Source: Dimorphilus gyrociliatus
Lineage: Eukaryota > Animalia > Annelida
Reading direction: 5' to 3'
DNA: 64,000 nt
NCBI GenBank assembly: GCA_904063045.1
Contig: CAJFCJ010000012.1
Coordinates: 2,771,576 to 2,835,575, forward strand
Part shown: in pieces, positions 1 through 64,000 of the stretch
Layout of the letters: each line of letters starts with the position of its first letter
How positions within the stretch are numbered: position 1 is the stretch's first letter
Translations under genes and position numbers: made by a program
Notes under the pieces: generated by a model
What the model saw: only the letters and a program-made list of their open reading frames with translations
Database searches by the model: none
Told to the model about the DNA's origin: nothing

Positions 1-201
1 CAATTCCGCTTCACATTTGAATTGTGGATCATCATAAACGAGTTTTTTGGTAAGGTGCCACATGTTCTCAATTGGACTGAGGTCAGGGCTCTTTTCTGGC
101 CAATCAAGAGGATGGATGTCATTCATTTGAAAGGCTCTTTTGGTTGTCCTAGCAGTATGGCACCAAGCAATATCTTGCTGGAAGATGTACTGCCTCTCCA
201 T
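1..201 (-). mobile_element. Tc1-like DDE transposase fragment, running off the window edge
   Basis: Manual reverse translation gives MERQYIFQQDIAWCHTARTTKRAFQMNDIHPLDWPEKSPDLSPIENMWHLTKK, matching the Tc1 motifs FQQDNAPCH and WPxxSPDLNPIENxW. The + strand ORF 22..210 is its antisense shadow. Confidence 0.88.
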
Positions 202-743
202 TTTAGCTGATATATCTTCTATTACAAAAAGAACATTTTCCACAACACAAAAATAAGATAAAAAATATTTTTAGCTGTATTTAGATGGAAATTTATAAAT
301 GTATATAATATATATTTTTAAAATATAAAGCAATAAAAGTGCATGGATTATTTGAAAGTTTATTAAAATTTCTCTGATGACGTATGTAATAAAATATGAC
401 CGGATGTATTTCGTTCCTCCTCTAAAGAAAATTCAATTACATAAACGTGTCAATGTTTATTAAGAAAAATTTAATTAATACAGTATAGTGATATTGATAA
501 TAGAATCAATGTTTTTCTCGTCGTTTTTCAAAGGATTAATTCATTTTTTTAAAAGATTACATCAATTAGATAACCTGGTTGCTGTAAATACAAAATTTAG
601 GATAGAAAGTAGGCAAGAGCTTTACTTTTCATCAACAATTTAACAGTTTTGAGATTTTTAATTCGTAAATTATCGTTATTGATAATGCTTTCTAAACAAA
701 TCAATATTGTCATTTATCTTCATATTCTAACAGAAAGCTGATA

Positions 744-1560
744 TTGTGGCTTTGCCATATGGAGAATTTGAAAAGGATAGAAACATTGTTAGTTAAGAAG
801 GTGTATGAAGAGAATTACCACGCTCTATTGGCCAAAATGAGGGCAATCCTTAGGGAGACACACTGGGTGCTGAAGGAGATAGCGATGATAAGAAATGTTA
901 TACAGAGTGTGACAGATAGGCCGGAGAGAAGCTACCAGAAAAAGAGCAATGACCTTGGAAAATGGCTCGAAGTGTTTGAATACATCAGGATTGACGGTTG
1001 TGGGCCTTTCAAATTGAAAAAGGGTGGCAAGGCCTATGTGCTACTCCTCATCTGTCTGCAGAGCAAGATGGTGAGGCTTGAGATAAAGGAAGGTTTCGGT
1101 GCAAACTCCACCAAGCTGGCATTGGAAAGAATATGATCGGGGAGAAAGTTCTTATCTCAGACAAACTTAAGGCATGACATTGCACAAGTAGATAGCCACA
1201 GTCCTAGTCAGAGATCCTGCCAAGTCACAATTGCTTGGAAAGAAAAAGTAGGATCGGGACGAAAAGACGAAATTTATCAGAAGAGCAGGCAAACTTTTGT
1301 TTTTGGATGAATGGAGAAACTATGTCATGTGTCACCTGAAGAACATTGCTAGCCATTTCTTTGTGGGCAATAGAGATTTCGTCCATTGCGAAGTTGGGAA
1401 AGGAACAGGAAAATTAAAGAGATGCTTGCTTGAAATGTTACATTTGACAAAATACCAGGAAAATTTAGTAAACTGTATTACCTTTGACAAAATATTATGA
1501 AAGATCAGCTGTTGATCATGTGTCCTGAGATTTAGACACAAACTCATTTGGCTGTAATTG
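744..1560 (+). mobile_element. Degenerate BEL/Pao LTR-retrotransposon integrase
   Basis: ORF 744..1136 contains FEYIRIDGCGPFKLKKGGKAYVLLLICLQSKMVRLEI (BEL consensus FxxVGIDYxGP...K.YxLLFTC..T.AVHLE). ISDK and HFFVG follow in other frames, with stops and frameshifts. Confidence 0.75.
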
Positions 1561-1931
1561 AAAAATTCAGGTAGAATAAGAAAAAAAATCAGAGAATCAG
1601 TTAGCCCTTAACAAGGAACTTTACTATTAGACTTTGTAACATCCTAAAAGTAAAGATGAACTAGGACATATATCCAACTGTAAAATGATGGTTGAATGTT
1701 GTAGACCATTCCCATATCCTACCCATATCAGTGAGCGATATTTGAAGAGAAAGTAGAATGTTGACATTGTCAACAAAATAGAAAGACCTAGTCCAAAAAT
1801 CCTAATCCTAAATTGAAAAGTTGTGATTTATTGCAGATAGAAACTTTATTGTTAGTGAAAATCACAAAAATTTGTTAGTTGTACTGATTTTACCAAAAAG
1901 CTTAAAATATGTTATTTGTAACTATGACAAA

Positions 1932-4900
1932 CTATTCAAATTGTTTCCTTTTCTGTAAAATCTTTCTTAGAATAATACCAATGGAGCAGATATCTTTGAA
2001 TTCGGTTTCCTGTGTTTTTTGTTGTATATTCGTGATGCAGAAGTGAAAAAGGTTTCTTGAATGCTAATATAGCAACAACAAGAACATCATGATATGACTA
2101 ATATATTAAATGAGTATTAAATAACTGACTTGATAATAGATATTTTCAATTGAAACTTTATCAGCAAATGAGAAATTGTAGTTATGTAAATGATGAATTG
2201 CTTTAAAAAGTTGTACAGTACAGTGGTAATATCGTGTATTTTGATAAAAGTGTCTATTAATCTTTAACTGAGTATATTTAAACTTTAATTCACGCATAAT
2301 CAAGATATTATATCTTTTTTCTTGAATAAATGCAATAACTAAAAAATTAATGAAAAATTTTTTAGTGTAAAATCAAAGAAAGTAACTTTGTTTTTATTTT
2401 TACATCTTTTGTAAAGTTCATCAGAATGACATTTTAGTAAATTTTGCCTATATTATAATAAATATATGACAATATAATATGAATTTAAATTCAGTATAAA
2501 TACAAAACCTCTTTTGCATTGATAATATTGTCATATTTTGAATTTGGGTATAAATATCAATAAATGATAATGTAAATGGATTGAGTACTGAATTAATTGA
2601 AACTAAGACAATTGTTATCCAACTATTTCTATCAGTTTTTAAACTAAAAGTTGGATTTGTAATTGATAATATTCCTAAAATTGAAATTGGTACCCACACT
2701 AATGCATTTGAAAATGATAGAATAATTGTTGTCTTTCTAAGTTTTCTGCTTTTAGTTTCTTTTAGAGTTGATTGAGTGCTTGATGAGAATTTGATTAAAA
2801 CAATAATACGTATATAAAATATCGTAATTAAAACACTTAAAATTGGTATGAATACTCTAAATATTACAAAGAAATAGATCATTTCTCCATTGTCTTCATT
2901 TTCATTAGTTTTTATTTGTATGTTAAAACAATTTGGTGTTTGACCATGAGGATTCTATTAAAATAAAATGAAAGCAATATTTCTATATATGTACTATATG
3001 TACCTTATTAATTGCAAATGGTAGTGTTGATACTAATAGACAAATAGAAAATAGGCTTAGAATAATTGAGTTGTTTTGTAAATGGACAAAAGGTTGTTGA
3101 AACGGTTTTCTAACGACTTCGTAGCGTTCAATACTTACGAGCAGCATACAAAGCGATGACATTATTAAAGAGAATGTAAACATTGTTCCAATAGTTGCAC
3201 AAAAGCTACTCTTTCTCCAATATTCATCATTTTCCAGATAAGTATCAGAGAAATATATGTCAAATATACATATTGAAAGTATATATAAAGATGTTAAGAA
3301 ATCACTAAAGCATAGCAGGAGACGGTAATTTTTTGCAAAACTTCCCCACAGTAATAATACAATTATTGAGAAAACATTTGCAAAACAACCAAAAATTGCC
3401 ATTGTCCAATAGATTATTTTTTTTAAACTTGAATCTAATAATCTTGAACATGTTCGATAAATGTTAATTGACGGTTGACAGTCTACGTAATTTCCTATAT
3501 TTTCCCAAAAAAGACAACATAAAATAAAGCTTTTCCCTTGAATGATTTGTATATATTTTAGATTTCTTTTAATGAATGATGATGATAATTGTGGTAGATT
3601 TGTGTTGTTTAGGTAGAGTTTTTTCAAATTTTGAAGAGAAATGAGAGCGTTACGATCTATTTTCTTTATAGAACTGTACTCAATTTTTAATACTTTTAAC
3701 AGTTTAGTATTGTTTAAATCACGTTCATTGATATAATCGAGTTTTGATGACGAAACGTCGAGTGAATAGAGATGACCACATTCTAATTTATTAAGAAATG
3801 ATAATGAAGCAATTTGATTATTTACCAAACTAAGACTTTGAAGTAGTTTTAATGGTTGATTTAAAATGAACGAATTTTCCGTAATTCCGTTGTTAACGAG
3901 CAATAAATGAATAAGATTAGGAAAATATTCTCTTCCAAATGTAAAATATTTCCAACTATTTCTAATTTGTAAAACATTCAATTCTCTTGAATTTTCAAAG
4001 AATGAATATAGATTTAAGCCAGATACTTTTAACAATTTAATACTCTTAAAATTTTTAATTAATCCTTTATTTAATTGATATAAATTCAAATCGTTTGTTG
4101 TAAAATTACATTCCCAAGAGAGAAATGATAATTCATTACAATCGGAATAATAAATCTCTACTGTTGGTTGACATAAGAATTCGTCACTTCCGTTTGCGCA
4201 ATCGATAATTTTATTGCAAACTTTTTCAATCATTATATATGTTTCCTCATTTTTACATTTAAAAAAGCCTTTTGGTCTAAAATTAACTAAAAAAAAAACA
4301 AATAAACAAAAACAGGAAAGAAGAAGAATATTTTGCCAATTTTTCTAAATTTGTATACACTGGTATAACAAGTTTTTTTCTTACCACAATCATATTCGTC
4401 ATCACCTTGCATACAATGATTTATTCCGTCGCAAAGTTGTTGAACGCTTATACAATAGTTACTCCTATGACATAAGTATTGTCCATTTGGACATTTACTC
4501 CTATTGCATGGATTAATTATACGATTGAGATCTGTAATTTGAACTCCAAGAGAGGAAGTTCTAAAATAGCATTCGTTTGAAAAGTCAATAAACTCCGTAC
4601 TCGTCTCATCCGCAAAGTTATTGCAATCGAGTTTTCCATCGTTAAAAAGTTCATTTGATATACATATACTTCCGCAATCAATTTGATAATTAGGCCTACA
4701 TGCTAAATAAAAAAGAACATATAAAAGAATTTAAATAGAAAATACCAAAGTGTTAATTGTTTTTATTAATTAACCTTTTTCAAAATCTTTTACTAAAGCA
4801 TTTTTATTTTTACAAATTTCATCAGTTGTATCGAAGCAATGTCTCTCACTATCGCAAACAAAAGTTGAGTTGACGCATTGTTCATTCTTACAGGATCTAG

Positions 4901-7900
4901 GGATAAAAAAATATGTAAACAGAATAAAAGAACAAAAAAATATCAATTAATCAGAAATTGAGAAAGTTCATATGCTTTTTTGTGTTGAATTTGATGCGTA
5001 AATTGACAATCATTTATTTTCTACTTACACTTGAAATTCTGAACATTCATCGTATTCTAGAAATAAATAGGTTAAAGATTTTTCTTTTGAATCATTTTAA
5101 CTATTCCTAACCACATTCTTCTTCATCGGAACCATCTGAACAATCCTTCATAAAATTACAAACTAATGAGAAGTGTATTACTTTGTCATTTGAATGACAT
5201 TTAAAGTGAAATGGTTTTATATTTTGACAATTTTCTTCATCATTCTTCATGGTACAATCATCTTTTCCATCACAAACTGCAATGTAATTTATATATATTC
5301 CATCGTTCTCGCAGCGAATACAGTTTTCCGGAATCTTTTGGAATTTATCATAAGTTAGTAAATCAACAACTGGTATATCCGGTTCTAAAATAAGAAGTTA
5401 GATGAAGAAAAATAGAAAAAAAGAATTATATTACTCGGTAAGGTTTGACAAACTACAATATTTGAGATTGGTTGTTCACAATCATAATTGTTGAGTTTGA
5501 CAAAAATCTCGGGCGAAAATTCAATTTGCTACAAAATATTTTAAAAATATGACTAATTTTTTTTTTGGACTCTAAAAATTGGAATATTTCTAACCAGAGT
5601 ATCATAACTATAACATGAATTTTTCTGGAAAACAGAGCTTACTGTTCTCCATGAAGACAGTGACAATTTGTTATAGTTTCGTAAACGAACAGTTCGTTCA
5701 AGCTGTATACAAGACAAATTCAATTAATACAAAAATGCCTTTATTATAAATTTAATCTAACCCTGACAATTTCAGGGTTTGGAAAATCCATACCAGTTTT
5801 GAAAAGATTATTGTGAAAACTACAAAATAGAGATGAATTTTCCTAAATTGTTTTTCTTACTTACTTTCGACCTCATTTGATGTGGTATACTCATACTCAA
5901 ACCACTAGGAGAAACGTAAATATTCTGCAATCTCTTATTTTGTACTTTTTTAATATCTATTTGGAAAAGTAGAGAAAGAAAATTTTCAAATTATTCTTCT
6001 TACTGTTTCTTTTTATCTTTTAATAATTTTCAATTACTTACAGAAATAATTACCAATAGTAGATTCAATGAAATCGGACATGATGTCATCAGAGTGAATT
6101 ATTGATTTAAAATACATGATGACAAATATATTATCAAATGTTGGAATATCTGGTAAAGTTTCATTTCTCTTTACGCATAATGTTTCCATTTCAATTATAT
6201 TTTTATAAGATAAGCTATTTATATGTGTAAATGAAAAACAAATATCATAGAGCGAAATAACAAATTCTCCAATACAACCAGTATTATTTCTAAATGAACA
6301 TTCCAAAAAATAAGGAAACCACATTGGTCTTTGGCTAAAAAAAAGAAGATACAAAAGATGAATATAAACTTATAAAACCTTCTTTTATTTTTTTATTACA
6401 AACACTTTAGTTTCAAATGAACAATTGTGAAGAGAAGTTGCATTTCTACTACAACTAATTGTTTCATATAGCTCGATGATTTTTTTCTCTTTAAAGATGA
6501 TATTTAACATTGACTGATTTGGATCTTTAACTATAGTTCCATAAGTAAATCCAAAAAATGTACATAATTTTATGGATTCAAATTGTTTAATATATTTAAA
6601 TTTACGCCATTCTCCAAAATGCAATACTTGAAATAATCCAGTAAAAGAAGTAAAATTATGACTTTTATTGGCGTACAGTACATGTTGATATTCATTTGTT
6701 AATGTCATATCTAATAGAATAGTATGGGCAAAAAAAGTGGGTCAATACCTTGATTATATATTAGATAAGATTGGATAATTTCATACGCTTTGCTGTAATT
6801 TTAAAACGGCTTAACTAATATCATGGATGGTCGTTACGCCCACATTTGCTATAGAATCCTGTCTCGGAGGATATGAAAATTTGGACAAATTCAAAAAAGA
6901 GTTTGGGAATTTTCTCAACAGAAAATCATGCTATTTCTACTAGAATAGTATAGACCTACTTCTAACAAATGGCAGACATGTATAGACAATGGAAGGGAAT
7001 AGCACAAAATATAACTGTTAATTGTTTCAACAGTAGACTATAGACTATCATATTGAATAATACAGCGTATGAAATTTTAACATCATTTCTAAACAGAATG
7101 ACAATTGAGAATATTTTACTTAGTTCTGCTCGAGATTCTTCACAAATTGGATTATATACATTTACAGTTAATCTCCTAGTATGCACTTTTAAATCACATG
7201 AATTTTCCATTTTAGATACATTTTCACACAAAAACATATGAGGTTCATCCTGGGCAAGTAGGAAGGAAAAAAGAAAAATTCGAAATCTATTACAGTGTTG
7301 ATCATTATTTGATATTTACATTTATGAATATCTTTTCAGAGAAACATAATGAAGGAGCAGACAACAATGACAATTCATTGCATATCACTTTGCAAGCTAC
7401 ATATTTTTTTACTTTAAGTATAAATAAAGTATTTATAGAACCAAACGTTTTTGATTCATAGTAATAGTCTCCAATAGTTTTAAATCTTTGTTTCAATTCA
7501 AAATGGCTGTCTTTATTGTTTTTTAACTTTTTTAATTTTATATCTATTTTATAAATTAAAATCATGTAAAATTTAAAAAGTTGGCAAAGTGTTAGAATAT
7601 AATATTAAAAACCTTCTAATTGAAAAAATGTACAATTAACTCTCGTAAAATGTTCAGATTGTGAATCTGATATTATTGAAATTTTCTTATTTATTAAGAC
7701 ATTACCAGAGATATTTATAGAATTTTCCAATGTTTTTTGATAAATGAATAAACTACTATTACAAATTTCATTTTTTTTGATAGTTTTATCATAGAAAATA
7801 TTAAAACTATTCTGTTGATATCTTAAAAATGGTAGATAAAAATTTTTCTGAACTTTAAATGTAAACTTGTCTATAAAATATTTTATATTATATTCATATT

Positions 7901-9667
7901 TTTAAAATAAATATTCCATATTTACATGAAAAGTCTTTTTTAAAACACTTCAGTGTTGATCCTTGTTCAGTTGTTGAATTCTCTAAAACACTTTGAAAAA
8001 AATGTAATAAACACATTTCTATTTATGTTAATCATTTGTTTTCATATACTTACATAATACAGCATGAATCCATAATTGGTTTTTTGATGGATACTACTAA
8101 TTGGTTATTTTCTTTTAATTTTGTATATCTTAACAATGAATGAAGAAAATCGTATCCCAATAATTTACAAAAATGATTTGTTGCAAGAATATTTAATTTT
8201 GAATATTTAAAATAACGAAAAGTTTCTTCATTGTTGGCTTTAAATTTCAAAATTCCAATAACAAAACTTGAAGTATTGTTAACAATTTCAAGTGATAATT
8301 TACCGTCAATAATATTAATATATCTAGCTGAATTTAAATGAGATATTAGCATAAATTTGAAAAATAATGTTTAAATTACCAAATTTAGCTTTTGTTTGGC
8401 ATTTAGTATATATAACATTAATTGGTATTTCTTTATTATAAATTTTGTAAAAGCAGCCATTAATTTGGTTATTTTTTAATGTACAATTTGTTAATATTGG
8501 ATAAATAGACTTTTGAATGAAAAGAAAAGCAAGTTAAAGTCAAAAAAAAGATAAAAAACAACTGTTGAAAATAACTTGAACCTTTTGTAAGATTGTTTTA
8601 TGTTTACAAATTTTAGAAACCTTATTATTTAAACTATATTGACATATATATTGACAAGCAATAATTGGTTGTATATTATTTTGAAAACCAACTGGAAATA
8701 TTTTCAATGATTTTGTTAAAAAAAATTGTAAATGATCCGGATATCTTGCGAAATAAGTTGTATATATTACATCAATGTTCCTTTCAATGACTTTAATGTC
8801 TTAAAATATTTTAATTTTAATTTTAAAAAAATAATTTAAATTTATCTTATTTTTTTTTTTGAACCATTCAATTCCATATATGTGCATTTTTGAACAGCTT
8901 CAGTATCTGTTAAAGTTGTGAATTTTTTTCGAATAGCTCTCTTTCCATCAAGTGATAAAATAACAGCTTTCTTATTCATAAATTGATAATTTAAGTTTGT
9001 ATCTTCAATACTAAAAAGAGATTTGTTACAAATTTCACTTCTTATCGATTGTGAAATTTGAATAGGATAGACTCTATTATTCCGATGTTTGAAATATAAT
9101 ACATAATTATTAAAGTCGCTCATAACTGTAAATATATCTATAAATATAAAATGAAAGAAGATACATTTTTTTTAGAAAATGAAAACAAAATCAATATACA
9201 ATCAATAGATTTTTTGAAGCATTTTAACAAAAGAACTTGACGTCTTTGACAAGTCAATTCACTATAACTGTATGAAAAATTTTCAATTATTTAAATATTA
9301 AAATTTAGAAAAAAATTATTAATCACTATTGGCAACAAGTTCCATTGTCATACAGTTTTATTTTCATACAAAAACCTTCGATTTTATCTCTTCCGCTTAA
9401 CGAAAACGAATTAAATGAATCGAAATTTAAATCTTTGCATACTTTATTCAACATCCAAGACTCATAAAAACTATAGACGAATGTATTAACATCCACTTCG
9501 CTTTTCACTTGTACTTCTCCAAATATATATATTTCCGTTTCCTCTATGGGTTCAATATGCAATTTTGCACCATCCAAAAAATAAACAGTTTTGAAACATA
9601 GAATTTTCAATAATTGGGAAAAGAAATATAAAGAGAAAAAACTCCAACGAGAATTGGTTAACATCAT
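1932..9667 (-). CDS. GRL101/LGR-type GPCR copy 1 (signal peptide, SRCR-like, CTL-like, about 6 LDLa, LRRs, 7TM, kinase-like tail); multi-exon
   Basis: N-terminal hydrophobic stretch in ORF 9326..9667; SRCR-like exon 6385..6708; LDLa motifs (VCDGKDDC..DEENC, LCDGINHC..DDEYDC) at 4390-5390; ORF 2983..4233 has LDLa+LRR+TM1-4 with SIERY; ORF 2448..2882 has TM5-7 (LVWVP, INSVLNPF); tail exons 2447-2404, 2338-2130, 2063-1932. Upstream exon boundaries are approximate. Confidence 0.85.
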
Positions 9668-10402
9668 TACTACACAAATGATCTTAAGTAAAATGAACTT
9701 TTATTAAAAGCAAAATCTTCTCAACTTTTAAATTCATTCATTTAAAAACAAATTTAAACTGATTAAACACCAAATAAATTGAATTATAAATGATATAGGA
9801 CTAGCGTATTTTCTTTCTTTCTCTTGATATTATATAACAGTTGAATGTAATTTAAAGGATACTTAGGATAATAAGAATACTTGTATTCCATGTAGTAACA
9901 GCATTAAATCAATAACATTCCTCTTTGACATAAAACTAACATTTTATAAGAAACACATTTCTACGGCTATTAAATGTGTTTTTTATGCGTTTGATTCAAA
10001 TCCTAGTCTGACCTTTGACCTAACCATCATTTCACAATTCTTTACCAATTTCACTATGAAGCTAAACATAGCTCTGAAATTTTTAAATGTATGTCATGTT
10101 TATAGCCTTGAACCTTAAGGCAAATATTGAAATGTCTATTTTAGGTTATAAAATGAGTGAACATGTATAATTAACGTCAACAAGAACTTTCATTAATTTA
10201 TTAAAACAAAATAAAAGCTTAAAACAGATATTCAATTGTTCAAAGTAGAAAGATCTTTTGAGGAGTTTAAATAGAAATATTTTAATGTTTAAAAATCTAA
10301 AAGAATGGAAAGAAAAAGGTAAAGGACACAGTTGAAATATTAAAAATATTAAAAATATCAGAAGAATCTACGTAGATTAATGTATAATAGGAAATAGTCC
10401 TA

Positions 10403-10446
10403 CATGTGTGTGCGCGCGTCTGTGTTTGTGTATGTGTCTGTCTGTC
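10403..10446. repeat. Alternating purine-pyrimidine / simple repeat tract (TG)n-CGCGCG-(TG/TC)n
   Basis: atgtgtgtgcgcgcgtctgtgtttgtgtatgtgtctgtctgtct, read directly. Confidence 0.7.
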
Positions 10447-10692
10447 TGAGAGAATTGAATATTTGTTTGAAATTTCCAAGATTACATAGGGAAGAGAGTG
10501 AATTTGTCTGTATTACACGTTCTTTAATATATTCAATATCTTGTAGAGACTTTCAAAATTCATGCAACAACTCAGATAATTCATTTCCGCTCAATTTTTC
10601 ATAACATTAATATTTATTGTTTTGAAAGACTTTTTGCTCATTTTTTGACGTGTTCTCATAGAAAAAGCTCTCTTTTTTCTATTAATTACGCA

Positions 10693-13600
10693 ATGAAACT
10701 AATAGGATTATTCTTAATCTTGACTTTAGAAAGTTGCATCTTTTGTGGTATGTTCAATTGTATTTCTTTTTTTATTTAACAACTGCAAAAGAGAAATAAA
10801 TCCATTTATAGAGAAGATATGCTCGGGTGAGAATGATTGTGAATTTTATGAAAATTGCCAAGGAAACATTTGCAGCTGTGATAAAACATTCGGTTTAGGA
10901 ATCTGTGCAGATGGTAAATGAAAGAGATTGAACAAAAACGGCCGTAAATTAAATATTTGAAGGTCAAATTTCAGGCTGGGAAATGGTTAGGGGAATAAGA
11001 TAGCTATTGATACGTACTTAGGATGGTCCCATCAAAGGAATAGGAGCATTGAAAAGGTTTAGGCAAAAACAAGGGCTAGGTTAGTGTTAGGGTAAAATCA
11101 TAGATCTATGGCCGTTTTCTACCGCATCCTAACTAAAATAAAAATGAATTTTTTTCATTTTTTATATTTTTAACATTTGTTTCAAGGGGAAAATTTAATT
11201 TTTGAACCTGGAAAAACTGCTTCAAGATATTCGAATACTATATATATAGGTTTTACTTTGGAATATTGTTATAGAATTTGCAAACAAATTAGTCATTTTG
11301 AATGCGTTAGTTTCGCACGGCGTGGATACTTTTGCTATGTGTTTCCCAAAGTTGATTATCCTTTAATGGATAGTTTACGTACTTCACTATTTATTCTTAA
11401 AGGTATGTATTCTGTGTAAAGAGTGGAGTATACAAACAAAAATTGACGACAAAACATAAAAAATAGACAAAAGATTAGGAGTTTGTGGTGCGAAGAATAC
11501 TGCAACGCCACCTACCGATGAATGTTTTACCTTCTTAATGAATGACAATGGATGTCCAACAAAAAACTTTGAAGCACATCCATACCACAAAGAGATGACT
11601 ATTGAAGAATTTAGTTCATCAGTGAATCTTAGCTCTCAAATTATACGACAATCAAAATACAATAAAACTGTAAAGAATGAATATATCCGACAAGTTTGCT
11701 TGGGAAACTCAGGAATTAACATTGAAAATGTTGCCCTACACAAACAGGTTTCACATCTGGGATATTTTAAAAATCCTCTATATCATCCTACTCATGCTGT
11801 TGATGGTTTACGTCTGAGTAATGCCAGCCATGGAACCTGTGTACTTTTGGAAATGTTGGAAACTGTTCAACCCACTTTAAAAATAATGTTAAATGCATTT
11901 CATGCAGTAAGAAAAGTTGTAATTTGGCCAACTAATGAAAATGGTGAGAAAAAAAACTTGATTATTCATAAATAAATAGTATTACCCCTATTTTGTAGTC
12001 TATCAACTATTCTTAATCTACATGCAAGATAGAAATGATACATGCAAAGATAACATTCTTGTTAAAAACAATACTGAAACAGAAGTTTATTGTTCAGCCA
12101 CAATGAATAGTCACGATGTTATAAGCATTGAACAAAAATTAAAGTCTCCCCTTTATATTTGTGAAATTGAGGTTTTTTCAGGTAAAATTAAAGAGAGAAA
12201 GTGAGAGAGAGAGAGAGAGAAATGCCTGTTTTTATATATGTTTTGACATGGCAAAGATTTATCATCCCTTTTTTCTCTTATCAACAGAAAATCTTGCCAC
12301 GAAAAAGCTATTCCTAACAAAACAGGTTTCACACAATGGCAAACTTAATGATGGATTTCTCAATAATTATTTGAGTTATTCACTAAAACAAGAAATTTGG
12401 ATTGCTATTAATCTATTAGCATACTATAATGTCTATGGATTTGATGCTAAAGTTCCGCAAGCTTATTCCGGAAATTTTGGAAACTTTTATGTAGAAGTAT
12501 CCAATGATAATCCTAGCTTATTTGAGCATTCAATTGAATCAAAAAAATGTATTGAGATTGATAATTTCCCTATACAAAGTGAAAATTTTCAAACATTTGG
12601 ATGTGTTAAAGGAGGTGTTGAAGGTCAATTCTTCAAAATTCTTACCAAATCTGCTTCTTCTATTCAATTCTCTGCAAATGAGATTGAAATATTTGGAATA
12701 TATTTAAGATCTTCTGATCAGAAGAATAATAATTTATTGTTTCATAAACCATCTTGGGCTTCAAGTGTACAACAAAATTTGTATTCAGGTTTCAGATTAA
12801 CAGATGGAGAGGACAATGCCTATTTCAAAACCAATCTCCAAGCGTATCCATGGTGTAGAATAGACCTACTAGGAGTATTTCGAATTAATTCGATGGGTAT
12901 TATAGGCTGGGTTTCACAGCGTAAGATAACAAAATATAATTAACCAAACGAAGATGATGAGATGATTTTGTAAACATTTTTTTAGATGCTTCATTATTTC
13001 ACTTGAGAGGATTAGTATCATATAAATATGATTTCTCTCCACAAAATACAGGGGATAGCTTTCAAACTTGTTTTATTAATAATATTCATATGTCGCCAAG
13101 GGAATATAGAATATGGAATTGCACAATGTCAAATCCAACTGGTCGATATGTAACATTTTATTTGCATGCTTCCAGTCAATTACTTTTGCAAGAGGCAGAA
13201 GTTTATGGTGAAGAAATTATTAATAATAATTTCTATAATTTACCAATAGTATTGGCTGATAGAAATTCAAATAATACTGGTTTCCCATCAATTCCTCATA
13301 AAGATCAATTTCCTTCTAAAGCTATAGACAGGCTGCCACACAATATTTATCATGAAGAACTTTACTACTCTTGTTCAAGTAATTATCTAGCTAATGGTGA
13401 AGAGGGAAAATTTACATTCCATTTGGATAATCATTATCTAATACATCAAATTGTTCTTCTTTTACGAATTGATTCGAGTAATAACAAAGAACAATTCTCC
13501 TCCTCATCAACATTAATTAAAACAGTTTTCTTTTTTCAATAGATGATATTCGAGATGTTCAACTTGTAGTTGAGAATAATCTCTTTCCCGCAACTCAAAG

Positions 13601-14537
13601 GCAAATATGCGATTTGCAGACCACTAATAAAGGATATGGTTCTTATCAAGCATTCAACTGTTCTCTTGTAGGTGATAGAGTATCATTCTATAAAATTGGT
13701 GGTAATAATTTATTCTCCATTTGTGAAATATACGTTTTTGGAAGAAAACAACCTTACAGTTTAAATGGTTATTTTTTTAAACAAATATCTTTTACCAGTT
13801 TAGTTAAAGGTTGTTTTTTTTTCACAGAATATGGTAATATGGTTTTGGCAGAAAGAGGATTTTCATCATATTCATCAGATATAATATTAAATACTAATTG
13901 TAATTTCCATACAAGAGATATTTACATTCAATTTCCAAATAATTACAGATTTACTGCAGTTGGTTTTACAATAATGACAACTGCAAATGTTATAGATGGT
14001 CTAAATATCTATGGAATAGAATACAATACTCCCAATCTTTGTGTACAAGTTAAATATAACATCAAAATTATAAAACCAACAATTTTTACCTTCAATTGTG
14101 AAAGTGAAATGATTGCGAAATATATTCAAATTAAGTCTATCAGCTCTTTTTTCCAATTTTGTAACTTTTTTATTATAAGTAAAGGAATAAGTCAAAATAA
14201 TCAACAAGGTTCTTTTTTACAAACATTTTTTCATGGATCAAACATTTTTTCTTTCTTTTCAGATAATTTTAGATTAGAGAATAAAAGATTATTAAAACCT
14301 GCTTACAGCTTCTATACAGAAAAAACAAGAAACGCTTTGGAATGTTATCATAATTGTTCACAAAATTCACTTTGTGCTGATATTTCGTATAAAGAAGCAA
14401 ATGCTGAATGTTCATTTAGTATATTTCATATATTGCCTCTTTTTAAGCATGTATTGACAAGTTCTTCAAACGATTATCAGCATTCTATTTCACAGAAACA
14501 GCAGATTGATTCAACTCTAGTTTGTTCAATAGGTTAA
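10693..14537 (+). CDS. Secreted multidomain protein: Cys-rich module, PAN/Apple, several F5/8C-fucolectin(FTP)-like domains, C-terminal PAN; multi-exon
   Basis: ATG 10693 MKLIGLFLILTLESCIFC followed by a GT donor; exon EKICSGENDCEFYENCQGNICSC; PAN-like CYRICKQISHFECVSF; FTP-like NVALHKQV...HAVDG, FHKPSWASS...LTDG...PWCRIDL, FPSKAID; PAN-like LECYHNCSQNSLCADISY. Confidence 0.75.
10924..11129 (-). mobile_element. MITE of the telomere-repeat/9-bp-TSD family, in an intron
   Basis: Ends aaaacggcc ... ggccgttttctaccgcatcc; internal ggttaggg/gttagggtaaaa; flanks TAAATGAAA / TAACTAAAA (7/9 match). Confidence 0.7.
12203..12220. repeat. (GA)n microsatellite in an intron
   Basis: gagagagagagagagaga-type run after gaaagt. 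Confidence 0.8.
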
Positions 14538-15149
14538 TGTATAGTTTTTGTGAATATTTTTATGAATTGTTGACTGTTTCTATTTGACAATACTCTAATG
14601 AATGTTATCATACCTACAATTAGCAAATATCTGTTTAATGAATCTGCTGTTGCCGTCTTGGATGAAATTTTTTTTAAACCACGTTTATTCCATAGATTAT
14701 TGAATTACTTTTGTGATTTTGGGAAAGATACCCCATTTTTAACAGTTTAACCCTAACTCTAACCCATCAGTTATCTAAACTTTAAACTACTATGTCTGTT
14801 TCTCCCTATCACATTTTTTTTGTGAGTTGTTTTAAAAATTTTTGAGTGGGTTTCTATTGCAAGATATTTTAATAAATACTATCGTATCAACAATTTGTTG
14901 TGTAGAAATACGTATTTCAGGTTTACTGAAATTCCAAAACCTTTTTAAATAAATCTTCTTATACAATCTTTAAAAGTGTGAAAAACTAACTTTTCTCTTT
15001 TTCTTTTCAACTGATTATTTTTTTACTAAGTGATTGCCAAAAAGACGAAAATTTCGTATCACTCAGATGCTGAATTAAGAGGATACCTGTTATTATATGA
15101 TGAACAAGGCAATTCTTTAGAAAAGTTACTTAAGAACTGTTCCAACATA

Positions 15150-15660
15150 GACAACAATAATTTGGTGTCAAATATGTTGGGATTGACTACTTTGAGCCAT
15201 CAAAATTAAAAAGAGCAGGCAAGGCCTATATGTTACTTCTCATCTGCTTACAGAGCTAGATAGTGAGGCTTGAGATGAGAGAAGGTCTGGATGCAAACTT
15301 CATCAAGATAGAACTCGAAAGGGTGTTAGCAAAACGAAGAAAACCCTTAGTAATTCAGTTTATTTCTAGACCTTCATATCAATGGCGAAAGGACTCACTT
15401 CGAATAGAGCAAAGCCATCTAACCAAGGAAGATTATGGGAAGTGCTTGTGAAGGCAGCCAAATACTTGGCAAAGCCAATGCTCTACAATCAATGGTCCCA
15501 CAAAAGGTGATTCACTCTATGGGAATTAGTGAAAAAGGTAGTTAATGACAATCTACTCCAGCAACGGATGGATAACCCTGGCCAGGTATTGGTGACGCCC
15601 AGCTCAATTAGGAGGGAATAAGGGACAATGGAGTGAGAGTAGATGCATGGCAAAATCACA
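15150..15660 (+). mobile_element. Degenerate BEL/Pao integrase, second copy
   Basis: KYVGIDYFEPSKLKRAGKAYMLLLICLQS*IVRLEMREGLDAN, clearly homologous to 960-1130; later WELVKKVV and VTPSSIRRE; in-frame stops. Confidence 0.78.
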
Positions 15661-15792
15661 TGACTTTCCTTAATTTTCTTGCTTGTATTTTGTAATAGGA
15701 TTATCTTCAAACATATTAATTTTGCTTCTGTATATTTTTCATGAAAACATTTACTTTGTCTAATTCTTAACCAACTCTAGAGTATTTAACTT

Positions 15793-18050
15793 TTTTCAAT
15801 AATTTTCGATGTTTTAACAATATTTCCTTGTATAAAAAGGAACCGCTCTTTAAACAAAATCTGCATTGTTCACGTTGCAACTACAACATCTTTGTACTAT
15901 TACAAGTTCACAGAAACACAACAATATAATAGTAACTCAAATTGTGAAAAAGGTCAAGGTTAAAAGATCATTTTTTCATATTTTAGGTTAAATATTTGAA
16001 AAGAAAAGTTGACAAGATAACTGTTGATTAAAATCAAAAAATTTGTCTGTTAAAATAAAAAGGACAGTCTTATTCAATGTAAAATCTCCAATCCTTTTAC
16101 AATTCAAAGTCAAATATGTCTTTATGTTTATTTTATTAAATGAACAATTTAAACCAATTTCTGGATTTTGTTTGGAATTTTTAGAAAAATTTCCATCACT
16201 GAATTCATTTAAATTTAATTGTTTTTGAATGAAAGTTAATGGATTAATTATCTTAATCATTATTTCTTCATCAGATTCAAACTTTAACTGAAAGAACGAA
16301 TTCTTTGATTTTCTGGGTACAGTAACATACAAGTACTCATTGAACTTGTTATAGACAATTGACATTCTACTATTAGTATTTTTTATTAAAGTAATTTTCC
16401 TTCCTCCTAAAGAGAAGATGAAATGTTATGTACAATTTAAAAGCACCAAAAGTAATCAAACCTTTGAAATCAACTTTTACATAATTAATAACATTTGGCA
16501 ATTTATTTTTAAATGTTATATGAGTAATATTAAGCGGAAGTGGAAAAGTTGATTCAATTATACCCAATAAAATCACATTGTTATCTTCAATTAAACCAAA
16601 TTTCACTTGTGTGCATGTAAATTCAAGCCAGAAAAGTTTCCATTCTGAACAATTTAATAATTGTTGTAAATGATTAATTATAAGGCTTTTTCTTTCTGGT
16701 TTTAGTAATGTCAAAAAAGACTGCCCTATTGTATTGTGAGTTATTGAGCAGATAATTTCATCATTGCATTTAAAACTGACTACGAGAGAATTGCACAAGC
16801 TGAATAAACTACCTTTCACCTGATATTTAAACTCCTTTAGATTGTTTAAATCCTTATTGGACAGATGATAAATGACATCATTAGTTGTTTGAATGTTAAA
16901 AATACTACTGTCAACATCAGCTTTTGTATAAACATCAATCATTGAAATAGAAAATTTTTGAACATTGTAAACTTGTAAGATTTTCAAATGAAACCAAAGT
17001 TCATTGAATGTACTTGAATAATCTTTGCAATTTCTTTGTATTCCTTGTATTAAATCAAATTCTTGGCTAGAGGCAAAGCTCCATTTTACCAACATGCTTT
17101 TTATGATTATGTCCTCATTAAATCTTTTCAAGATATTTTTTAATTGAAAATTACAAGATAAATTCTTAAAAAAAGAAGATATTTTTACCTTTCTGTTACA
17201 CAATATTGATTTGGTTTAGCTGAATAGGCAAAAGTAATATTTATATATTCTCCAATGCAACCACTAATACATTCTGGATTCCAAAAACTATGGAAACTTG
17301 GTTCAAGGGCATTATCACAAATGCCACTAGATGCAGAACATATTGCCCCAATATCGCCTTTTGAAATGCTTGTATAAATTATATCATCATTTCCATCATC
17401 AGCTAGAAGAAATATTTAAAAATTACATTGTTTTGATAATGGAAAATTTGTATTATTAAATGTTTACCTGTATAAGAAAATACCAAAATTGAACTAAATC
17501 TTATATGATTCATACCACTGTGTCCTTCAAATGGTTGTAAATGAATGTACTCAACAGATTCTCCTTGACCATCTTCCAATAGATAACATGTTTCATAACT
17601 ATCCAATTTATAAATAAAAGTTGGCCCTCTGCTAAAAGTGACATTTAAAAGTTCAATTTTATACATTTTCGCTATAATTCTTTGATTTAAACAAAATGAA
17701 ATAATATTGTATGTTTTAAAAAAATTGACTTTAATCCATTGATGAGCGCAATCATCGGGTGAACAAAAAGATGCCCAACCACCCATAACCAACTGCTTAT
17801 CTTCAAGAGCATTTTCACAATTATAAGTAAAACTACCAATATAAGGATGATGTGATGATTCTTCACAAGTAGCCAAATTATGTCTATAGGCCACATTGAG
17901 AAGTTTTGCAAAAGCAGTTACATGGAATGATAAGAAAATAATAAAAGAAGTTATAAAGTAACTGTTCATTGTAAATTTCTTATTACAAATGTAAATTTCT
18001 TAAAATGTTAATTATTAAAAGCGAGATATTAATTATTTATAATCTAAACA
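15793..18050. repeat. Segmental duplication, near-identical to 47949-50206 (offset 32,156 bp)
   Basis: The start offset (15793 vs 47949), stop-codon offset (15988 vs 48144) and ATG offset (17969 vs 50125) are all 32,156; only scattered substitutions seen. Confidence 0.95.
15988..17969 (-). CDS. Secreted protein with F5/8C(discoidin)-like domains and a FAMeT (Methyltransf_FA)-like domain, copy 1; multi-exon
   Basis: Signal peptide MNSYFITSFIIFLSFHVTAFA; CENALED...GGWAS...QWIKVNF; second CDNALE...FW...GEYINITF; LLNCSEWKLFWLEFTCTQVKFG resembles the FAMeT-domain core. Short GT-AG introns join the ORFs in frame. Confidence 0.7.
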
Positions 18051-19393
18051 CATTAAGTAGTTGATTTTAGAAATTTTGAATAAGAACTATTTCAATTTGG
18101 CTATTGTTAACAAAAAATTCTTTTTTGTCTCAGGGTTTGTTATGTGTAATTATACAATTTATTATTAATATTCTTTTGCTCATTGTAAATCGAAAAACAG
18201 TTAATGTCATTAGAGGAAGGAACTGGTCAACAATAGAAAAAAAATTGATTTTGTTGTAGCTAACAAGAACTGAGACAAAAAAAACTATATGTTTTATGAA
18301 TTTTCTTATATTGTAGTTTATTAAACATGTTCAATTTTAAAAAATGGATGTCATGGAAAACATCAATAAATTTATTAATAGTGTGAATGTTTAAGTTATT
18401 AGAAAATCAATGTTTTCATTGTTAAGAATACAGAAGAACTATCTGAGGCATAAAAAATAATTTTTATTATTTTTTATTTTTAAATATGTACATTGTAAAT
18501 GTGTAGAAAATATTTTAAGCACTTGGTTATTAGCGTTTTCTATGACCCTCTTCCATTCACCCTCATGTATTATAGTTGTCTGTTTGTAGGTTTTAATCTC
18601 GCAAGGTTTCCTTTTGAAGATGAGTAAGGGATAATTTTTTGTGTGACTTTCAAAATAGCATGAAATCCTAAATTCACTCTTTCTACAATTTAGTTTCTGC
18701 TAAAAATGAAAACTACCAATGATTGTCCCTAAAAATTATTCAGATGAGTCATCTCTTTATTGAAATTTTTACATGTGATAAAAAATTCAATGGGTTTTGA
18801 CATGAATTTTACAAATGACATTATCTCTTTCATCAAAGGTTACATTGCATAAAATAGAAATTCTCTTTTTTAAAATTACAGCATTGAAATATATCTTGTT
18901 CAAGAGAGATACGTAGTGGAATTGTAGCTTGACGGGCAAACTGACCTTGAACTGTTTTGGAACTAAATTTCGAAGCTTATTGTTCATGATTCAATGGTTA
19001 TTGAGAGTATTGGAAAACAAATACTAAGATTGGTTTCCCTTGGTTCTTTTAGTCTTGATTTTTTTCTATTATTATTAGCTAACCTCCTTAGATTTTCCAT
19101 CTTTGGCAAGCTTTTTTTCACTTTCATTTAAATTTCATTTAAAGGTGATTTGTTGCAAGAATCAGTTCAATTTGTGAAATATAGGATTACTAAAAATAGT
19201 GTCTTAATTTGCAAACAGCATAGTTTACCTAAGGAGAATCAATACAGTGGCATGGAATGATACATTTGATAATTTTTGTGATATGGACTCTATCTAAAAT
19301 ATGGGTGTATCGAAAGCTTGATTATATCCTAATCTTCTAGACAAAATTAAGAAAGAACAACAAACTACATATTTATTTCATTCAAATTTGCTA

Positions 19394-22300
19394 CTATTTA
19401 GAAATTAAAGATCGCTTTTGAAGTATTTTTCTAACAAAATTTCCAAAATCTTCAATATCTTCATAAATACATGCAATAGAAGAGCTCTTCAATTTCTCTA
19501 TTGATACAAAATGTTCCCTGGTTATTGTCTATAATGGAAAAGATCATTAGTTAAATTGTATTTTCTTTGTGAGAGATTAATTTTGACAAAAATGAAAAAT
19601 TCATACATCATACACAACAGTTTTCAAGTCAAGTTTCTGATCCAGGCATAATGAATGACTGTGAACATGTTCCAATGCTTTTGTTACAGCTTTTATGATA
19701 AGTAAATATTTTAAGTTTTTAAACATGTTGCTATTAATTATGATTTCTTCAATAACACGATTTCTTTTGATATGAAAAATATGATTTTGATCTGCTCCAT
19801 TAATGTAATCCAAGACTATTTTTTGAAACAGTGAAAATTAAGATTTAATTTGAGAAATATTCTTTTTAATAATTACAGTTAGCTTCTATCTTAGATATCT
19901 CTAGTTCAACTCTCAATTGCCTTAAAAAGTAGACAAAAAAAGACACTTCCGGTTAAGATGGAAGACTATTAAATAGATAGAATAATATATTACACTTTTT
20001 TTTCCCTTCTCCTCTTGGCATGAACGTAACTCTTTGAGATCTGACTTATTATATAAACACTTGGATTGACCAGAGAATTTAGTGGTAAGAAGAGGCCAAT
20101 TAAAAAACTGTAGGCTCTATCTTTCAAATTCAATTTCAAGAATATTGATAGAAAACCTTGAAAAAGTAGTATTTAGAGAATTTATATAAATGGTATTGTT
20201 GAATTGTCTAACTTAATATTGAAAATGGGATGGAACATAAAATATTCGTCACTATAATTACAATAACTGTGTTTGAAAGTTTCGTATTTGAAGAAAATCT
20301 CATATGCTTCAGTCTAGTACGCGACTGTTTGACATAGATGTATATTTTAATATAACAAAATATTAGAATAATATTGAAAATTAGAAAGGCAACTCCAAAT
20401 GTTAAAAAGGAGTAAATCCACCCTTCCTTGCCAATGTTAAGAATGTTTATATTCAAACAGATTCTAGTTTTTGAATGAAAATTCTACTTTGAAAGAAGAA
20501 AGTAGTAATGAGTAGTTTAAAAATGAATATTCATACATTATACAAAATACTGGGTAAACTTGATATTAATGCTGTTAGGGTAACTAATGCTGTTATAACT
20601 ATGAATTTCCTCTCAAAAAGCTTGATGGAAATGCCATTGTTTAAAACTATTATAGTCTTTTCAACAGTCATCAATAGTAAACTGCCATTAGAGAGAAAGA
20701 AGCCAAACAGAACGATATTTCCCAAAAGTGTGCATGTAAAACTAAATCTCCACTTTTCGTCAAAGTTTAGATAATCGTTACCAAAATATAAATCTGCTAT
20801 TAAAATGATTGTTATGTATACTGATGTAAGCAAATCTCCAATGATATGAGTAGTCTGAAAAGAGATGGTTCCTTTCTCTTTAGTTAGAATTACGAAAATG
20901 ATAAAATTGGCTGCAGTTCCATACAATCCGTATAACGAAAATATTATTTCCATCAATTTTGAATTCAAGAGATTTGAACAGGTTTGAAAGGCAACATTTG
21001 TAGGTGTACATACAATTTTTGGATTAACATATTTCCAAAGCCAACAACAAATTATAAGATACATACTGTGTAATTTTTCAACTTTTCTCAACGATTTTAT
21101 TACTAAATTCATCCCTCTCAAACTTAAAATTGTTCTATTTAAGTGAATTTCTTTAATGCTTTTAAGTGAATTAAAGAATTCTCTCCCAATTGATATTAAT
21201 TTACAATTTGTCATTTTAAATAACACCAATCTATTCAAATTGACAACGTGTTTAAATTCAAGTTTTACTACTTTGGTGTAAGATATATCCAGAATTTTCA
21301 AAGAATAGAAATTGAAATCTCCTAAAAAATTAATATCATTCAAAGGATTGAATGATAAATTCAGATAGATTAGAATATTCCTTCTTAAACGTCCAGTAAG
21401 ATTTTGTAGACTCGCATTGTTTATTATAACATTAATTAAATTTGGATGCTTTGCCAAGTTAAATTCAAAAATTGGATAATCCTTGATTAGAATTGAAGTT
21501 AAAAATGAGGAAAGATTTTGATGGTTTATTCTAAATTTTCCAATTAATGAGAGTTTTTTTAAGGGAGATTGAATATTTATTTCTGTTATTGAATTGTTTA
21601 CATTGGCATTTTGCCAACAAGACATTTGGTATGAATAATTCATAATACAATAATGATTCAATTCATTTAATTTATAACATTGTAATTCATCGCTTCCCAT
21701 CAAACAGTCAACAATACCATTACAAACTTTTTGAAGAAGTATAAACATAGTAGAGTTTTTACATTTAAAAAAACCTTTCGGTTTGAAACTTTCTGTTTTA
21801 TAATTAAATTTTTTAAATGAGAAATTTTCTATTTATTTAAATTTTCACCTTCATCACAAAAATATTCATCATCGCCTTTGAAACAATGTTTTATACCGTC
21901 GCAAACTTGTTCAATTGAAATGCATACTTCTTCACATTGACAAAGCAATTCTCCAGCTTTACATTTTTTGTTTTTGCAGTTTCTAATTGCGTTAAATGGA
22001 TGTTGTACTTTTGATCTTAAATTTCCAGTTGAATCGTATTTAATGTTACATAAGTAATTTGTGAATTGATGACAGATTTTTTTCAGTGCTTTTGAATTAT
22101 TGTTTCTACGGCAACGCATTATATCTTCATCATCTCCCGAGTCGCAATCTGTCTTGAAATCGCATTGGGCATAATCGTAAATTATTTTCTTGTCACAAAC
22201 GAACAGGTTATTGTCTAAGTAAAGTTCAATTAATCAATTATCTAACTCTATTCTTTAAATTAGCAGCAACGGGATTACTAATTGTAAAACGGAGAGATAG

Positions 22301-25300
22301 ATACCTAGATCATTACTAATTTGCATAATATACTCGTAATCTTCGTCACTGCCATCTATGCAATGTTCTTCGCCGTCTGAAAAGTGTTCTTTCAATATGC
22401 ACTGCCCATTTTTGCAATTGCTTTTAGTTGTAAAGAAAAATTAGCATGTCTTAATTAGGTTTCAATATTTCAAAAAGTTAAAGCTATAGACCTAAAATTT
22501 TCTCCTTCGCATATTATTCTTTCTTTAAAATGATAAAAATAACTCAATTAAATGTTAATTAATAAGAAAACGCCTTTGAAAATTATGATTTTGATCTTTT
22601 GATAAAACTGTGGGCCTATCTAATCTAAAAAGTTAACACAATTACTACAACATTCCCCAATTGGTGAGAATCTATTTTCAGGCGTTTTCTTTCTCTATTT
22701 TTTTAAATTAGGCAAATTAACCGCAATAGTCTTCGTCAGATCCGTCTTTGCAGTCTTTAACATAATTACAAACTTGTGAATAATGAACTCTTTCCAATGA
22801 ATTAAAACATACAAAAGTATCATTTTCATTAATGTTACAGTTATTTTCATCTTCTTTTGAAGTACAATCGAAAATTCCGTCACATATATAGTTAATTGAT
22901 ATGCAGAATTGATCTATTTTGCATAAAAAACAACCAGCAGGACAGGTAACCACATCTTCTATTGGTAAATAAAAGTTGTTTATCTGTTGATGGACGATTT
23001 CTGAAAAGGTGGGAATATTAGAAATATTATTAATGTTTATATATGTGGTTGGGAGAAAATAGCCCAGTAGGTAAGAAAAGTTTAGGGTACGATTTTGGCC
23101 ATCTCTAGACTTTGGAACATCTTAATTTTAATATTTTCCAATTGGTGTAGGGCTAAGCTACGGATTAGGAAGCATAAAGTGGAAAGAATCTTGTTGATTT
23201 GTGAGTTAGGATTAGGGTAAAACACCAAAAAATTGGCCGTTTTCTCCAATACCCGTTTATAAAGTGGTACTTGGGAGTTTATGACAAACGTAATGACTAG
23301 TTTTCATATTACAATCTTTTGATTTAAAGTTGGCTTTTGATAATTTATAATAACTTTTGGGAGGAATTGCTGAAAACGACCGCATTTTTGAATTATTTTA
23401 GGAAAAGGTTTTTCAATTAGACACGTGTAAAACTAAGGAATTGAAAATAAGTTCGAAAACATGTGGTCGTTTTCAACAACATTGTATTATTTCTATAGTC
23501 AAAGAGTAACAGCTTTTAATATGCCAGAATTTGTTTAGTGCTCTCCTCTTTGCAGTTGGGTAACCGTAATAAACCTCAATATAATGTGATAGACTAACAC
23601 AATCCTGAAAGAAAATATAAACATTAGATTGATTTACTGTTGGCGAAAGATTTTTCATTTTGCCAGGAAAGGTTTGAAATTCTCAGTATGTTGATTTGGA
23701 AATAGCAATTCTTTAATAAAATTATCAGCAGTTACTTCAATACTCTTGGTTTTCCTGCCTGATTTCTTGTAAAATTCTAATAATAAAAAGCAAAAGAATA
23801 TAGTAATATACTTCCAGTGAGTGCTATCTGTCTTATTACTATTATAAAATGAAATAGAGACATCATAGCTCCTCACTATTTTATTCATTGCAGCGGCAAT
23901 TAATAAAATAACAAATGATCTACTACGAGTTGGAAATTCACTTAAAGTTAGGTTTTTTTCATGGCATATTTCTGCAGTTTCTTCAATTGAGTATCTTATT
24001 GGTTCAGCATATACGTAATAGCAGATTTCGTAAATTGATATGGAATTTTCGTCTTTTTTGCAATCGCTTCCTAAAAAAACAAATCAGTTGGAAAAGAAAA
24101 AAGAAACAGAGTTGATTTTTCACACTTTCTTTGCCTTTTGAACATTTCAAGTAGAATAAAACATGCCTATGATTCTCTCTGAAAAAATATGAATATTAAA
24201 ACAATAAATTATTAACACTCTGTATACAAATCACAACGTTTTTGTTAACGGTATCACTTTACATTGCCGTAAATGTGAACTATTGCATTTCATTGAACTG
24301 AGTACTATTGTATTAGTTAGGAATATTTGTATTTCAGGCGAATTTTGTAAAGGATTTACTATCGTTCCATAATCGAAATCAAAACTTTTACATATGACTT
24401 GAACTTCATGATATGAAATTGTTTTGAAATGAGTCCACATATTGTTAAATATCGTTTGAAATAATCCAGTATATTCACTGTATTCATGTTTATCCCCTTC
24501 GAGTAAACTCCCCGCCTCCAACATGTGAAGCTGATATTTAGCATCTTTAAGCGCATATATATATATATATATAAATAAATATACAATATGATATTTTCTA
24601 AGGTTTTTATACCTCCCCCTCTTTCATTGCAAATAGGATATGCATAATAGAATTTACCATTTGCAGGCCAAAAAGGTTTATTTAATTTGCATCCTCTAAT
24701 TTCATTTTTTATAATTTTACAATTTTCAATGAATATCTCAAATGACCTCATGTACTCTGATTCACTATGTAGAAAAGTCAATGTAGATGGTATCAAATTC
24801 AACCTTCGACATAATAAATTATTCATAATTATCATGTGATTTTTCTCTAAACTTTTGTAAGAGCTTGCGAATTTAAAAACACATGGAAAGGTAGATTGGA
24901 ATAAACTTTTTGATGAGCAAGTAAAAGCTGTCAAAGGGGATTTTGATTTTCCGTATGTAAAAGTCTTCTCTTTTGATACTTGAAAATCTAAAAAAAGGAA
25001 AATATTGGTATAGTAAGTGAGAAAAAACAATACATTTTCCAAAAGGAATCTAAAACTTGGACGAGTTTATCAAGTTTAGATTAATTGGCTTTGGACTGAA
25101 GAAATTACCGTATATTTCATAATAATGACATTTTATTATGGGAAAATGTTCATTTTTATCAGTTAAATGTCGAATTTGAATGGAAGAAAAATTTTTGTCA
25201 AAGATTGCAAAAGCAGATTTATTTACAAGATGTTCTGGAATTTCAGTAAATTTGAACTTTATTCTTCCACACAGCGAATTGTTGGTATCATTATATTCAT

Positions 25301-25883
25301 CAGAGTATTTTACCAAATAGAATGAGTTATTTGTATGGAACATCATTGAATATAACACGTCAGCTTCACTCTCTAATGTAAGGAAATCTAAACAAGTATA
25401 TACATTTTGATACATTGCACTCTAATCTACAAACAAACTTACAATCGCTGTTCTTTTTGGTGCACATCAATTGTACAAAATTCCTATTTTTTGAAGTAAT
25501 ACTGCAATGATAAAAAAAGCCATGTTGTTGATCTTTTAAACGCAATAAAGATTTTAGAGTAGAGCTTACATTTTGCAACATTTTCCACCTTTTATGCGAA
25601 TGCTTACACCTTTTACATATTTTGTCTCACGGTAAAAACTCACTTCGCCAAAGGCAGAAGAATAATTCAATTTTTGACACAAGCTAGTACCATTCCATAG
25701 AATTTTAGTTTTGTAATCCAGAGGAAGTAGGCTATGGTTATGTAATGTCTTTAGTTTACCTATCACGTGTACATTTGTTTCACTTATTATTTGTAGAGAG
25801 AGTTGTAAAGATGAAGGTAGCTCCCATTTGACAGCATGTAAACAAGACCAGAAAAACACATATTCTATAATCAACATCGACAT
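19394..25883 (-). CDS. GRL101/LGR-type GPCR copy 2; multi-exon
   Basis: Signal peptide MSMLIIEYVFFWSCLHA at 25883; SRCR-like 25600-25850 and 24231..24524; LDLa motifs at 22953-21840; ORF 20531..21748 LDLa+LRR+TM1-4; 20208..20456 TM5-6; LPLNSLVNPSVY at 20100-20050; tail exons 19920-19877, 19815-19607, 19528-19394. Confidence 0.85.
23044..23254 (-). mobile_element. MITE of the telomere-repeat/9-bp-TSD family
   Basis: Ends ttgggagaaaatagcc ... ggccgttttctccaataccc; internal gttaggattagggtaaaa; flanks GTTTATATA / GTTTATAAA (8/9). Confidence 0.72.
23367..23479. mobile_element. Short inverted-repeat element, related to the MITE family
   Basis: TTGCTGAAAACGACCGCAT pairs with the reverse complement of ATGTGGTCGTTTTCAACAA (17/19); no clear TSD. 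Confidence 0.55.
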
Positions 25884-26316
25884 ACTGAATGAATTGAATT
25901 TTTCTAAATAATCATTATCAGTTTCATCTGGTAGAATTGTCTTTTGAAGCAGAACGAAATGCATCCGGTCATATTTTATTACACACATCATCAGATAAAT
26001 TTTAATTAACTTTCAATTGATTCATACACTTTTATTGCTTTATATATTTTTGATTTTCATTATTTCCAATAAATTTTTAGCATCCTCACATAAAATATCA
26101 GATCTATAATAATAATACAATTTTCTTTCCAATGCCTTCTCTGGAACAAAGCTATCATTTCTTTTAAATAGTATTGAAATACAAGACAATTCTTCCTTTT
26201 TCTTATTTGTTATCAGCTTTTTTTGAATTGAAGCTATTGTATATTTAGAGGCTATAACAACAGTTTGAGTCATTCTTTCTCTTCAATTGATTATTATGAT
26301 GAAACATCAACAAAAC

Positions 26317-26436
26317 GGATACGACAAAAAACGTCCCGAAATGCATGGTTTAACCCTAACCCTTAGATGGAACACCCCCAAAAATCCAGAATATCGATTT
26401 CAAAAATTTCACTTGGGGACGTTTTCTGTCGGCCCC
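26317..26436 (+). mobile_element. Internally deleted MITE of the same family
   Basis: GGATACGACAAAAAACGTCCC ... GGGGACGTTTTCTGTCGGCCCC; internal aaccctaaccctt; flanks CAACAAAAC / GAATAAAAT (6/9). Confidence 0.75.
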
Positions 26437-26521
26437 GAATAAAATAGAGCTTGTCAACTATGTTGCGTAATAACTGTTCTCATTGAAATCATTATTATAG
26501 CCAAATTTTTAATCCCTTGCT

Positions 26522-26745
26522 ATGACGTTTGATCAAATGTTCAACAGCTGCGTGACCTATATTTATTGTTTGAGATATCTCAGCTTGGCTTATTATCTCC
26601 TATTATCTCTGATTAGTGCAATAACTCTTTCCTTATTTTCATTGTTACTGGCTGTTCTTGGGTGTCCTTACTTATCATCATCATGTATATTTGCTCTTTC
26701 TTCTTTTAATTCTCTAACCCACTTCCTTACTGAACCTTCAGTAAT
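26522..26745 (-). mobile_element. Mariner transposase N-terminal (HTH) relic
   Basis: Reverse translation ITEGSVRKWVRELKEERANIHDDDK*GHPRTASNNENKERVIALIRDNRR, then EISQTINIGHAAVEHLIKRH after a frameshift; this matches the mariner W...D..RSGRP...DRR pattern. Confidence 0.78.
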
Positions 26746-27149
26746 GTTGTATAACCAAAGAAAGCTTTCAAATACTTATAACTATCAATTGCAATAACTT
26801 GCAGTGATACAAGATAGTGAATAATTACTCCCTACTTTATATCATGATCCAGTTCTTAAAAGACTTTCATGAAACACAAAAAATTGGGTCAGATTAGGAT
26901 TTGGATCAAATATAAAAGGAATTGGATGAATATCTCTAGATTAGGCTTAATGTAAAACCTGCAAAATAAGCACAATTTTACCCATAACAAAAATATACTC
27001 ATTATCTTAACTAATTATTCATTAAATATTATTATTCATAAATTTTCCGAATCGTTTAATAATTTAGAGATTCTTCTAGAAATATCTAAGAACATTTATG
27101 TAATTTATTAATTTTTATCTGGGTGATGTCAATATGTAAAGTTGAACAA

Positions 27150-28110
27150 ATCTGCTTATATGTCATACTTTTTTCAATATTCATTGTTCAAACCTTCACA
27201 TAAAAATTGAAGAAGAATTTCTAGCCTCTGCTAAGTGGATTATAGTTATTCACTTTATGGAATATTCATATTGGTGTTTCAATATTTCCTTCAATAAATC
27301 ACCTAACCAATAGCTTTGCCCTTCAGACAAATTACAGAGAGAAAAGTCTACTGTACAAAGGGATTTTGAACAGCTTTATAATCCTTTGCATATACTTTCC
27401 ATGCCTTTTCCAAGTTTGTCATTATCGGCTAAATTAATATCCTGTAAATTATGACAATCTTTCAACAGATCACCAAGCTAGTAACCTTGTTGTTTTTTTA
27501 ATTTGGTATAACTAAAGTCTAGTTTCAAAAGAGTATTAGATGAATGTTTTAAGCCTATACAAATATCCTAAAATACTTCTTGTTCACGGATACGACAGAA
27601 AACGTCCACAAATCAGTGCTTTTACCCTAACCCTAACTCAGCCCTTAGCTGTACCTAACATTTCCATTACCCCTAACCCTCAGAACGGACCCTCTCAACT
27701 ACAAACCAGTTGCTGTTTTCTTTGGCCTAACCATTTCTCAATCCAAATTTTTGTCTTGAAATTTCTCATTTGTGGACGTTTTCTGTCGACCCCCTTGTTC
27801 ACTGTTGGAGCTTAGATGAACATTTTACTGATTACTGCATTTTTTTAATAGATCAGATAACCAGTGGCTTTGTTTTGGAAGTAAAGACCATCCTTGTAAA
27901 TTAATATTCAATAGGGATCCAGATGACGATTTTAATTCCTTACATATTTTATCAAATCCCCAACTGAATGTACTAACTAAACTTATGTCAATTTCCCTAA
28001 TTAAGGGAAAATCAAGTCACATTTAGAAAACTTAATACTCCAAAGAGATTTTGCAGATGCTTTTAATCCATTGCAGATAAATTTCAAGCCATTGTCTAAA
28101 CATTGATTAT
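27150..28110 (-). pseudogene. Pseudogene of ribonuclease-inhibitor-type LRR repeats, paralogous to 58831-61338 and interrupted by a MITE
   Basis: DICIGLKHSSNTLLKLDFSYTKLKKQQGY*LGDLLKDCHNLQDINLADNDKLGKGMESICKGL*SCSKSLCTVDFSLCNL; also GLKFICNGLKASAKSLWSIKFSKCDL; in-frame stops. Confidence 0.8.
27588..27793 (+). mobile_element. MITE with a perfect 9-bp TSD
   Basis: TIR GGATACGACAGAAAACGTCCACAAAT / ATTTGTGGACGTTTTCTGTCGACCCC; TSD CTTGTTCAC at 27579-27587 and 27794-27802; internal ccctaaccctaa. Confidence 0.92.
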
Positions 28111-28385
28111 CGGGATTATCGGTTACAAACGAAACCTTCATCCACTTCATTTTTACAATCGTATTTCAAGTCGCACAAAAGATTTTTATCAATGCAAAAG
28201 GTTTTTATATTATTTTATTAATATTTTTAAATATTAAGTAGTTTCTCATGCTTTTTCCTTTTTTTCTTCATTTGCAGGTTACAAAATGGAAAAGAAACTT
28301 TAAGTTATTTGTTTTTAAATATTTGAATTTTCAATTTAAAAACTACTCAACATTTCAAATATTAATAGAAAAACAAATTATGCAA

Positions 28386-29837
28386 TTATACAGAAATGAC
28401 CGATAGAAGAATGATTAAGTAAAAAATAACTAAATTAATTTCATTGGTTTTTGATGAACCACCTGGAAAATAGAAATAAAGTACTGATTGAAAAATGGAT
28501 GTATCTGAATTTTTAAAACTTACTAGTTGACTTTGAATATGATACTGTTTTGGTTAATGTATTCCTTTTCTCTTTTACAATATTCCAGGCTGTACATTCA
28601 TAATCATTTTTACCCTGCCATTCATCTTTAATTACCAGTTTTGAATCTGTTGAAACAATTGTACCATTTTTCTGTAGAAATTTGTGATAATTTTAACACA
28701 GATTACATAAAAGAAAAACCAAAATGGCTACCATTCTCCATTCATATTTAGGAATAGGATTTCCTATTGCTGAACAAATGAGTTCATCTTTCTTAATATC
28801 CTTTGCTATATTTATATCTCTAACTTTGTCTAAAATTTCGTTTGGATCATTAAATTCAAAATCCATTTTTTAAAAAAAAAATAATTCAATACCTACATTC
28901 AACTTTAATTTTCACAGGATTTTTACTTTTAAATAAAAGAAAATTATCATTTCCATCTTTATATAACTTTAATTGACAATAGAAAGCTTCATTATTCATA
29001 TCCCATGTTGCAATAATAGAACTATTTAACGTAATTAATCCATCAGTATAGGTTATTGTTGAAAATGAGCTTATCTGTCTATCTTTCATCATAACTTCAA
29101 AATTGATACTCGATGAACCCCATAAATTAAATTCACAGATAAAATCAAATTTTTCATCTTCAACTTGAACAGTTAAAGGATATTTTACAATTCTTAGATC
29201 AGAATCTATTTGAAAATTTCATTTAAAAATGACAGTTAACTTATGAATAAAAAACCCTATTATTTTAAATTACCATATAAGGCTATTGCAGTTGTCTTAG
29301 AATCAGCACTATTGTCATCAGTAACTGTTGCATTTATTATAAAACCATCAATCTGTTTTGGATGGAATTTTTGTGTAAACTAAATCTATGTTGCATTAAA
29401 CATTAACTTACTTTTTTTACATTGTTAACTGTGAATAGATAAGTTGAACTTTCTCCGCTAGGTGTCACCTGCCATCTATTTTTGTAGTAATCAGTAAAAT
29501 TAGGAGTTTTATAAATTAACTGATTAACATCACTGTAAAGCCTTTCTAATTGAATTCCATTAATTTCTATAATTTAAAAAACAAAATTTTTAAAGCAATT
29601 TCTCTCTTTTTTGGTGGAAATTTCAATATTTACTGCTGAGACCGTATCGTATATTCAACGTTTCACCAAGTTTAGCAACAACCCGACTGGGAGCTTGATA
29701 AATTTGTACTGAAAATTATGAAATGTCTAATTATCATCATTACAAATTAAAGAACAATTTTTACCTCCAGAAATTTGTGTCACAATATTTAACATTGAAA
29801 AAATATAGATAACTTTTTTATTAATATTTCTATCCAT
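28386..29837 (-). CDS. Ig-superfamily surface protein (about 3 Ig domains, hydrophobic C-terminus); multi-exon
   Basis: MDRNINKKVIYIFSMLNIVTQISG then a GT donor; APSRVVAKLGETLNI; EAFYCQLKLY; LICSAIGNPIPKYEWR; NDYECTAWN; last exon INLVIFYLIILLSVISV*. Confidence 0.72.
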
Positions 29838-29920
29838 CTCTTCTATCAAACTTTCAGCTACAATTATCTTTGACACTACAGCCTGTTCTTAAAGTTAATA
29901 CATCTATTTGTACTAAACTT

Positions 29921-29932
29921 TGCGCATGCGCA
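29921..29932. promoter_or_regulatory. NRF-1/EWG-type palindrome TGCGCATGCGCA
   Basis: Exact consensus 84 bp upstream of the predicted Ig-gene ATG, in very CpG-poor DNA. Confidence 0.55.
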
Positions 29933-30291
29933 TAAAAGAACCTTTACACTTTTGATTTGTAAGCGGATTATTTTTAAATTTTACGAATTGTACGAATAAT
30001 ATAACAGTCAGAGTAGTCCTAATGTTGTTTATAATGTTTGATGATGTACAATAGAGACCTTCGCACCATTTTAGATTACTTTTGTAAAATACGCCTATTT
30101 AAAGATAATGTTATCTGCAAAAAGAGTAATGACTCGATACTGGTATAAAACGCCTTATAATATTATCAAATTTTAGCTTAATTGATAGTAGTAATAATGA
30201 AAAAAATGAGTCAATAAATATTCCATTTTCTTGGTGTGACAGTAAAAAAATAGTACACTTTTATATTATAAGCTTTATCTATCTTTTATCT

Positions 30292-30316
30292 TATATATAT
30301 ATATATATATATATAT
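30292..30316. repeat. (TA)n microsatellite
   Basis: Uninterrupted tatata run. Confidence 0.85.
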
Positions 30317-31566
30317 CTTTCTTATATCTTTAAAGCTTATCTTTTAATCATTAATTTTAACAATGATAATAGTTTTACATGAAGTCTCCTTAGGCCTACA
30401 CACTTAGAAATGAAGACCTACAAAGACGTTCAGACTTGGTTGCCTCCTTCGAATAATGATATAATATTTGTAGAGGAGAGGTGATCAACTGCAAATTGAC
30501 AATGCTCAGAAATATCTAGGTTAAAGAGAGAGGGAATGAAATTTTTTTCTTTCAATACAATGAGTAGTTCAAATATTCAAATAATTGCTTTTTCTCTCTT
30601 TCTCTTAAATGAGAGCTATTGTTCTCTGGGTAGATTTTTGTATGTAAAAAACCGGAAGTGGACTATGTTATCACTTGAAATTTCTTAACACATACAAACA
30701 AGCAGATATTTTCGTGAATTTAATAACTGATTGAAACAAAATAAACATTCAACACTAGTCAATTGTAGCTGGAACAATTCAAAATTAGATGAATGCCTCT
30801 AATTCTAAGAAGAAATTTACCGAAATATTTAAAATATAACTTATATCGGAATGTTTTACTTTTCAGGATTGTAGGCCAAGTGGGTTTTTATAGTAACATT
30901 CTGTTATTATCTATTCAAATCCGAGAGGAGAGCAAATGAATTAACCTCATCTATGATTGTCCATAGTAGATTAATTTTTAAAGATACCCTTGACCTTTCA
31001 AGTTGAATTTTTTTTTCATTTTCACTATTCAAGTATCAATGCTTTTAACAGCTGCAAAATTATTCAATAATTCTTTTCTCTAATTTCCGCTGTTCTTTCA
31101 CTAGTCAACTGTTTCTTCTCGCATGAGTAACGCCCATGTTTTATGTAATTTAATGACATTCCAACACATAAACATCTGTTAAATCTGCAAAAGCGGCAAG
31201 CGAAAATTCAGTCCCTATCTGGATTGTAGAGATGGCGATAAGGTTGATTAAAATCTCTCAATAAGTAGGTCACTACCTAAATATATAATAATATTTACCC
31301 CGTAGAAGGACTACCGCAAACAGAACATGGCGGTAGTGTTTCCCAATAGTAGCTGTATTGAATTCAACTAGGTGCACACCAATTTTGAACTTGAAATTAA
31401 ACTTCAAAATTTTGCCACTTCTAGACGTTTCCTATTTGGCACTTGCTTGGAGTAGTTTTAAATTTATAGTAAAGGCAACAGTAACAACTGACAAAATGTG
31501 AATGATTTCTATATTTAAAAATGTTCATTTTACAGTGACAATAAAAGCAAAAGAAAAAGTAAATGT

Positions 31567-32460
31567 TTATGTTGAAGATGCTACTCTATTCTTTTTGAAT
31601 AGTTGAAAAAATGAAAGTTTAATTGAAGAATTACCAATAATCGTTATTATTGGATTAAATACAGCTTGAGAAATGATTATGATATCTGATGATCTGACGA
31701 TTTTAAATGATAAACTTGTTGGTTTTCGATAATATAAAAAATATGTTAAAGAATATAACATCCAAACAGAAGACATTAAAATTAATTGTAGTAAAGTTGC
31801 TTTAGAAGACTTTGAAATATTCTTACCTTTCTTTGTCTGTTCTTGAATATGAATTGTGTGTTTTTTAGCCAATTTCAAAACTTTTAAATGAAGAATTAAA
31901 GCTCCAAAAATATTTGGCAGAAAGATACATTGATAAATAAAAAAATATTCATTTTCATACACCATAGATCCTTGGCAGATTCCACCTTTTCTATAGCCAA
32001 ACAATGGAATATATGATGGAAAGAGACACAAGATAAATGTAAGGAGAACGATAAGGATAATAATAAAATATGATTTACAATGAGTAAAATATCTATCATA
32101 ATGAAAAGGATATTTAATCATAATATATCTATAAATAAAACAAAATAACAAGAATATTTGAGATTCAACATATAAAATAGCTTTTAATAAATAAAATACA
32201 ACACAAAAAAATGGCATAACCATTTCAAAATTTATGAATAATAATAAATTCGTTTCTGCAACATTCCAGATTAACGTAAACAAGTCTGCAACAGTTATAG
32301 CTGGAATAAATATTATTACTGTTTTCGTAATATTTCCATCTTTCAAAATTAAAAATAGTACCAGACTATTTAATATAGTTCCAAAACTGAACAGACAGTA
32401 ATAGATTGTTGCTAAAACTAGTTCAAAATTTTCATTTTCAAACAAAGTGGTATTATTCAT
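31567..32460 (-). CDS. Intronless rhodopsin-like (class A) orphan GPCR, 297 aa
   Basis: Seven hydrophobic segments; GTILNSLV, ITVADL, FIYRY (DRY position), GGIC, VFNPIIT. Confidence 0.9.
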   Translation of the reverse strand: MNNTTLFENENFELVLATIYYCLFSFGTILNSLVLFLILKDGNITKTVIIFIPAITVADLFTLIWNVAETNLLLFINFEMVMPFFCVVFYLLKAILYVESQIFLLFCFIYRYIMIKYPFHYDRYFTHCKSYFIIILIVLLTFILCLFPSYIPLFGYRKGGICQGSMVYENEYFFIYQCIFLPNIFGALILHLKVLKLAKKHTIHIQEQTKKGKNISKSSKATLLQLILMSSVWMLYSLTYFLYYRKPTSLSFKIVRSSDIIIISQAVFNPIITIIGNSSIKLSFFQLFKKNRVASST

Positions 32461-33204
32461 ATTTGTTATTAGAGAGAGAGACAGAGAGAGAGTGAGAGAC
32501 GGAGAGAAATTAATTTATTCCTATAATAATAATGCAGATATTATTCATATACATGATTTTACTTAATGGAAGTCATCTCTTTTCTCTCTGCATCTTTCAT
32601 AAATGCTCTGTAAATTTATGTTTCCATTGTTGAAACTTTCAACTAAACTGCTGCTCATTTATGGATATTTATGCAATTTTAGCCTTTCTATTTTTAATTA
32701 AACATTCATGTGCCATCAATCAGACAGGTAATATGGAAAGTCATTAAAAGTAGGTGCACAAAATATAGAAATATCCCTTCCAATTAGTCAATCAATTAGA
32801 AAATGTTAATACTGCAATAATTATCATGCAGATGGTGTTAAGAACAATGACTATATAAACTAATCAGTTCATTTTTTCTACTGGCAGGTTAAATAGTTGA
32901 TACTTGCACTTTCCAAGTCTTTCAGAGAGAATAAAAGCTGCAATTCACAATTAAAATGAGCACAGGTAAGCAGATGAGTTCCTTGTTGAGAATTAAAATT
33001 TCTTGTATCTTCTAAATTTACCCTCTTCAGGCTCTGAACAGATTACACAAATGACAGAAGGGTTAGATAAAGTATGATCATTGTTTAGTGATTTGGAATG
33101 TTACAGAGTAATTTAAATTTTTCTCTTCCAGAAGCCGAAAGAGTTTTCTGAGCATACTCAACTTATCATTTTAATAGCTGTTATTTTATTCTGTAGTTCT
33201 CTTT

Positions 33205-33447
33205 CTTGGCCAATTTATGCGTTTGCAAGTTACAACGATACTGGTACTACTCGGACCTTTTAAACAAATGTTTAAATGAAAATGGTTTATTCAAAATAAT
33301 AATACTTAAGCAAGTAGCAATATGATAGTTCAATAGCAGAGTAGATAGTTCATAATAGCAGGTTGCCAAATTACTAAACTGTCTTCCAATGTTGAGGAGT
33401 AGATGGATGGCTCCAGTGGAGGTTGTTTCCAGATTATCTTCTCAGGT
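33205..33447. repeat. Dispersed repeat of about 240 bp (other copy 57386-57629; partial copy about 40310-40385)
   Basis: aatttatgcgtttgcaagtta...gcagagtagatagttc...ccaatgttgaggagtagatg...ggaggttgtttccag is shared between copies. Confidence 0.88.
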
Positions 33448-33764
33448 GCGGGTATTTTGATGCAAACAAACATGAGTAGAATGAAAATAGTGAGGGTTTA
33501 TATACTTTTAAAGACAAAACTTAAAGAGTTCTGCTTTTGTAAACACTTTGATAAACTGGCAAATGATTGGAAAGGACAAATGCTATTAAGATAAAGCAAA
33601 AAATTTTCCTCTTTAAAAATAAAGACTCTTGTAAATTGTTTTCAGTAATTGACATGACTTCTTTTTTTTCTATTTAGTACTACTAAATCATTAATACAGT
33701 GATAATGCTAAAGAGTACTTTTTATCTTTATCTTTCATTTTATTCTTATTCCAATTAGGTAGAT

Positions 33765-35110
33765 TTAAATACAATCCTTATCGTCATAATATTTAACATA
33801 TATGTCATATGCTGAAGTAAGTGCTCCCTCTTGAAAAGCTTTCTTCAAATAGCATATATTACTACTTTTATGATATTTAAATGCTCTAAAAACAGAAACA
33901 AATAACAAGAAAAATTTAGTTTGTGCCTGTCTTTTCAAAAAAAGAAAAGAAACCTGCAAAGATTTTCAGTAGAATAAACTCTAAAACATTCTTCGATGTT
34001 GACCACACTTTTGTTATCAGATCCCCATATTTCAGAAATGTATGGTGTTGTTGCAGATACTGTACTTGAATATTTTTGAAAGTTTACAACTGTTAAAGTG
34101 AAAGAGGTTCAAAATCAATAGCCCTATAAAAAGAAAAGGAAAAGTAGTTTTATAAAGAGATTTGTGTTATATTATTTTGACATACTTGCATTCTGCATAA
34201 TAGTTACATATATCCATGCATACTTTAATATCTTCTACAATTTTTGTATTTGTATTCCACTTTGGATGTACAAAATCAAGACTTTGATTAACACTACTTT
34301 CTTCATAAAGACTGTATTGTAATTCTAAACAAGCAAATAATTCTTTTTTAAAATAATCATAATTAATAATTAAATTATTTTTGGATAATTGTAGATTTGG
34401 TGGCAGATACATTCTCTCTGTATCTTTTTCTATCTATTTCTATTTCATAGGTATTCAGTTGGACTACCTGACACCCATGTTTGAAAAAGAAAGCAACTTT
34501 TTTGCTACTTACCTCTTTGAATTTTAACATAGACATTGTGGCTGAAAGAAATTTCTTTGCCATAGTATCCACTTTTCAGACTGCAAGTTTGATTGTTAGG
34601 ATTATAATCAATTGCTCTGAGAAAATTGAAAAATATTATGGAATTGATTATTGTATTTTCTATAAATAACAAACTTGCAAAAATATTCCATATTGCAAAT
34701 AGTTAAACATTCTTCAACTTTTTCAATATTTTGTGATAATTTCCACGCCCATTTTGTTGGTATAAGAGGTAAACTATGTTTAGTTATTGAGTTTTCATAT
34801 AGCTTATACTGATCAAATATTCCTGAAAATGAAAAGGAAGGTTATATTTAAAAATTTTGTTACTATCTATAATCCTTTAAAATAGTTTAACCATTCCATT
34901 TGGCATTTTTATATGTAAATTATATTCTGGATTATCCTGGATTGATCACATACTTTTTGACATTGCTCAATATTTGTTCCATTTATAAATGTTGATTCAA
35001 CAATTGGAGATTTTAATGAAGGCATACTAGGATTTGTGTCTGAATTCTCATAAACTAAATATTGACTTGCTGTGTGAGGAAGCAGAAAAATTAGGAATAT
35101 CTTTGTTGTC
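33765..35110 (-). CDS. Putative secreted multi-PAN/Apple-domain protein; multi-exon, boundaries approximate
   Basis: KIFLIFLLPHTASQY (signal-like); TNIEQCQKVCD; VCMDICNYYAECKYV; IEECFRVYSTENLCR|AFKYHKSSNICYLK (PAN pattern C..F.Y......CYLK). Confidence 0.6.
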
Positions 35111-35689
35111 CTTTTAAAATTATTATATTTATTTATTAGTATAAATAGCTAAAATTGATTTATATAGGTAAGATATTATTGAATAGGAATAATCTGTTTC
35201 AATAAAAATAAAAAACTATTGAAACCCTTTCAAAGTCCTATATCTTCCTCTACTGTTTTTTCATTTTTTTGATTTATCATTGTTTTTTTATTATACTTAA
35301 GCAAATATAATTGGTGAAATTGATTAATTGATTAATCATTCTTTACTTAAATATGTAATTTTTTATATAAAAGAAATAAATTATACAAATAAACAGTTGA
35401 GAAAATGTTCAGTCATAGGACATTTCAAGGTCCTGTACTTCCAACTGGAATCTGGTTTAGACAGCTTTGGATGATTAGTTATTGCTTTACGCGATTACTA
35501 TATCCTTCTATTGCTTCTAGGTTTTTCAGTTGTTTTTTCAGCAATTTCATTTTCACCATTACTATTGATATCCTGAAAGTATTCTGCATCTAGAAAATTA
35601 CACAAAATAATATCTTTACTTTGTATAAGCTGTGTTGTGAGTTCTTTATCACTTTTTTCTTTAGTAGATCTTTTAAATTATTTTTTGTT

Positions 35690-36258
35690 TCTTCCCTCAC
35701 CAATGCTTGATGATCAGTCAGGTATATAGTATTTTCTCAAATTCCACATCCACAAGGGCCATCACCCACTTTACTATTCTCAAATTACGTTTGTTTTCAG
35801 CAAATGTCTGAACTAAGCTTTGGTGTTAAGTATATAAGAAAGACTTCTTTATCTATGGTACTATGAAAAAAATTTATGCTTTTACCATGTTGCTTTATCA
35901 AATTTTGTTGGAATATCGTAATCTTTGCAAAGTCCTTAATGAAATTTCTATAATATCCGAAAAAAGCAACAAAATTGAGTAATGTGTTGTCAAATAGAGA
36001 TTTATATGATTCTTCGATCCTAATAATTATTCTTATCCAAATTTTTATTAATAGTCTCATTCCAGATTGTTCAAATGCTATTATTTTTTTACGCAAGGAA
36101 CAAAGGCTAATTAGTTGGAGAGAGTTGGAGAGTTTCCTTTTGGTATTAGAGATTCTTGGGATTTTTGCTTCATTTTCAGAGAAGGATCCATCCAACCAAA
36201 GTAAAGAGTCTTTTCTGATTAATTTCATATTGGATGCTACATAGAATCCCAATTGCAT
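35690..36258 (-). mobile_element. Ty3/Gypsy RT-RNase H relic
   Basis: LLNFVAFFGYYRNFIKDFAKIT matches the Gypsy FLG..GYYRxFIxxFA motif; downstream RIVKWVMAL and YLTDHQAL fragments. Confidence 0.75.
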
Positions 36259-36583
36259 TAAACAGCAAATTTAGTAAAGACTAAAGATAAGATTTAAAAC
36301 ATGAAAGAAGATGTTGAAAAGATGAAAAGTCAAGTTAAAAATATTGAAGCTTATATCTGAGAAGATTATTAAGTACCAGAAAAAGCAGTATACTGAAATA
36401 GAGAAAAAATATTTGAAATTTGGAAAATTATAGACTAGAAGGGCTTTTGGCTTATGAACTATTAGTTCAAATATCATATATTTATGCTATATAATATTCT
36501 TTTTTTTAAATGTTTTTATTTCACTTTTTTCATATTTTTATCTTTTATAATTAAGTGCTTTTTATTATCATTTTCTTTTTATT

Positions 36584-37020
36584 TTATATGCTTTTCTTAA
36601 ATATTAATAAATGTAATTTCAAGGGTATGGGTTCACCCAAAAGGGATATTTTTTTGTACCCAGGTACAGTTTCATCCACTCCCGCATCAACTACCTCCAA
36701 AGTGTCTTTTGAATTTAATTGTTCCTGATGAGTCCTTGGTATTAAACACGAAGAGTGAACAATGTCTTCATCAACAGAAATGTTTGCTAAATCTTTCTTT
36801 GTAAATATTCGATTATCTTTAAGTGACAAATTGTAAATTCTCAAACCAGTTGATGAGGGAATCCTAATATAATTCCTCTTATATATTATGCTCATTAAAT
36901 ATAAATTATTTCTTATAAACTCCAATAAACTATCTTTTAAAAACCAGACAGTCATAATTCTAGAAGACAGCAGTAAAAAAGTCAAATGACTATATAAATG
37001 CTGAAGATTTCCACTTACTG
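36584..37020 (-). mobile_element. Possible BEL/Pao RT relic
   Basis: SHLTFLLLSSRI...EFIRNNLY...IY...RIF loosely follows the BEL SSPFLL...I..NLYVD pattern; the catalytic DD is absent. Confidence 0.4.
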
Positions 37021-37824
37021 TTAGTGTCGTATGTTTACATTGTTGTATTATTGTACACATTGAAAAAACCTGTATTTCACAGAAAATAGAAAAATTGATT
37101 GTAACAGATGGAGCACTGAAAACATACTGCTCAACATTCATTATTTTTCATTACTGGGTACTTGTTAACTAAATCTAATAGATTTAATTTAGATAAAACT
37201 TGCTATGTAGTAAGATTTTAACCTCATCACGGCAGGAAAGCACTAATTTTGCTCATTCGACTGGATTCTCATCTTTTTAAATTGGTTTGTATCCATAAAC
37301 AGTGATTTCCACTATCATTAAAACATATTGATTGTTAATTGAGATATGTAAATTAAGCAAACGGAAATGTCAAAAGGCAAATCAAAGGGACGAACATCCA
37401 GACTAAGAAGAAAGCATGTAAAGAAAACCAAAACTACATCAAAGAGTGATGACAAACAAGCCATGATACATTGAGATATATGATAAGGTAAAGCAACTGC
37501 TGGGCGATCAGGAAATCCTGAATGATAGCATGCTAAACCACAAGACTTATCAAAGAGGTTGGAGGTTGGGTAATATTGCAATGTGTGAGAGCCAGATGAA
37601 GTGCAAAGGGAAGGTACACATCATAATAGAAAAGTTTCACTCTTTGTTGGGGAGTGTCAAAACTGACATTTGGTGTTATGGTTCTTGCGTCGAATGTACG
37701 ATAGTATGAATCTTTTAGTGTGATATGAATGGTCTACGGTTCGCGATCTGTGGGCCATTGTTCTTGGTCGCGTACTGTGGTCGCGGACTGAGTGTTCTAG
37801 AATTCATCCCTTGAAACTTATCTA

Positions 37825-37915
37825 TAAAAACATGTAACCCTAACCCAGACCCGAACCTTGTTTTAAGCACTTCATTGTTCCTAATCCCTAGTTTGGACCC
37901 ACCTAATTACACATG
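37825..37915 (+). mobile_element. Truncated internal fragment of the telomere-repeat MITE
   Basis: accctaaccc...ttcattgttcctaatccctagtttggacccacctaattaca aligns by eye with 56988-57068; TIRs not seen. Confidence 0.5.
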
Positions 37916-38389
37916 ACTGTTGAATGGCACATAAGAAGTGTATTTATTAGTAAACAATAAGAACATTCTTCAGGATTACTTACCATTCTAAAGAATTGTC
38001 AATTGTTAGTGAAGATTAAAGATTTATCATTTTTAGAATTATTCATTCTGAAATACGGAAGGGTAATTCTTTAGAAACATTTCAGATTATGAAAGATAAA
38101 GCAATCAATCAATTGGTAAAGTAAAGTGAGTGAGAAAACATTGACAAGATATATTGCAAAAATATCAGTAAACACATAGCATTGTGTAGGACTGTATGTT
38201 GGCAATGCAACACATTCATTTAAAAGAATTTCAGGAATTTTCAAAGTTGCTTATTCTTAAAACTCTGGTTTGTAGACTTTATTTCATCAATAGTTTATAA
38301 TGAACACAAATAAAGACAATATATTGAAATGTTTGCATTAACACCGTGACTATTGTCAATTATCATTGTTATCATCGTGAAGAGAATTC

Positions 38390-39430
38390 TTAAATTTGTT
38401 TGTCCTTGACATAATTGTTAAAGATTAGTTTACATGTTAAAATATTTATGGAAATGAAGAGTTTTCTTTTTAAACAAGGAAAGATGTAAACATATATAAG
38501 ACTATTGAAAAAGCTGTTTGAAGATGCCAACCAAAATAGAATGAATTTTAAAGTAGGAAACTTTGTCTTGAAATTTGAAAAAAACATTGTTAGAATTAAA
38601 AATGTGCTAAATGGTATCCATAGGATATAGAAAGAGCAAGATGTCAAAATAACAAGTCTAATAACCCTTAAATTTCTCTTTCCTACAGTATTTCTTCCTG
38701 TTGACAATCTCTTCTTCAATAAACTCTGTCTTTTTAGACATAAAACAATTTTGAATGATGAGTAGAGTATTATTCCTGATGCAAAAACTGGTCCAGCTGC
38801 AACATTAATAATTGTATGTAGGTTTAAATCTATTGGCTGACAACAGATCAGTTCACTTTCAAGAAAAGTATACTGTTCCAATCCAAGACTTTTTATTAGA
38901 GGTAAAGAGCTAAAGGTATAAAAGAACAACCAGAAAAAGCAAACTGCAAATTTAACTCTTTTGTAGGTAATAATGTTTTTATATCTGAGAAAATTAACAA
39001 GTTTAGTAAATAAATAAAGCAAATTGAATTTTGAAAATACCATACTTGAAACAATTTACCTGTTTGGATTTGTTACTGCAATGTAACGGTCAACTGTTGT
39101 TAGAGCTATTATCCATAGAGATATCATAGCACTTGAGGTGAATATCACCCCAAAAATTTCACAGTATACATATCCATACGTAAATTTACCAAGAATTGAT
39201 GTCACAAATGATGTTGGTATAAAACAAATATTAAATATACAATCAACTATTGACATATTTATTAGAAGAACTTTTGATGTTGGTGGTATTTGTTTGATGT
39301 TTGAAAGGAACATCAATGCAGATAATGTTGATAAAATTGCCAAAAATACTGGAATTCCAATTATAATTGACCTTTCCGGATTTAAAATAGGGTGTTGAAG
39401 AGTGAAATTGAACAATTTATCATCGTCCAT
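38390..39430 (-). CDS. Two-exon rhodopsin-like GPCR
   Basis: ORF 39056..39430 ends TTVDRYIAVTNPN; the intron AG|GTAAAT...TTCTCAG|A rejoins RYKNIITYKRVK; later ILWIPF and NSFFNSLIY. Confidence 0.88.
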
Positions 39431-39699
39431 AACTGTTTAAAACATGACTTAAATTAAAAGATATAGCTAAATATCAAACATCTTCCTACCTTGACAATGT
39501 GAGAGTGAATAATTAAAATGGCTGACAATCTTTACTATAAACACCTTGTAGAGAACAAAGAGAGGACAAATGAGAAGAGTGACTAATTTATTAAAATTAC
39601 CATATATAATATCTATACTCTAATCTCAATGAAAACTGACTGCAAAAGCGTTTGATCGTTCTCTCTGTCTCTCTCTTCCAACTGTGAAAATATTGCAGT

Positions 39700-40860
39700 A
39701 CTTGTATTGTTAAAAGAGTCTATTACTAAAACCGATTTAATGTGTTTATCTTCTTGTCAAAAGAACATTAAAAATCCAATTATAGATTAAAGGTTAAATG
39801 TTGAACATTGTTTATTCAAGTTTTTTTCTTTTAGAACGAATTCATTCATAAGTTATTCACTCTTTTATTTGACAAGAAAAAAAAAATTAAAAGCTAATCT
39901 ATAAAGTTCATTAATAATGAATTCATTCATTTCAGAGAAAAACTCTAAATACCAATATTGACCTGCTTTTATGTTTGCTTTGTCCTAAAACTATTTCTGT
40001 TTGTCAATTTCTGTTTTAGATATAACTACAAGTGCAAAAATAGACTTTTTCTTTCTTTCGTTTTAGATATACTACTATGTCTTAGTGAAGTCTGTCAATA
40101 TTTGTTATAAATTTTTGGAAGTTGTTTTTTGAGTAATACTTCATCTATTAATCAATTAAACAAGTTTATTGAAGTAATATCGATGTAATCAATTACATCA
40201 GATAATATAATATCTAATAGGCCTAATCTTATAGAAATTTTGCTATTTAACTAGTCGATTAGCAAATGAATACTTCGTATTGGATAGAGTAGTGTACTGC
40301 TTAGTCACTATGTGCATTTGCAAGTTACAACAGTGTTGCTTCAACTGGAACCTTTGAACAAAATGTTTAATTTAAATGATTTATAAGCTGTAAATCACCT
40401 TAGCAGGGTTAATTGAATTATAAATTTGCAATAACTCATCTATAAACAAAGTTGAACCCTAACCCTTTAGAATGACTAATTGAAATAAAATTTAGTCAAA
40501 TCCTATTGAGTTTTCTCTCATAAGTTTATTAGTCAAATTGTCAAAGATTGTGATTGTAAGCTAGTTTAAGGATAAAATATAACAAAAGTTGTATTTTGTT
40601 TCAACATTCTCTAAACATGTGTTTTTTCTTCATATTTCTATAGTAGTGACACCTGTAGGAGAATGAAACATAATAATATAAATGCTTAATCTTTTACTGT
40701 GTATTAGACTCTTTGTAGAAGAGTACTAATAGAAGTTTTTTTACAGTTTTGGGAGAAAATGTCCAAGTACATTTATGGTGTTTCTATGTTAAATGAAGAA
40801 TTTGGTAAATTTTTAACTTTTAGTACTGTTGCTGCAAGATATTGCCGTAATCCTAGAATT
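39700..40860 (-). pseudogene. Diverged duplicate of the ENaC 3' flank with a short deleted ENaC relic
   Basis: 39700-40075 aligns with 52383-52750; 40420-40510 with 52860-52945; 40630-40790 with 53070-53225; then ttttaacttttagtactgttgctgcaagata matches ENaC coding sequence at about 53822-53855. Confidence 0.75.
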
Positions 40861-40971
40861 GATTTAATATGTTTCTTCGCCCTTCCTAATTCAATTTCTT
40901 TATGAATGTTTTATTTTGTTAAATAAACAAGTTAAATTATAGATAAAGAAACAATAAGGTTTCATTAAGGT

Positions 40972-43900
40972 TTATTTTGACAAATCTTTGAATCTAACTG
41001 CTGCATTTTGTTGGATTTTCTTTTTAATAAAATTACCCAAAGCATGCAAGTCATTTTCCTTGGCTAACCCAATTGTAGAAATCATATTACTCATATCGAG
41101 TATCTGTACTTTCACTACCATCTTGCTTTTCTGGATAAATGAATGAAAGAAGAGCTAGTGGCTTGAACAGTTAAGAAGAATCAATGTTTTTTAAACCTTG
41201 ACTAATATTTCATTGAATAATAAATGTCCATTAAACGTATAAGCATTGCAATGAATCTGGTTGAGAATATATGTTGTATGTAGAGTCACATGATATATAT
41301 TGATTATTGTCAAAGTCTCCAAATGGTATAAATGATTTGCAATAGTTTCTTTACTAGAGATCCTGGTAAGAATCTCTTTTATAACATTATTAATCATAGT
41401 TAAATCTAAGAAATGTTCTTTTTGTTTTTTTTTTTAATTGATTAACAAAACAATCATACTAAACCTTTTAATTTCAAATCTCTTTCAATGTTTACAATCA
41501 TTTGTTGTCTTGAAAGGAAGAGAGACAATAACATTTATATAAGAAATTAGAATACTAATTTCTTTTTACCTTTTCAACTGTAATTCCTTATTTCTTTTAT
41601 CAATGAGAATTTTTAGTTCAACATATGAATAGATTAATGGGTTAACAATTGCTCTTAATGGCATTAAAACAATAACAATGAAAGGGAAAATAGCATTATT
41701 AACTGCAGTTCTGCCAGATGCTGATATAAATCCTTGAGTTTGTGTGTGAGAGAGAGAGAGAGAGAGTGAGAAATTACAGTGATGAGTTGATTTCTTGACT
41801 CTTTTTACTTACCTAAAATAGAGATTGGGAGCCAGAATGAAATGTTTAGTACCGCAATTATTGTACTTTTTTTCAAAGCTTGCAATTTATTTATTTGGGA
41901 ATTTTTTTTTAAAGCATTTCGTCTTAATGATTTGACAATAAGAAGATAAAGGATTGCAACAAAGACACTTGATAAAAATGTTAAAATTCCATATAGAAAG
42001 AAGGAAATAAACCATCCTTCGTATTTTTCGTTAGTTAAATGTAATGAAAAGCAAATTGGAGATCTTGAATTGAAATTCTTTTTATGAGTGAAAAAGAAGA
42101 AGAATTAGAGAGAGAGAGAAAAAGAAGTATTTCAATTTACTTTGAAGAAAACAAGTGTACTGGCTAATAATAAAATTATTATAAAATTCACAATAATATT
42201 GAAAATTTGGTATGGAAAATCTCTTTTCCATAAATAAACAATCGACAAATATCGATCTACAGTAATAAACGCAATAGAAAGTGATGACCCTAAACAGGAA
42301 TATCCGGCAATTACTCCAGATATTAGACACGGAATACTTTTCCTCCATACTATATCATTATCTTCAAAATTGCCTCTATAAATTCCATCTACAGTACCAA
42401 TTACCAAAAGGTAAAAACTGAATAATAAATCAGAAAATGCTAAGTTTATATAAAATATATGAATTGATTTTGTATAATTGATAATTTTTAAAATGATACT
42501 TAAAATATTTGTAATTAAGATAATAACAATGAAAAACCAGATTATAATTTGCATAAATTTTGAAGGAATTAAATCTGAACAGGTGTTAAAACTTTCATCT
42601 AATTTTGTCTTTGATAGACATTTTTGTAATTTTTTGCAATATTTCTGAGCTAGACAACAAATTTGAAAATTTTCAGTAAATATAATTTCAATATTTTTTA
42701 AATCTTTGACAAAAGAGAAATATTCTAGAAATGGTAATTTTGAATTTGTGAAATCAATTTCAAATAAATTATCTAATCCTTTGAAAGAAAATTCTTGTAA
42801 TTCAATAATTTTTGAACTAATTAATGAAAGATATTCAAGTGATTTTAAATTTTTAAATGATAAATTTTCAATAGATTTAAAAGTGTTGTATGAAAGATCT
42901 AAAACTTTTAATGATGGAATGAGAAGAATATTTGAATTTAAATATTTTAAAAAGTTTCTTTTCAATATTAAAACTTGTAATTTTTTCATATTTGAAAAAT
43001 AATTTGAATTATTAGAAAACAATAATTCAGTTGAAGATAAATCTAATTTAATTAAATTTGGAAATTTTTTATATTCAAACATTGATTGGATAGTTTTTGA
43101 AAATGAAATATTCAAAAAATTAATATTCAATTCATTCAAATTTCTGAAATTTTTTAATAGATTTCTTGAATATAGTATTGTCAGATATTTTACAATTATT
43201 GATGAATTTCCTTGAATTTCTATACTACTTTTGGTATTATTAATAAAATTGCAATAACTGTGAAATCTTGTTTGGCAACTGCAAAATTCAGGACATTGGA
43301 ATTGTTTATTGCAGTAAAGTTCATCTGTTCCATTTAAACAGTCAATAATACCATTACAAACTTTACTGTTGTTTAAGAATGTTGAATCTTCAATACATTT
43401 GAAATAGCCAATTGCTTTAAAATTCTCTGAAAATGGGAAAAATATGCAAGTCTTTCAGATTATAACTGTAAAATACCGCAGTTTTCTTCATCATCACTAT
43501 TTGGACAGTGTGCTATGCCGTCGCAGACCTTTTTCAATGGTATACAATAGTAGGAAAAGGAACACCGAAATGATCCTTCAATACACAACATTGATTGACA
43601 ATTTGATAAATCGAAATATGGAAATTGCGGTTTTGTTATCAATTTTCCCAAACTATTGTACTTTAGATGGCATTTTGTTGTTGTAATATCATTTGAAGGA
43701 CCATTGTTTCTCCAATTCAACATTTGGCAGCCACTGTCTATAGAACAAAAATACCATTCTATTATTTAAAATCTGTAGACAAATTTTTCATTCCAAAAAT
43801 CTACCCGAATTGTATGACAACTTTTCACGAAATTTTTTCAAACATTCACTATGGCTTTCATCTTTGCCATCTTTACAATCAATTCTATTGTCACATACAT

Positions 43901-46700
43901 TTCCAATATTTATGCATTCATTGGAACAATAGAATTGAGAAGAATTGCATTCCTCTTTTAGGAAAGAAGTTGGATAGTTAGTCTTACATTCAATCTTTCC
44001 TGTTTATATTACCCGATTTACATATTTCATCTGATCCGTCTACACAGTGTTTCTCTCCATCGCATTTTAAAGAAGCTTTTATACATTCGCCACTTATACA
44101 TCTAAAATATTCAAATATTCTAAACAATTATAAAGCATCAATCAAAATTTTTAAAATTTTACTGTATCTGTCCAGTTTTACAGTTGCCATATTCTGCAAA
44201 AAAGAAAAATCCTCTTTTTGATGTTTTTTTTCAACGTGTTCATTGATATAATCATGTTTTAGTTTTACCACAATTTTCTTCATCATAATTATTTGAACAA
44301 TGATTTATATGATCGCAAACGAATTTTAATTGAATTTTTTCATTGCTTGAACAGTAGAAATATTGAAAAGAATTATCGCAATGTTTCTCATCCTCTCCAG
44401 ATGGACAATTCAAAATTCCATCACATTGAAAAATAGGATTTATGCATATAATATCTTCTTTACAAAGATACATAGGTTCTAAACAAGAAAATTCTCTATA
44501 AACTGGTGAAAAAAAATTTTCAATATCAAATTCATTTCTATCATTAGAAATATCTATATTTAAAAAACAAAAAAAAGAGGCAAAGACATTTTTATTATCT
44601 TCAATTCCATGAATATTTGCTCTTCTTACTCAGAAATGATTGGCAGATTGCATATTTATATAACTTAAAAGAACAATCAACTTTTGAAAATTCATCATAT
44701 GACAAAGAATTACATTTTCCAAATTCTTTAGAATTCTTTTCAGCACCTCCATAGTTTTCGAAACACATATTTTTGCTACTAGTCCTCTTATGATCAGGAA
44801 TATAATAAAATCTTCCAAAGGATTTGTCATAGGTAATTTCTAAAATATCTTTCATAATGAAGAACTGTCTTGAAATTGGTACAGAAACTTCCAAAGGAAC
44901 ATTTCCGGAGAGAAATATTTTTCGATTTCCATTAATCAACACCCTTTCAGATGTTTCTAAAAATGAAGAGAAAGACAGAGAGAGTTTTTATGGAAATTGA
45001 AGAAAAAATCTTTACAAAACCAAATGGAACTTTTTCAGGAATATATTCATCATCTTTCAATGCTTCAGAATTGATTTTATGAACCAAATTCATTAGGAAA
45101 ACACTGTCATCCATTGTTGAAAAAGATAATAAGTTTGCCCCAATATCTTTGCATTTTTCTTTCATCTCTTCCAAAGACACTTTTCCTTTCTCATTGTTGA
45201 TAATATAATAGCATTTACCTTTAAAAATGAAGGCTTCTTTGTTAGGACAACCTGTGATTTATTTTCACCAAAAATTATCTCTATGAGGTGAACAGAGCAG
45301 GACAGAGTGAGAAAAAGAGAGGAAGGAAGCACCTACTAAATGTCTTAATATTTGAACAACTGAGATAAGCATATGGTAAAGCAGCTAGCTTTGTAAAGAA
45401 GAATTTCTTTTTCATATTTGAATATCCATTTCTACAGCCTCTCACATTGTTAACAAATTGACAATCAACTATAAAAGGAGTCGTATGTTTTAAATATTTG
45501 GTCATCAAATATTTTACAGTTCCATACATAAATCCAAAATAATTACAAAACATCTATTTCACACCCAAAATAGGTTTATATTGAGACAAGATTGAAATTG
45601 AAATACTTTTGAATTAGATTATTGAGAAAATGTTTAAAAATTACTTTAACAACTCTCTGAGTAAAACCCCAAGTAAAAACGTATTCACCACTAGAACCAA
45701 ATTTTAAAATTCCTTCTGCAAAATCTATTCCAGTAGTATTATAATAGAAATCTATTTCACCTTGAAGAAAATAATTGTTTTTTCTCTCTAATTATAATCA
45801 TAAAGTAGTTTTAATTGATTTTCACAAAAAAATTGACATTTAATTGATGTTACTGTAGTAAGTTTTTTCATCTTTTATACAATAAACATTAATACAAAAG
45901 AAATCTGTCTCGTATTCAATTCTATCTGGTTTATAGATAAAACCATTGTTCTCTTGATGATAGTACAAAATTCCATTAAAATTTATTGAATGACCTCCTC
46001 TTGAACAAGACACTAAGTACATCTTGTACAAATTGAAATCTTTATAAACGCAACGATTTTTTACCACGCTCTTCAATTTTTCGAAATAATCTGTTTATTA
46101 AAAATGGTGTGTTGTTTTTGTTATTGTTAATATTACATTATTATCAAAAGAAGAGAAACACACCTTCATTTGACACTTTTGGATAGAGGAGAGGCATAGG
46201 ACCAAAACTTTCACTATGAGGTAACATTCTGAAATATTTACCAAAATTTTCATCAATGTCCAATTTAAGATCTGTTCATTTCAAAAAGTGTCAAGAATGA
46301 TGATTAATTTATAAAAACAGACTCAAATTTACCAAAGAAATAATCAGAATATACAGAAATTCTAGTACAATGAATATTTGTTAAATTTTCAATACTAACT
46401 TTTCCAGTGCTTGTTATTAAATAGGCAAAATTTGAAAAAGAGACATTTTTAAATAATTCCATTACTAATAGAAATTTTATTTTCATTTTTCTAAGATCAT
46501 TATCATAAAAATTACAATAATCTTTATTTTTAGGGCAATTCCACATAAATCTCTTCTTTTTGAAACACAAATGAAAAGATTGTTTCTTATGTCTGATGTA
46601 ACCAATGAATTTTCTATGGCCAAAATTTGCTTGATAAGATACATAAGAATCTGTTCAATAGTAATGGTATAAAACATTGATAGTAAGGTTAAGGTCATCT
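40972..46700 (-). CDS. GRL101/LGR-type GPCR copy 3; multi-exon, 5' end uncertain
   Basis: SRCR-like 45281..45553; CTL-like 44601..45180; LDLa motifs at 44473-43300; ORF 42132..43139 LRR+TM1-4 with TVDRY; [13 protein letters not shown] at about 41660-41620; tail exons 41508-41465, 41405-41197, 41130-40972. Confidence 0.85.
41743..41768. repeat. (TG)n(AG)n compound microsatellite in an intron
   Basis: tgtgtgtgagagagagagagagagag read directly. Confidence 0.8.
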
Positions 46701-48143
46701 ATGTAAAAACAAACAAACACGGAATATTTATACTATAGCATCTCAAACAATAAACAAAATTATCATTTTTCCCAGCATTTTCTTTTGAACAGTTGTTGAA
46801 CAATCTAAAAATTTTTGAATGTTTAGGAAATTAGAGAAATCTTCAAAATTCTACTCACAAATACAATTTTCATTAATGCATTTCATATCAATTTTACTAA
46901 TATCTATAAATAAAAAATATGAATCAGTAAAACTGTTTTCTATAACAAAAGAAAAGATTCTTTTTTACCATTTTGTTTTTTATTACATGTAAATAAATTT
47001 GAATTTAAGTCATCAAAACCCAATTCAACACAAATTTTGGTATGAAAATTTTTATAATTTATAAAGTGATTTTTATTATAAATAAGATTAAATACTTCTT
47101 CAGAGTTTTTCATTTTAATTTTTATATCTAAATAACCTTCAATAAAACTATACCTTGAAGATAATCCACTAATATTGAATGTAACATTTCTATTACCAAA
47201 GAGTTGAAAACTGCTGTTGTTTTTTTTTGTGATAAAAAAAAATAACTTAGAAAAGTTGGATTATTCTTTTTCCTTTATATTTACCTTGACCTACATTTAT
47301 CAGCTTTAATTGCAGAGTCTATTAAACTTTTAATTATTAGTATAGTATTTATTATTCTTATAGTTTTTAAAAACATGGTACTGATTTTAAAATCAATTTT
47401 TTTGTTTATTTATATTAAAATTAACATTTCAATTGATCTTTGTAAAAAAGAAATTTAATACCAATTTTAAAAATATCTACGTTAAATCTAAAAGGTCACA
47501 TGATCATTAGAAGAATCAAATATTGAGTATTTCTTTTTCATTATTAAAATAAATTAATTTAATTTAGTTGTTTGTATTTTTTATATCTTTTATTAACAAT
47601 TAATAAAAAGGAGTATGAGAAAATACATTCTATTTTTTCGCATTTTAATTCTTCTCTAATGAGATGTTTTCTCCTAATTCTAATTAATATAGGTTTCTTT
47701 TAAATATTTTTAGTTCTATAAAAACTGAAAAGCCATTTTGACAAATAATTTATATATCTTAAACTAAAAATATATTATCCACAAAACAATGTTATTAGAC
47801 TGTAACAGACGCCACTATCGATTTAGCAAAAGAACATTGACACTTGTCAAAAAACTTTTACATAACATTGCATGTGAAAAAACAGTCTTTAATATTGAAG
47901 AATAGTCGATAAATCTGAAATCTGAAATGATTACCTTTCAAGTAAACATTTTCAATAATTTTCGATGTTTTAACAATATTTCCTTGTATAAAAAGGAACC
48001 GCTCTTTAAACAAAATCTGCATTGCTCACGTTGCAACTACAACATCTTTGTACTATTACAAGTTCACAGAAACACAACAATATAATAATAAATCAAATTG
48101 GGGAAAAGGTCAAGGTTAAAAGGTTATTTTTTCATATTTTAGG

Positions 48144-50125
48144 TTAAATATTTGAAAAGAAAAGTTGACAAGATAACTGTTGATTAAAATCAAAAAATTT
48201 GTCTGTTAAAATAAAAAGGACAGTCTTATTCAATGTAAAATCTCCAATCCTTTTACAATTCAAAGTCAAATATGTCTTTATGTTTATTTTATTAAATGAA
48301 CAATTTAAACCAATTTCTGGATTTTGTTTGGAATTTTTAGAAAAATTTCCATCACTGAATTCATTTAAATTTAATTGTTTTTGAATGAAAGTTAATGGAT
48401 TAATTATCTTAATCATTATTTCTTCATCAGATTCAAACTTTAACTGAAAGAATGAATTCTTTGATTTTTTGGGTACAGTAACATACAAGTACTCATTGAA
48501 CTTGTTATAGACAATTGACATTCTACTATTAGTATTTTTTATCAAAGTAATTTTCCTTCCCCCTAAAGAGAAGATGAAATGTTATGTACAATTTAAAAGC
48601 ACCAAAAGTAATCAAACCTTTGAAATCAACTTTTACATAATTAATAACATTTGGCAATTTATTTTTAAATGTTATATGAGAAATATTAAGCGGAAGTGGA
48701 AAAGTTGATTCAATTATACCCAATAAAATCACATTGTTATCTTCAATTAAACCAAATTTCACTTGTGTGCATGTAAATTCAAGCCAGAAAAGTTTCCATT
48801 CTGAACAATTTAATAATTGTTGTAAATGATTAATTATAAGGCTTTTTCTTTCTGGTTTTAGTAATGTCAAAAAAGACTGCCCTATTGTATTGTGAGTTAT
48901 TGAGCAGATAATTTCATCATTGCATTTAAAACTGACTACGAGAGAATTGCACAAGCTGAATAAACTACCTTTCACCTGATATTTAAACTCCTTTAGATTG
49001 TTTAAATCCTTGTTGGACAGATGATAAATGACATCATTAGTTGTTTGAATGTTAAAAATATTACTGTCAACATCAGCTTTTGTATAAACATCAATCATTG
49101 AAATAGAAAATTTTTGAACATTGTAAACTTGTAAGATTTTCAAATGAAACCAAAGTTCATTGAATGTACTTGAATAATCTTTGCAATTTCTTTGTATTCC
49201 TTGTATTAAATCAAATTCTTGGCTAGAGGCAAAGCTCCATTTTACCAACATGCTTTTTATGATTATGTCCTCATTAAATCTTTTCAAGATATTTTTTAAT
49301 TGAAAATTACAAGATAAATTCTTAAAAAAAGAAGATATTTTTACCTTTCTGTTACACAATATTGATTTGGTTTAGCTGAATAGGCAAAAGTAATATTTAT
49401 ATATTCTCCAATGCAACCACTAATACATTCTGGATTCCAAAAACTATGGAAACTTGGTTCAAGGGCATTATCACAAATGCCACTAGATGCAGAACATTTT
49501 GCCCCAATATCGCCTTTTGAAATGCTTGTATAAATTATATCATCATTTCCATCATCAGCTTGAAAAAATATTTAAATATTTACATTGTTTTGATAAGGAA
49601 AATTTGTATTATTAAATGTTTACTTGTGTAAGAAAATACCAAAATTGAACTAAATCCTATATGATTCATACCACTGTGTCCTTCAAATGGTTGTAAATGA
49701 ATGTACTCAACAGATTCTCCTTGACCATCTTCCAATAGATAACATGTTTCATAACTATCCAATTTATAAATAAAAGTTGGCCCTCTGCTAAAAGTGACAT
49801 TTAACAGTTCAATTTTATACATTTTCGCTATAATTCTTTGATTTAAACAAAATGAAATAATATTGTATGTTTTAAAAAAATTGACTTTAATCCATTGATG
49901 AGCGCAATCATCGGGTGAACAAAAAGATGCCCAACCACCCATAACCAACTGCTTATCTTCAAGAGCATTTTCACAATTATAAGTAAAACTACCAATATAA
50001 GGATGATGTGATGATTCTTCACAAGTAGCCAAATTATGTCTATAGGCCACATTGAGAAGTTTTGCAAAAGCAGTTACATGGAATGATAAGAAAATAATAA
50101 AAGAAGTTATAAAGTAACTGTTCAT
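48144..50125 (-). CDS. F5/8C + FAMeT-like secreted protein, copy 2
   Basis: ORFs nearly identical to 15988-17969; visible substitutions include HIRF>HIGF, DSSI>DSNI, NITH>NISH, PRKS>PKKS. Confidence 0.7.
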
Positions 50126-52168
50126 TGTAAATTTCTTATTACAAATGTAAATTTCTTAAAATGTTAATTATTAAAAAAGAGAAATTAATTATTTATAATC
50201 CAAACACTTAAAATAATTGATAATAAATAGATAATAAATAATAACCTTTCCAATTTAGATATTCCTTACAAAAGATTCTTATTGTCTTATATTTAAATAT
50301 GTTCAATTATACAATTTATAAATTAATAATATTCTTCTTTTCATTGTAAACTGAAAAACAGTTATTGCTGTTTAAAAGGAAGAACTTGTCAACAAGAGAA
50401 GAAAAAGGCCTGAGACAATAAATAACTATTTTTTATGAATGTTCTTAAACTATATGATCTTGAAAATGTTAAATCTTGAGCTCTCTTTTAATTTAATTTA
50501 AGAATCAACTGTAGTTAAATTTGAATACGACAGTAAGAGAATGAGGTTGGAAACTAATAAGTGCAGTTTCAAGAATGAAAGAACGTTTTAGATTATTTAT
50601 GAATATGTATATTGCAATTAAGTAAGATGAAGTTCAGGTTAGATTTACAAATATTTTTTGTCAAAATTGTAGTCATGGTCTTCTCAAAAGCTAGTAATCA
50701 GCTCCTTATCCTCGGATCTCTTTTAATTTTTTTGGAAGAGATGATACTTGCTTTAATATTATTGTACTATAAATATATATAATATCTATGAAGAGTTACA
50801 TTAACTGGAAGTTTTCAATAACTCTATGGACATTATCAATAAATTTATTCCCTTCACTCTCCTGTAGCTGTCTGTTTGTAGGTTCAAAGTCTACTGGGTT
50901 TCCATTTGAAGATGAGTAAGGGTTACTTTTTTGTGTGACTTGCAAATATCATGAAATTCTAAATTCACTCTTTCCATAAACTTATTACTGGTAAAGAAAG
51001 AAACTACAAAAGATTTTCCCTGAAAATTATTCAGATAAGTCATCTCTTTATTGAAATTTTTACATCTGATAAAAAATATTCAATGGGTTTTGACATGAAT
51101 TTTACAAATGACATTATCTCTCTCATCAAAAGTTATATAGAATTAGAATGGTTATAATTCAAGTTATTTTCCTATTAAATTCTAGTTGTTGTACCTTAAG
51201 TCAACAGACTCTTTGAGTAAAGATCAATGTGTACATATTGGGAGTTTTTTGAGTAAAAAAATTGTTTGATTGTTCTATAATCAAAAAAAAACTTTCCAAA
51301 AAGAATTATAAATTATAATATTAAAAAAAAGCGAAAAATTTGTCATAGTATCTAATATTGATAAACATTAATTATATAAAGTTTGCAAACAACTGACAAT
51401 AATGCATTTGCATTCAAAGTATTAATTCTTTTAATTGGCAATATAATCAGTCATATCAGTGATGTTCTTGAGATCATTTCCTTTTTTCCAGTATTTTAAA
51501 TAGTTAACATTAGTTGCAGGAAAATCTGATAAAGTGATATCAGTGAAGTTTGTTCATGGCGTAAAACTACCAATAGCTGATGGTAATTCTCCAACTATTC
51601 TTTATCATTATAGTCTTCTCTAAATGCAATAATTTTAATAAATTCAGATTACATGTGTGAAAAAGCGCCATCTGTTATTATACTTTAGTAAATGTATTTT
51701 TTCTCAATATCTTGACAAATATTAATTGTTGAGAATATTTTTAGCACACAGGATTATAAATATAAAAGAAGCTTTTATCGAACTCAGATCAAAAAAGTCT
51801 ATATGAGAATATTCCTCCAACTAACAAAAGAGGCTTGTCTGAATCCCTTGATAAGAACATGTAAAATTGTGGCTGTTGATACATATGGAAATAAAAGAAA
51901 TATGACAATATATTTGAATATTTGAATATTATAAGGAAATGACAAGAGACAATTGAAGAGCTGTTATATTTTATATTAACTAAAGAAACAGTTAGGAAAC
52001 AGTTAATGAACACAAATTTCACATACCTCTGTAATATTAGTAATTACTATTTTTAATTCTTGATTGCTTGTCTACCCCTTCAAACTATTGATAATATTGT
52101 TCCACACTTTATATAAAGATAAACAATAGATTGTTAACGGCAAGTGGTCATTATATTTATTATTATAT

Positions 52169-52213
52169 TTGGCACGCTGCCAAATTTTTATTATCACTGA
52201 TATGACGTCATAT
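52169..52213. promoter_or_regulatory. Clustered NF-I site (TTGGC-N5-GCCAA) and CRE (TGACGTCA)
   Basis: TTGGCACGCTGCCAA at 52169-52183; ATATGACGTCATAT, a 14-bp palindrome, at 52200-52213. Confidence 0.5.
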
Positions 52214-53212
52214 TTATGTTTAAATTTGTGTATCATCTTTTCACTTTTCTTTCACACATTGTTCATTACTGTACGCCTACTTGTAATTATGTAACAATAA
52301 TAAAAATTATAACAGTATTTATTGTCATTCTATTTCTTTCTCTCTCTTTGGGCTGTGATAATATTAGATTACCAACAATGCTAACAGCAACTAGTATTAA
52401 AAACAATGTAATATGTTTACGTTTTCATCAATACGAATGTCAAAAATCCATTTATAGATTAAGGATTAACGTTAAATATCATTTATTTTAGTTTTTCCTT
52501 TACAAATTCATTTACAGGTCTGCCACTCTTTTGTTTAACTTGAAAAAAAAGGTAATAAAACCTAATCCAATAGTTCATCAGTACTGAGTTCATTCATTTC
52601 AAAGAAAAAGTCGAACTACCAATATTGACCTATCATCTTTTATGTTTTCTCTGTCATAAAACTGTTTCTGTTTGTCAGTTTCTTTTTTAGCTATCATAAC
52701 AAGTGCAAAAATAGACTTTTTCTTTCTTTCTTTCTTTTTAGATATATTACACCTTCGTGTAAAGATTGAAAGGCTTGTTTCAGTGAGATTGTTTTCAGGT
52801 GAACCTAATTAGGAGGACTAGTTCAATTTCAACTGGGCCATACCTTAGGAGGGCCATTTAATTATAATGTGGTCACAGCTTTCCTATAAACAAACTTGAG
52901 TCTTTAGGATGTTTAATTAAATAAAATTTGGTCAAATCCTAAAAAAAATGTCTAAAAGCTTTTCAATTTATAAAACAGCCAGGTTATCAATCTATCAGTT
53001 TTTTTGATACAAAATTCCTATCTATCTTACTGTATAATATACCTTCTGGTGTGAAAAATCATAGTTAATTTCTTTATATCTTTATGGTAATGACACCTGT
53101 AGGAGAATATAACGTAATATATGAGTGTATTCTTTCATCATATGTTAGATTCTCTGTAATAGAGTACTATTAAAAAAATTTTGTAGTGTTAGGAGAAAAT
53201 GTCCAAGTAGAT

Positions 53213-55013
53213 TTATGGAGTTTTTTTCTGTTTAAAAAAGTCGTATAGATTACCAGTTAAAAAATCAAGAAATTCAAAAACAGTTAAGAGTGTAGATCCA
53301 AGAACCAAGCCAAATGATCCACCCACATCGGATAATAGAGCGAGCCATGTATAGGCTGGTTTCTCGCTTAGTTGTTCAGAAGTCATTGATGAATAAAAGA
53401 CATTTATTTCTACAAAATCATTTATAAGGAAATGTTTTGAAGTTGAATGATGATTGGATAAATTTAGATAATGTTTGCCAAAAGTACCAAATGATAGCAT
53501 TGTACTATATTCATGAATAGAACATTGATCTTTACAAGAGCATTTTTCCATTTCGTCATGCTTTATAAAATCTATAGTAGAAGCTTTAACGCATAATAAG
53601 TTAAATGGAGCACAGATTAGAGTTGGTTTAGTAGCTATTTTGAGAATGAAAAACTAAAAAAAAAACAGTTCATAAAGTCATTAAAATCATATTTACGTAT
53701 CATTTCAGGGGATATACATTTGCATTTGTCAGCAATATAGTCTGAAAAACATGTCAATTGACATTTACTTTGCCGATAACTACTATCAGCATTGCAGTTT
53801 CCATAGGGAGTACTAAGTAGATTTTTAACTTTTAGTACTGTTGCCGCAAGATAATCTTTTCCAAATGTTACTTTAAATCCTTTTTCAAGCATTTGTGGAA
53901 CATCTTTTGAATCATGAATAAGAACCTAGATATGTGGAGAGTATGATGAAAATTTTCCAATCTATTTTAGTACTCAACTCTATATCCGGCTGACAATGAA
54001 TTAGCAGTAAAATAATTATCAGAACTAATATTAAGGTATAAACTTAATCCATTTGTTGCTCCAGGTGATTTTACTACTAAATTGGTTGTGTCTGTATAAT
54101 TTTTAATATTACTTTTACATTGTTCATGCTTTGCTAAAGAAAGATTAAATTTTTACCAGAATTAAATTGAAAGCATCCACCCATATTAGTTTGAATCAAT
54201 GTAAAATTCTGACTGTTGCAAGGTGTTTGTTTAAATGAACACTGTTTTGAAAAAACACAAATTATTAGATACTTTAAATTAAAAAGTAATTAAGGGATTC
54301 CAACAGAAAATGTCCACTTTTGTTGATATCTTCTATTAGCTTTCAACTTTTTTTTCTAATTTAACGACTACAGTTTGTTTAGATATTTTCAACTTTAAAT
54401 GGACATTTCCTGTTCCCCCTCCTCCTCCACTTTCTCTCTTTTACATAAACAATTGCTTCTTGAGCACTCTGTCCTAAGTTCTTGTATACTTGAGCCCAAT
54501 TCCAATATGAATTATTCTTATAGAATAGATGCTCCTCAGTGAGATTGACAGTATAGTTCTGTCGAGGGTCCGCAGTGAAAAGTGGACCAATGACCTTGTC
54601 AAAATCTTTTAATAAAAGCCTTTTTATTAATTCATATATAAACATTGATAAATTGAAAAAATAAAAAATAAACAACCATTTTCAAATACTTTTGGAGAGA
54701 AGAATTTATTCTCATTGCAGACTGTTACAGTTGGAAATCTCAGTACATTGTTATAAACGTTACTAATTTGAGAAATTCTTTCATATTTCAAGAAATAAGA
54801 GATGCGATCGTGAAGTTGATAGATCATAAACCCAAATCCAATAAATAGAAGAAACGCCCATAAGATCCTCTTGGAAGTGGAATTTTCATGACCAGTAGTA
54901 TACTTTATTCCAATTACACTAACATTTTGAGAGAACGTTTGAAAGCGTTTTATGAAATTTTTTTTTGTTCTCTTCTCTTCAGATTTTAATTTCTGATGCT
55001 GTTGCAGTTCCAT
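53213..55013 (-). CDS. DEG/ENaC (amiloride-sensitive-type) channel subunit; multi-exon
   Basis: TM1 RILWAFLLFIGF; FPTVTVCNEN; YRQSKCQLTC...CKC; TM2 LLSDVGGSFGLVLGSTLLTVFEFLD. Confidence 0.92.
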
Positions 55014-55866
55014 AGCTACTTTATAACAAACATTTTGTTTGACGAGACAAAATAATAAGATATCCTGCTAAAGAGATGTGTAGAGAGAGATTTATGAGTC
55101 TCTTTTGTCTCACGTATCATGCCTAACATATGATTAATGGGGCTTTTACACTAATGTTTTTACCCAATTATATGAATTTTTCATTTTGATGAAACAATGG
55201 ATAATATGGTGCTTTTACTTCTTTACTCTATGCCAAACAATCAATTATTAAATAACCTTGACATTGATTCTCATCCTTTGAAACAGTTTTTTCCAATCAC
55301 CAAAGTTTATGCTGACTTGGTCAAAGTTTCACTTGAATGAAAGGTGATCATTTCAGATTTTAGGCTTTCTAATATTCCTTCAATATGAAAGATATTTTAT
55401 CACATGCTATGCGATGTTAAAGCTTTTGCATGTATCGTTGTTCTTTGTTCTTTTGCCAAATCGAAAGTGGCGCCATCTGTTATATTCTAAAAACACTGTT
55501 TTTGTGGGTAATATATTTTTAGTGTAGAATATATTAATTATATGTCCAAGAGAAATTTCATTATTGATAGAACTCAAGATTATGGTAAAAAACCATTTTT
55601 TTTATAATTGGAGGAAAACATCTCATTAGGATTGGGAAAGGATTAAAACATTAAAAAATGGGACGTGCTTTCTCATACCCTTTTTGATCTGTATTTTTTA
55701 AAAAATACACAAGTGATCAATTTAGCAGGTTAGGGTTATATTCATAAATGGAATATAAAAAATAAGTTCAAATTTGTGCTAATGAGGCATCAATAATCTA
55801 AATTTTTCAAAACCAATAAATAACTTCTGTTTCCTATTTCCATTGCTCTTCGCAGTGGAAAAAATT

Positions 55867-56073
55867 GGATGAGACAGAAAACATCCACAAATCAGTGCTT
55901 TTACCCTAACCCTAACCCAGCCCTTAGCTGTGCCTAACCTTTTCCATTACCACTAACCCTTAAAGGAGAACCTCCTAAGTACAAATCAGTTGCTGTTTTC
56001 TTCTGCCTAACCATTTCTCAATCCAAATTTTTGTCTTGAAATTTTTCATTTGTGGACATTTTCTGTCGACCTA
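55867..56073 (+). mobile_element. MITE, same subfamily as 27588-27793
   Basis: GGATGAGACAGAAAACATCCACAAAT / ATTTGTGGACATTTTCTGTCGACC; internal sequence highly similar to the 27588 copy; no TSD match seen. Confidence 0.88.
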
Positions 56074-56950
56074 ACCCTGTGAACATTAAAGGCCTTCTAG
56101 GTTAAAAATTGTATGGCTACTAGAAAACTCTATGTAGAGAAGCTACAAGAGATTGGAGAGAATCTTAATTCCTTATATATGTTACATTTTAAGCTCTTCA
56201 GTTTGATGTCAATGCTTTTTTGAAAACCATAGACTTAATTTGATTATATTACATAAGAATTCTGAACAATAGTGTTGTGTGCTAGATTGGTACATTGCCA
56301 AACTATTTTACCATTTTGAATAAAAACATTAACCTTGTGATTAACTCAATGACAACATCAAAATTCTAATGAATGAATGTAAAAAATTTAGCATTAAAAA
56401 TAGAAAAACACTAGTCATACTTTAACTACCTGGAACATTCATTTAGCAGCTAGCCATAGAGTACAGAAAAGGGTTAAACTCAGCTATTGAATGGTTTACT
56501 AACTCTGTCAAAGAAAACTCTCAAATTCAAATAATATAGATTTTTTGGTGCAACTCTAACAATAAATTCATCCAAATGTTCAAACTAACCCTTTCCTAAA
56601 ATGTTTTCAGGGTTGTAAATATTTGCTAGCATGTATGTTCACATGTTCACACCTGACCCCAACAATTATTTGTACACTATGCACTCTTGATATTCTGAGT
56701 GAAAGGGTGGGGCTACATTTTCTATTATGCCTGAATTAAATACTCTTTCAATTCCTCAACAAATGAATAAGAAAAATATTTTCATAAATAAAAAAGACAA
56801 CTTCTGTAGCACTCATTTTGTCTATACCATTTTGTATTGTAGATGTAGGAATTTCTGATTACTCACCGCAGCATTTTGGTTCAAGTAGAACCTCAAGTTC
56901 ATCCACAAAATAACAACTTTTGGGATAAATTTAACATATTACCAAAATAC

Positions 56951-57158
56951 GGATGCGACAGAAAACGGCCCCAAAAGCATGGTTTTACCCTAACCCTAAA
57001 CCATCCCTAATGTATCCCTAACCCTTTTTCATTACTCCTAACCCTTAGATGGGACCCCCTTAACTACAAATCAATAAATGCTTTTTTCCTCCTAACCATT
57101 TCTTAACCCAAAATGCTGCCTTCAAATATCCTTCTTGGGGCCGTTTTCTGTTGATCCC
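56951..57158 (+). mobile_element. MITE with a perfect 9-bp TSD
   Basis: TIR GGATGCGACAGAAAACGGCCCCA / TGGGGCCGTTTTCTGTTGATCCC; TSD CCAAAATAC at 56942-56950 and 57159-57167; several ccctaa repeats inside. Confidence 0.92.
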
Positions 57159-57385
57159 CCAAAATACCAGAGTTTTGCCAATTGAATAAGTATTGAGTAA
57201 ATGAGTTCTAATCTAAAAGAACAGTTTAGCCTACAGTTAGTGACTAGAGACTAACTAGATTTGTAAATGCATTTCCTTTTAAACAATTTCCAAATCTTGA
57301 GTTCAATTTGTTGAAGGATTACATTTGTCACAAAAACAATACATGACATATCCAAAACAACAGCTATATCAATAATGTACTGCTC

Positions 57386-57629
57386 TTGCTGGCAAATTTA
57401 TGCGTTTGCAAGTTATAACAATACTGGTTCTACTCAAACCTTTAAACAAATGTTTAAATTAAAGCGGTTTATTCAAAATAATACTACTTAAGCAAGTAGC
57501 AATAGGAGAGTTCAATAGCAGAGTAGATAGTTCGTAATAGCAGGTTGCCAAATTACTAAACTGTCTTCCAATGTTGAGGAGTAGATGAATGGCTATAGTG
57601 GAGGTTGTTTCCAGGTTATCTTCCTAGGT
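57386..57629. repeat. Second copy of the dispersed repeat of about 240 bp
   Basis: Aligns along its length with 33205-33447. Confidence 0.88.
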
Positions 57630-57979
57630 CCTTGGTCCAGAAAGTCTGAATATTCATCATTATGTCTAAGTGCACAAAAAGAAAAACAGCATAAAAATTT
57701 ATTGAGCAAAAAACAACCTAAATTAAATAAAAAAAGATTAATATTTCTCAAACTATTTGTCAAATATTGTTAAAAGAATTGTACTGGCTTACAAACAAAC
57801 CTATTGTTAAGTTTTTTGAACTCTGTGGTATTGTTATTTGAATTGAGTTGAATTGCTTGGTTTTTTATTGCATATTTTTTTGTGTCAGATTTTTAAAAAA
57901 ATTGTAATCTGCATTTTTTAATTCACTGAGAAATTGTTACATTTACTTTTAAGTATTCCACGACTTGGATGAATAAACT

Positions 57980-58293
57980 CCTTTTTTTCTTGATTCTGTA
58001 TCTTCTCTCCACACTTTTATGACTTGGCAGAATTTCTGTGAGGACGCCATTTATCCACCATAAAGCTTCATTTAATTTTATCAATCTCCTTTGCTATGGA
58101 TTTAAATATCCTGAAGTTGTCTGAGAGAATTAAGGAGAGCCTTCTTTCTATGGCCCATACTCTTTGTGTGACAACTTGTTGGATTTCGTGTGGAAGCCTT
58201 CCACCATGTTGACCTCACCAACTAGCTTGGCAGGCAGATGAAAAATAGCATATAGGCTTTGCCTACCTTTCTCAACTTAAATGGCCCAAAGCC
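57980..58293 (-). mobile_element. Degenerate BEL/Pao integrase, third copy
   Basis: GFGPFKLRKVGKAYMLFFICLPS*LVR, then RRLSLILSDNFRIFKSIAKE after a frameshift. Confidence 0.75.
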
Positions 58294-58830
58294 AAAAAAA
58301 AAATTTGATCACTATAAATTTCAATACTTCCAACTGTTTTAAACTACTGTTATAAATTGCAATAATTTCAGAAGTGTCTTCTTTGTTGATTTTGAGAACC
58401 CAATTTTAAAAGAAAATTGTCATTTCATTGGTATTCCAACCTTTTACTTCAAATGCTATATCACACAAATACTTACAAAATTTGAACCTCAAGTTTGTCC
58501 ACAAAATACTAACCTTTAAAATGAATTCAGTTCTAAGGAATACCAATGTATTAAAGAAAGTTCAGACTTTTTGTCAGTTTAATTTGTATTGAGTAAATGA
58601 ATTCTAATCTAACATTATAGTATAGTCTACAGTTAGAGATTAAATACTTGGGTTCACTTGATCAAAGGCTTACAAAGATGATATGTAACAAGTTCATATG
58701 TAACAAATATTCTTTGGAACTTGAAAGACCATTACATGACATCATATAACAGACAATAGTTTTTCAATTAAGAGCCAAAATGTGTTATTACATTTGATTG
58801 GGACAAGAACAAAACTTCTAACTATTTTTT

Positions 58831-61338
58831 TTACTGTATTTTTACTTTAAAATTACATTGTTTTAGCAAAGATTTCACAGGTTCTTCATTAGACCACTTG
58901 ACAAATGCTCGACCCAAAATAACTTTCTTTAAAGTAGATGATGAGGAGAGAAGTCCATTACAAATCACTGGTAATGTTGATACTTTTACACATTGATTTA
59001 AGCTAATATCAACTGTTTCAATTTTGTAAAAAACCTTCAAAGATCTTCCAAAAATTTCCATTGTACTTTCATTCATATTACAATCTTTAAAGTGGATATT
59101 CTTCAAAGAATTTTCCATTTTGGCAAGGCCTTGTAGAATATTTATAATTCCTCTTCCAATATTTCGATTGGAGTTGAAGTTGATTGTTTCAATTGCATGG
59201 AAATCTTTCAAATAATTCCCTATCTTTATACAATCATCTTCAAAAAAGTCACACATTTCAAAATTGATATTCTTAAGAGTAGTTTCTGATGAAGATAATC
59301 CTTCCAGAATGGTTTCCAATTCATTTTTAATATACAAATTACCTTTTAGACTGAAATCCACAATTGCAGAACAATTTCTTAACAATATTCCAATTATTCT
59401 ACATTCTTGTCTACTTAGTTCGCAATTTTCAAAATCAATGACTGTTAAAGTTTTTCTGGATTGAATAAGCCCTTCGCAAATATCTGATAATCCATAGGAC
59501 ATTTTGTTATTAAATGATAAATTGATTGCTTTTATAGTAGAGCAACTTTTCAACCAATTTCCAATCTGTCTACAATTTTCAATATTCAAATCATGATTTT
59601 GAAGGTTGATAGTTTCTAGGCTATTTGATGAATTGATGAGTACTTTATAAATATTAATTAGTTTATTGTCTTCAAAAAGTTGCGATGTTTGTATATCTAT
59701 AATTTCTAATGTTGAGCAAGATTGAAAGAATGTTTGAATCATTTCATATTGTTTTTCATTAACATCGCACCATTGAAAATGAAGTCTTTTCATAGTATTT
59801 GAAGATTGGTGAAGATTTTGAAAAATATATGACAATTCACTGCCTAAAATTTTATTATGGTATAAGTTGAGGGTCTCAAGCTTAGGGCAAGTCATTAACA
59901 ATTTGCCAAGTTTTATCCATGCCTCTCGATTTACTACGTTACAATCCTCCAGATTTAGATACTTTAAACAGTTTGATGAAGAATGAAGTCCTTCGAAAAT
60001 GTATTCTAATCCATTACCAACTCGAGAACCCGTTAAATCAATTGTTTCAATTTTTAAACAGGTTTTCAATGAATTTCCAAGATTTTCCAATTGAGGATAA
60101 CTTAAACTACATTCAGCTAAGCATAAACTTTTTAAACTTTGTGATAAATGAACAAGGCCATCAAAAATAGTCCATATTGATTTTATTTTCTTTTTAGAAT
60201 GTGAAAATATACATTTACTAAGATCAACATCTTCCAAATTAGAACAATTTTTCCATAAATTGTTTAAAATAGAATATATCAATGGACAATAATTAATTGA
60301 TGAAAGTTTAACTTTCTTTAGTGTTTCTGAGGAATGAATAAGTCGATTACAAATATAGCTTAATCCGTCACCTATCTTATAATTCCATTCCAGATGAATT
60401 GCCTCAATTTTTGAACCTTTTAAAAGGCTTTCTATCTCTTTACACTGTTCCATGTTTATATCGCATCCTTTGAAAGAGATTCTTATCACGTGATCAGTTG
60501 ATAATTTTAATTCATTGTCTAAAATACGCAGTTGTTGATCGTCTATTGTTTTGTTTGACATGTCAATTACTTTAGGTGAAAATTTCTCATTTTCACACTC
60601 CATTTTTAAAGCTTTTTCCATTGAAGTTATATCAGAATTTCTTTTAAGAGTACTATCATTGAGATTGGAGTTATTTTTCACTTTATAATCAATATTAATA
60701 CTTTCAATAATGTCTATTTCCAACTGTTTAACATTTGGTAAAAAATCTACTAAATCGCCATTTTCTTTTGCAATATTATAAACAAATTCTTCTCTCTTAT
60801 CATTTATATCTTTAAAATTTCTTCTGATAATTTGAAATTTATCTTTTACCATTTTAATTGCATTATTTTCAAATTCATTAATCTTATTCCAATTTTCATA
60901 CATTTTTTTTATTTCGTCATTGTGAAAATTTTCTAAAATTTCTTTTCTCTTTTCCAATTTCACCATTGAAAAAACATTGCAACTTCTATGATTTTCTTCT
61001 TGGCATAAAATACAGATTTTTTCTACATTATGAGTTGAACAGTAAAATGATGCTTCCTTTTTATGATCTTTACATAAATCCATATGTATTGACTGTTTTC
61101 TAAAAAGATCTTTAACACAATATTTAGGGATCATTTTTATACCATTTTGCTGTAGCAAATAATCTTGCCTACATTCTGGACATTTAATATTACTGTGTTT
61201 AATCTCTAAATTAGTTAAACAAGCAAAACAAAATATGTGCTGACAAGGTAAAATTCTAGGATCATTCCCAAACCAAGATTCTGAGCATATGCCACACACT
61301 ATATCTCTAATACTTACAAAATAACCTTGGGTCGCCAT
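58831..61338 (-). CDS. Intronless RING + B-box-like + coiled-coil + RI-type LRR protein, 835 aa from MATQG
   Basis: CGIC...PCQHIFCFAC...CPEC RING; CKDH...YCSTH...CILC...HRSC B-box-like; charged helical linker; then a long array of about 28-aa LxxLxLxxN/C repeats. ATG at 61338 is preferred over the non-canonical upstream ORF start. Confidence 0.9.
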   Translation of the reverse strand: MATQGYFVSIRDIVCGICSESWFGNDPRILPCQHIFCFACLTNLEIKHSNIKCPECRQDYLLQQNGIKMIPKYCVKDLFRKQSIHMDLCKDHKKEASFYCSTHNVEKICILCQEENHRSCNVFSMVKLEKRKEILENFHNDEIKKMYENWNKINEFENNAIKMVKDKFQIIRRNFKDINDKREEFVYNIAKENGDLVDFLPNVKQLEIDIIESINIDYKVKNNSNLNDSTLKRNSDITSMEKALKMECENEKFSPKVIDMSNKTIDDQQLRILDNELKLSTDHVIRISFKGCDINMEQCKEIESLLKGSKIEAIHLEWNYKIGDGLSYICNRLIHSSETLKKVKLSSINYCPLIYSILNNLWKNCSNLEDVDLSKCIFSHSKKKIKSIWTIFDGLVHLSQSLKSLCLAECSLSYPQLENLGNSLKTCLKIETIDLTGSRVGNGLEYIFEGLHSSSNCLKYLNLEDCNVVNREAWIKLGKLLMTCPKLETLNLYHNKILGSELSYIFQNLHQSSNTMKRLHFQWCDVNEKQYEMIQTFFQSCSTLEIIDIQTSQLFEDNKLINIYKVLINSSNSLETINLQNHDLNIENCRQIGNWLKSCSTIKAINLSFNNKMSYGLSDICEGLIQSRKTLTVIDFENCELSRQECRIIGILLRNCSAIVDFSLKGNLYIKNELETILEGLSSSETTLKNINFEMCDFFEDDCIKIGNYLKDFHAIETINFNSNRNIGRGIINILQGLAKMENSLKNIHFKDCNMNESTMEIFGRSLKVFYKIETVDISLNQCVKVSTLPVICNGLLSSSSTLKKVILGRAFVKWSNEEPVKSLLKQCNFKVKIQ

Positions 61339-61613
61339 TTTCTTTTTGGAATGTTCAAAAAGATATTGATTTTGCATTGATAACAAAGTATAATGTAAAT
61401 AACATAGGCTTAAAAGATCAAAGTCATAATTACTTATGTGATGCACTTCAGTTCAATATAAACCTTGGTATATTTTTATCTTTTAAAATTAACATTTTTT
61501 TATTATCTTAAAAATATTGATTAGTAAATTTAAATGAATTGGACTCTTCTAGACTGTAAATTTCGCCTCCTTATACCAGTCTAGGCTGTAATATAAGTGT
61601 CCACTTTTTCCAA

Positions 61614-62630
61614 CAATATTGGGAGAAAATGGCCCATATTGAGAGCAAATGGCCTCACATGGCAGAAAGCTACCAACTTTTGATAACAAAAACAATTTTA
61701 ATATTAGAAAGAATTGCTGTGATAAAAATTTTGAATCAACTACTGATAATTGAAGCAGAATGTATCAAAAGTTTATTACTAAATACCAACCTGTTATTAT
61801 AAAGTTGTAGTTAATGACATAGTGTGAGCAGCTGTGACACAATAAATTATCAACATTTCCTGTTTATATCATTAGACAAGAAAATGGAAGATGTGAAGGA
61901 TTATCTTTGAAATACTTAATTGAGGACACATCTTTGAAAGATGATTAAAATTTCTTGAAAGAAAACATAATAATGAAATCATGGGCATTGATAATGAAAG
62001 TGGTGATAATAAAGAATATAATGAACCAGTGCAAGCATCAAACATGGAAATTGACACTGATAATGAAAATGCAAGCTCTAATGATATTGAGAACTGCATA
62101 AATCACACAGATAATATTGAAGAGGATTCTTTTGAAATATATGATACAATCACGCCTGCAGAACCAGGGAAGACATTCCAACTTGTTATTGGAGAGAGTC
62201 AGAAAGGAAATGATATTTTGCTTCACAATGGCTTTGCTTTTAATAGGAAGGGCAAAGAGTGGCATTATAATAATGTGGAGATGTTCAGTTAGAAATAAGA
62301 AAGTTCAGTGTCCAGTAATAATTAAACAAAGAGGAAATATCTTCATTTCTGATGAAAAGGCCCACATGCATGAAAAAAGAAAAAGCTTAGTTCAAATATT
62401 AAAGCCAAGAAAAGTTTGAGACAAATCTGTGAAACTGATAATAAATTATCAGGGAGAGCTTTTGCACAGAATGTTCTCTTAAAACATGTTGATGAGCAAA
62501 GAGTTTGCCAAAGACAGAAAATTTAAGAATGACAAATTTTAATAGACATAAGAAAAGACCAAATTAACCACAAAGCATTGATTTTGAATTAAACTTGGCT
62601 TTCATTCCAAATGATTTCTTACAGAGGAAA
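61614..62630 (+). mobile_element. Degenerate FLYWCH/MULE (Mutator-like) transposase 5' part with a TIR-like end
   Basis: SQKGNDILLHNGFAF, frameshift, WRCSVRNKKVQCPVII...HMH (FLYWCH finger); later NRHKKRPN*PQSIDFELNLAFIPNDFL; TATTGGGAGAAAATGGCC at about 61617-61634. Confidence 0.68.
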
Positions 62631-62669
62631 AAAGTATTGAGTGTTTTAGAAATTTTCTAAATTTTTTAG

Positions 62670-62830
62670 ATTACATTTTCAATGGGTTCTTCTGGTGCTC
62701 TTAATTACTCACAAAATTCTCAATTCTTTATGTGGTTTTGAATAGTCCTGTTTAATTTTGGATGCCAGAAGGCTTGTTCTAAGGTATGAATTGTTGTATC
62801 AACACCATAATGTTCAAATAGCTGATGCTG
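62670..62830 (-). mobile_element. Gypsy integrase zinc-binding (H2C2) relic
   Basis: HQLFEHYGVDTTIHTLEQAFWHPKLNRTIQNHIKN*EFCE. Confidence 0.7.
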
Positions 62831-63498
62831 GTGAATTTGTCCAAGTAGGTTGGTTAAAGTTGATAGTTGGATTACAAGTAGTGGTTGATAACATATGCTT
62901 ACATTATATACATATGCTTTTATTATAATTATTCTTTATTCATTCTTATCCGAATCTCATGCATATGATAATCATCTTTAAGAGTTCCCTCAACCTTCAC
63001 CTTTAAGATTGGATCACTTAAAACATGTATTTCTATCTTTTATTAGTTCTGTTCATGTGTTGGAAATTGATAGTGCAAGTTCAATATAATTTCTTATAGT
63101 CATTGAATGAAAAAATATTAAGTAAATTAAAAGTTGACACAAACTGAAAATAACTTTCAAAAATATTTTTAAAGTCATATTTTTAAGTTGAAATATCATT
63201 TGGTATGATATTTTTTGAAATTAATGAAACACCCAATCATCATCATCATGGCTAAGGCACTGACAAATAAGGAATTTATGTCAGTATGCTTTAAGAGAAC
63301 TATCTCTCTTATCCAAAAAACAGGGGCCTTCTTAACAAAACAAAACATTTTTTTTTATGAAGGCCAATTTGTATCTATATTATGAATAAACCAAGTTTCA
63401 ACGATCACATTTCAACAATCAACTAAAAAGTACTTTGGTAAGTTGATAAATGATTGGAAAGGACGAATACTGTTCTGAAGAAGCAGAAATTCCTACAA

Positions 63499-64000
63499 TT
63501 ACAATACAACAAAGTACTCATAACCTGGATAGGTTTTAGTGCCAGCTTCTTCTTCAGTGGTGTTTTGGTAGTTGTGAAAATATTTTCCCAACATTCCAAC
63601 AGTTATTTTTGTCATATTTGCTTGTTTTCCAGATTTTGCTTGTTGGTTTTGGGCTTGTTGCATAAACTTCTTAACTGATTCCCCTCTTCTGATAAAGAAT
63701 GGAAGGAAAACTTGTTTTGTTGCAAAATTGATAATGGCTCCAGAATTTTGTAAGAAGTCACAACCAAGTATTATAGCCATATCTAATTTTTCCATAATGA
63801 AAAATTCTTGTTTCATAATTCTTCCAGCAAACTGGATGTTCAATTTTGCTTTTCCTTTAATCTTTAAAGCTTTTCCATCTGCTGAAGTGATGGTTGGTAA
63901 GTCTGTAGTTTCTATCATGATGAAATTATGGTCCATTAGCTTGATTTCTTTTTCAGTAATAAAGGACATAAGGGCTGTTGTATCACATTAGGCAATGACC
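63499..64000 (-). mobile_element. Gypsy-type retropepsin (aspartic protease) relic
   Basis: VIA*CDTTALMSFI (degenerate DTG), SADG..LKIKG, IILGCDFL. Confidence 0.8.

What the first reader, a model, noticed from the sequence alone, without database searches (positions are those of the whole stretch)
1932..2510. LGR-type GPCR copy 1 carries a hidden, spliced pseudokinase-like cytoplasmic domain
Seen: after TM7 the frame splices (GT-AG) through exons 2447-2404 (44 nt), 2338-2130 (209 nt) and 2063-1932. This gives ...MQKRQNLLKCHSDELYKRFIAFIQEKRYNILIMRE...VQLFKAIHHLHNYNFSFADKVSIENIYYQ|HSRNLFHFCITNIQQKTQETEFKDICSIGIILRKILQKRKQFE*. Established: the ePK consensus has QLxxALxYLH..IIHRDLKPENIL (alphaE to beta7) and DIWSLGxIL (alphaF, subdomain IX). 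Inference: QLFKAIHHLH, ENIYY and KDICSIGIIL match these in the right order. HRD, DFG and the Gly loop/VAIK are absent, so this would be a dead, N-truncated kinase fold on a class A GPCR. I know of no such fusion for animal LGR/GRL101 receptors.
Basis: partly seen in the sequence, partly recalled or inferred. Interest (0 to 1): 0.92.

Follow-up and report, generated by a model that had tools for sequence, protein, structure and literature searches.

The report
Receptor tail is a dead kinase remnant
A hormone-receptor-type gene in this animal is spliced to three small exons that add a folded tail descended from the core of a protein kinase but unable to act as one, and the same unannotated tail occurs in related receptors of molluscs, arthropods, a priapulid and an acorn worm.

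Summary
Observation confirmed. Exons 2447-2404, 2338-2130 and 2063-1932 (minus strand, GT..AG) extend the copy 1 reading frame past TM7. All nine exons together give one 950-codon ORF. Exon sizes of 44 and 209 nt recur in copies 2 and 3 and in two related contigs. Transcript contigs show the 2130|2063 junction in copy 1 and both tail junctions in copy 2. The 2509>2447 and 2404>2338 junctions of copy 1 are not covered by RNA.

Interpretation supported and widened. A profile of 42 tails from annotated GRL101-like proteins of other animals matches the copy 1 tail at 26 bits (shuffles reach 9.2). That profile hits about 1,300 protein-kinase chains in the PDB, the best at E=1e-6, spanning alphaD to alphaF. 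AlphaFold gives a confident fold (pLDDT 87). All top Foldseek matches are kinases, and VIA-align Z reaches 11.

The tail has no N-lobe, HRD aspartate, DFG or alphaG-I, so it cannot catalyse. It keeps the structural His of alphaE and the Asp/Gly of alphaF. It is a minimal kinase C-lobe remnant, probably a docking module. That function is inferred.

This scan noted the same tail on other DNA of this genome (s1-080217, s1-080218). I found no published report.

The parts
5112..5384 (-). Copy 1 exon with LDLa-type cysteine-rich repeats. At least one upstream exon (signal peptide) was not located.
   Evidence: Joins in frame into the 950-codon ORF. RNA contig joins 5112|5056.
5029..5056 (-). Copy 1 28-nt exon
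   Evidence: In-frame join. The 55-nt intron at 5057-5111 is seen in an RNA contig.
4775..4896 (-). Copy 1 LDLa exon
   Evidence: In-frame join, GT..AG.
4385..4702 (-). Copy 1 exon with LDLa repeats
   Evidence: In-frame join, GT..AG.
3004..4286 (-). Copy 1 large exon: last LDLa repeat, leucine-rich repeats, TM1-TM4
   Evidence: Pfam LRR_8 4.9e-6, 7tm_1 5.8e-6, Ldl_recept_a 5.4e-4. Nearest named homologues are GRL101.
2509..2954 (-). Copy 1 exon with TM5-TM7 and helix 8. The donor lies after ...ATGCAAAAGAG.
   Evidence: Pfam 7tm_1 4.9e-11. The 49-nt intron at 2955-3003 is confirmed by an RNA contig.
2404..2447 (-). Tail exon e1, 44 nt, linker (QNLLKCHSDELYKR)
   Evidence: GT..AG and phase fit. 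A 44-nt exon holds this position in copies 2 and 3, L002 and L003. No RNA coverage in copy 1.
2130..2338 (-). Tail exon e2, 209 nt: alphaD-like turn, alphaE, catalytic-loop remnant
   Evidence: A 209-nt exon in four genes (copies 1-3 and L003; in L002 the contig ends about there). ESM Atlas nearest clusters are kinase fragments, score 0.96. An RNA contig covers 2130-2219 and splices to 2063.
2184..2237 (-). AlphaE equivalent (TRYYHCTVQLFKAIHHLH) ending in the near-invariant His
   Evidence: Aligned to family alphaE and to kinase alphaE. The His is conserved in at least 90% of 46 tails. AF2 helix at pLDDT 84-90.
2130..2183 (-). Catalytic-loop remnant (NYNFSFADKVSIENIYYQ). The HRD position reads A-D-K, so the catalytic Asp is replaced. 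The loop Asn is kept.
   Evidence: HMM register. Coordinates.
1932..2063 (-). Tail exon e3 with stop codon: beta7/beta8 remnant, very short activation segment without DFG or APE, alphaF
   Evidence: The RNA contig spans 1871-2063 joined to 2130-2219. The family HMM hits this ORF at E=7.4e-4 among 1864 window ORFs.
1935..1997 (-). AlphaF equivalent (KDICSIGIILRKILQ...) with the conserved Asp and Gly
   Evidence: The Gly is conserved in at least 90% of family tails. The family model has a long helix here that superposes on kinase alphaF.
19394..19920 (-). Copy 2 tail: e1 19920-19877, e2 19815-19607, e3 19528-19394
   Evidence: Same exon sizes. An RNA contig joins all three. Family HMM 28.5 bits, shuffle maximum 11.8. 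ESM Atlas kinase clusters 0.95.
40972..41508 (-). Copy 3 tail: e1 41508-41465, e2 41405-41197, e3 41130-40972. This is the most diverged copy.
   Evidence: Same exon sizes. Family HMM 15.6 bits against a shuffle maximum of 14.3. The Atlas does not recognise it.

Best explanation
Copy 1 is an expressed GRL101-type receptor gene (LDLa repeats, leucine-rich repeats, rhodopsin-type 7TM). Its transcript is spliced after TM7/helix 8 to three small exons that add a tail of about 127 residues. The tail belongs to a module of about 100 residues shared with GRL101-like receptors of several bilaterian phyla. That module descends from the protein-kinase catalytic domain and keeps only the C-lobe from the hinge/alphaD to alphaF. 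It keeps the structural residues: the alphaE His (the YLH histidine of kinases, by my recollection His158 of PKA) and the alphaF Asp and Gly. It has no N-lobe, so there is no ATP site. It also lacks the catalytic Asp, the DFG, the APE and alphaG-I, so it cannot phosphorylate anything. Inferred, not shown: it acts as a small folded docking or regulatory domain tethered 40-60 residues below the receptor core. In that role it would bind a cytosolic partner or another receptor tail, as the kinase-C-lobe-derived KIND domains do.
For: Gene model and splicing: with RNA junctions. Homology of the copy 1 tail to the GRL101 tail family: an HMM built without any window sequence scores 26.1 bits against a shuffle maximum of 9.2 in 2000, and MAFFT places it in the same register. 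Family to kinases: the A3 profile against PDB gives 1333 matches at E<=10. The top 60 are kinases apart from one repeat protein, dTALE2. They include STK33 and TYK2 at 9.6e-7, VRK3, PERK and B-Raf. ERK5 and PknB are aligned over profile positions 23-116. A mollusc-only profile still gives 215 kinase chains at E<=0.01. Pfam PK_Tyr_Ser-Thr reaches 1.9e-4 for the acorn-worm tail and matches 3 of 42 members. AF2 gives pLDDT 86.9 and pTM 0.79 with helix, helix, hairpin and long helix. The Foldseek top 50 are all kinases at probability 1.0. VIA-align Z reaches 11.2, and the RNase L pseudokinase superposes at rmsd 2.3 A over 94 residues. ESM Atlas independently places e2 of copies 1 and 2 among kinase fragments, scores 0.96 and 0.95. 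For the docking analogy, KIND domains bind MAP2 and formin 2 (PMC2064798, PMC3934834).
Against: Pfam finds nothing in the window's own exon peptides even at E<=10. A profile of the window-lineage e2 peptides alone finds no kinase in PDB. An e3/alphaF-only profile finds none either, so the sequence signal lies mainly in e2. Foldseek E-values are only about 1e-2. AF2 of copy 1 e2 alone is weak, pLDDT 67. Two of the three copy 1 tail junctions have no RNA support. Nothing tested here bears on function.
Confidence: 0.8

Rival explanations
1. The tail is a real, conserved, folded receptor domain, but its likeness to kinases is convergent or an artefact of short motifs and of AlphaFold's priors. It would then not be kinase-derived.
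For: The window peptides themselves give no Pfam or PDB kinase hit. The alphaF-only profile finds no kinase. No Foldseek match reaches E<=0.001. The module is less than half of a kinase domain.
Against: Profile E-values of 1e-6 to 1e-5 against hundreds of kinases, in one register from alphaD to alphaF, with two different sequence sets. A single-sequence Pfam hit at 1.9e-4. The language-model neighbours are kinases for two paralogues only 17% identical to each other. The two best-kept residues are the kinase structural His and Asp/Gly.
Confidence: 0.08
2. In copy 1 the three exons are not joined to the receptor. The receptor mRNA would read through the donor at 2509 and stop about 19 codons later. 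The downstream exons would then belong to another or an alternative transcript.
For: No RNA covers 2335-2842, and a second run search listed none. Read-through gives a stop near 2460. The TM7>e1 junction was not seen in any copy.
Against: The phases fit and give one 950-codon ORF. The 44-nt linker exon is conserved in five genes. The copy 2 contig starts inside e1. The tail exons have no start of their own. Annotated proteins of other phyla carry 7TM and tail in one chain.
Confidence: 0.07
3. The tail is kinase-derived but is now a functionless relic drifting neutrally in this lineage.
For: The paralogue tails are only 17-31% identical. The copy 3 tail barely matches the family. Heterobranch snail and coral GRL101-like proteins lack it.
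Against: The frames stay open, the exon sizes stay at 44 and 209 nt, and the core His, Asp and Gly are kept in all three copies and in L003. The module persists across protostomes and a hemichordate. The tail of L003 is 31% identical to copy 1, against 42% for the receptor exon.
Confidence: 0.1

Closest known systems
GRL101 (Lymnaea stagnalis) and GRL101-like / type C LGR receptors
   Same: LDLa repeats, leucine-rich repeats and a rhodopsin-type 7TM. The nearest named homologues of the window genes are GRL101 of a limpet, a spider and clams. These carry the same tail module.
   Different: The relatives of the founding snail receptor found here (Biomphalaria, Aplysia, Plakobranchus) have tails of only 30-40 residues without the module. 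No GRL101 paper found here mentions a kinase-like tail. The window genes are very diverged, 24-28% identical to named GRL101.
[quoted passage not shown]
   Same: A non-catalytic module derived from the kinase C-lobe alone, used for protein-protein binding (PMC2064798, PMC3934834, PMC6615252).
   Different: KIND keeps the whole C-lobe, about 200 residues, and sits in cytosolic scaffold proteins. No Pfam KIND match appeared for any of 42 tails at E<=1. The module here stops after alphaF.
GPCR-kinase fusions (GPCR-TKL/K, GPCR-TK, GPCR-PIPK 'bigrams') of oomycetes, amoebozoans, choanoflagellates and sponges
   Same: A 7TM receptor followed by a C-terminal kinase-fold domain (PMC12716839, PMC6033456).
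   Different: Those carry complete kinase domains that Pfam recognises, on other 7TM families. They are reported as absent from metazoans other than sponges (PMC12716839). Here only a dead C-lobe core remains, on a class A LGR.
Receptor-attached pseudokinase domains (kinase-homology domain of receptor guanylyl cyclases, JAK JH2, RNase L)
   Same: A kinase-derived, catalytically dead regulatory domain. TYK2 JH2, VRK3, RNase L and PEAK3 are among the matches.
   Different: Those keep the full two-lobed fold, and by my own recollection several bind nucleotide. This module has no N-lobe.
Minimal kinases with short C-lobes (Kdo kinase, InaA, Bud32, RIO)
   Same: The best AlphaFold-DB Swiss-Prot matches cover their whole short C-lobe. 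An alphaD-alphaF C-lobe can therefore be a complete structural unit.
   Different: Those are active enzymes with N-lobes.

Membership tests
Protein kinase superfamily (Pfam Pkinase PF00069 / PK_Tyr_Ser-Thr PF07714) | Significant sequence similarity to the catalytic domain | tested here: met
   Met for the tail family: the A3 profile hits PDB kinases at E=9.6e-7, the mollusc-only profile at 1.1e-5, and Pfam gives 1.9e-4 for P0141. The link to copy 1 is transitive, through 26.1 bits to the family HMM. The window peptides alone give no Pfam hit.
Protein kinase superfamily (Pfam Pkinase PF00069 / PK_Tyr_Ser-Thr PF07714) | N-lobe with Gly-rich loop, VAIK lysine and alphaC glutamate (ATP site) | tested here: not met
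   Kinase matches begin at alphaD, profile position 23 against kinase residue about 90-100. Only about 60 residues lie between helix 8 and alphaE in copy 1. None of these motifs is present.
Protein kinase superfamily (Pfam Pkinase PF00069 / PK_Tyr_Ser-Thr PF07714) | Catalytic loop HRDxxxxN | tested here: not met
   The HRD position reads A-D-K in copy 1 and l-g-q in the family consensus. The loop Asn is kept in copies 1 and 3.
Protein kinase superfamily (Pfam Pkinase PF00069 / PK_Tyr_Ser-Thr PF07714) | DFG motif and activation segment ending in APE | tested here: not met
   Absent in copies 1 and 2. An Asp remains at that place in copy 3 and in arthropod and priapulid tails (PD[FIL]NAY). The segment is about 25 residues shorter than in kinases.
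Protein kinase superfamily (Pfam Pkinase PF00069 / PK_Tyr_Ser-Thr PF07714) | Structural core: alphaE His, alphaF Asp and Gly; the alphaE / beta7-8 / alphaF arrangement | tested here: met
   The His and the Gly are each conserved in at least 90% of tails, and the Asp is the majority residue. All three are present in copies 1-3. The AF2 fold superposes on kinases at Z up to 11.2.
Protein kinase superfamily (Pfam Pkinase PF00069 / PK_Tyr_Ser-Thr PF07714) | Remainder of the C-lobe (alphaG, alphaH, alphaI) | tested here: not met
   The proteins end 10-25 residues after alphaF.
GRL101 / type C leucine-rich-repeat GPCR | LDLa repeats, LRRs and a rhodopsin-type 7TM in one chain | tested here: met
   Pfam LRR_8, LRR_4, Ldl_recept_a and 7tm_1 on the copy 1 exons. 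The 950-codon spliced ORF shows several LDLa-like Cys patterns.
GRL101 / type C leucine-rich-repeat GPCR | Closest named relatives are GRL101 | tested here: met
   Annotated hits with names include GRL101 of Patella and Stegodyphus and Mercenaria proteins. No tree was built, so orthology as opposed to a lineage-specific expansion is not resolved.
KIND domain (Pfam PF16474, by my recollection of the accession) | Sequence match to the KIND profile and a full C-lobe | tested here: not met
   KIND is not among the families matched by any of 42 tails at E<=1, nor by the window peptides at E<=10. The module ends after alphaF.
GPCR-TK / GPCR-TKL/K fusion receptors | A complete kinase domain, recognised by domain searches, after the 7TM | tested here: not met
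   None of 120 GRL101-like proteins has a precomputed Pfam kinase domain. Only the alphaD-alphaF remnant is present.

The most novel reading that the evidence does not exclude
GRL101-type receptors descend from an ancestral bilaterian (or older) 7TM receptor fused to a complete, active kinase, like the GPCR-TKs still found in sponges and choanoflagellates, and the tail is its stripped relic. That would physically link the LGR and receptor-kinase arms of insulin/IGF-like hormone signalling that Veenstra proposed share ligands (PMC8286064). It would also mean that a kinase-fold docking domain gives these class A GPCRs a signalling route not mediated by G proteins.
Probability: 0.2. Interest if true: 0.88.

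Novelty: new variant of a known kind. Interest (0 to 1): 0.72.

Why it matters
GPCR-kinase fusions are described in protists and sponges and are stated to be missing from other animals (PMC12716839). This result shows a kinase-derived domain on a class A hormone-type receptor family across bilaterians. Domain databases miss it because it is short, degenerate and encoded by tiny 3' exons that gene predictors can drop. GRL101 is an orphan receptor proposed as a second IGF receptor (PMC8286064), so a folded cytoplasmic module gives a concrete handle for finding its partners. It also adds a second, independent case, after KIND, of a kinase C-lobe reused as a non-catalytic module.

Tried and rejected
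- Pfam on each tail exon peptide of the three copies found nothing at E<=10.
- PDB profile searches with only window-lineage e2 peptides (A1), only e3 peptides (A2) or an alphaF-only alignment (A6) found no kinase. The alphaF assignment therefore rests on the full-length profile and the structure.
- The search for homologous proteins with the big exon gave only two single-exon ORFs, and with copy 2 e2 gave nothing.
- A second RNA-run search over 2300-2620 listed none.
- AF2 of copy 1 e2 alone was too weak to search with, pLDDT 67.
- The spliced window tails could not be handed to Pfam, AF2 or the large searches, because they have no single reference and I did not type them. They were analysed only in local scripts.
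- dN/dS was not attempted because divergence is saturated.
- An ordinary disordered, phosphorylation-site-rich GPCR tail was considered. It was rejected on composition, conservation and the confident fold.
- No further tail copy was found in the window.

Full report
**The sequence**

They are 2447-2404 (44 nt), 2338-2130 (209 nt) and 2063-1932 (132 nt including the stop). All have GT..AG borders and they translate to the quoted peptide. Joined to five upstream exons and the TM5-7 exon they give one ORF of 950 codons with a single terminal stop. That ORF encodes LDLa repeats, leucine-rich repeats, 7TM and the tail. Pfam recognises LRR_8, LRR_4, Ldl_recept_a and 7tm_1. Without splicing the frame would stop about 19 codons after 2509.

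**More than chance**

Stops are expected at 0.084 per codon here, so 69 open codons has P about 0.002. Two more receptor genes of the same build lie in the window (big exons at 21775-20552 and 43409-42249). Each is followed by a 44-nt exon, a 209-nt exon and a last exon of 135 or 159 nt, with the same phases. Two related contigs fetched through homologues of the big exon show the same layout. L003 has exons of 44, 209 and 147 nt; L002 has the 44-nt exon and then an e2 exon that runs to the end of the contig. The spliced tails of copies 1 and 2 align ungapped in register over 86 residues, z = 11.8, 0 of 2000 shuffles. Copy 3 is tied to them by exon structure and by the family profile rather than by pairwise similarity.

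**RNA**

One run (X1, kept as contigs, spliced, so transcript-derived) holds the locus. For copy 1 a contig joins 2130|2063 and runs on to 1871. Another joins 3004|2954 and another 5112|5056. For copy 2 a single 361-nt contig joins e1 (22 nt), all of e2 and e3. No contig covers 2335-2842, and a second run search listed none. The copy 1 junctions 2509>2447 and 2404>2338 therefore remain inferred, and the TM7>e1 junction was not seen for any copy.

**What the tail is**

The exhaustive protein search with the big exon returned mostly single-exon ORFs from unannotated assemblies. It also returned full-length annotated proteins whose chains continue past TM7 into a tail with the same pattern:
- GRL101 of the limpet Patella vulgata
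- GRL101 of the spider Stegodyphus
- two clam proteins
- an acorn-worm (Glandiceps) protein (names)

A second search collected 120 GRL101-like proteins, and none has a precomputed Pfam kinase domain. A local jackhmmer run found the module in about 50 of the 268 proteins held: gastropods (Patella, Haliotis, Gigantopelta), bivalves, spider, centipede, priapulid and hemichordate. Traces appear in echinoderms. The relatives of the founding snail GRL101 (Biomphalaria, Aplysia) and a coral lack it.

An HMM built only from those foreign tails scores the spliced window tails as follows:

| Copy | Score (bits) | Best of 2000 shuffles (bits) |
|---|---|---|
| 1 | 26.1 | 9.2 |
| 2 | 28.5 | 11.8 |
| 3 | 15.6 | 14.3 |

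The tail exons of copies 1 and 2 are the top four of 1864 six-frame ORFs in the window. MAFFT aligns the e2 peptides in the same register.

**Kinase descent**

The profile of 42 tails (A3) matches 1333 PDB sequences at E<=10. The top 60 are protein kinases apart from one repeat protein, dTALE2:
- STK33 and TYK2 at 9.6e-7
- VRK3 at 2.4e-6
- PERK, GCN2, B-Raf, PAK and ULK2
- ERK5 and PknB, aligned over profile positions 23-116 against about 119 kinase residues, that is alphaD to alphaF with an activation segment about 25 residues shorter

A mollusc-only profile still finds 215 kinase chains at E<=0.01. Pfam PK_Tyr_Ser-Thr matches the acorn-worm tail at 1.9e-4, just under the curated cut-off, and matches 3 of 42 members.

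AlphaFold2 on the alignment, with the centipede tail as first row, gives pLDDT 86.9 and pTM 0.79. The predicted elements are a short helix, a long helix, a beta hairpin and a long C-terminal helix. Foldseek's top 50 PDB matches are all kinases at probability 1.0, TM 0.5-0.6 and E about 1e-2. VIA-align gives Z up to 11.2, and the RNase L pseudokinase superposes at 2.3 A over 94 residues. In AlphaFold-DB Swiss-Prot the best matches are short-C-lobe kinases: Kdo kinase, InaA and Bud32. Independently, the ESM Atlas feature search put e2 of copies 1 and 2, which are 17% identical, among kinase-fragment clusters at 0.96 and 0.95. It did not recognise copy 3.

**Anatomy of copy 1**

| Window coordinates | Element | Notes |
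|---|---|---|
| 2447-2404 | Linker (e1) | |
| 2237-2184 | AlphaE | Ends in the His conserved in at least 90% of tails |
| 2183-2130 | Catalytic-loop remnant | Reads A-D-K where kinases have H-R-D; keeps the Asn |
| 2063-1998 | Strand region | No DFG or APE |
| 1997-1935 | AlphaF | Carries the conserved Asp and Gly |

There is no room for an N-lobe, and the protein ends 15 residues after alphaF. The domain cannot bind ATP in the kinase manner or catalyse. What is kept is the structural core.

**Limits**

- The window's own peptides give no Pfam or PDB kinase hit.
- An alphaF-only profile gives none.
- AF2 of copy 1 e2 alone is weak.
- The spliced window tails could not be given to the remote tools.
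- The link from copy 1 to kinases is therefore transitive, through the family.

**Function (inference)**

The module persists from protostomes to a hemichordate, so it is a conserved folded unit, and it hangs 40-60 residues below helix 8. The closest known analogue is KIND, a kinase C-lobe reused for protein binding (PMC2064798, PMC3934834). The most likely role is docking of a cytosolic partner or of another receptor tail. Self-inhibition of the receptor, or a neutral relic, are less likely.

**Literature**

No paper in the library holds both GRL101 and pseudokinase. Veenstra's GRL101 papers do not mention a kinase-like tail. [quoted passage not shown]

**Earlier notes of this scan**

Other notes record the same tail on many other pieces of this genome. 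Two were followed up, with readings that agree with mine.

Noticed in passing
window 1-240 (-) and 744-1136 (+): Transposon remnants lie just downstream of copy 1. One is a Tc1/mariner-like transposase C-terminal fragment (...DWPEKSPDLSPIENMW...). The other is an ORF with an integrase-core look, in a block with higher G+C.
   Followed up: no
window 16373-17969 (-) and 48529-50125 (-): A two-ORF unit (276 aa plus 181-188 aa) occurs twice about 32 kb apart with near-identical peptides. Pfam finds no family. It is probably a repeated mobile element or a segmental duplication.
   Followed up: partly
window 31570-32460 (-) and 38393-39043 (-): Two further rhodopsin-type GPCR ORFs (7tm_1 at 1.9e-10 and 2.5e-13) lie between copies 2 and 3. 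They have no LRR exon and no kinase-like tail.
   Followed up: partly
window 58834-61446 (-); 12161-12940 (+): An 871-residue single ORF with an N-terminal RING finger, and a 260-residue ORF with an F5/8 type C (discoidin-like) domain.
   Followed up: no
window 4840/5122 and 19793: Run X1 shows a non-canonical joint 4840>5122 (GT..TC, 24-nt anchor, 3 mismatches). It also has a contig that leaves copy 2 inside e2 at 19793 and continues for 255 unrelated letters. These may be cross-mapping from paralogues, chimeric contigs or an alternative isoform.
   Followed up: no
P0212, P0241, P0244 (heterobranch snails), P0247/P0254 (Acropora): GRL101-named proteins of these species end 30-64 residues after TM7, without the module. 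This could be true loss, or gene models that missed small 3' exons like those seen here.
   Followed up: partly
P0243 (Holothuria), P0251 (Amphiura), P0235 (sea urchin): Echinoderm GRL101-like tails score below threshold against the family HMM but contain kinase-like strings, for example CLHDNYIIHGRISPEYVIID. This suggests a more diverged version of the same module.
   Followed up: partly

Follow-up and report, generated by a model that had tools for sequence, protein, structure and literature searches.

What do the last three exons of a receptor gene in Dimorphilus gyrociliatus encode, and do they belong to the receptor at all? The question is raised by a 64,000-nucleotide stretch of the genome of this annelid (the window) which contains three copies of the gene, the second of which had been described from its letters as ending in exons of 44 nt, 209 nt and 19528-19394, in phases 2, 1 and 0. 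This structure was borne out by the AG/GT borders of the exons, which are preceded by introns of 73, 61 and 78 nt, and by their joint translation, which yields the 129 residues written in the preliminary description. An RNA contig of run X2 (from another study, 2017) carries the exact 19528/19607 and 19815/19877 joins with zero mismatches, i.e., the 3' junction of the first tail exon (exon A) and both junctions of the second (exon B). Spliced RNA, which had been proposed as a check, is thus at hand for two of the three tail junctions, while the third, between the TM7 exon and exon A (19994/19920), lies outside RNA coverage, the contig reaching just 22 nt into exon A. The exon B acceptor (window 19816-19825, minus strand) is A-rich beside its AG, yet it is used in the RNA.

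Upstream of the tail, a stop-free path with GT-AG borders throughout runs over 1417 codons from 24987 to 19394, supported in part by RNA (Table 1), and the gene extends to at least 26012. It encodes multiple LDLa repeats in the ectodomain, LRRs (matched clearly in copies 1 and 3 but weakly in copy 2) and a Cys-rich hinge with an invariant CC..C..C pattern before TM1, followed by a rhodopsin-class 7TM domain (7tm_1) in which NPxxY is kept. At the end of TM3 (window 20662-20654, minus strand) copy 2 has EKT instead of the E/DRY motif, which reads ERY/DRY in copies 1 and 3 and is also kept as such in two relatives. The three exons are confirmed, and in our view they truly form the coding end of an intact rhodopsin-class receptor that is GRL101-like (LGR type C2-like), their join to TM7 being well supported, if inferred.

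Table 1. Position of the receptor and tail features, with the kinase elements to which parts of the tail are predicted to correspond (- denotes the reverse strand; L numbers denote contigs of relatives).
Feature	Position	Strand	Remarks
Copy 2 tail exon A	19920-19877	-	44 nt; enters in phase 2, leaves in phase 1; kinase position roughly alphaC
Copy 2 tail exon B	19815-19607	-	209 nt; kinase beta4/beta5-alphaD-alphaE, invariant His at 19663-19661, dead catalytic-loop remnant
Copy 2 tail exon C	19528-19394	-	135 nt including the stop; alphaF preceded by a short beta7/8 remnant, activation segment absent
DIEDFG	19442-19459	-	kinase subdomain IX, start of alphaF; from profile alignment and Asp column
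RKILQKR	19412-19432	-	basic amphipathic end of alphaF, family-specific; best-conserved stretch of the tail
Copy 2 TM7 exon (NPSVY) and basic juxtamembrane stretch	19994-20156	-	phase-2 donor at 19993, outside RNA coverage
Copy 2 TM5-TM6 exon	20213-20483	-	Pfam 7tm_1, E 2.8e-07
Copy 2 exon with last LDLa, LRRs, Cys hinge, TM1-TM4	20537-21792	-	Pfam LDLa, LRR; 5' junction in RNA
Copy 2 LDLa repeat exons	23120-22722, 22522-22492, 22420-22305, 22214-21849	-	Pfam LDLa; three junctions in RNA
Copy 2 upstream ectodomain exons, SRCR-like and C-type-lectin-like	23271-24987	-	SRCR E 0.005; lectin judged by eye and from resemblance to copies 1 and 3
Copy 1 tail exons	2447-2404, 2338-2130, 2063-1932	-	44/209 lengths and phases as in copy 2
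Copy 3 tail exons	41508-41465, 41405-41197, 41130-40972	-	44/209 lengths and phases as in copy 2; most diverged sequence
TM7/exon-A continuous frames of relatives	L004:3231-3390, L006:2931-3120, L009:671-893, L012:531-712		second gene type

The window also holds a 2.46-kb near-duplicate (15793-18244 and 47949-50406, 96.7%) with a gene for an unannotated protein that has a signal-peptide-like start, looks discoidin-like by eye and has no Pfam match. Exons resembling a DEG/ENaC channel gene by eye lie at 53216-55067, a single-exon ORF of 873 codons with a RING-like start at 58834-61452, and fragments resembling, again by eye, a Tc1/mariner transposase and a retroelement protease at 1-270 and 63502-63987 (all on the minus strand).

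Ten tails were compared, namely the three of the window and seven from two other sample sets, one of them the Tara Pacific long-read metagenomes (PMC13083261). A search of 1.8 billion proteins with an exon B profile retrieved 8 short true kin, together with 8 LysM proteins which were discarded as repeat and composition noise arising from an AT-rich bias; word-based homologue searches led to close kin only and to no full-length receptors of other phyla. The tail is found directly behind a 7TM gene in six of the seven contigs of relatives. Exon A measures 44 nt and has the same phases in five genes (copies 1, 2 and 3, L003 and L010), which share the place and phase of the donor, and it is followed by an exon of 209 nt in L003 and of 206 nt in L010. 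The exon lengths that had been called identical are therefore so (44/209) in the window's three copies and one relative, but not across the family, exon B ranging from 194 to 209 nt in the relatives. The 44-nt mini-exon is a feature of only some paralogues. Four further relatives (L004, L006, L009 and L012) have no intron after TM7, and an NPxxY-type helix, the exon-A segment and the phase-1 donor follow one another in a single frame. No other observation speaks as strongly for receptor and tail being made as one protein.

Alternatively, the main copy 2 mRNA might keep the post-TM7 intron and end one codon on, in which case the tail would belong to a minor isoform and fusion would not be the rule. 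Indeed, the unspliced frame after the TM7 exon reaches a stop one codon later and corresponds to a normal short-tailed receptor, no RNA contigs were found over 19899-20481, and four introns upstream are retained in the X2 run, whose contig is unspliced at 22492-23721 (three whole introns, of 141, 150 and 199 nt, and a portion of one of 131 nt). The retained introns are, however, the longest ones (131-199 nt), whereas introns of 55-121 nt are spliced in this run and the post-TM7 intron measures 73 nt. The median intron of D. gyrociliatus is 66 bp, and short introns are removed more efficiently (10.1101/2020.05.07.078311). In addition, five genes share donor place and phase, and the four intronless relatives lead from TM7 straight into the tail. 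That the tail is a separate gene is at odds with the lack of an ATG in exon A and the little room that 73 nt would offer. On balance we consider an optional tail improbable. The unspliced RNA had also brought up the possibility of copy 2 being a pseudogene, which was rejected given the open GT-AG path and the retention of only the four longest introns.

The tails of copies 1 and 2 align with a local score of 100 (shuffles: mean 32, maximum 65, n = 2000; z 11.7), the best register is the one set by the splice sites, and RKILQKR is, as claimed earlier, identical in both. For copy 3, amino-acid alignment alone was not significant against the others (z 0.9 and 1.8), and the comparison with shuffled controls that had been suggested thus separates copies 1 and 2 far from chance but does not do so for copy 3 by residues alone. 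Selection on the coding sequence is apparent from several features of the ten tails. None contains a stop, whereas shuffling the nucleotides of the copy 2 exons yielded 0 stop-free sequences in 20000; the last intron follows the same column in 10/10; a conserved His and the last helix's Asp are spaced by 42 residues in eight tails and by 45 in the other two; and this Asp is residue 24 of exon C in 8/10. Identity exceeds that expected from composition by 0.13 at codon position 1, by 0.23 at position 2 and by 0.05 at position 3, and the ungapped pair of copies 1 and 2 gives identities of 0.38, 0.53 and 0.35 versus expected values of 0.28, 0.33 and 0.32. Amino-acid identity between tails is just 15-29%; about 25 columns stay hydrophobic, and His, Asp, Gly, Lys, Leu and Gln positions are nearly invariant. 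In the RKILQKR columns a basic residue is found in 10/10, K in 9/10, L in 9/10, Q in 10/10 and a further basic residue in 9/10. As synonymous sites are saturated (pS 0.6-0.76), dN/dS is not estimable. The preliminary description had deduced purifying selection on a folded domain; the part on selection stands on the absence of stops, intron column, spacing, codon pattern and hydrophobic columns, while the domain amounts to about half a kinase and is better called probably folded. Purifying selection on a coding tail of this kind is thus supported by the sequence comparison.

The likeness to protein kinases emerged from database searches with single exons (or with proteins of the databases whose frame runs on through an intron) and from local computations, in which alone the joined tail was used. 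By ESM features, exon B of copy 2 reaches 0.95 to kinase clusters, with 25 of 30 matches being such clusters and 1/100 shuffles attaining the score, and a relative finds kinase families in 10/10 matches (0.87-0.89). Against PDB, the exon B profile retrieves CaMKII chains only, at alphaD-alphaE (best E 0.05), and the sole Pfam match of exon C of L004, which has DVFSFG, is to positions 169-199 of Pkinase (E 0.02). A kinase HMM was built from 81 unrelated kinases fetched by DNA motif and run against 200 shuffles per tail: copy 1 (14.3 bits; shuffles at most 7.4), L004 and L006 score above all of their own shuffles, with exon B falling on beta4-alphaE and exon C on alphaF, and copy 2 (5.0 bits) stays within its own. 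Aligned with hhalign, the tail profile and the kinase profile score 28.0 (column shuffles at most 16.9 and block shuffles at most 21.9, n = 100 each; reversed 13.3) with a probability of 26%. None of the window's tail exons had a Pfam match, a phmmer search of PDB with a relative was empty, and the one ribosomal match of the exon C profile was put down to chance. AlphaFold models from shallow alignments of 12-18 rows are of low confidence (pTM 0.34 and 0.37), consist of long helices and had no Foldseek match; they were counted neither for nor against a kinase fold.

Two kinase landmarks are present in the tails, namely an alphaE that ends in His (invariant in 10/10) before the catalytic-loop region, and the Asp...Gly of alphaF (subdomain IX; D 9/10, G 9/10). 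The placement of DIEDFG at the kinase DxWSxG position, already proposed from the letters, is upheld by the Pkinase match of L004 exon C and by the profile-profile alignment. Reading the DFG within DIEDFG as the Mg-binding motif was rejected, since its Asp occurs in copy 2 only and the column belongs to alphaF. Furthermore, the GRL101 of the hemichordate Ptychodera, alone among the seven printed in Fig. S14 of 10.1101/2021.04.15.440029, has a long tail with kinase landmarks. Read by eye from that alignment (its sequence is in none of our computations), it shows an alphaC-beta4 loop, hinge, alphaE, dead catalytic loop, DFC, alphaF Asp and a subdomain-XI-like end.

Could the tail be a lineage-specific helical domain that resembles kinases by accident? 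The E-values are weak, no structure matched, and the AT-rich bias did produce the false LysM matches in the same profile search. Yet, by five methods, individual exons map to the kinase in the correct order, alphaD-alphaE first and alphaF second, the scores surpass those of shuffled and reversed controls, and a related receptor, judged from the printed Ptychodera alignment, bears a fuller kinase tail, which makes a chance likeness quite improbable. Weak but concordant signals and the hemichordate tail of pseudokinase type rather indicate descent from a protein kinase, which is well supported, albeit by inference.

Of a kinase, the tail retains roughly the span from alphaC to alphaF. The Gly-rich loop and the beta3 Lys are absent, the tail aligning only from kinase profile position ~64-88 on with nothing but TM7 upstream, as are the HRD catalytic Asp and the Asn downstream of it. 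The DFG/APE activation segment is absent as well and appears as a gap in the profile alignment; a His-to-Asp spacing of 42-45, compared with 61-83 in kinases, indicates that it is gone. Similarly, the chain ends 16-33 residues past the alphaF Asp in all tails, from which we conclude that alphaG-alphaI are missing. The tail was accordingly rejected as an active kinase (no G-loop, beta3 Lys (VAIK), HRD Asp, DFG or APE) and as a whole pseudokinase (no N-lobe ATP elements, no alphaG-alphaI), and to judge by the missing motifs it cannot bind ATP or phosphorylate.

Receptor pseudokinases such as HER3 and the kinase-homology domain of receptor guanylyl cyclases have a full two-lobed fold and often bind ATP. 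The tail resembles them as a dead kinase relic under a receptor and differs in being about half the domain, without an ATP site. That it might still act as a nucleotide-binding allosteric pseudokinase, like the kinase-homology domain of the cyclases, would suit its place right under the receptor and its dead catalytic loop, which looks similar to theirs, but is hard to reconcile with the lack of G-loop, beta3 Lys, DFG and alphaG-alphaI and with a length of 129 residues versus ~250-290; we consider it very improbable.

We favour, with a probability of about two in three, the explanation that the tail is a kinase-derived, dead and trimmed core on an intact GRL101-like receptor, and that it most likely acts as a folded, non-catalytic docking module. 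A protein-kinase domain would have joined an ancestral receptor and lost its activity before being cut to about the alphaC-alphaF core with deletion of the activation segment, leaving a small docking module under the receptor whose fold and role are both conjectural. In place of the part of alphaF that is buried in kinases, the tails have the basic RKILQKR helix, specific to the family and with a net charge of +2 to +5, which would then be the working surface. Lipid of the inner leaflet might be bound by it, or else a partner, be it a G protein, arrestin, calmodulin or a kinase; either contact might tune signalling, through coupling, or trafficking.

The tail could also be a vestige, translated and kinase-derived but without a partner, kept for no other reason than the damage that misfolding or a frameshift at its end would do to the receptor. 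The low identity of the tails would fit, as would a stepwise erosion from the hemichordate form to the present one; in snail, cockroach and echinoderms, bona fide GRL101 orthologues have no such tail, as far as the published alignment displays them. But a stop after TM7 would remove the tail free of cost, and nevertheless ten genes have stayed stop-free; moreover, the best-conserved residues, RK-I-L-Q-K-R, are of surface type and no kinase heritage, which points to a new constraint. A vestige thus seems unlikely, and a kept docking module remains our preferred explanation. The EKT of copy 2 raises, but does not show, a role independent of G proteins. It is tempting to speculate further that GRL101-like receptors are unrecognised bilaterian GPCR-pseudokinase fusions, reduced here to a half-domain that folds by itself and whose basic alphaF helix lies exposed and provides the receptor with an output of its own, so that copies without the E/DRY Arg, such as copy 2, could signal without classical G-protein coupling; we offer this tentatively and would not count on it.

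The order of LDLa repeats, LRRs, Cys hinge and rhodopsin-class 7TM is that of GRL101 and LGR type C2 receptors (Lymnaea GRL101, arthropod LGR5; PMC4079206, PMC11863921, 10.1101/2021.04.15.440029), the class being assigned by architecture. Copy 2 adds lectin-/SRCR-like parts upstream, and the genes are fast-evolving local paralogues. Its 129-residue kinase-derived tail has no counterpart in six of the seven GRL101 of Fig. S14. The seventh, from Ptychodera, is by eye alike in having a dead kinase-like tail with alphaE, non-catalytic loop, short activation region and alphaF Asp; as printed, it keeps a linker, more of the N-lobe, the DFG-like DFC and the subdomain-XI-like end. Compared with it, the annelid tail lacks these parts, begins near alphaC, has ~14 residues fewer from alphaE to alphaF and does not continue beyond alphaF. 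No remark on the Ptychodera tail was found in the accessible text of that paper (10.1101/2021.04.15.440029). Together the two forms may offer an erosion series from a near-whole pseudokinase in a hemichordate to a half domain. Literature searches combining GRL101 or LGR with kinase or pseudokinase, whose coverage had most subscription journals outside it, found no paper describing a bilaterian hormone-receptor-type GPCR with a stripped, inactive kinase-middle tail. Its small exons behind an apparent stop and the lack of a Pfam match may explain why it was missed.

Fusions of a 7TM domain with a C-terminal kinase-derived domain are otherwise known as GPCR-TKL/K and GPCR-TK from oomycetes, amoebozoans, choanoflagellates and sponges (PMC12716839, PMC6033456). 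According to a 2025 survey, GPCR-TKs among animals are found in sponges only, the 7TM domains of the choanoflagellate fusions cluster with no other GPCRs, and no experimentally tested GPCR-kinase fusion was known (PMC12716839). Those proteins carry whole, Pfam-detectable kinases on 7TM domains of presumably other families, whereas no full Pfam-detectable kinase domain was found behind the 7TM here, and a dead half is joined to a rhodopsin-class LGR 7TM (7tm_1). This raises the question of whether a kinase core from alphaC to alphaF is able to fold and function by itself; the tail is small enough to be expressed and tested directly. A kinase-derived tail on bilaterian rhodopsin-class LGRs would extend the GPCR-kinase fusion design.

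Follow-up and report, generated by a model that had tools for sequence, protein, structure and literature searches.

The window, i.e. the whole stretch of 64 000 nucleotides from the Dimorphilus gyrociliatus contig CAJFCJ010000012.1 that was analysed, is AT-rich (GC 23-34%, mostly 25-31%) and carries on its minus strand three genes for receptors with LDLa modules, a leucine-rich repeat (LRR) region and seven transmembrane segments (7TM). Their large exons, situated at about 2986-4344 (copy 1), 20534-21832 (copy 2) and 42135-43454 (copy 3), are 28-31% identical to one another at the protein level, and a protein search with the LRR/TM exon gave no match closer than about 27% identity, the nearest ones being unnamed fragments, and brought up no gene model of this genome. 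Upstream of each copy lie mutually similar ORFs (6034-9667, 24231-25991 and 44601-45553, minus strand) with the motif TGLFQ...YGT[IV] and no match in Pfam; they may encode additional N-terminal parts of the receptors. Two genes for rhodopsin-type GPCRs without ectodomains are located between copies 2 and 3 (31567-32460 and 38390-39430, minus strand; 41 and 51 bits, respectively, against the 7tm_1 profile). The window also contains a 2.5-kb block present twice, at 15793-18244 and 47949-50406, with 96.7% identity. The ORFs of this block (276 and 181-188 amino acids) have no Pfam match, and the duplication is far younger than the adjoining LGR copies, which are only 28-31% identical. Further along, exons of an amiloride-sensitive sodium channel (ASC/DEG/ENaC) are found at 53213-55013 on the minus strand (75 and 60 bits), and 58831-61446, again on the minus strand, is occupied by a single ORF of 871 amino acids with an N-terminal RING finger (Pfam), behind which a long leucine-rich, ribonuclease-inhibitor-like repeat region can be recognized by eye.

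The gene of copy 3 was reconstructed exon by exon, always on the minus strand. The large exon (42141-43426 when its 5′ border is taken from the joint in a transcript-like contig, see below) encodes TM1-4, preceded by the LRR region and a single LDLa module. In Pfam searches it scored 37 bits with LRR_8 and 33.2 bits with 7tm_1, both above the cut-off, and a weak 17 bits with Ldl_recept_a; additional LDLa-like exons lie 5′ of it. The matches to the LDLa, LRR and rhodopsin-type 7TM profiles all fall within this one exon, and the polypeptide combines the three domains of the type-C LGR or GRL101 kind of receptor. The next exon (41813-42077, with AG/GT borders) encodes TM5-TM6 and matches positions 136-221 of the 7tm_1 profile with 24 bits. 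It is followed by an exon for TM7, with its NPLIY motif, and helix 8 (41570-41732, assigned from its translation and borders), which ends in phase 2. Three tail exons complete the gene: exon A (41465-41508, 44 nt, 14 full codons), exon B (41197-41405, 209 nt, 69 codons) and exon C (40972-41130, 159 nt including the stop codon). All three are preceded by AG acceptors, A and B are followed by GT donors, and C closes with TAA. The coordinates of these three exons and their translation, as given in the original prediction, thus proved to be exact, with canonical borders and an open frame. Joining of all the exons gave a frame, counted from the LRR exon, of 707 codons without any internal stop, in which the tail accounts for about 137 residues, cytoplasmic and situated beyond helix 8. 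Without the 44-nt exon A this frame would be lost. Retention of the intron that follows the TM7/helix 8 exon (border 41570/41569) gives AGG TAA, an immediate stop, so that a tail-less isoform of copy 3 is only one splicing decision away.

None of the sequencing runs on record as RNA contained this stretch of copy 3. Contigs identical in sequence to the window were obtained from another run, X2, the library type of which is not on record. A 185-nt contig from this run joins position 41197 to position 41130, i.e. exon B to exon C, and lacks the 66 nt in between (41131-41196), which are bounded by GT and AG on the minus strand. Two further X2 contigs lack introns situated upstream, with joints between 43426 and 43477 and between 43737 and 43805. 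Contigs from which introns have been removed are the pattern expected of cDNA. Another X2 contig, covering 41705-41841, keeps the TM6/TM7 intron, unspliced. For the tail, contig support consists of the exon B/C splice; no spliced contig spans the junctions of exon A. Two other runs, X1 and X3, yielded a second set of contigs that match only 65-73 nt of exon C (window positions 41033-41105, a segment including ILDMS...NDLHALG). These contigs carry a G>A difference at 41075 (changing the minus-strand codon from Thr19 to Ile), are several-fold deeper and diverge abruptly on both sides; there seems to be a near copy of this stretch of exon C elsewhere in the genome, either in a paralogous exon or in a repeat.

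Tails of the same make-up follow the other two receptors. In copy 1 the three exons are 2447-2404, 2338-2130 and 2063-1932 (span 1932-2447), and in copy 2 they are 19920-19877, 19815-19607 and 19528-19394 (span 19394-19920), all on the minus strand. Exons A and B measure 44 and 209 nt in all three copies; exon C is 132 and 135 nt long in copies 1 and 2, respectively, and the exon phases agree between the copies. After exon B, the three copies have an intron in phase 0 (66, 78 and 66 nt long), and an intron of the same phase occurs at the identical position in four loci outside the window (L001, L003, L005 and L007). It had been claimed that a phase-0 intron falls at this point in all three genes; this is correct, and the tails are homologous. 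Pairwise comparison against shuffled sequences showed the tails of copies 1 and 2 to be clearly related (z of 7.6 for exon B and 5.7 for exon C). For copy 3, such a relation was seen only between its exon C and that of copy 2 (z of 5.0); its exon B did not rise above shuffles when compared pairwise with the other window copies.

To find relatives, the three exon B peptides were combined into a profile, which was run against a library of 1.8 billion representative proteins. The profile matched eight short, exon-level ORFs from Logan contigs. It also matched bacterial LysM repeats, which we take to be artefacts of composition or repetition. The upstream context was looked up for six of the eight relatives (P0033 and P0034 were left out). 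Four lie 3′ of an ORF that is read in the same direction, namely P0027 and P0031 (seen in fetched contigs), P0026 (seen in gene calls only) and P0030. For the first three, the upstream ORFs encode LDLa and/or 7tm_1, and P0030 stands behind a long, unclassified ORF that is cut by the end of the contig. The remaining two are P0039, on short contigs without an upstream gene, and P0029, behind an unclassified ORF. The source of P0026 and P0029 is long-read metagenomes of corals from Tara Pacific. At L001:3582-3638 and L003:257-331, no in-frame stop interrupts the B/C intron, and gene callers consequently reported P0027 and P0039 as read-through ORFs. A homologue search with the family alignment returned the known members only, and use of P0008 as a query led to a side family devoid of tail, which was discarded. 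A histidine of exon B (His51 in copy 3) is invariant in the 11 members.

The question is then what this family of tails could derive from. The original prediction was of a kinase-like remnant, and it proposed as a check an HMM of the three tails. The exon B profile found the eight relatives, and it gave no match to kinases above threshold. More generally, no method produced a match to kinases at a curated or conventional threshold. The two exons were profiled separately and the searches were carried out exon by exon. Against Pfam, none of the tail exons of copies 1 to 3 had a match at E≤10. The read-through relative P0027 aligned to positions 170-199 of the Pkinase profile, in the alphaF region, with an E-value of 0.017 and a score of 14.9 bits, where the cut-off is 31.7. 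When the 11-member exon B profile was compared to the PDB, CaMKII was the sole family matched (E of 0.2-1.4), in alphaD/alphaE register, and exon B of copy 1 alone aligned to CaMKII residues 82-134, from beta4/5 to alphaE, with an E-value of 0.85. The three-sequence exon B profile gave eL19 and PAN3 instead (E of about 0.5), neither of which was retained. The exon C profile matched no kinase in the PDB, its only match being to 10 residues of ribosomal protein eS19, and P0027 had no PDB match by phmmer. Exon B of copy 3 gave no usable match in the ESM Atlas, and a read-through profile (A8) added no signal. As a lead only, it can be mentioned that among the neighbours of the L001 tail in ESM features, all those with a family name are fragments of Pkinase (score of 0.89).

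An independent test was made by profile-profile comparison with hhalign. Kinase profiles were made from genes on viral contigs fetched by DNA patterns for HRDLKPENI and HRDIKPxN. Against 19 such kinases, the exon B family aligned with alphaE (template columns 117-134, P of 0.0049) and the exon C family with alphaF (template columns 190-218, P of 0.0079), and the two alignments are collinear. Column-shuffled tail alignments reached the real scores in 0 out of 50 trials for exon B and in 1 out of 50 for exon C, reversed alignments did not reach them, and the result was repeated with a profile of 88 kinases. The hhalign probabilities are only 5-12%, and the matched columns number 18-29 per helix, for two helices only. 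At the level of individual sequences, 10 out of 11 exon B members had their best local match in one region of the kinase HMM, and 3 out of 7 exon C members matched alphaF at p≤0.002. Neither the window nor the receptor loci L001-L008 contain a kinase gene. The alphaE and alphaF elements of a kinase core are thus recognizable in the right order, weakly and at the level of the family only. Judging from these comparisons of sequence, we consider it likely that the tail family is kinase-derived.

One alternative is that this lineage has evolved its own cytoplasmic extension, mostly helical and without kinase ancestry, and that the resemblance results from chance, from the presence of two amphipathic helices and from an AT-biased proteome. 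An AT-biased composition (rich in N, K, I, L and F) does inflate weak matches, and every kinase score was below threshold. Structure prediction also speaks for this possibility: the two AlphaFold models at hand, which are proxies and not the spliced tail (the L001 read-through ORF, with a pLDDT of 58, and exon B of copy 1, with a pLDDT of 73; low to moderate confidence), consist of helices without kinase-like strands or sheet, and Foldseek found no match with either. Moreover, a ribosomal protein is the sole PDB match of the exon C profile, and the three-sequence profile had as its top matches eL19 in the PDB and LysM repeats in the large library. It is less easy to understand, under the same alternative, why two separate exons should match one fold in the right order and register, why both should beat nearly all of their column shuffles and why four methods should converge on kinases and, consistently, on nothing else. 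We therefore regard an origin unconnected with kinases as rather unlikely.

Another possibility concerns copy 3 in particular. Each copy was tested against family HMMs built without it (1000 shuffles). Copy 3 scored 14.8 bits for exon B, a value reached by 0 out of 1000 shuffles, and 6.0 bits for exon C (9 out of 1000). The corresponding scores were 52.1 and 37.2 bits for copy 1, and 44.0 and 28.7 bits for copy 2. Copy 3 is thus a true member of the tail family, and the most eroded one. It has the exon phases, the histidine of exon B and the D..G..KILQK end that characterize the family, the KILQK part being degraded. It could be argued that such a tail, with its constraint relaxed, is in decay and has lost any function of its own. 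The low scores (14.8 and 6.0 bits, compared to 29-52 bits for copies 1 and 2), the fact that exon B is pairwise indistinguishable from shuffles and the degraded KILQK end all go in this direction. On the other hand, about 137 tail codons have remained open in a genome of 27% GC, for which the chance calculated from base composition is about 5×10−6, the lengths and phases of the exons have been kept, and the splice between exons B and C is in use. A tail that is mere debris is, in our opinion, unlikely.

Taken alone, the exons of copy 3 carry no kinase signal: against a kinase HMM, the score was 3.8 bits for exon B, which aligned out of register, and 0.5 bits for exon C. The kinase reading of copy 3 therefore rests on its relatives, and it is through them that its motifs have to be placed. 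Residues 36-55 of exon B (41239-41298, minus strand), with His51, form the alphaE-like helix, since this is where the family profile aligns to kinase alphaE. Residues 57-64, FNGHLLFN (41212-41235, minus strand), would be equivalent to the catalytic loop if the register of the alphaE alignment is extended by hand. In that register F-N-G would take the place of H-R-D, with Gly59 instead of the catalytic aspartate, and Asn64 would fit the asparagine of the loop; N-G is found at the HRD-equivalent place in most relatives too. In exon C, the motif NDLHALG (residues 26-32; 41035-41055, minus strand) had been likened to the DxxxLG of alphaF, and this proposal fares well. It is the best-kept motif of the family, hhalign places it on the D-x-W-S-x-G of kinase alphaF, all three copies in the window have its D27 and G32 (5 out of 7 and 6 out of 7 members, respectively, in the family columns), and in the family it is followed by R-K-I-L-Q-K.

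The same cannot be said of VKVQILDMS (exon C residues 6-14; 41089-41115, minus strand), in which a VKIxDFG had been seen: its aspartate is off register by two residues, the motif is absent from the six other members and no kinase alignment extends over the stretch. At this place a polar or acidic residue follows a strand-like run of hydrophobic residues in all members, a feature compatible with a beta8 remnant and also with much else. That copy 3 keeps a true beta7-beta8-DFG core, with Asp12 of exon C as the descendant of the DFG aspartate, could be defended on the grounds that, if residues are counted from the start of the exon without gaps, D or N stands at position 12 in 4 out of 6 members, behind a hydrophobic strand (by eye), that the spacing from the asparagine to this aspartate is 17 residues, a distance in the range that kinases, for example CaMKII, display, and that the pattern occurs in only 0.5% of shuffles, but this is quite improbable given the two-residue shift, the fact that MAFFT aligns Asp12 with no conserved column, the lack of any kinase alignment reaching the stretch and the definition of the pattern after the sequence had been seen. 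What can be described is a hydrophobic strand and then an acidic residue; a DFG is unsupported.

A very short activation segment had been anticipated as well, and here the spacing agrees: from the histidine of the alphaE-like helix to the aspartate of the alphaF-like motif there are 45 residues, compared to 66 in the kinase consensus, and there is no APE, so that a normal activation segment cannot fit. On the N-terminal side, only about 35 residues separate helix 8 from the alphaD/alphaE-like part, and the tail has no Gly-rich loop, no VAIK lysine and no alphaC glutamate. Its scores do not attain the Pfam gathering values of PF00069 or PF07714. In sum, the original reading is supported for the homology of the tails, the shared intron, the alphaF-like motif and the short segment, and is not supported for the DFG remnant.

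The best explanation for the whole, to which we assign a probability of about 0.62, is that copy 3 encodes an intact LDLa-LRR-7TM receptor, of the GRL101 or type-C LGR kind as judged from its domain order, and is apparently transcribed, and that the LGR tail is the relic of a kinase domain, most eroded in copy 3. The tail of these receptors is real, and it is probably what remains of a dead kinase. It would correspond to the stripped middle of a protein-kinase domain, comprising beta4/5, alphaD, alphaE, the catalytic loop, beta7-8 and the start of alphaF, and would be devoid of the ATP-binding N-lobe, of a normal activation segment and of anything past alphaF. Since N-lobe, catalytic aspartate and activation segment are all missing, it cannot bind ATP or transfer phosphate. 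It could act instead as a folded or partly folded docking or scaffold piece located after helix 8, near the face of the receptor that contacts G proteins and arrestins; such a docking role is the most likely one by analogy with receptor pseudokinase domains. The best-kept element is the alphaF-like end, D-I-x-x-F-G-x-I-x-R-K-I-L-Q-K-K/R, a basic surface that would be the most constrained part. In copy 3, the alphaE-like helix with its invariant histidine, the F-N-G loop and the D-x-x-x-L-G motif have survived.

Copy 3 illustrates how far a module can decay while its exons, their phases and the frame are kept, and it also illustrates how unreliable the spotting of a 'DFG-like' motif is in a decayed copy. 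If the kinase ancestry is true, these would be the first LGR-type GPCRs known with kinase-derived sequence, and the tail would offer a handle on the signalling of the orphan receptors of the GRL101 type. A more speculative extension, which we think has a rather small chance of being right, is that the GRL101 kind of LDLa-LRR GPCR goes back to genuine fusions of a 7TM receptor with a kinase, the tail being the surviving core of the kinase and still a signalling scaffold. Such fusions would then be an ancestral design of animal receptors and not a curiosity of protists and sponges.

Several known systems can be compared to this one. The combination of several LDLa modules, LRR and a rhodopsin-type 7TM is the published architecture of GRL101 from Lymnaea stagnalis and of the arthropod 'LGR5' (PMC8286064). 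The order LDLa, LRR, 7TM in these type-C-like LGRs is that of the window copies, the comparison being one of domain architecture. The papers on GRL101-type receptors that we searched do not mention a kinase-like tail. Among kinases, the CaMKII kinase domain (PDB 5fg8 and 2v7o) gives the register of the exon B profile, from beta4/5 to alphaE. The E-values are only 0.2-0.85, however, and the catalytic loop is not kept in the tail; a claim of origin from the CAMK group cannot be made. With regard to receptors, inactive kinase-derived modules serve for regulation or docking in membrane guanylyl cyclases and in the JH2 domain of JAK. These pseudokinases retain both lobes of the fold in full and in many cases bind ATP, whereas the tail is without N-lobe and without alphaG-alphaI. 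A parallel in layout is provided by the 7TM receptors with a C-terminal kinase, namely the GPCR-bigrams of oomycetes and amoebozoans, the GPCR-TKL/K of choanoflagellates and the GPCR-TK of choanoflagellates and sponges (PMC12716839, PMC6033456), which in the papers searched are confined to protists and sponges. As in the window copies, a 7TM receptor is followed by C-terminal sequence related to kinases. The difference is that a GPCR-TK or GPCR-TKL/K has a complete kinase domain behind the 7TM, detectable with Pfam, whereas copy 3 has a tail of about 137 residues in which Pfam finds no kinase; the fusions belong to unrelated 7TM families and contain a whole domain, while here about 125-137 residues of a dead one would be carried by an LGR.
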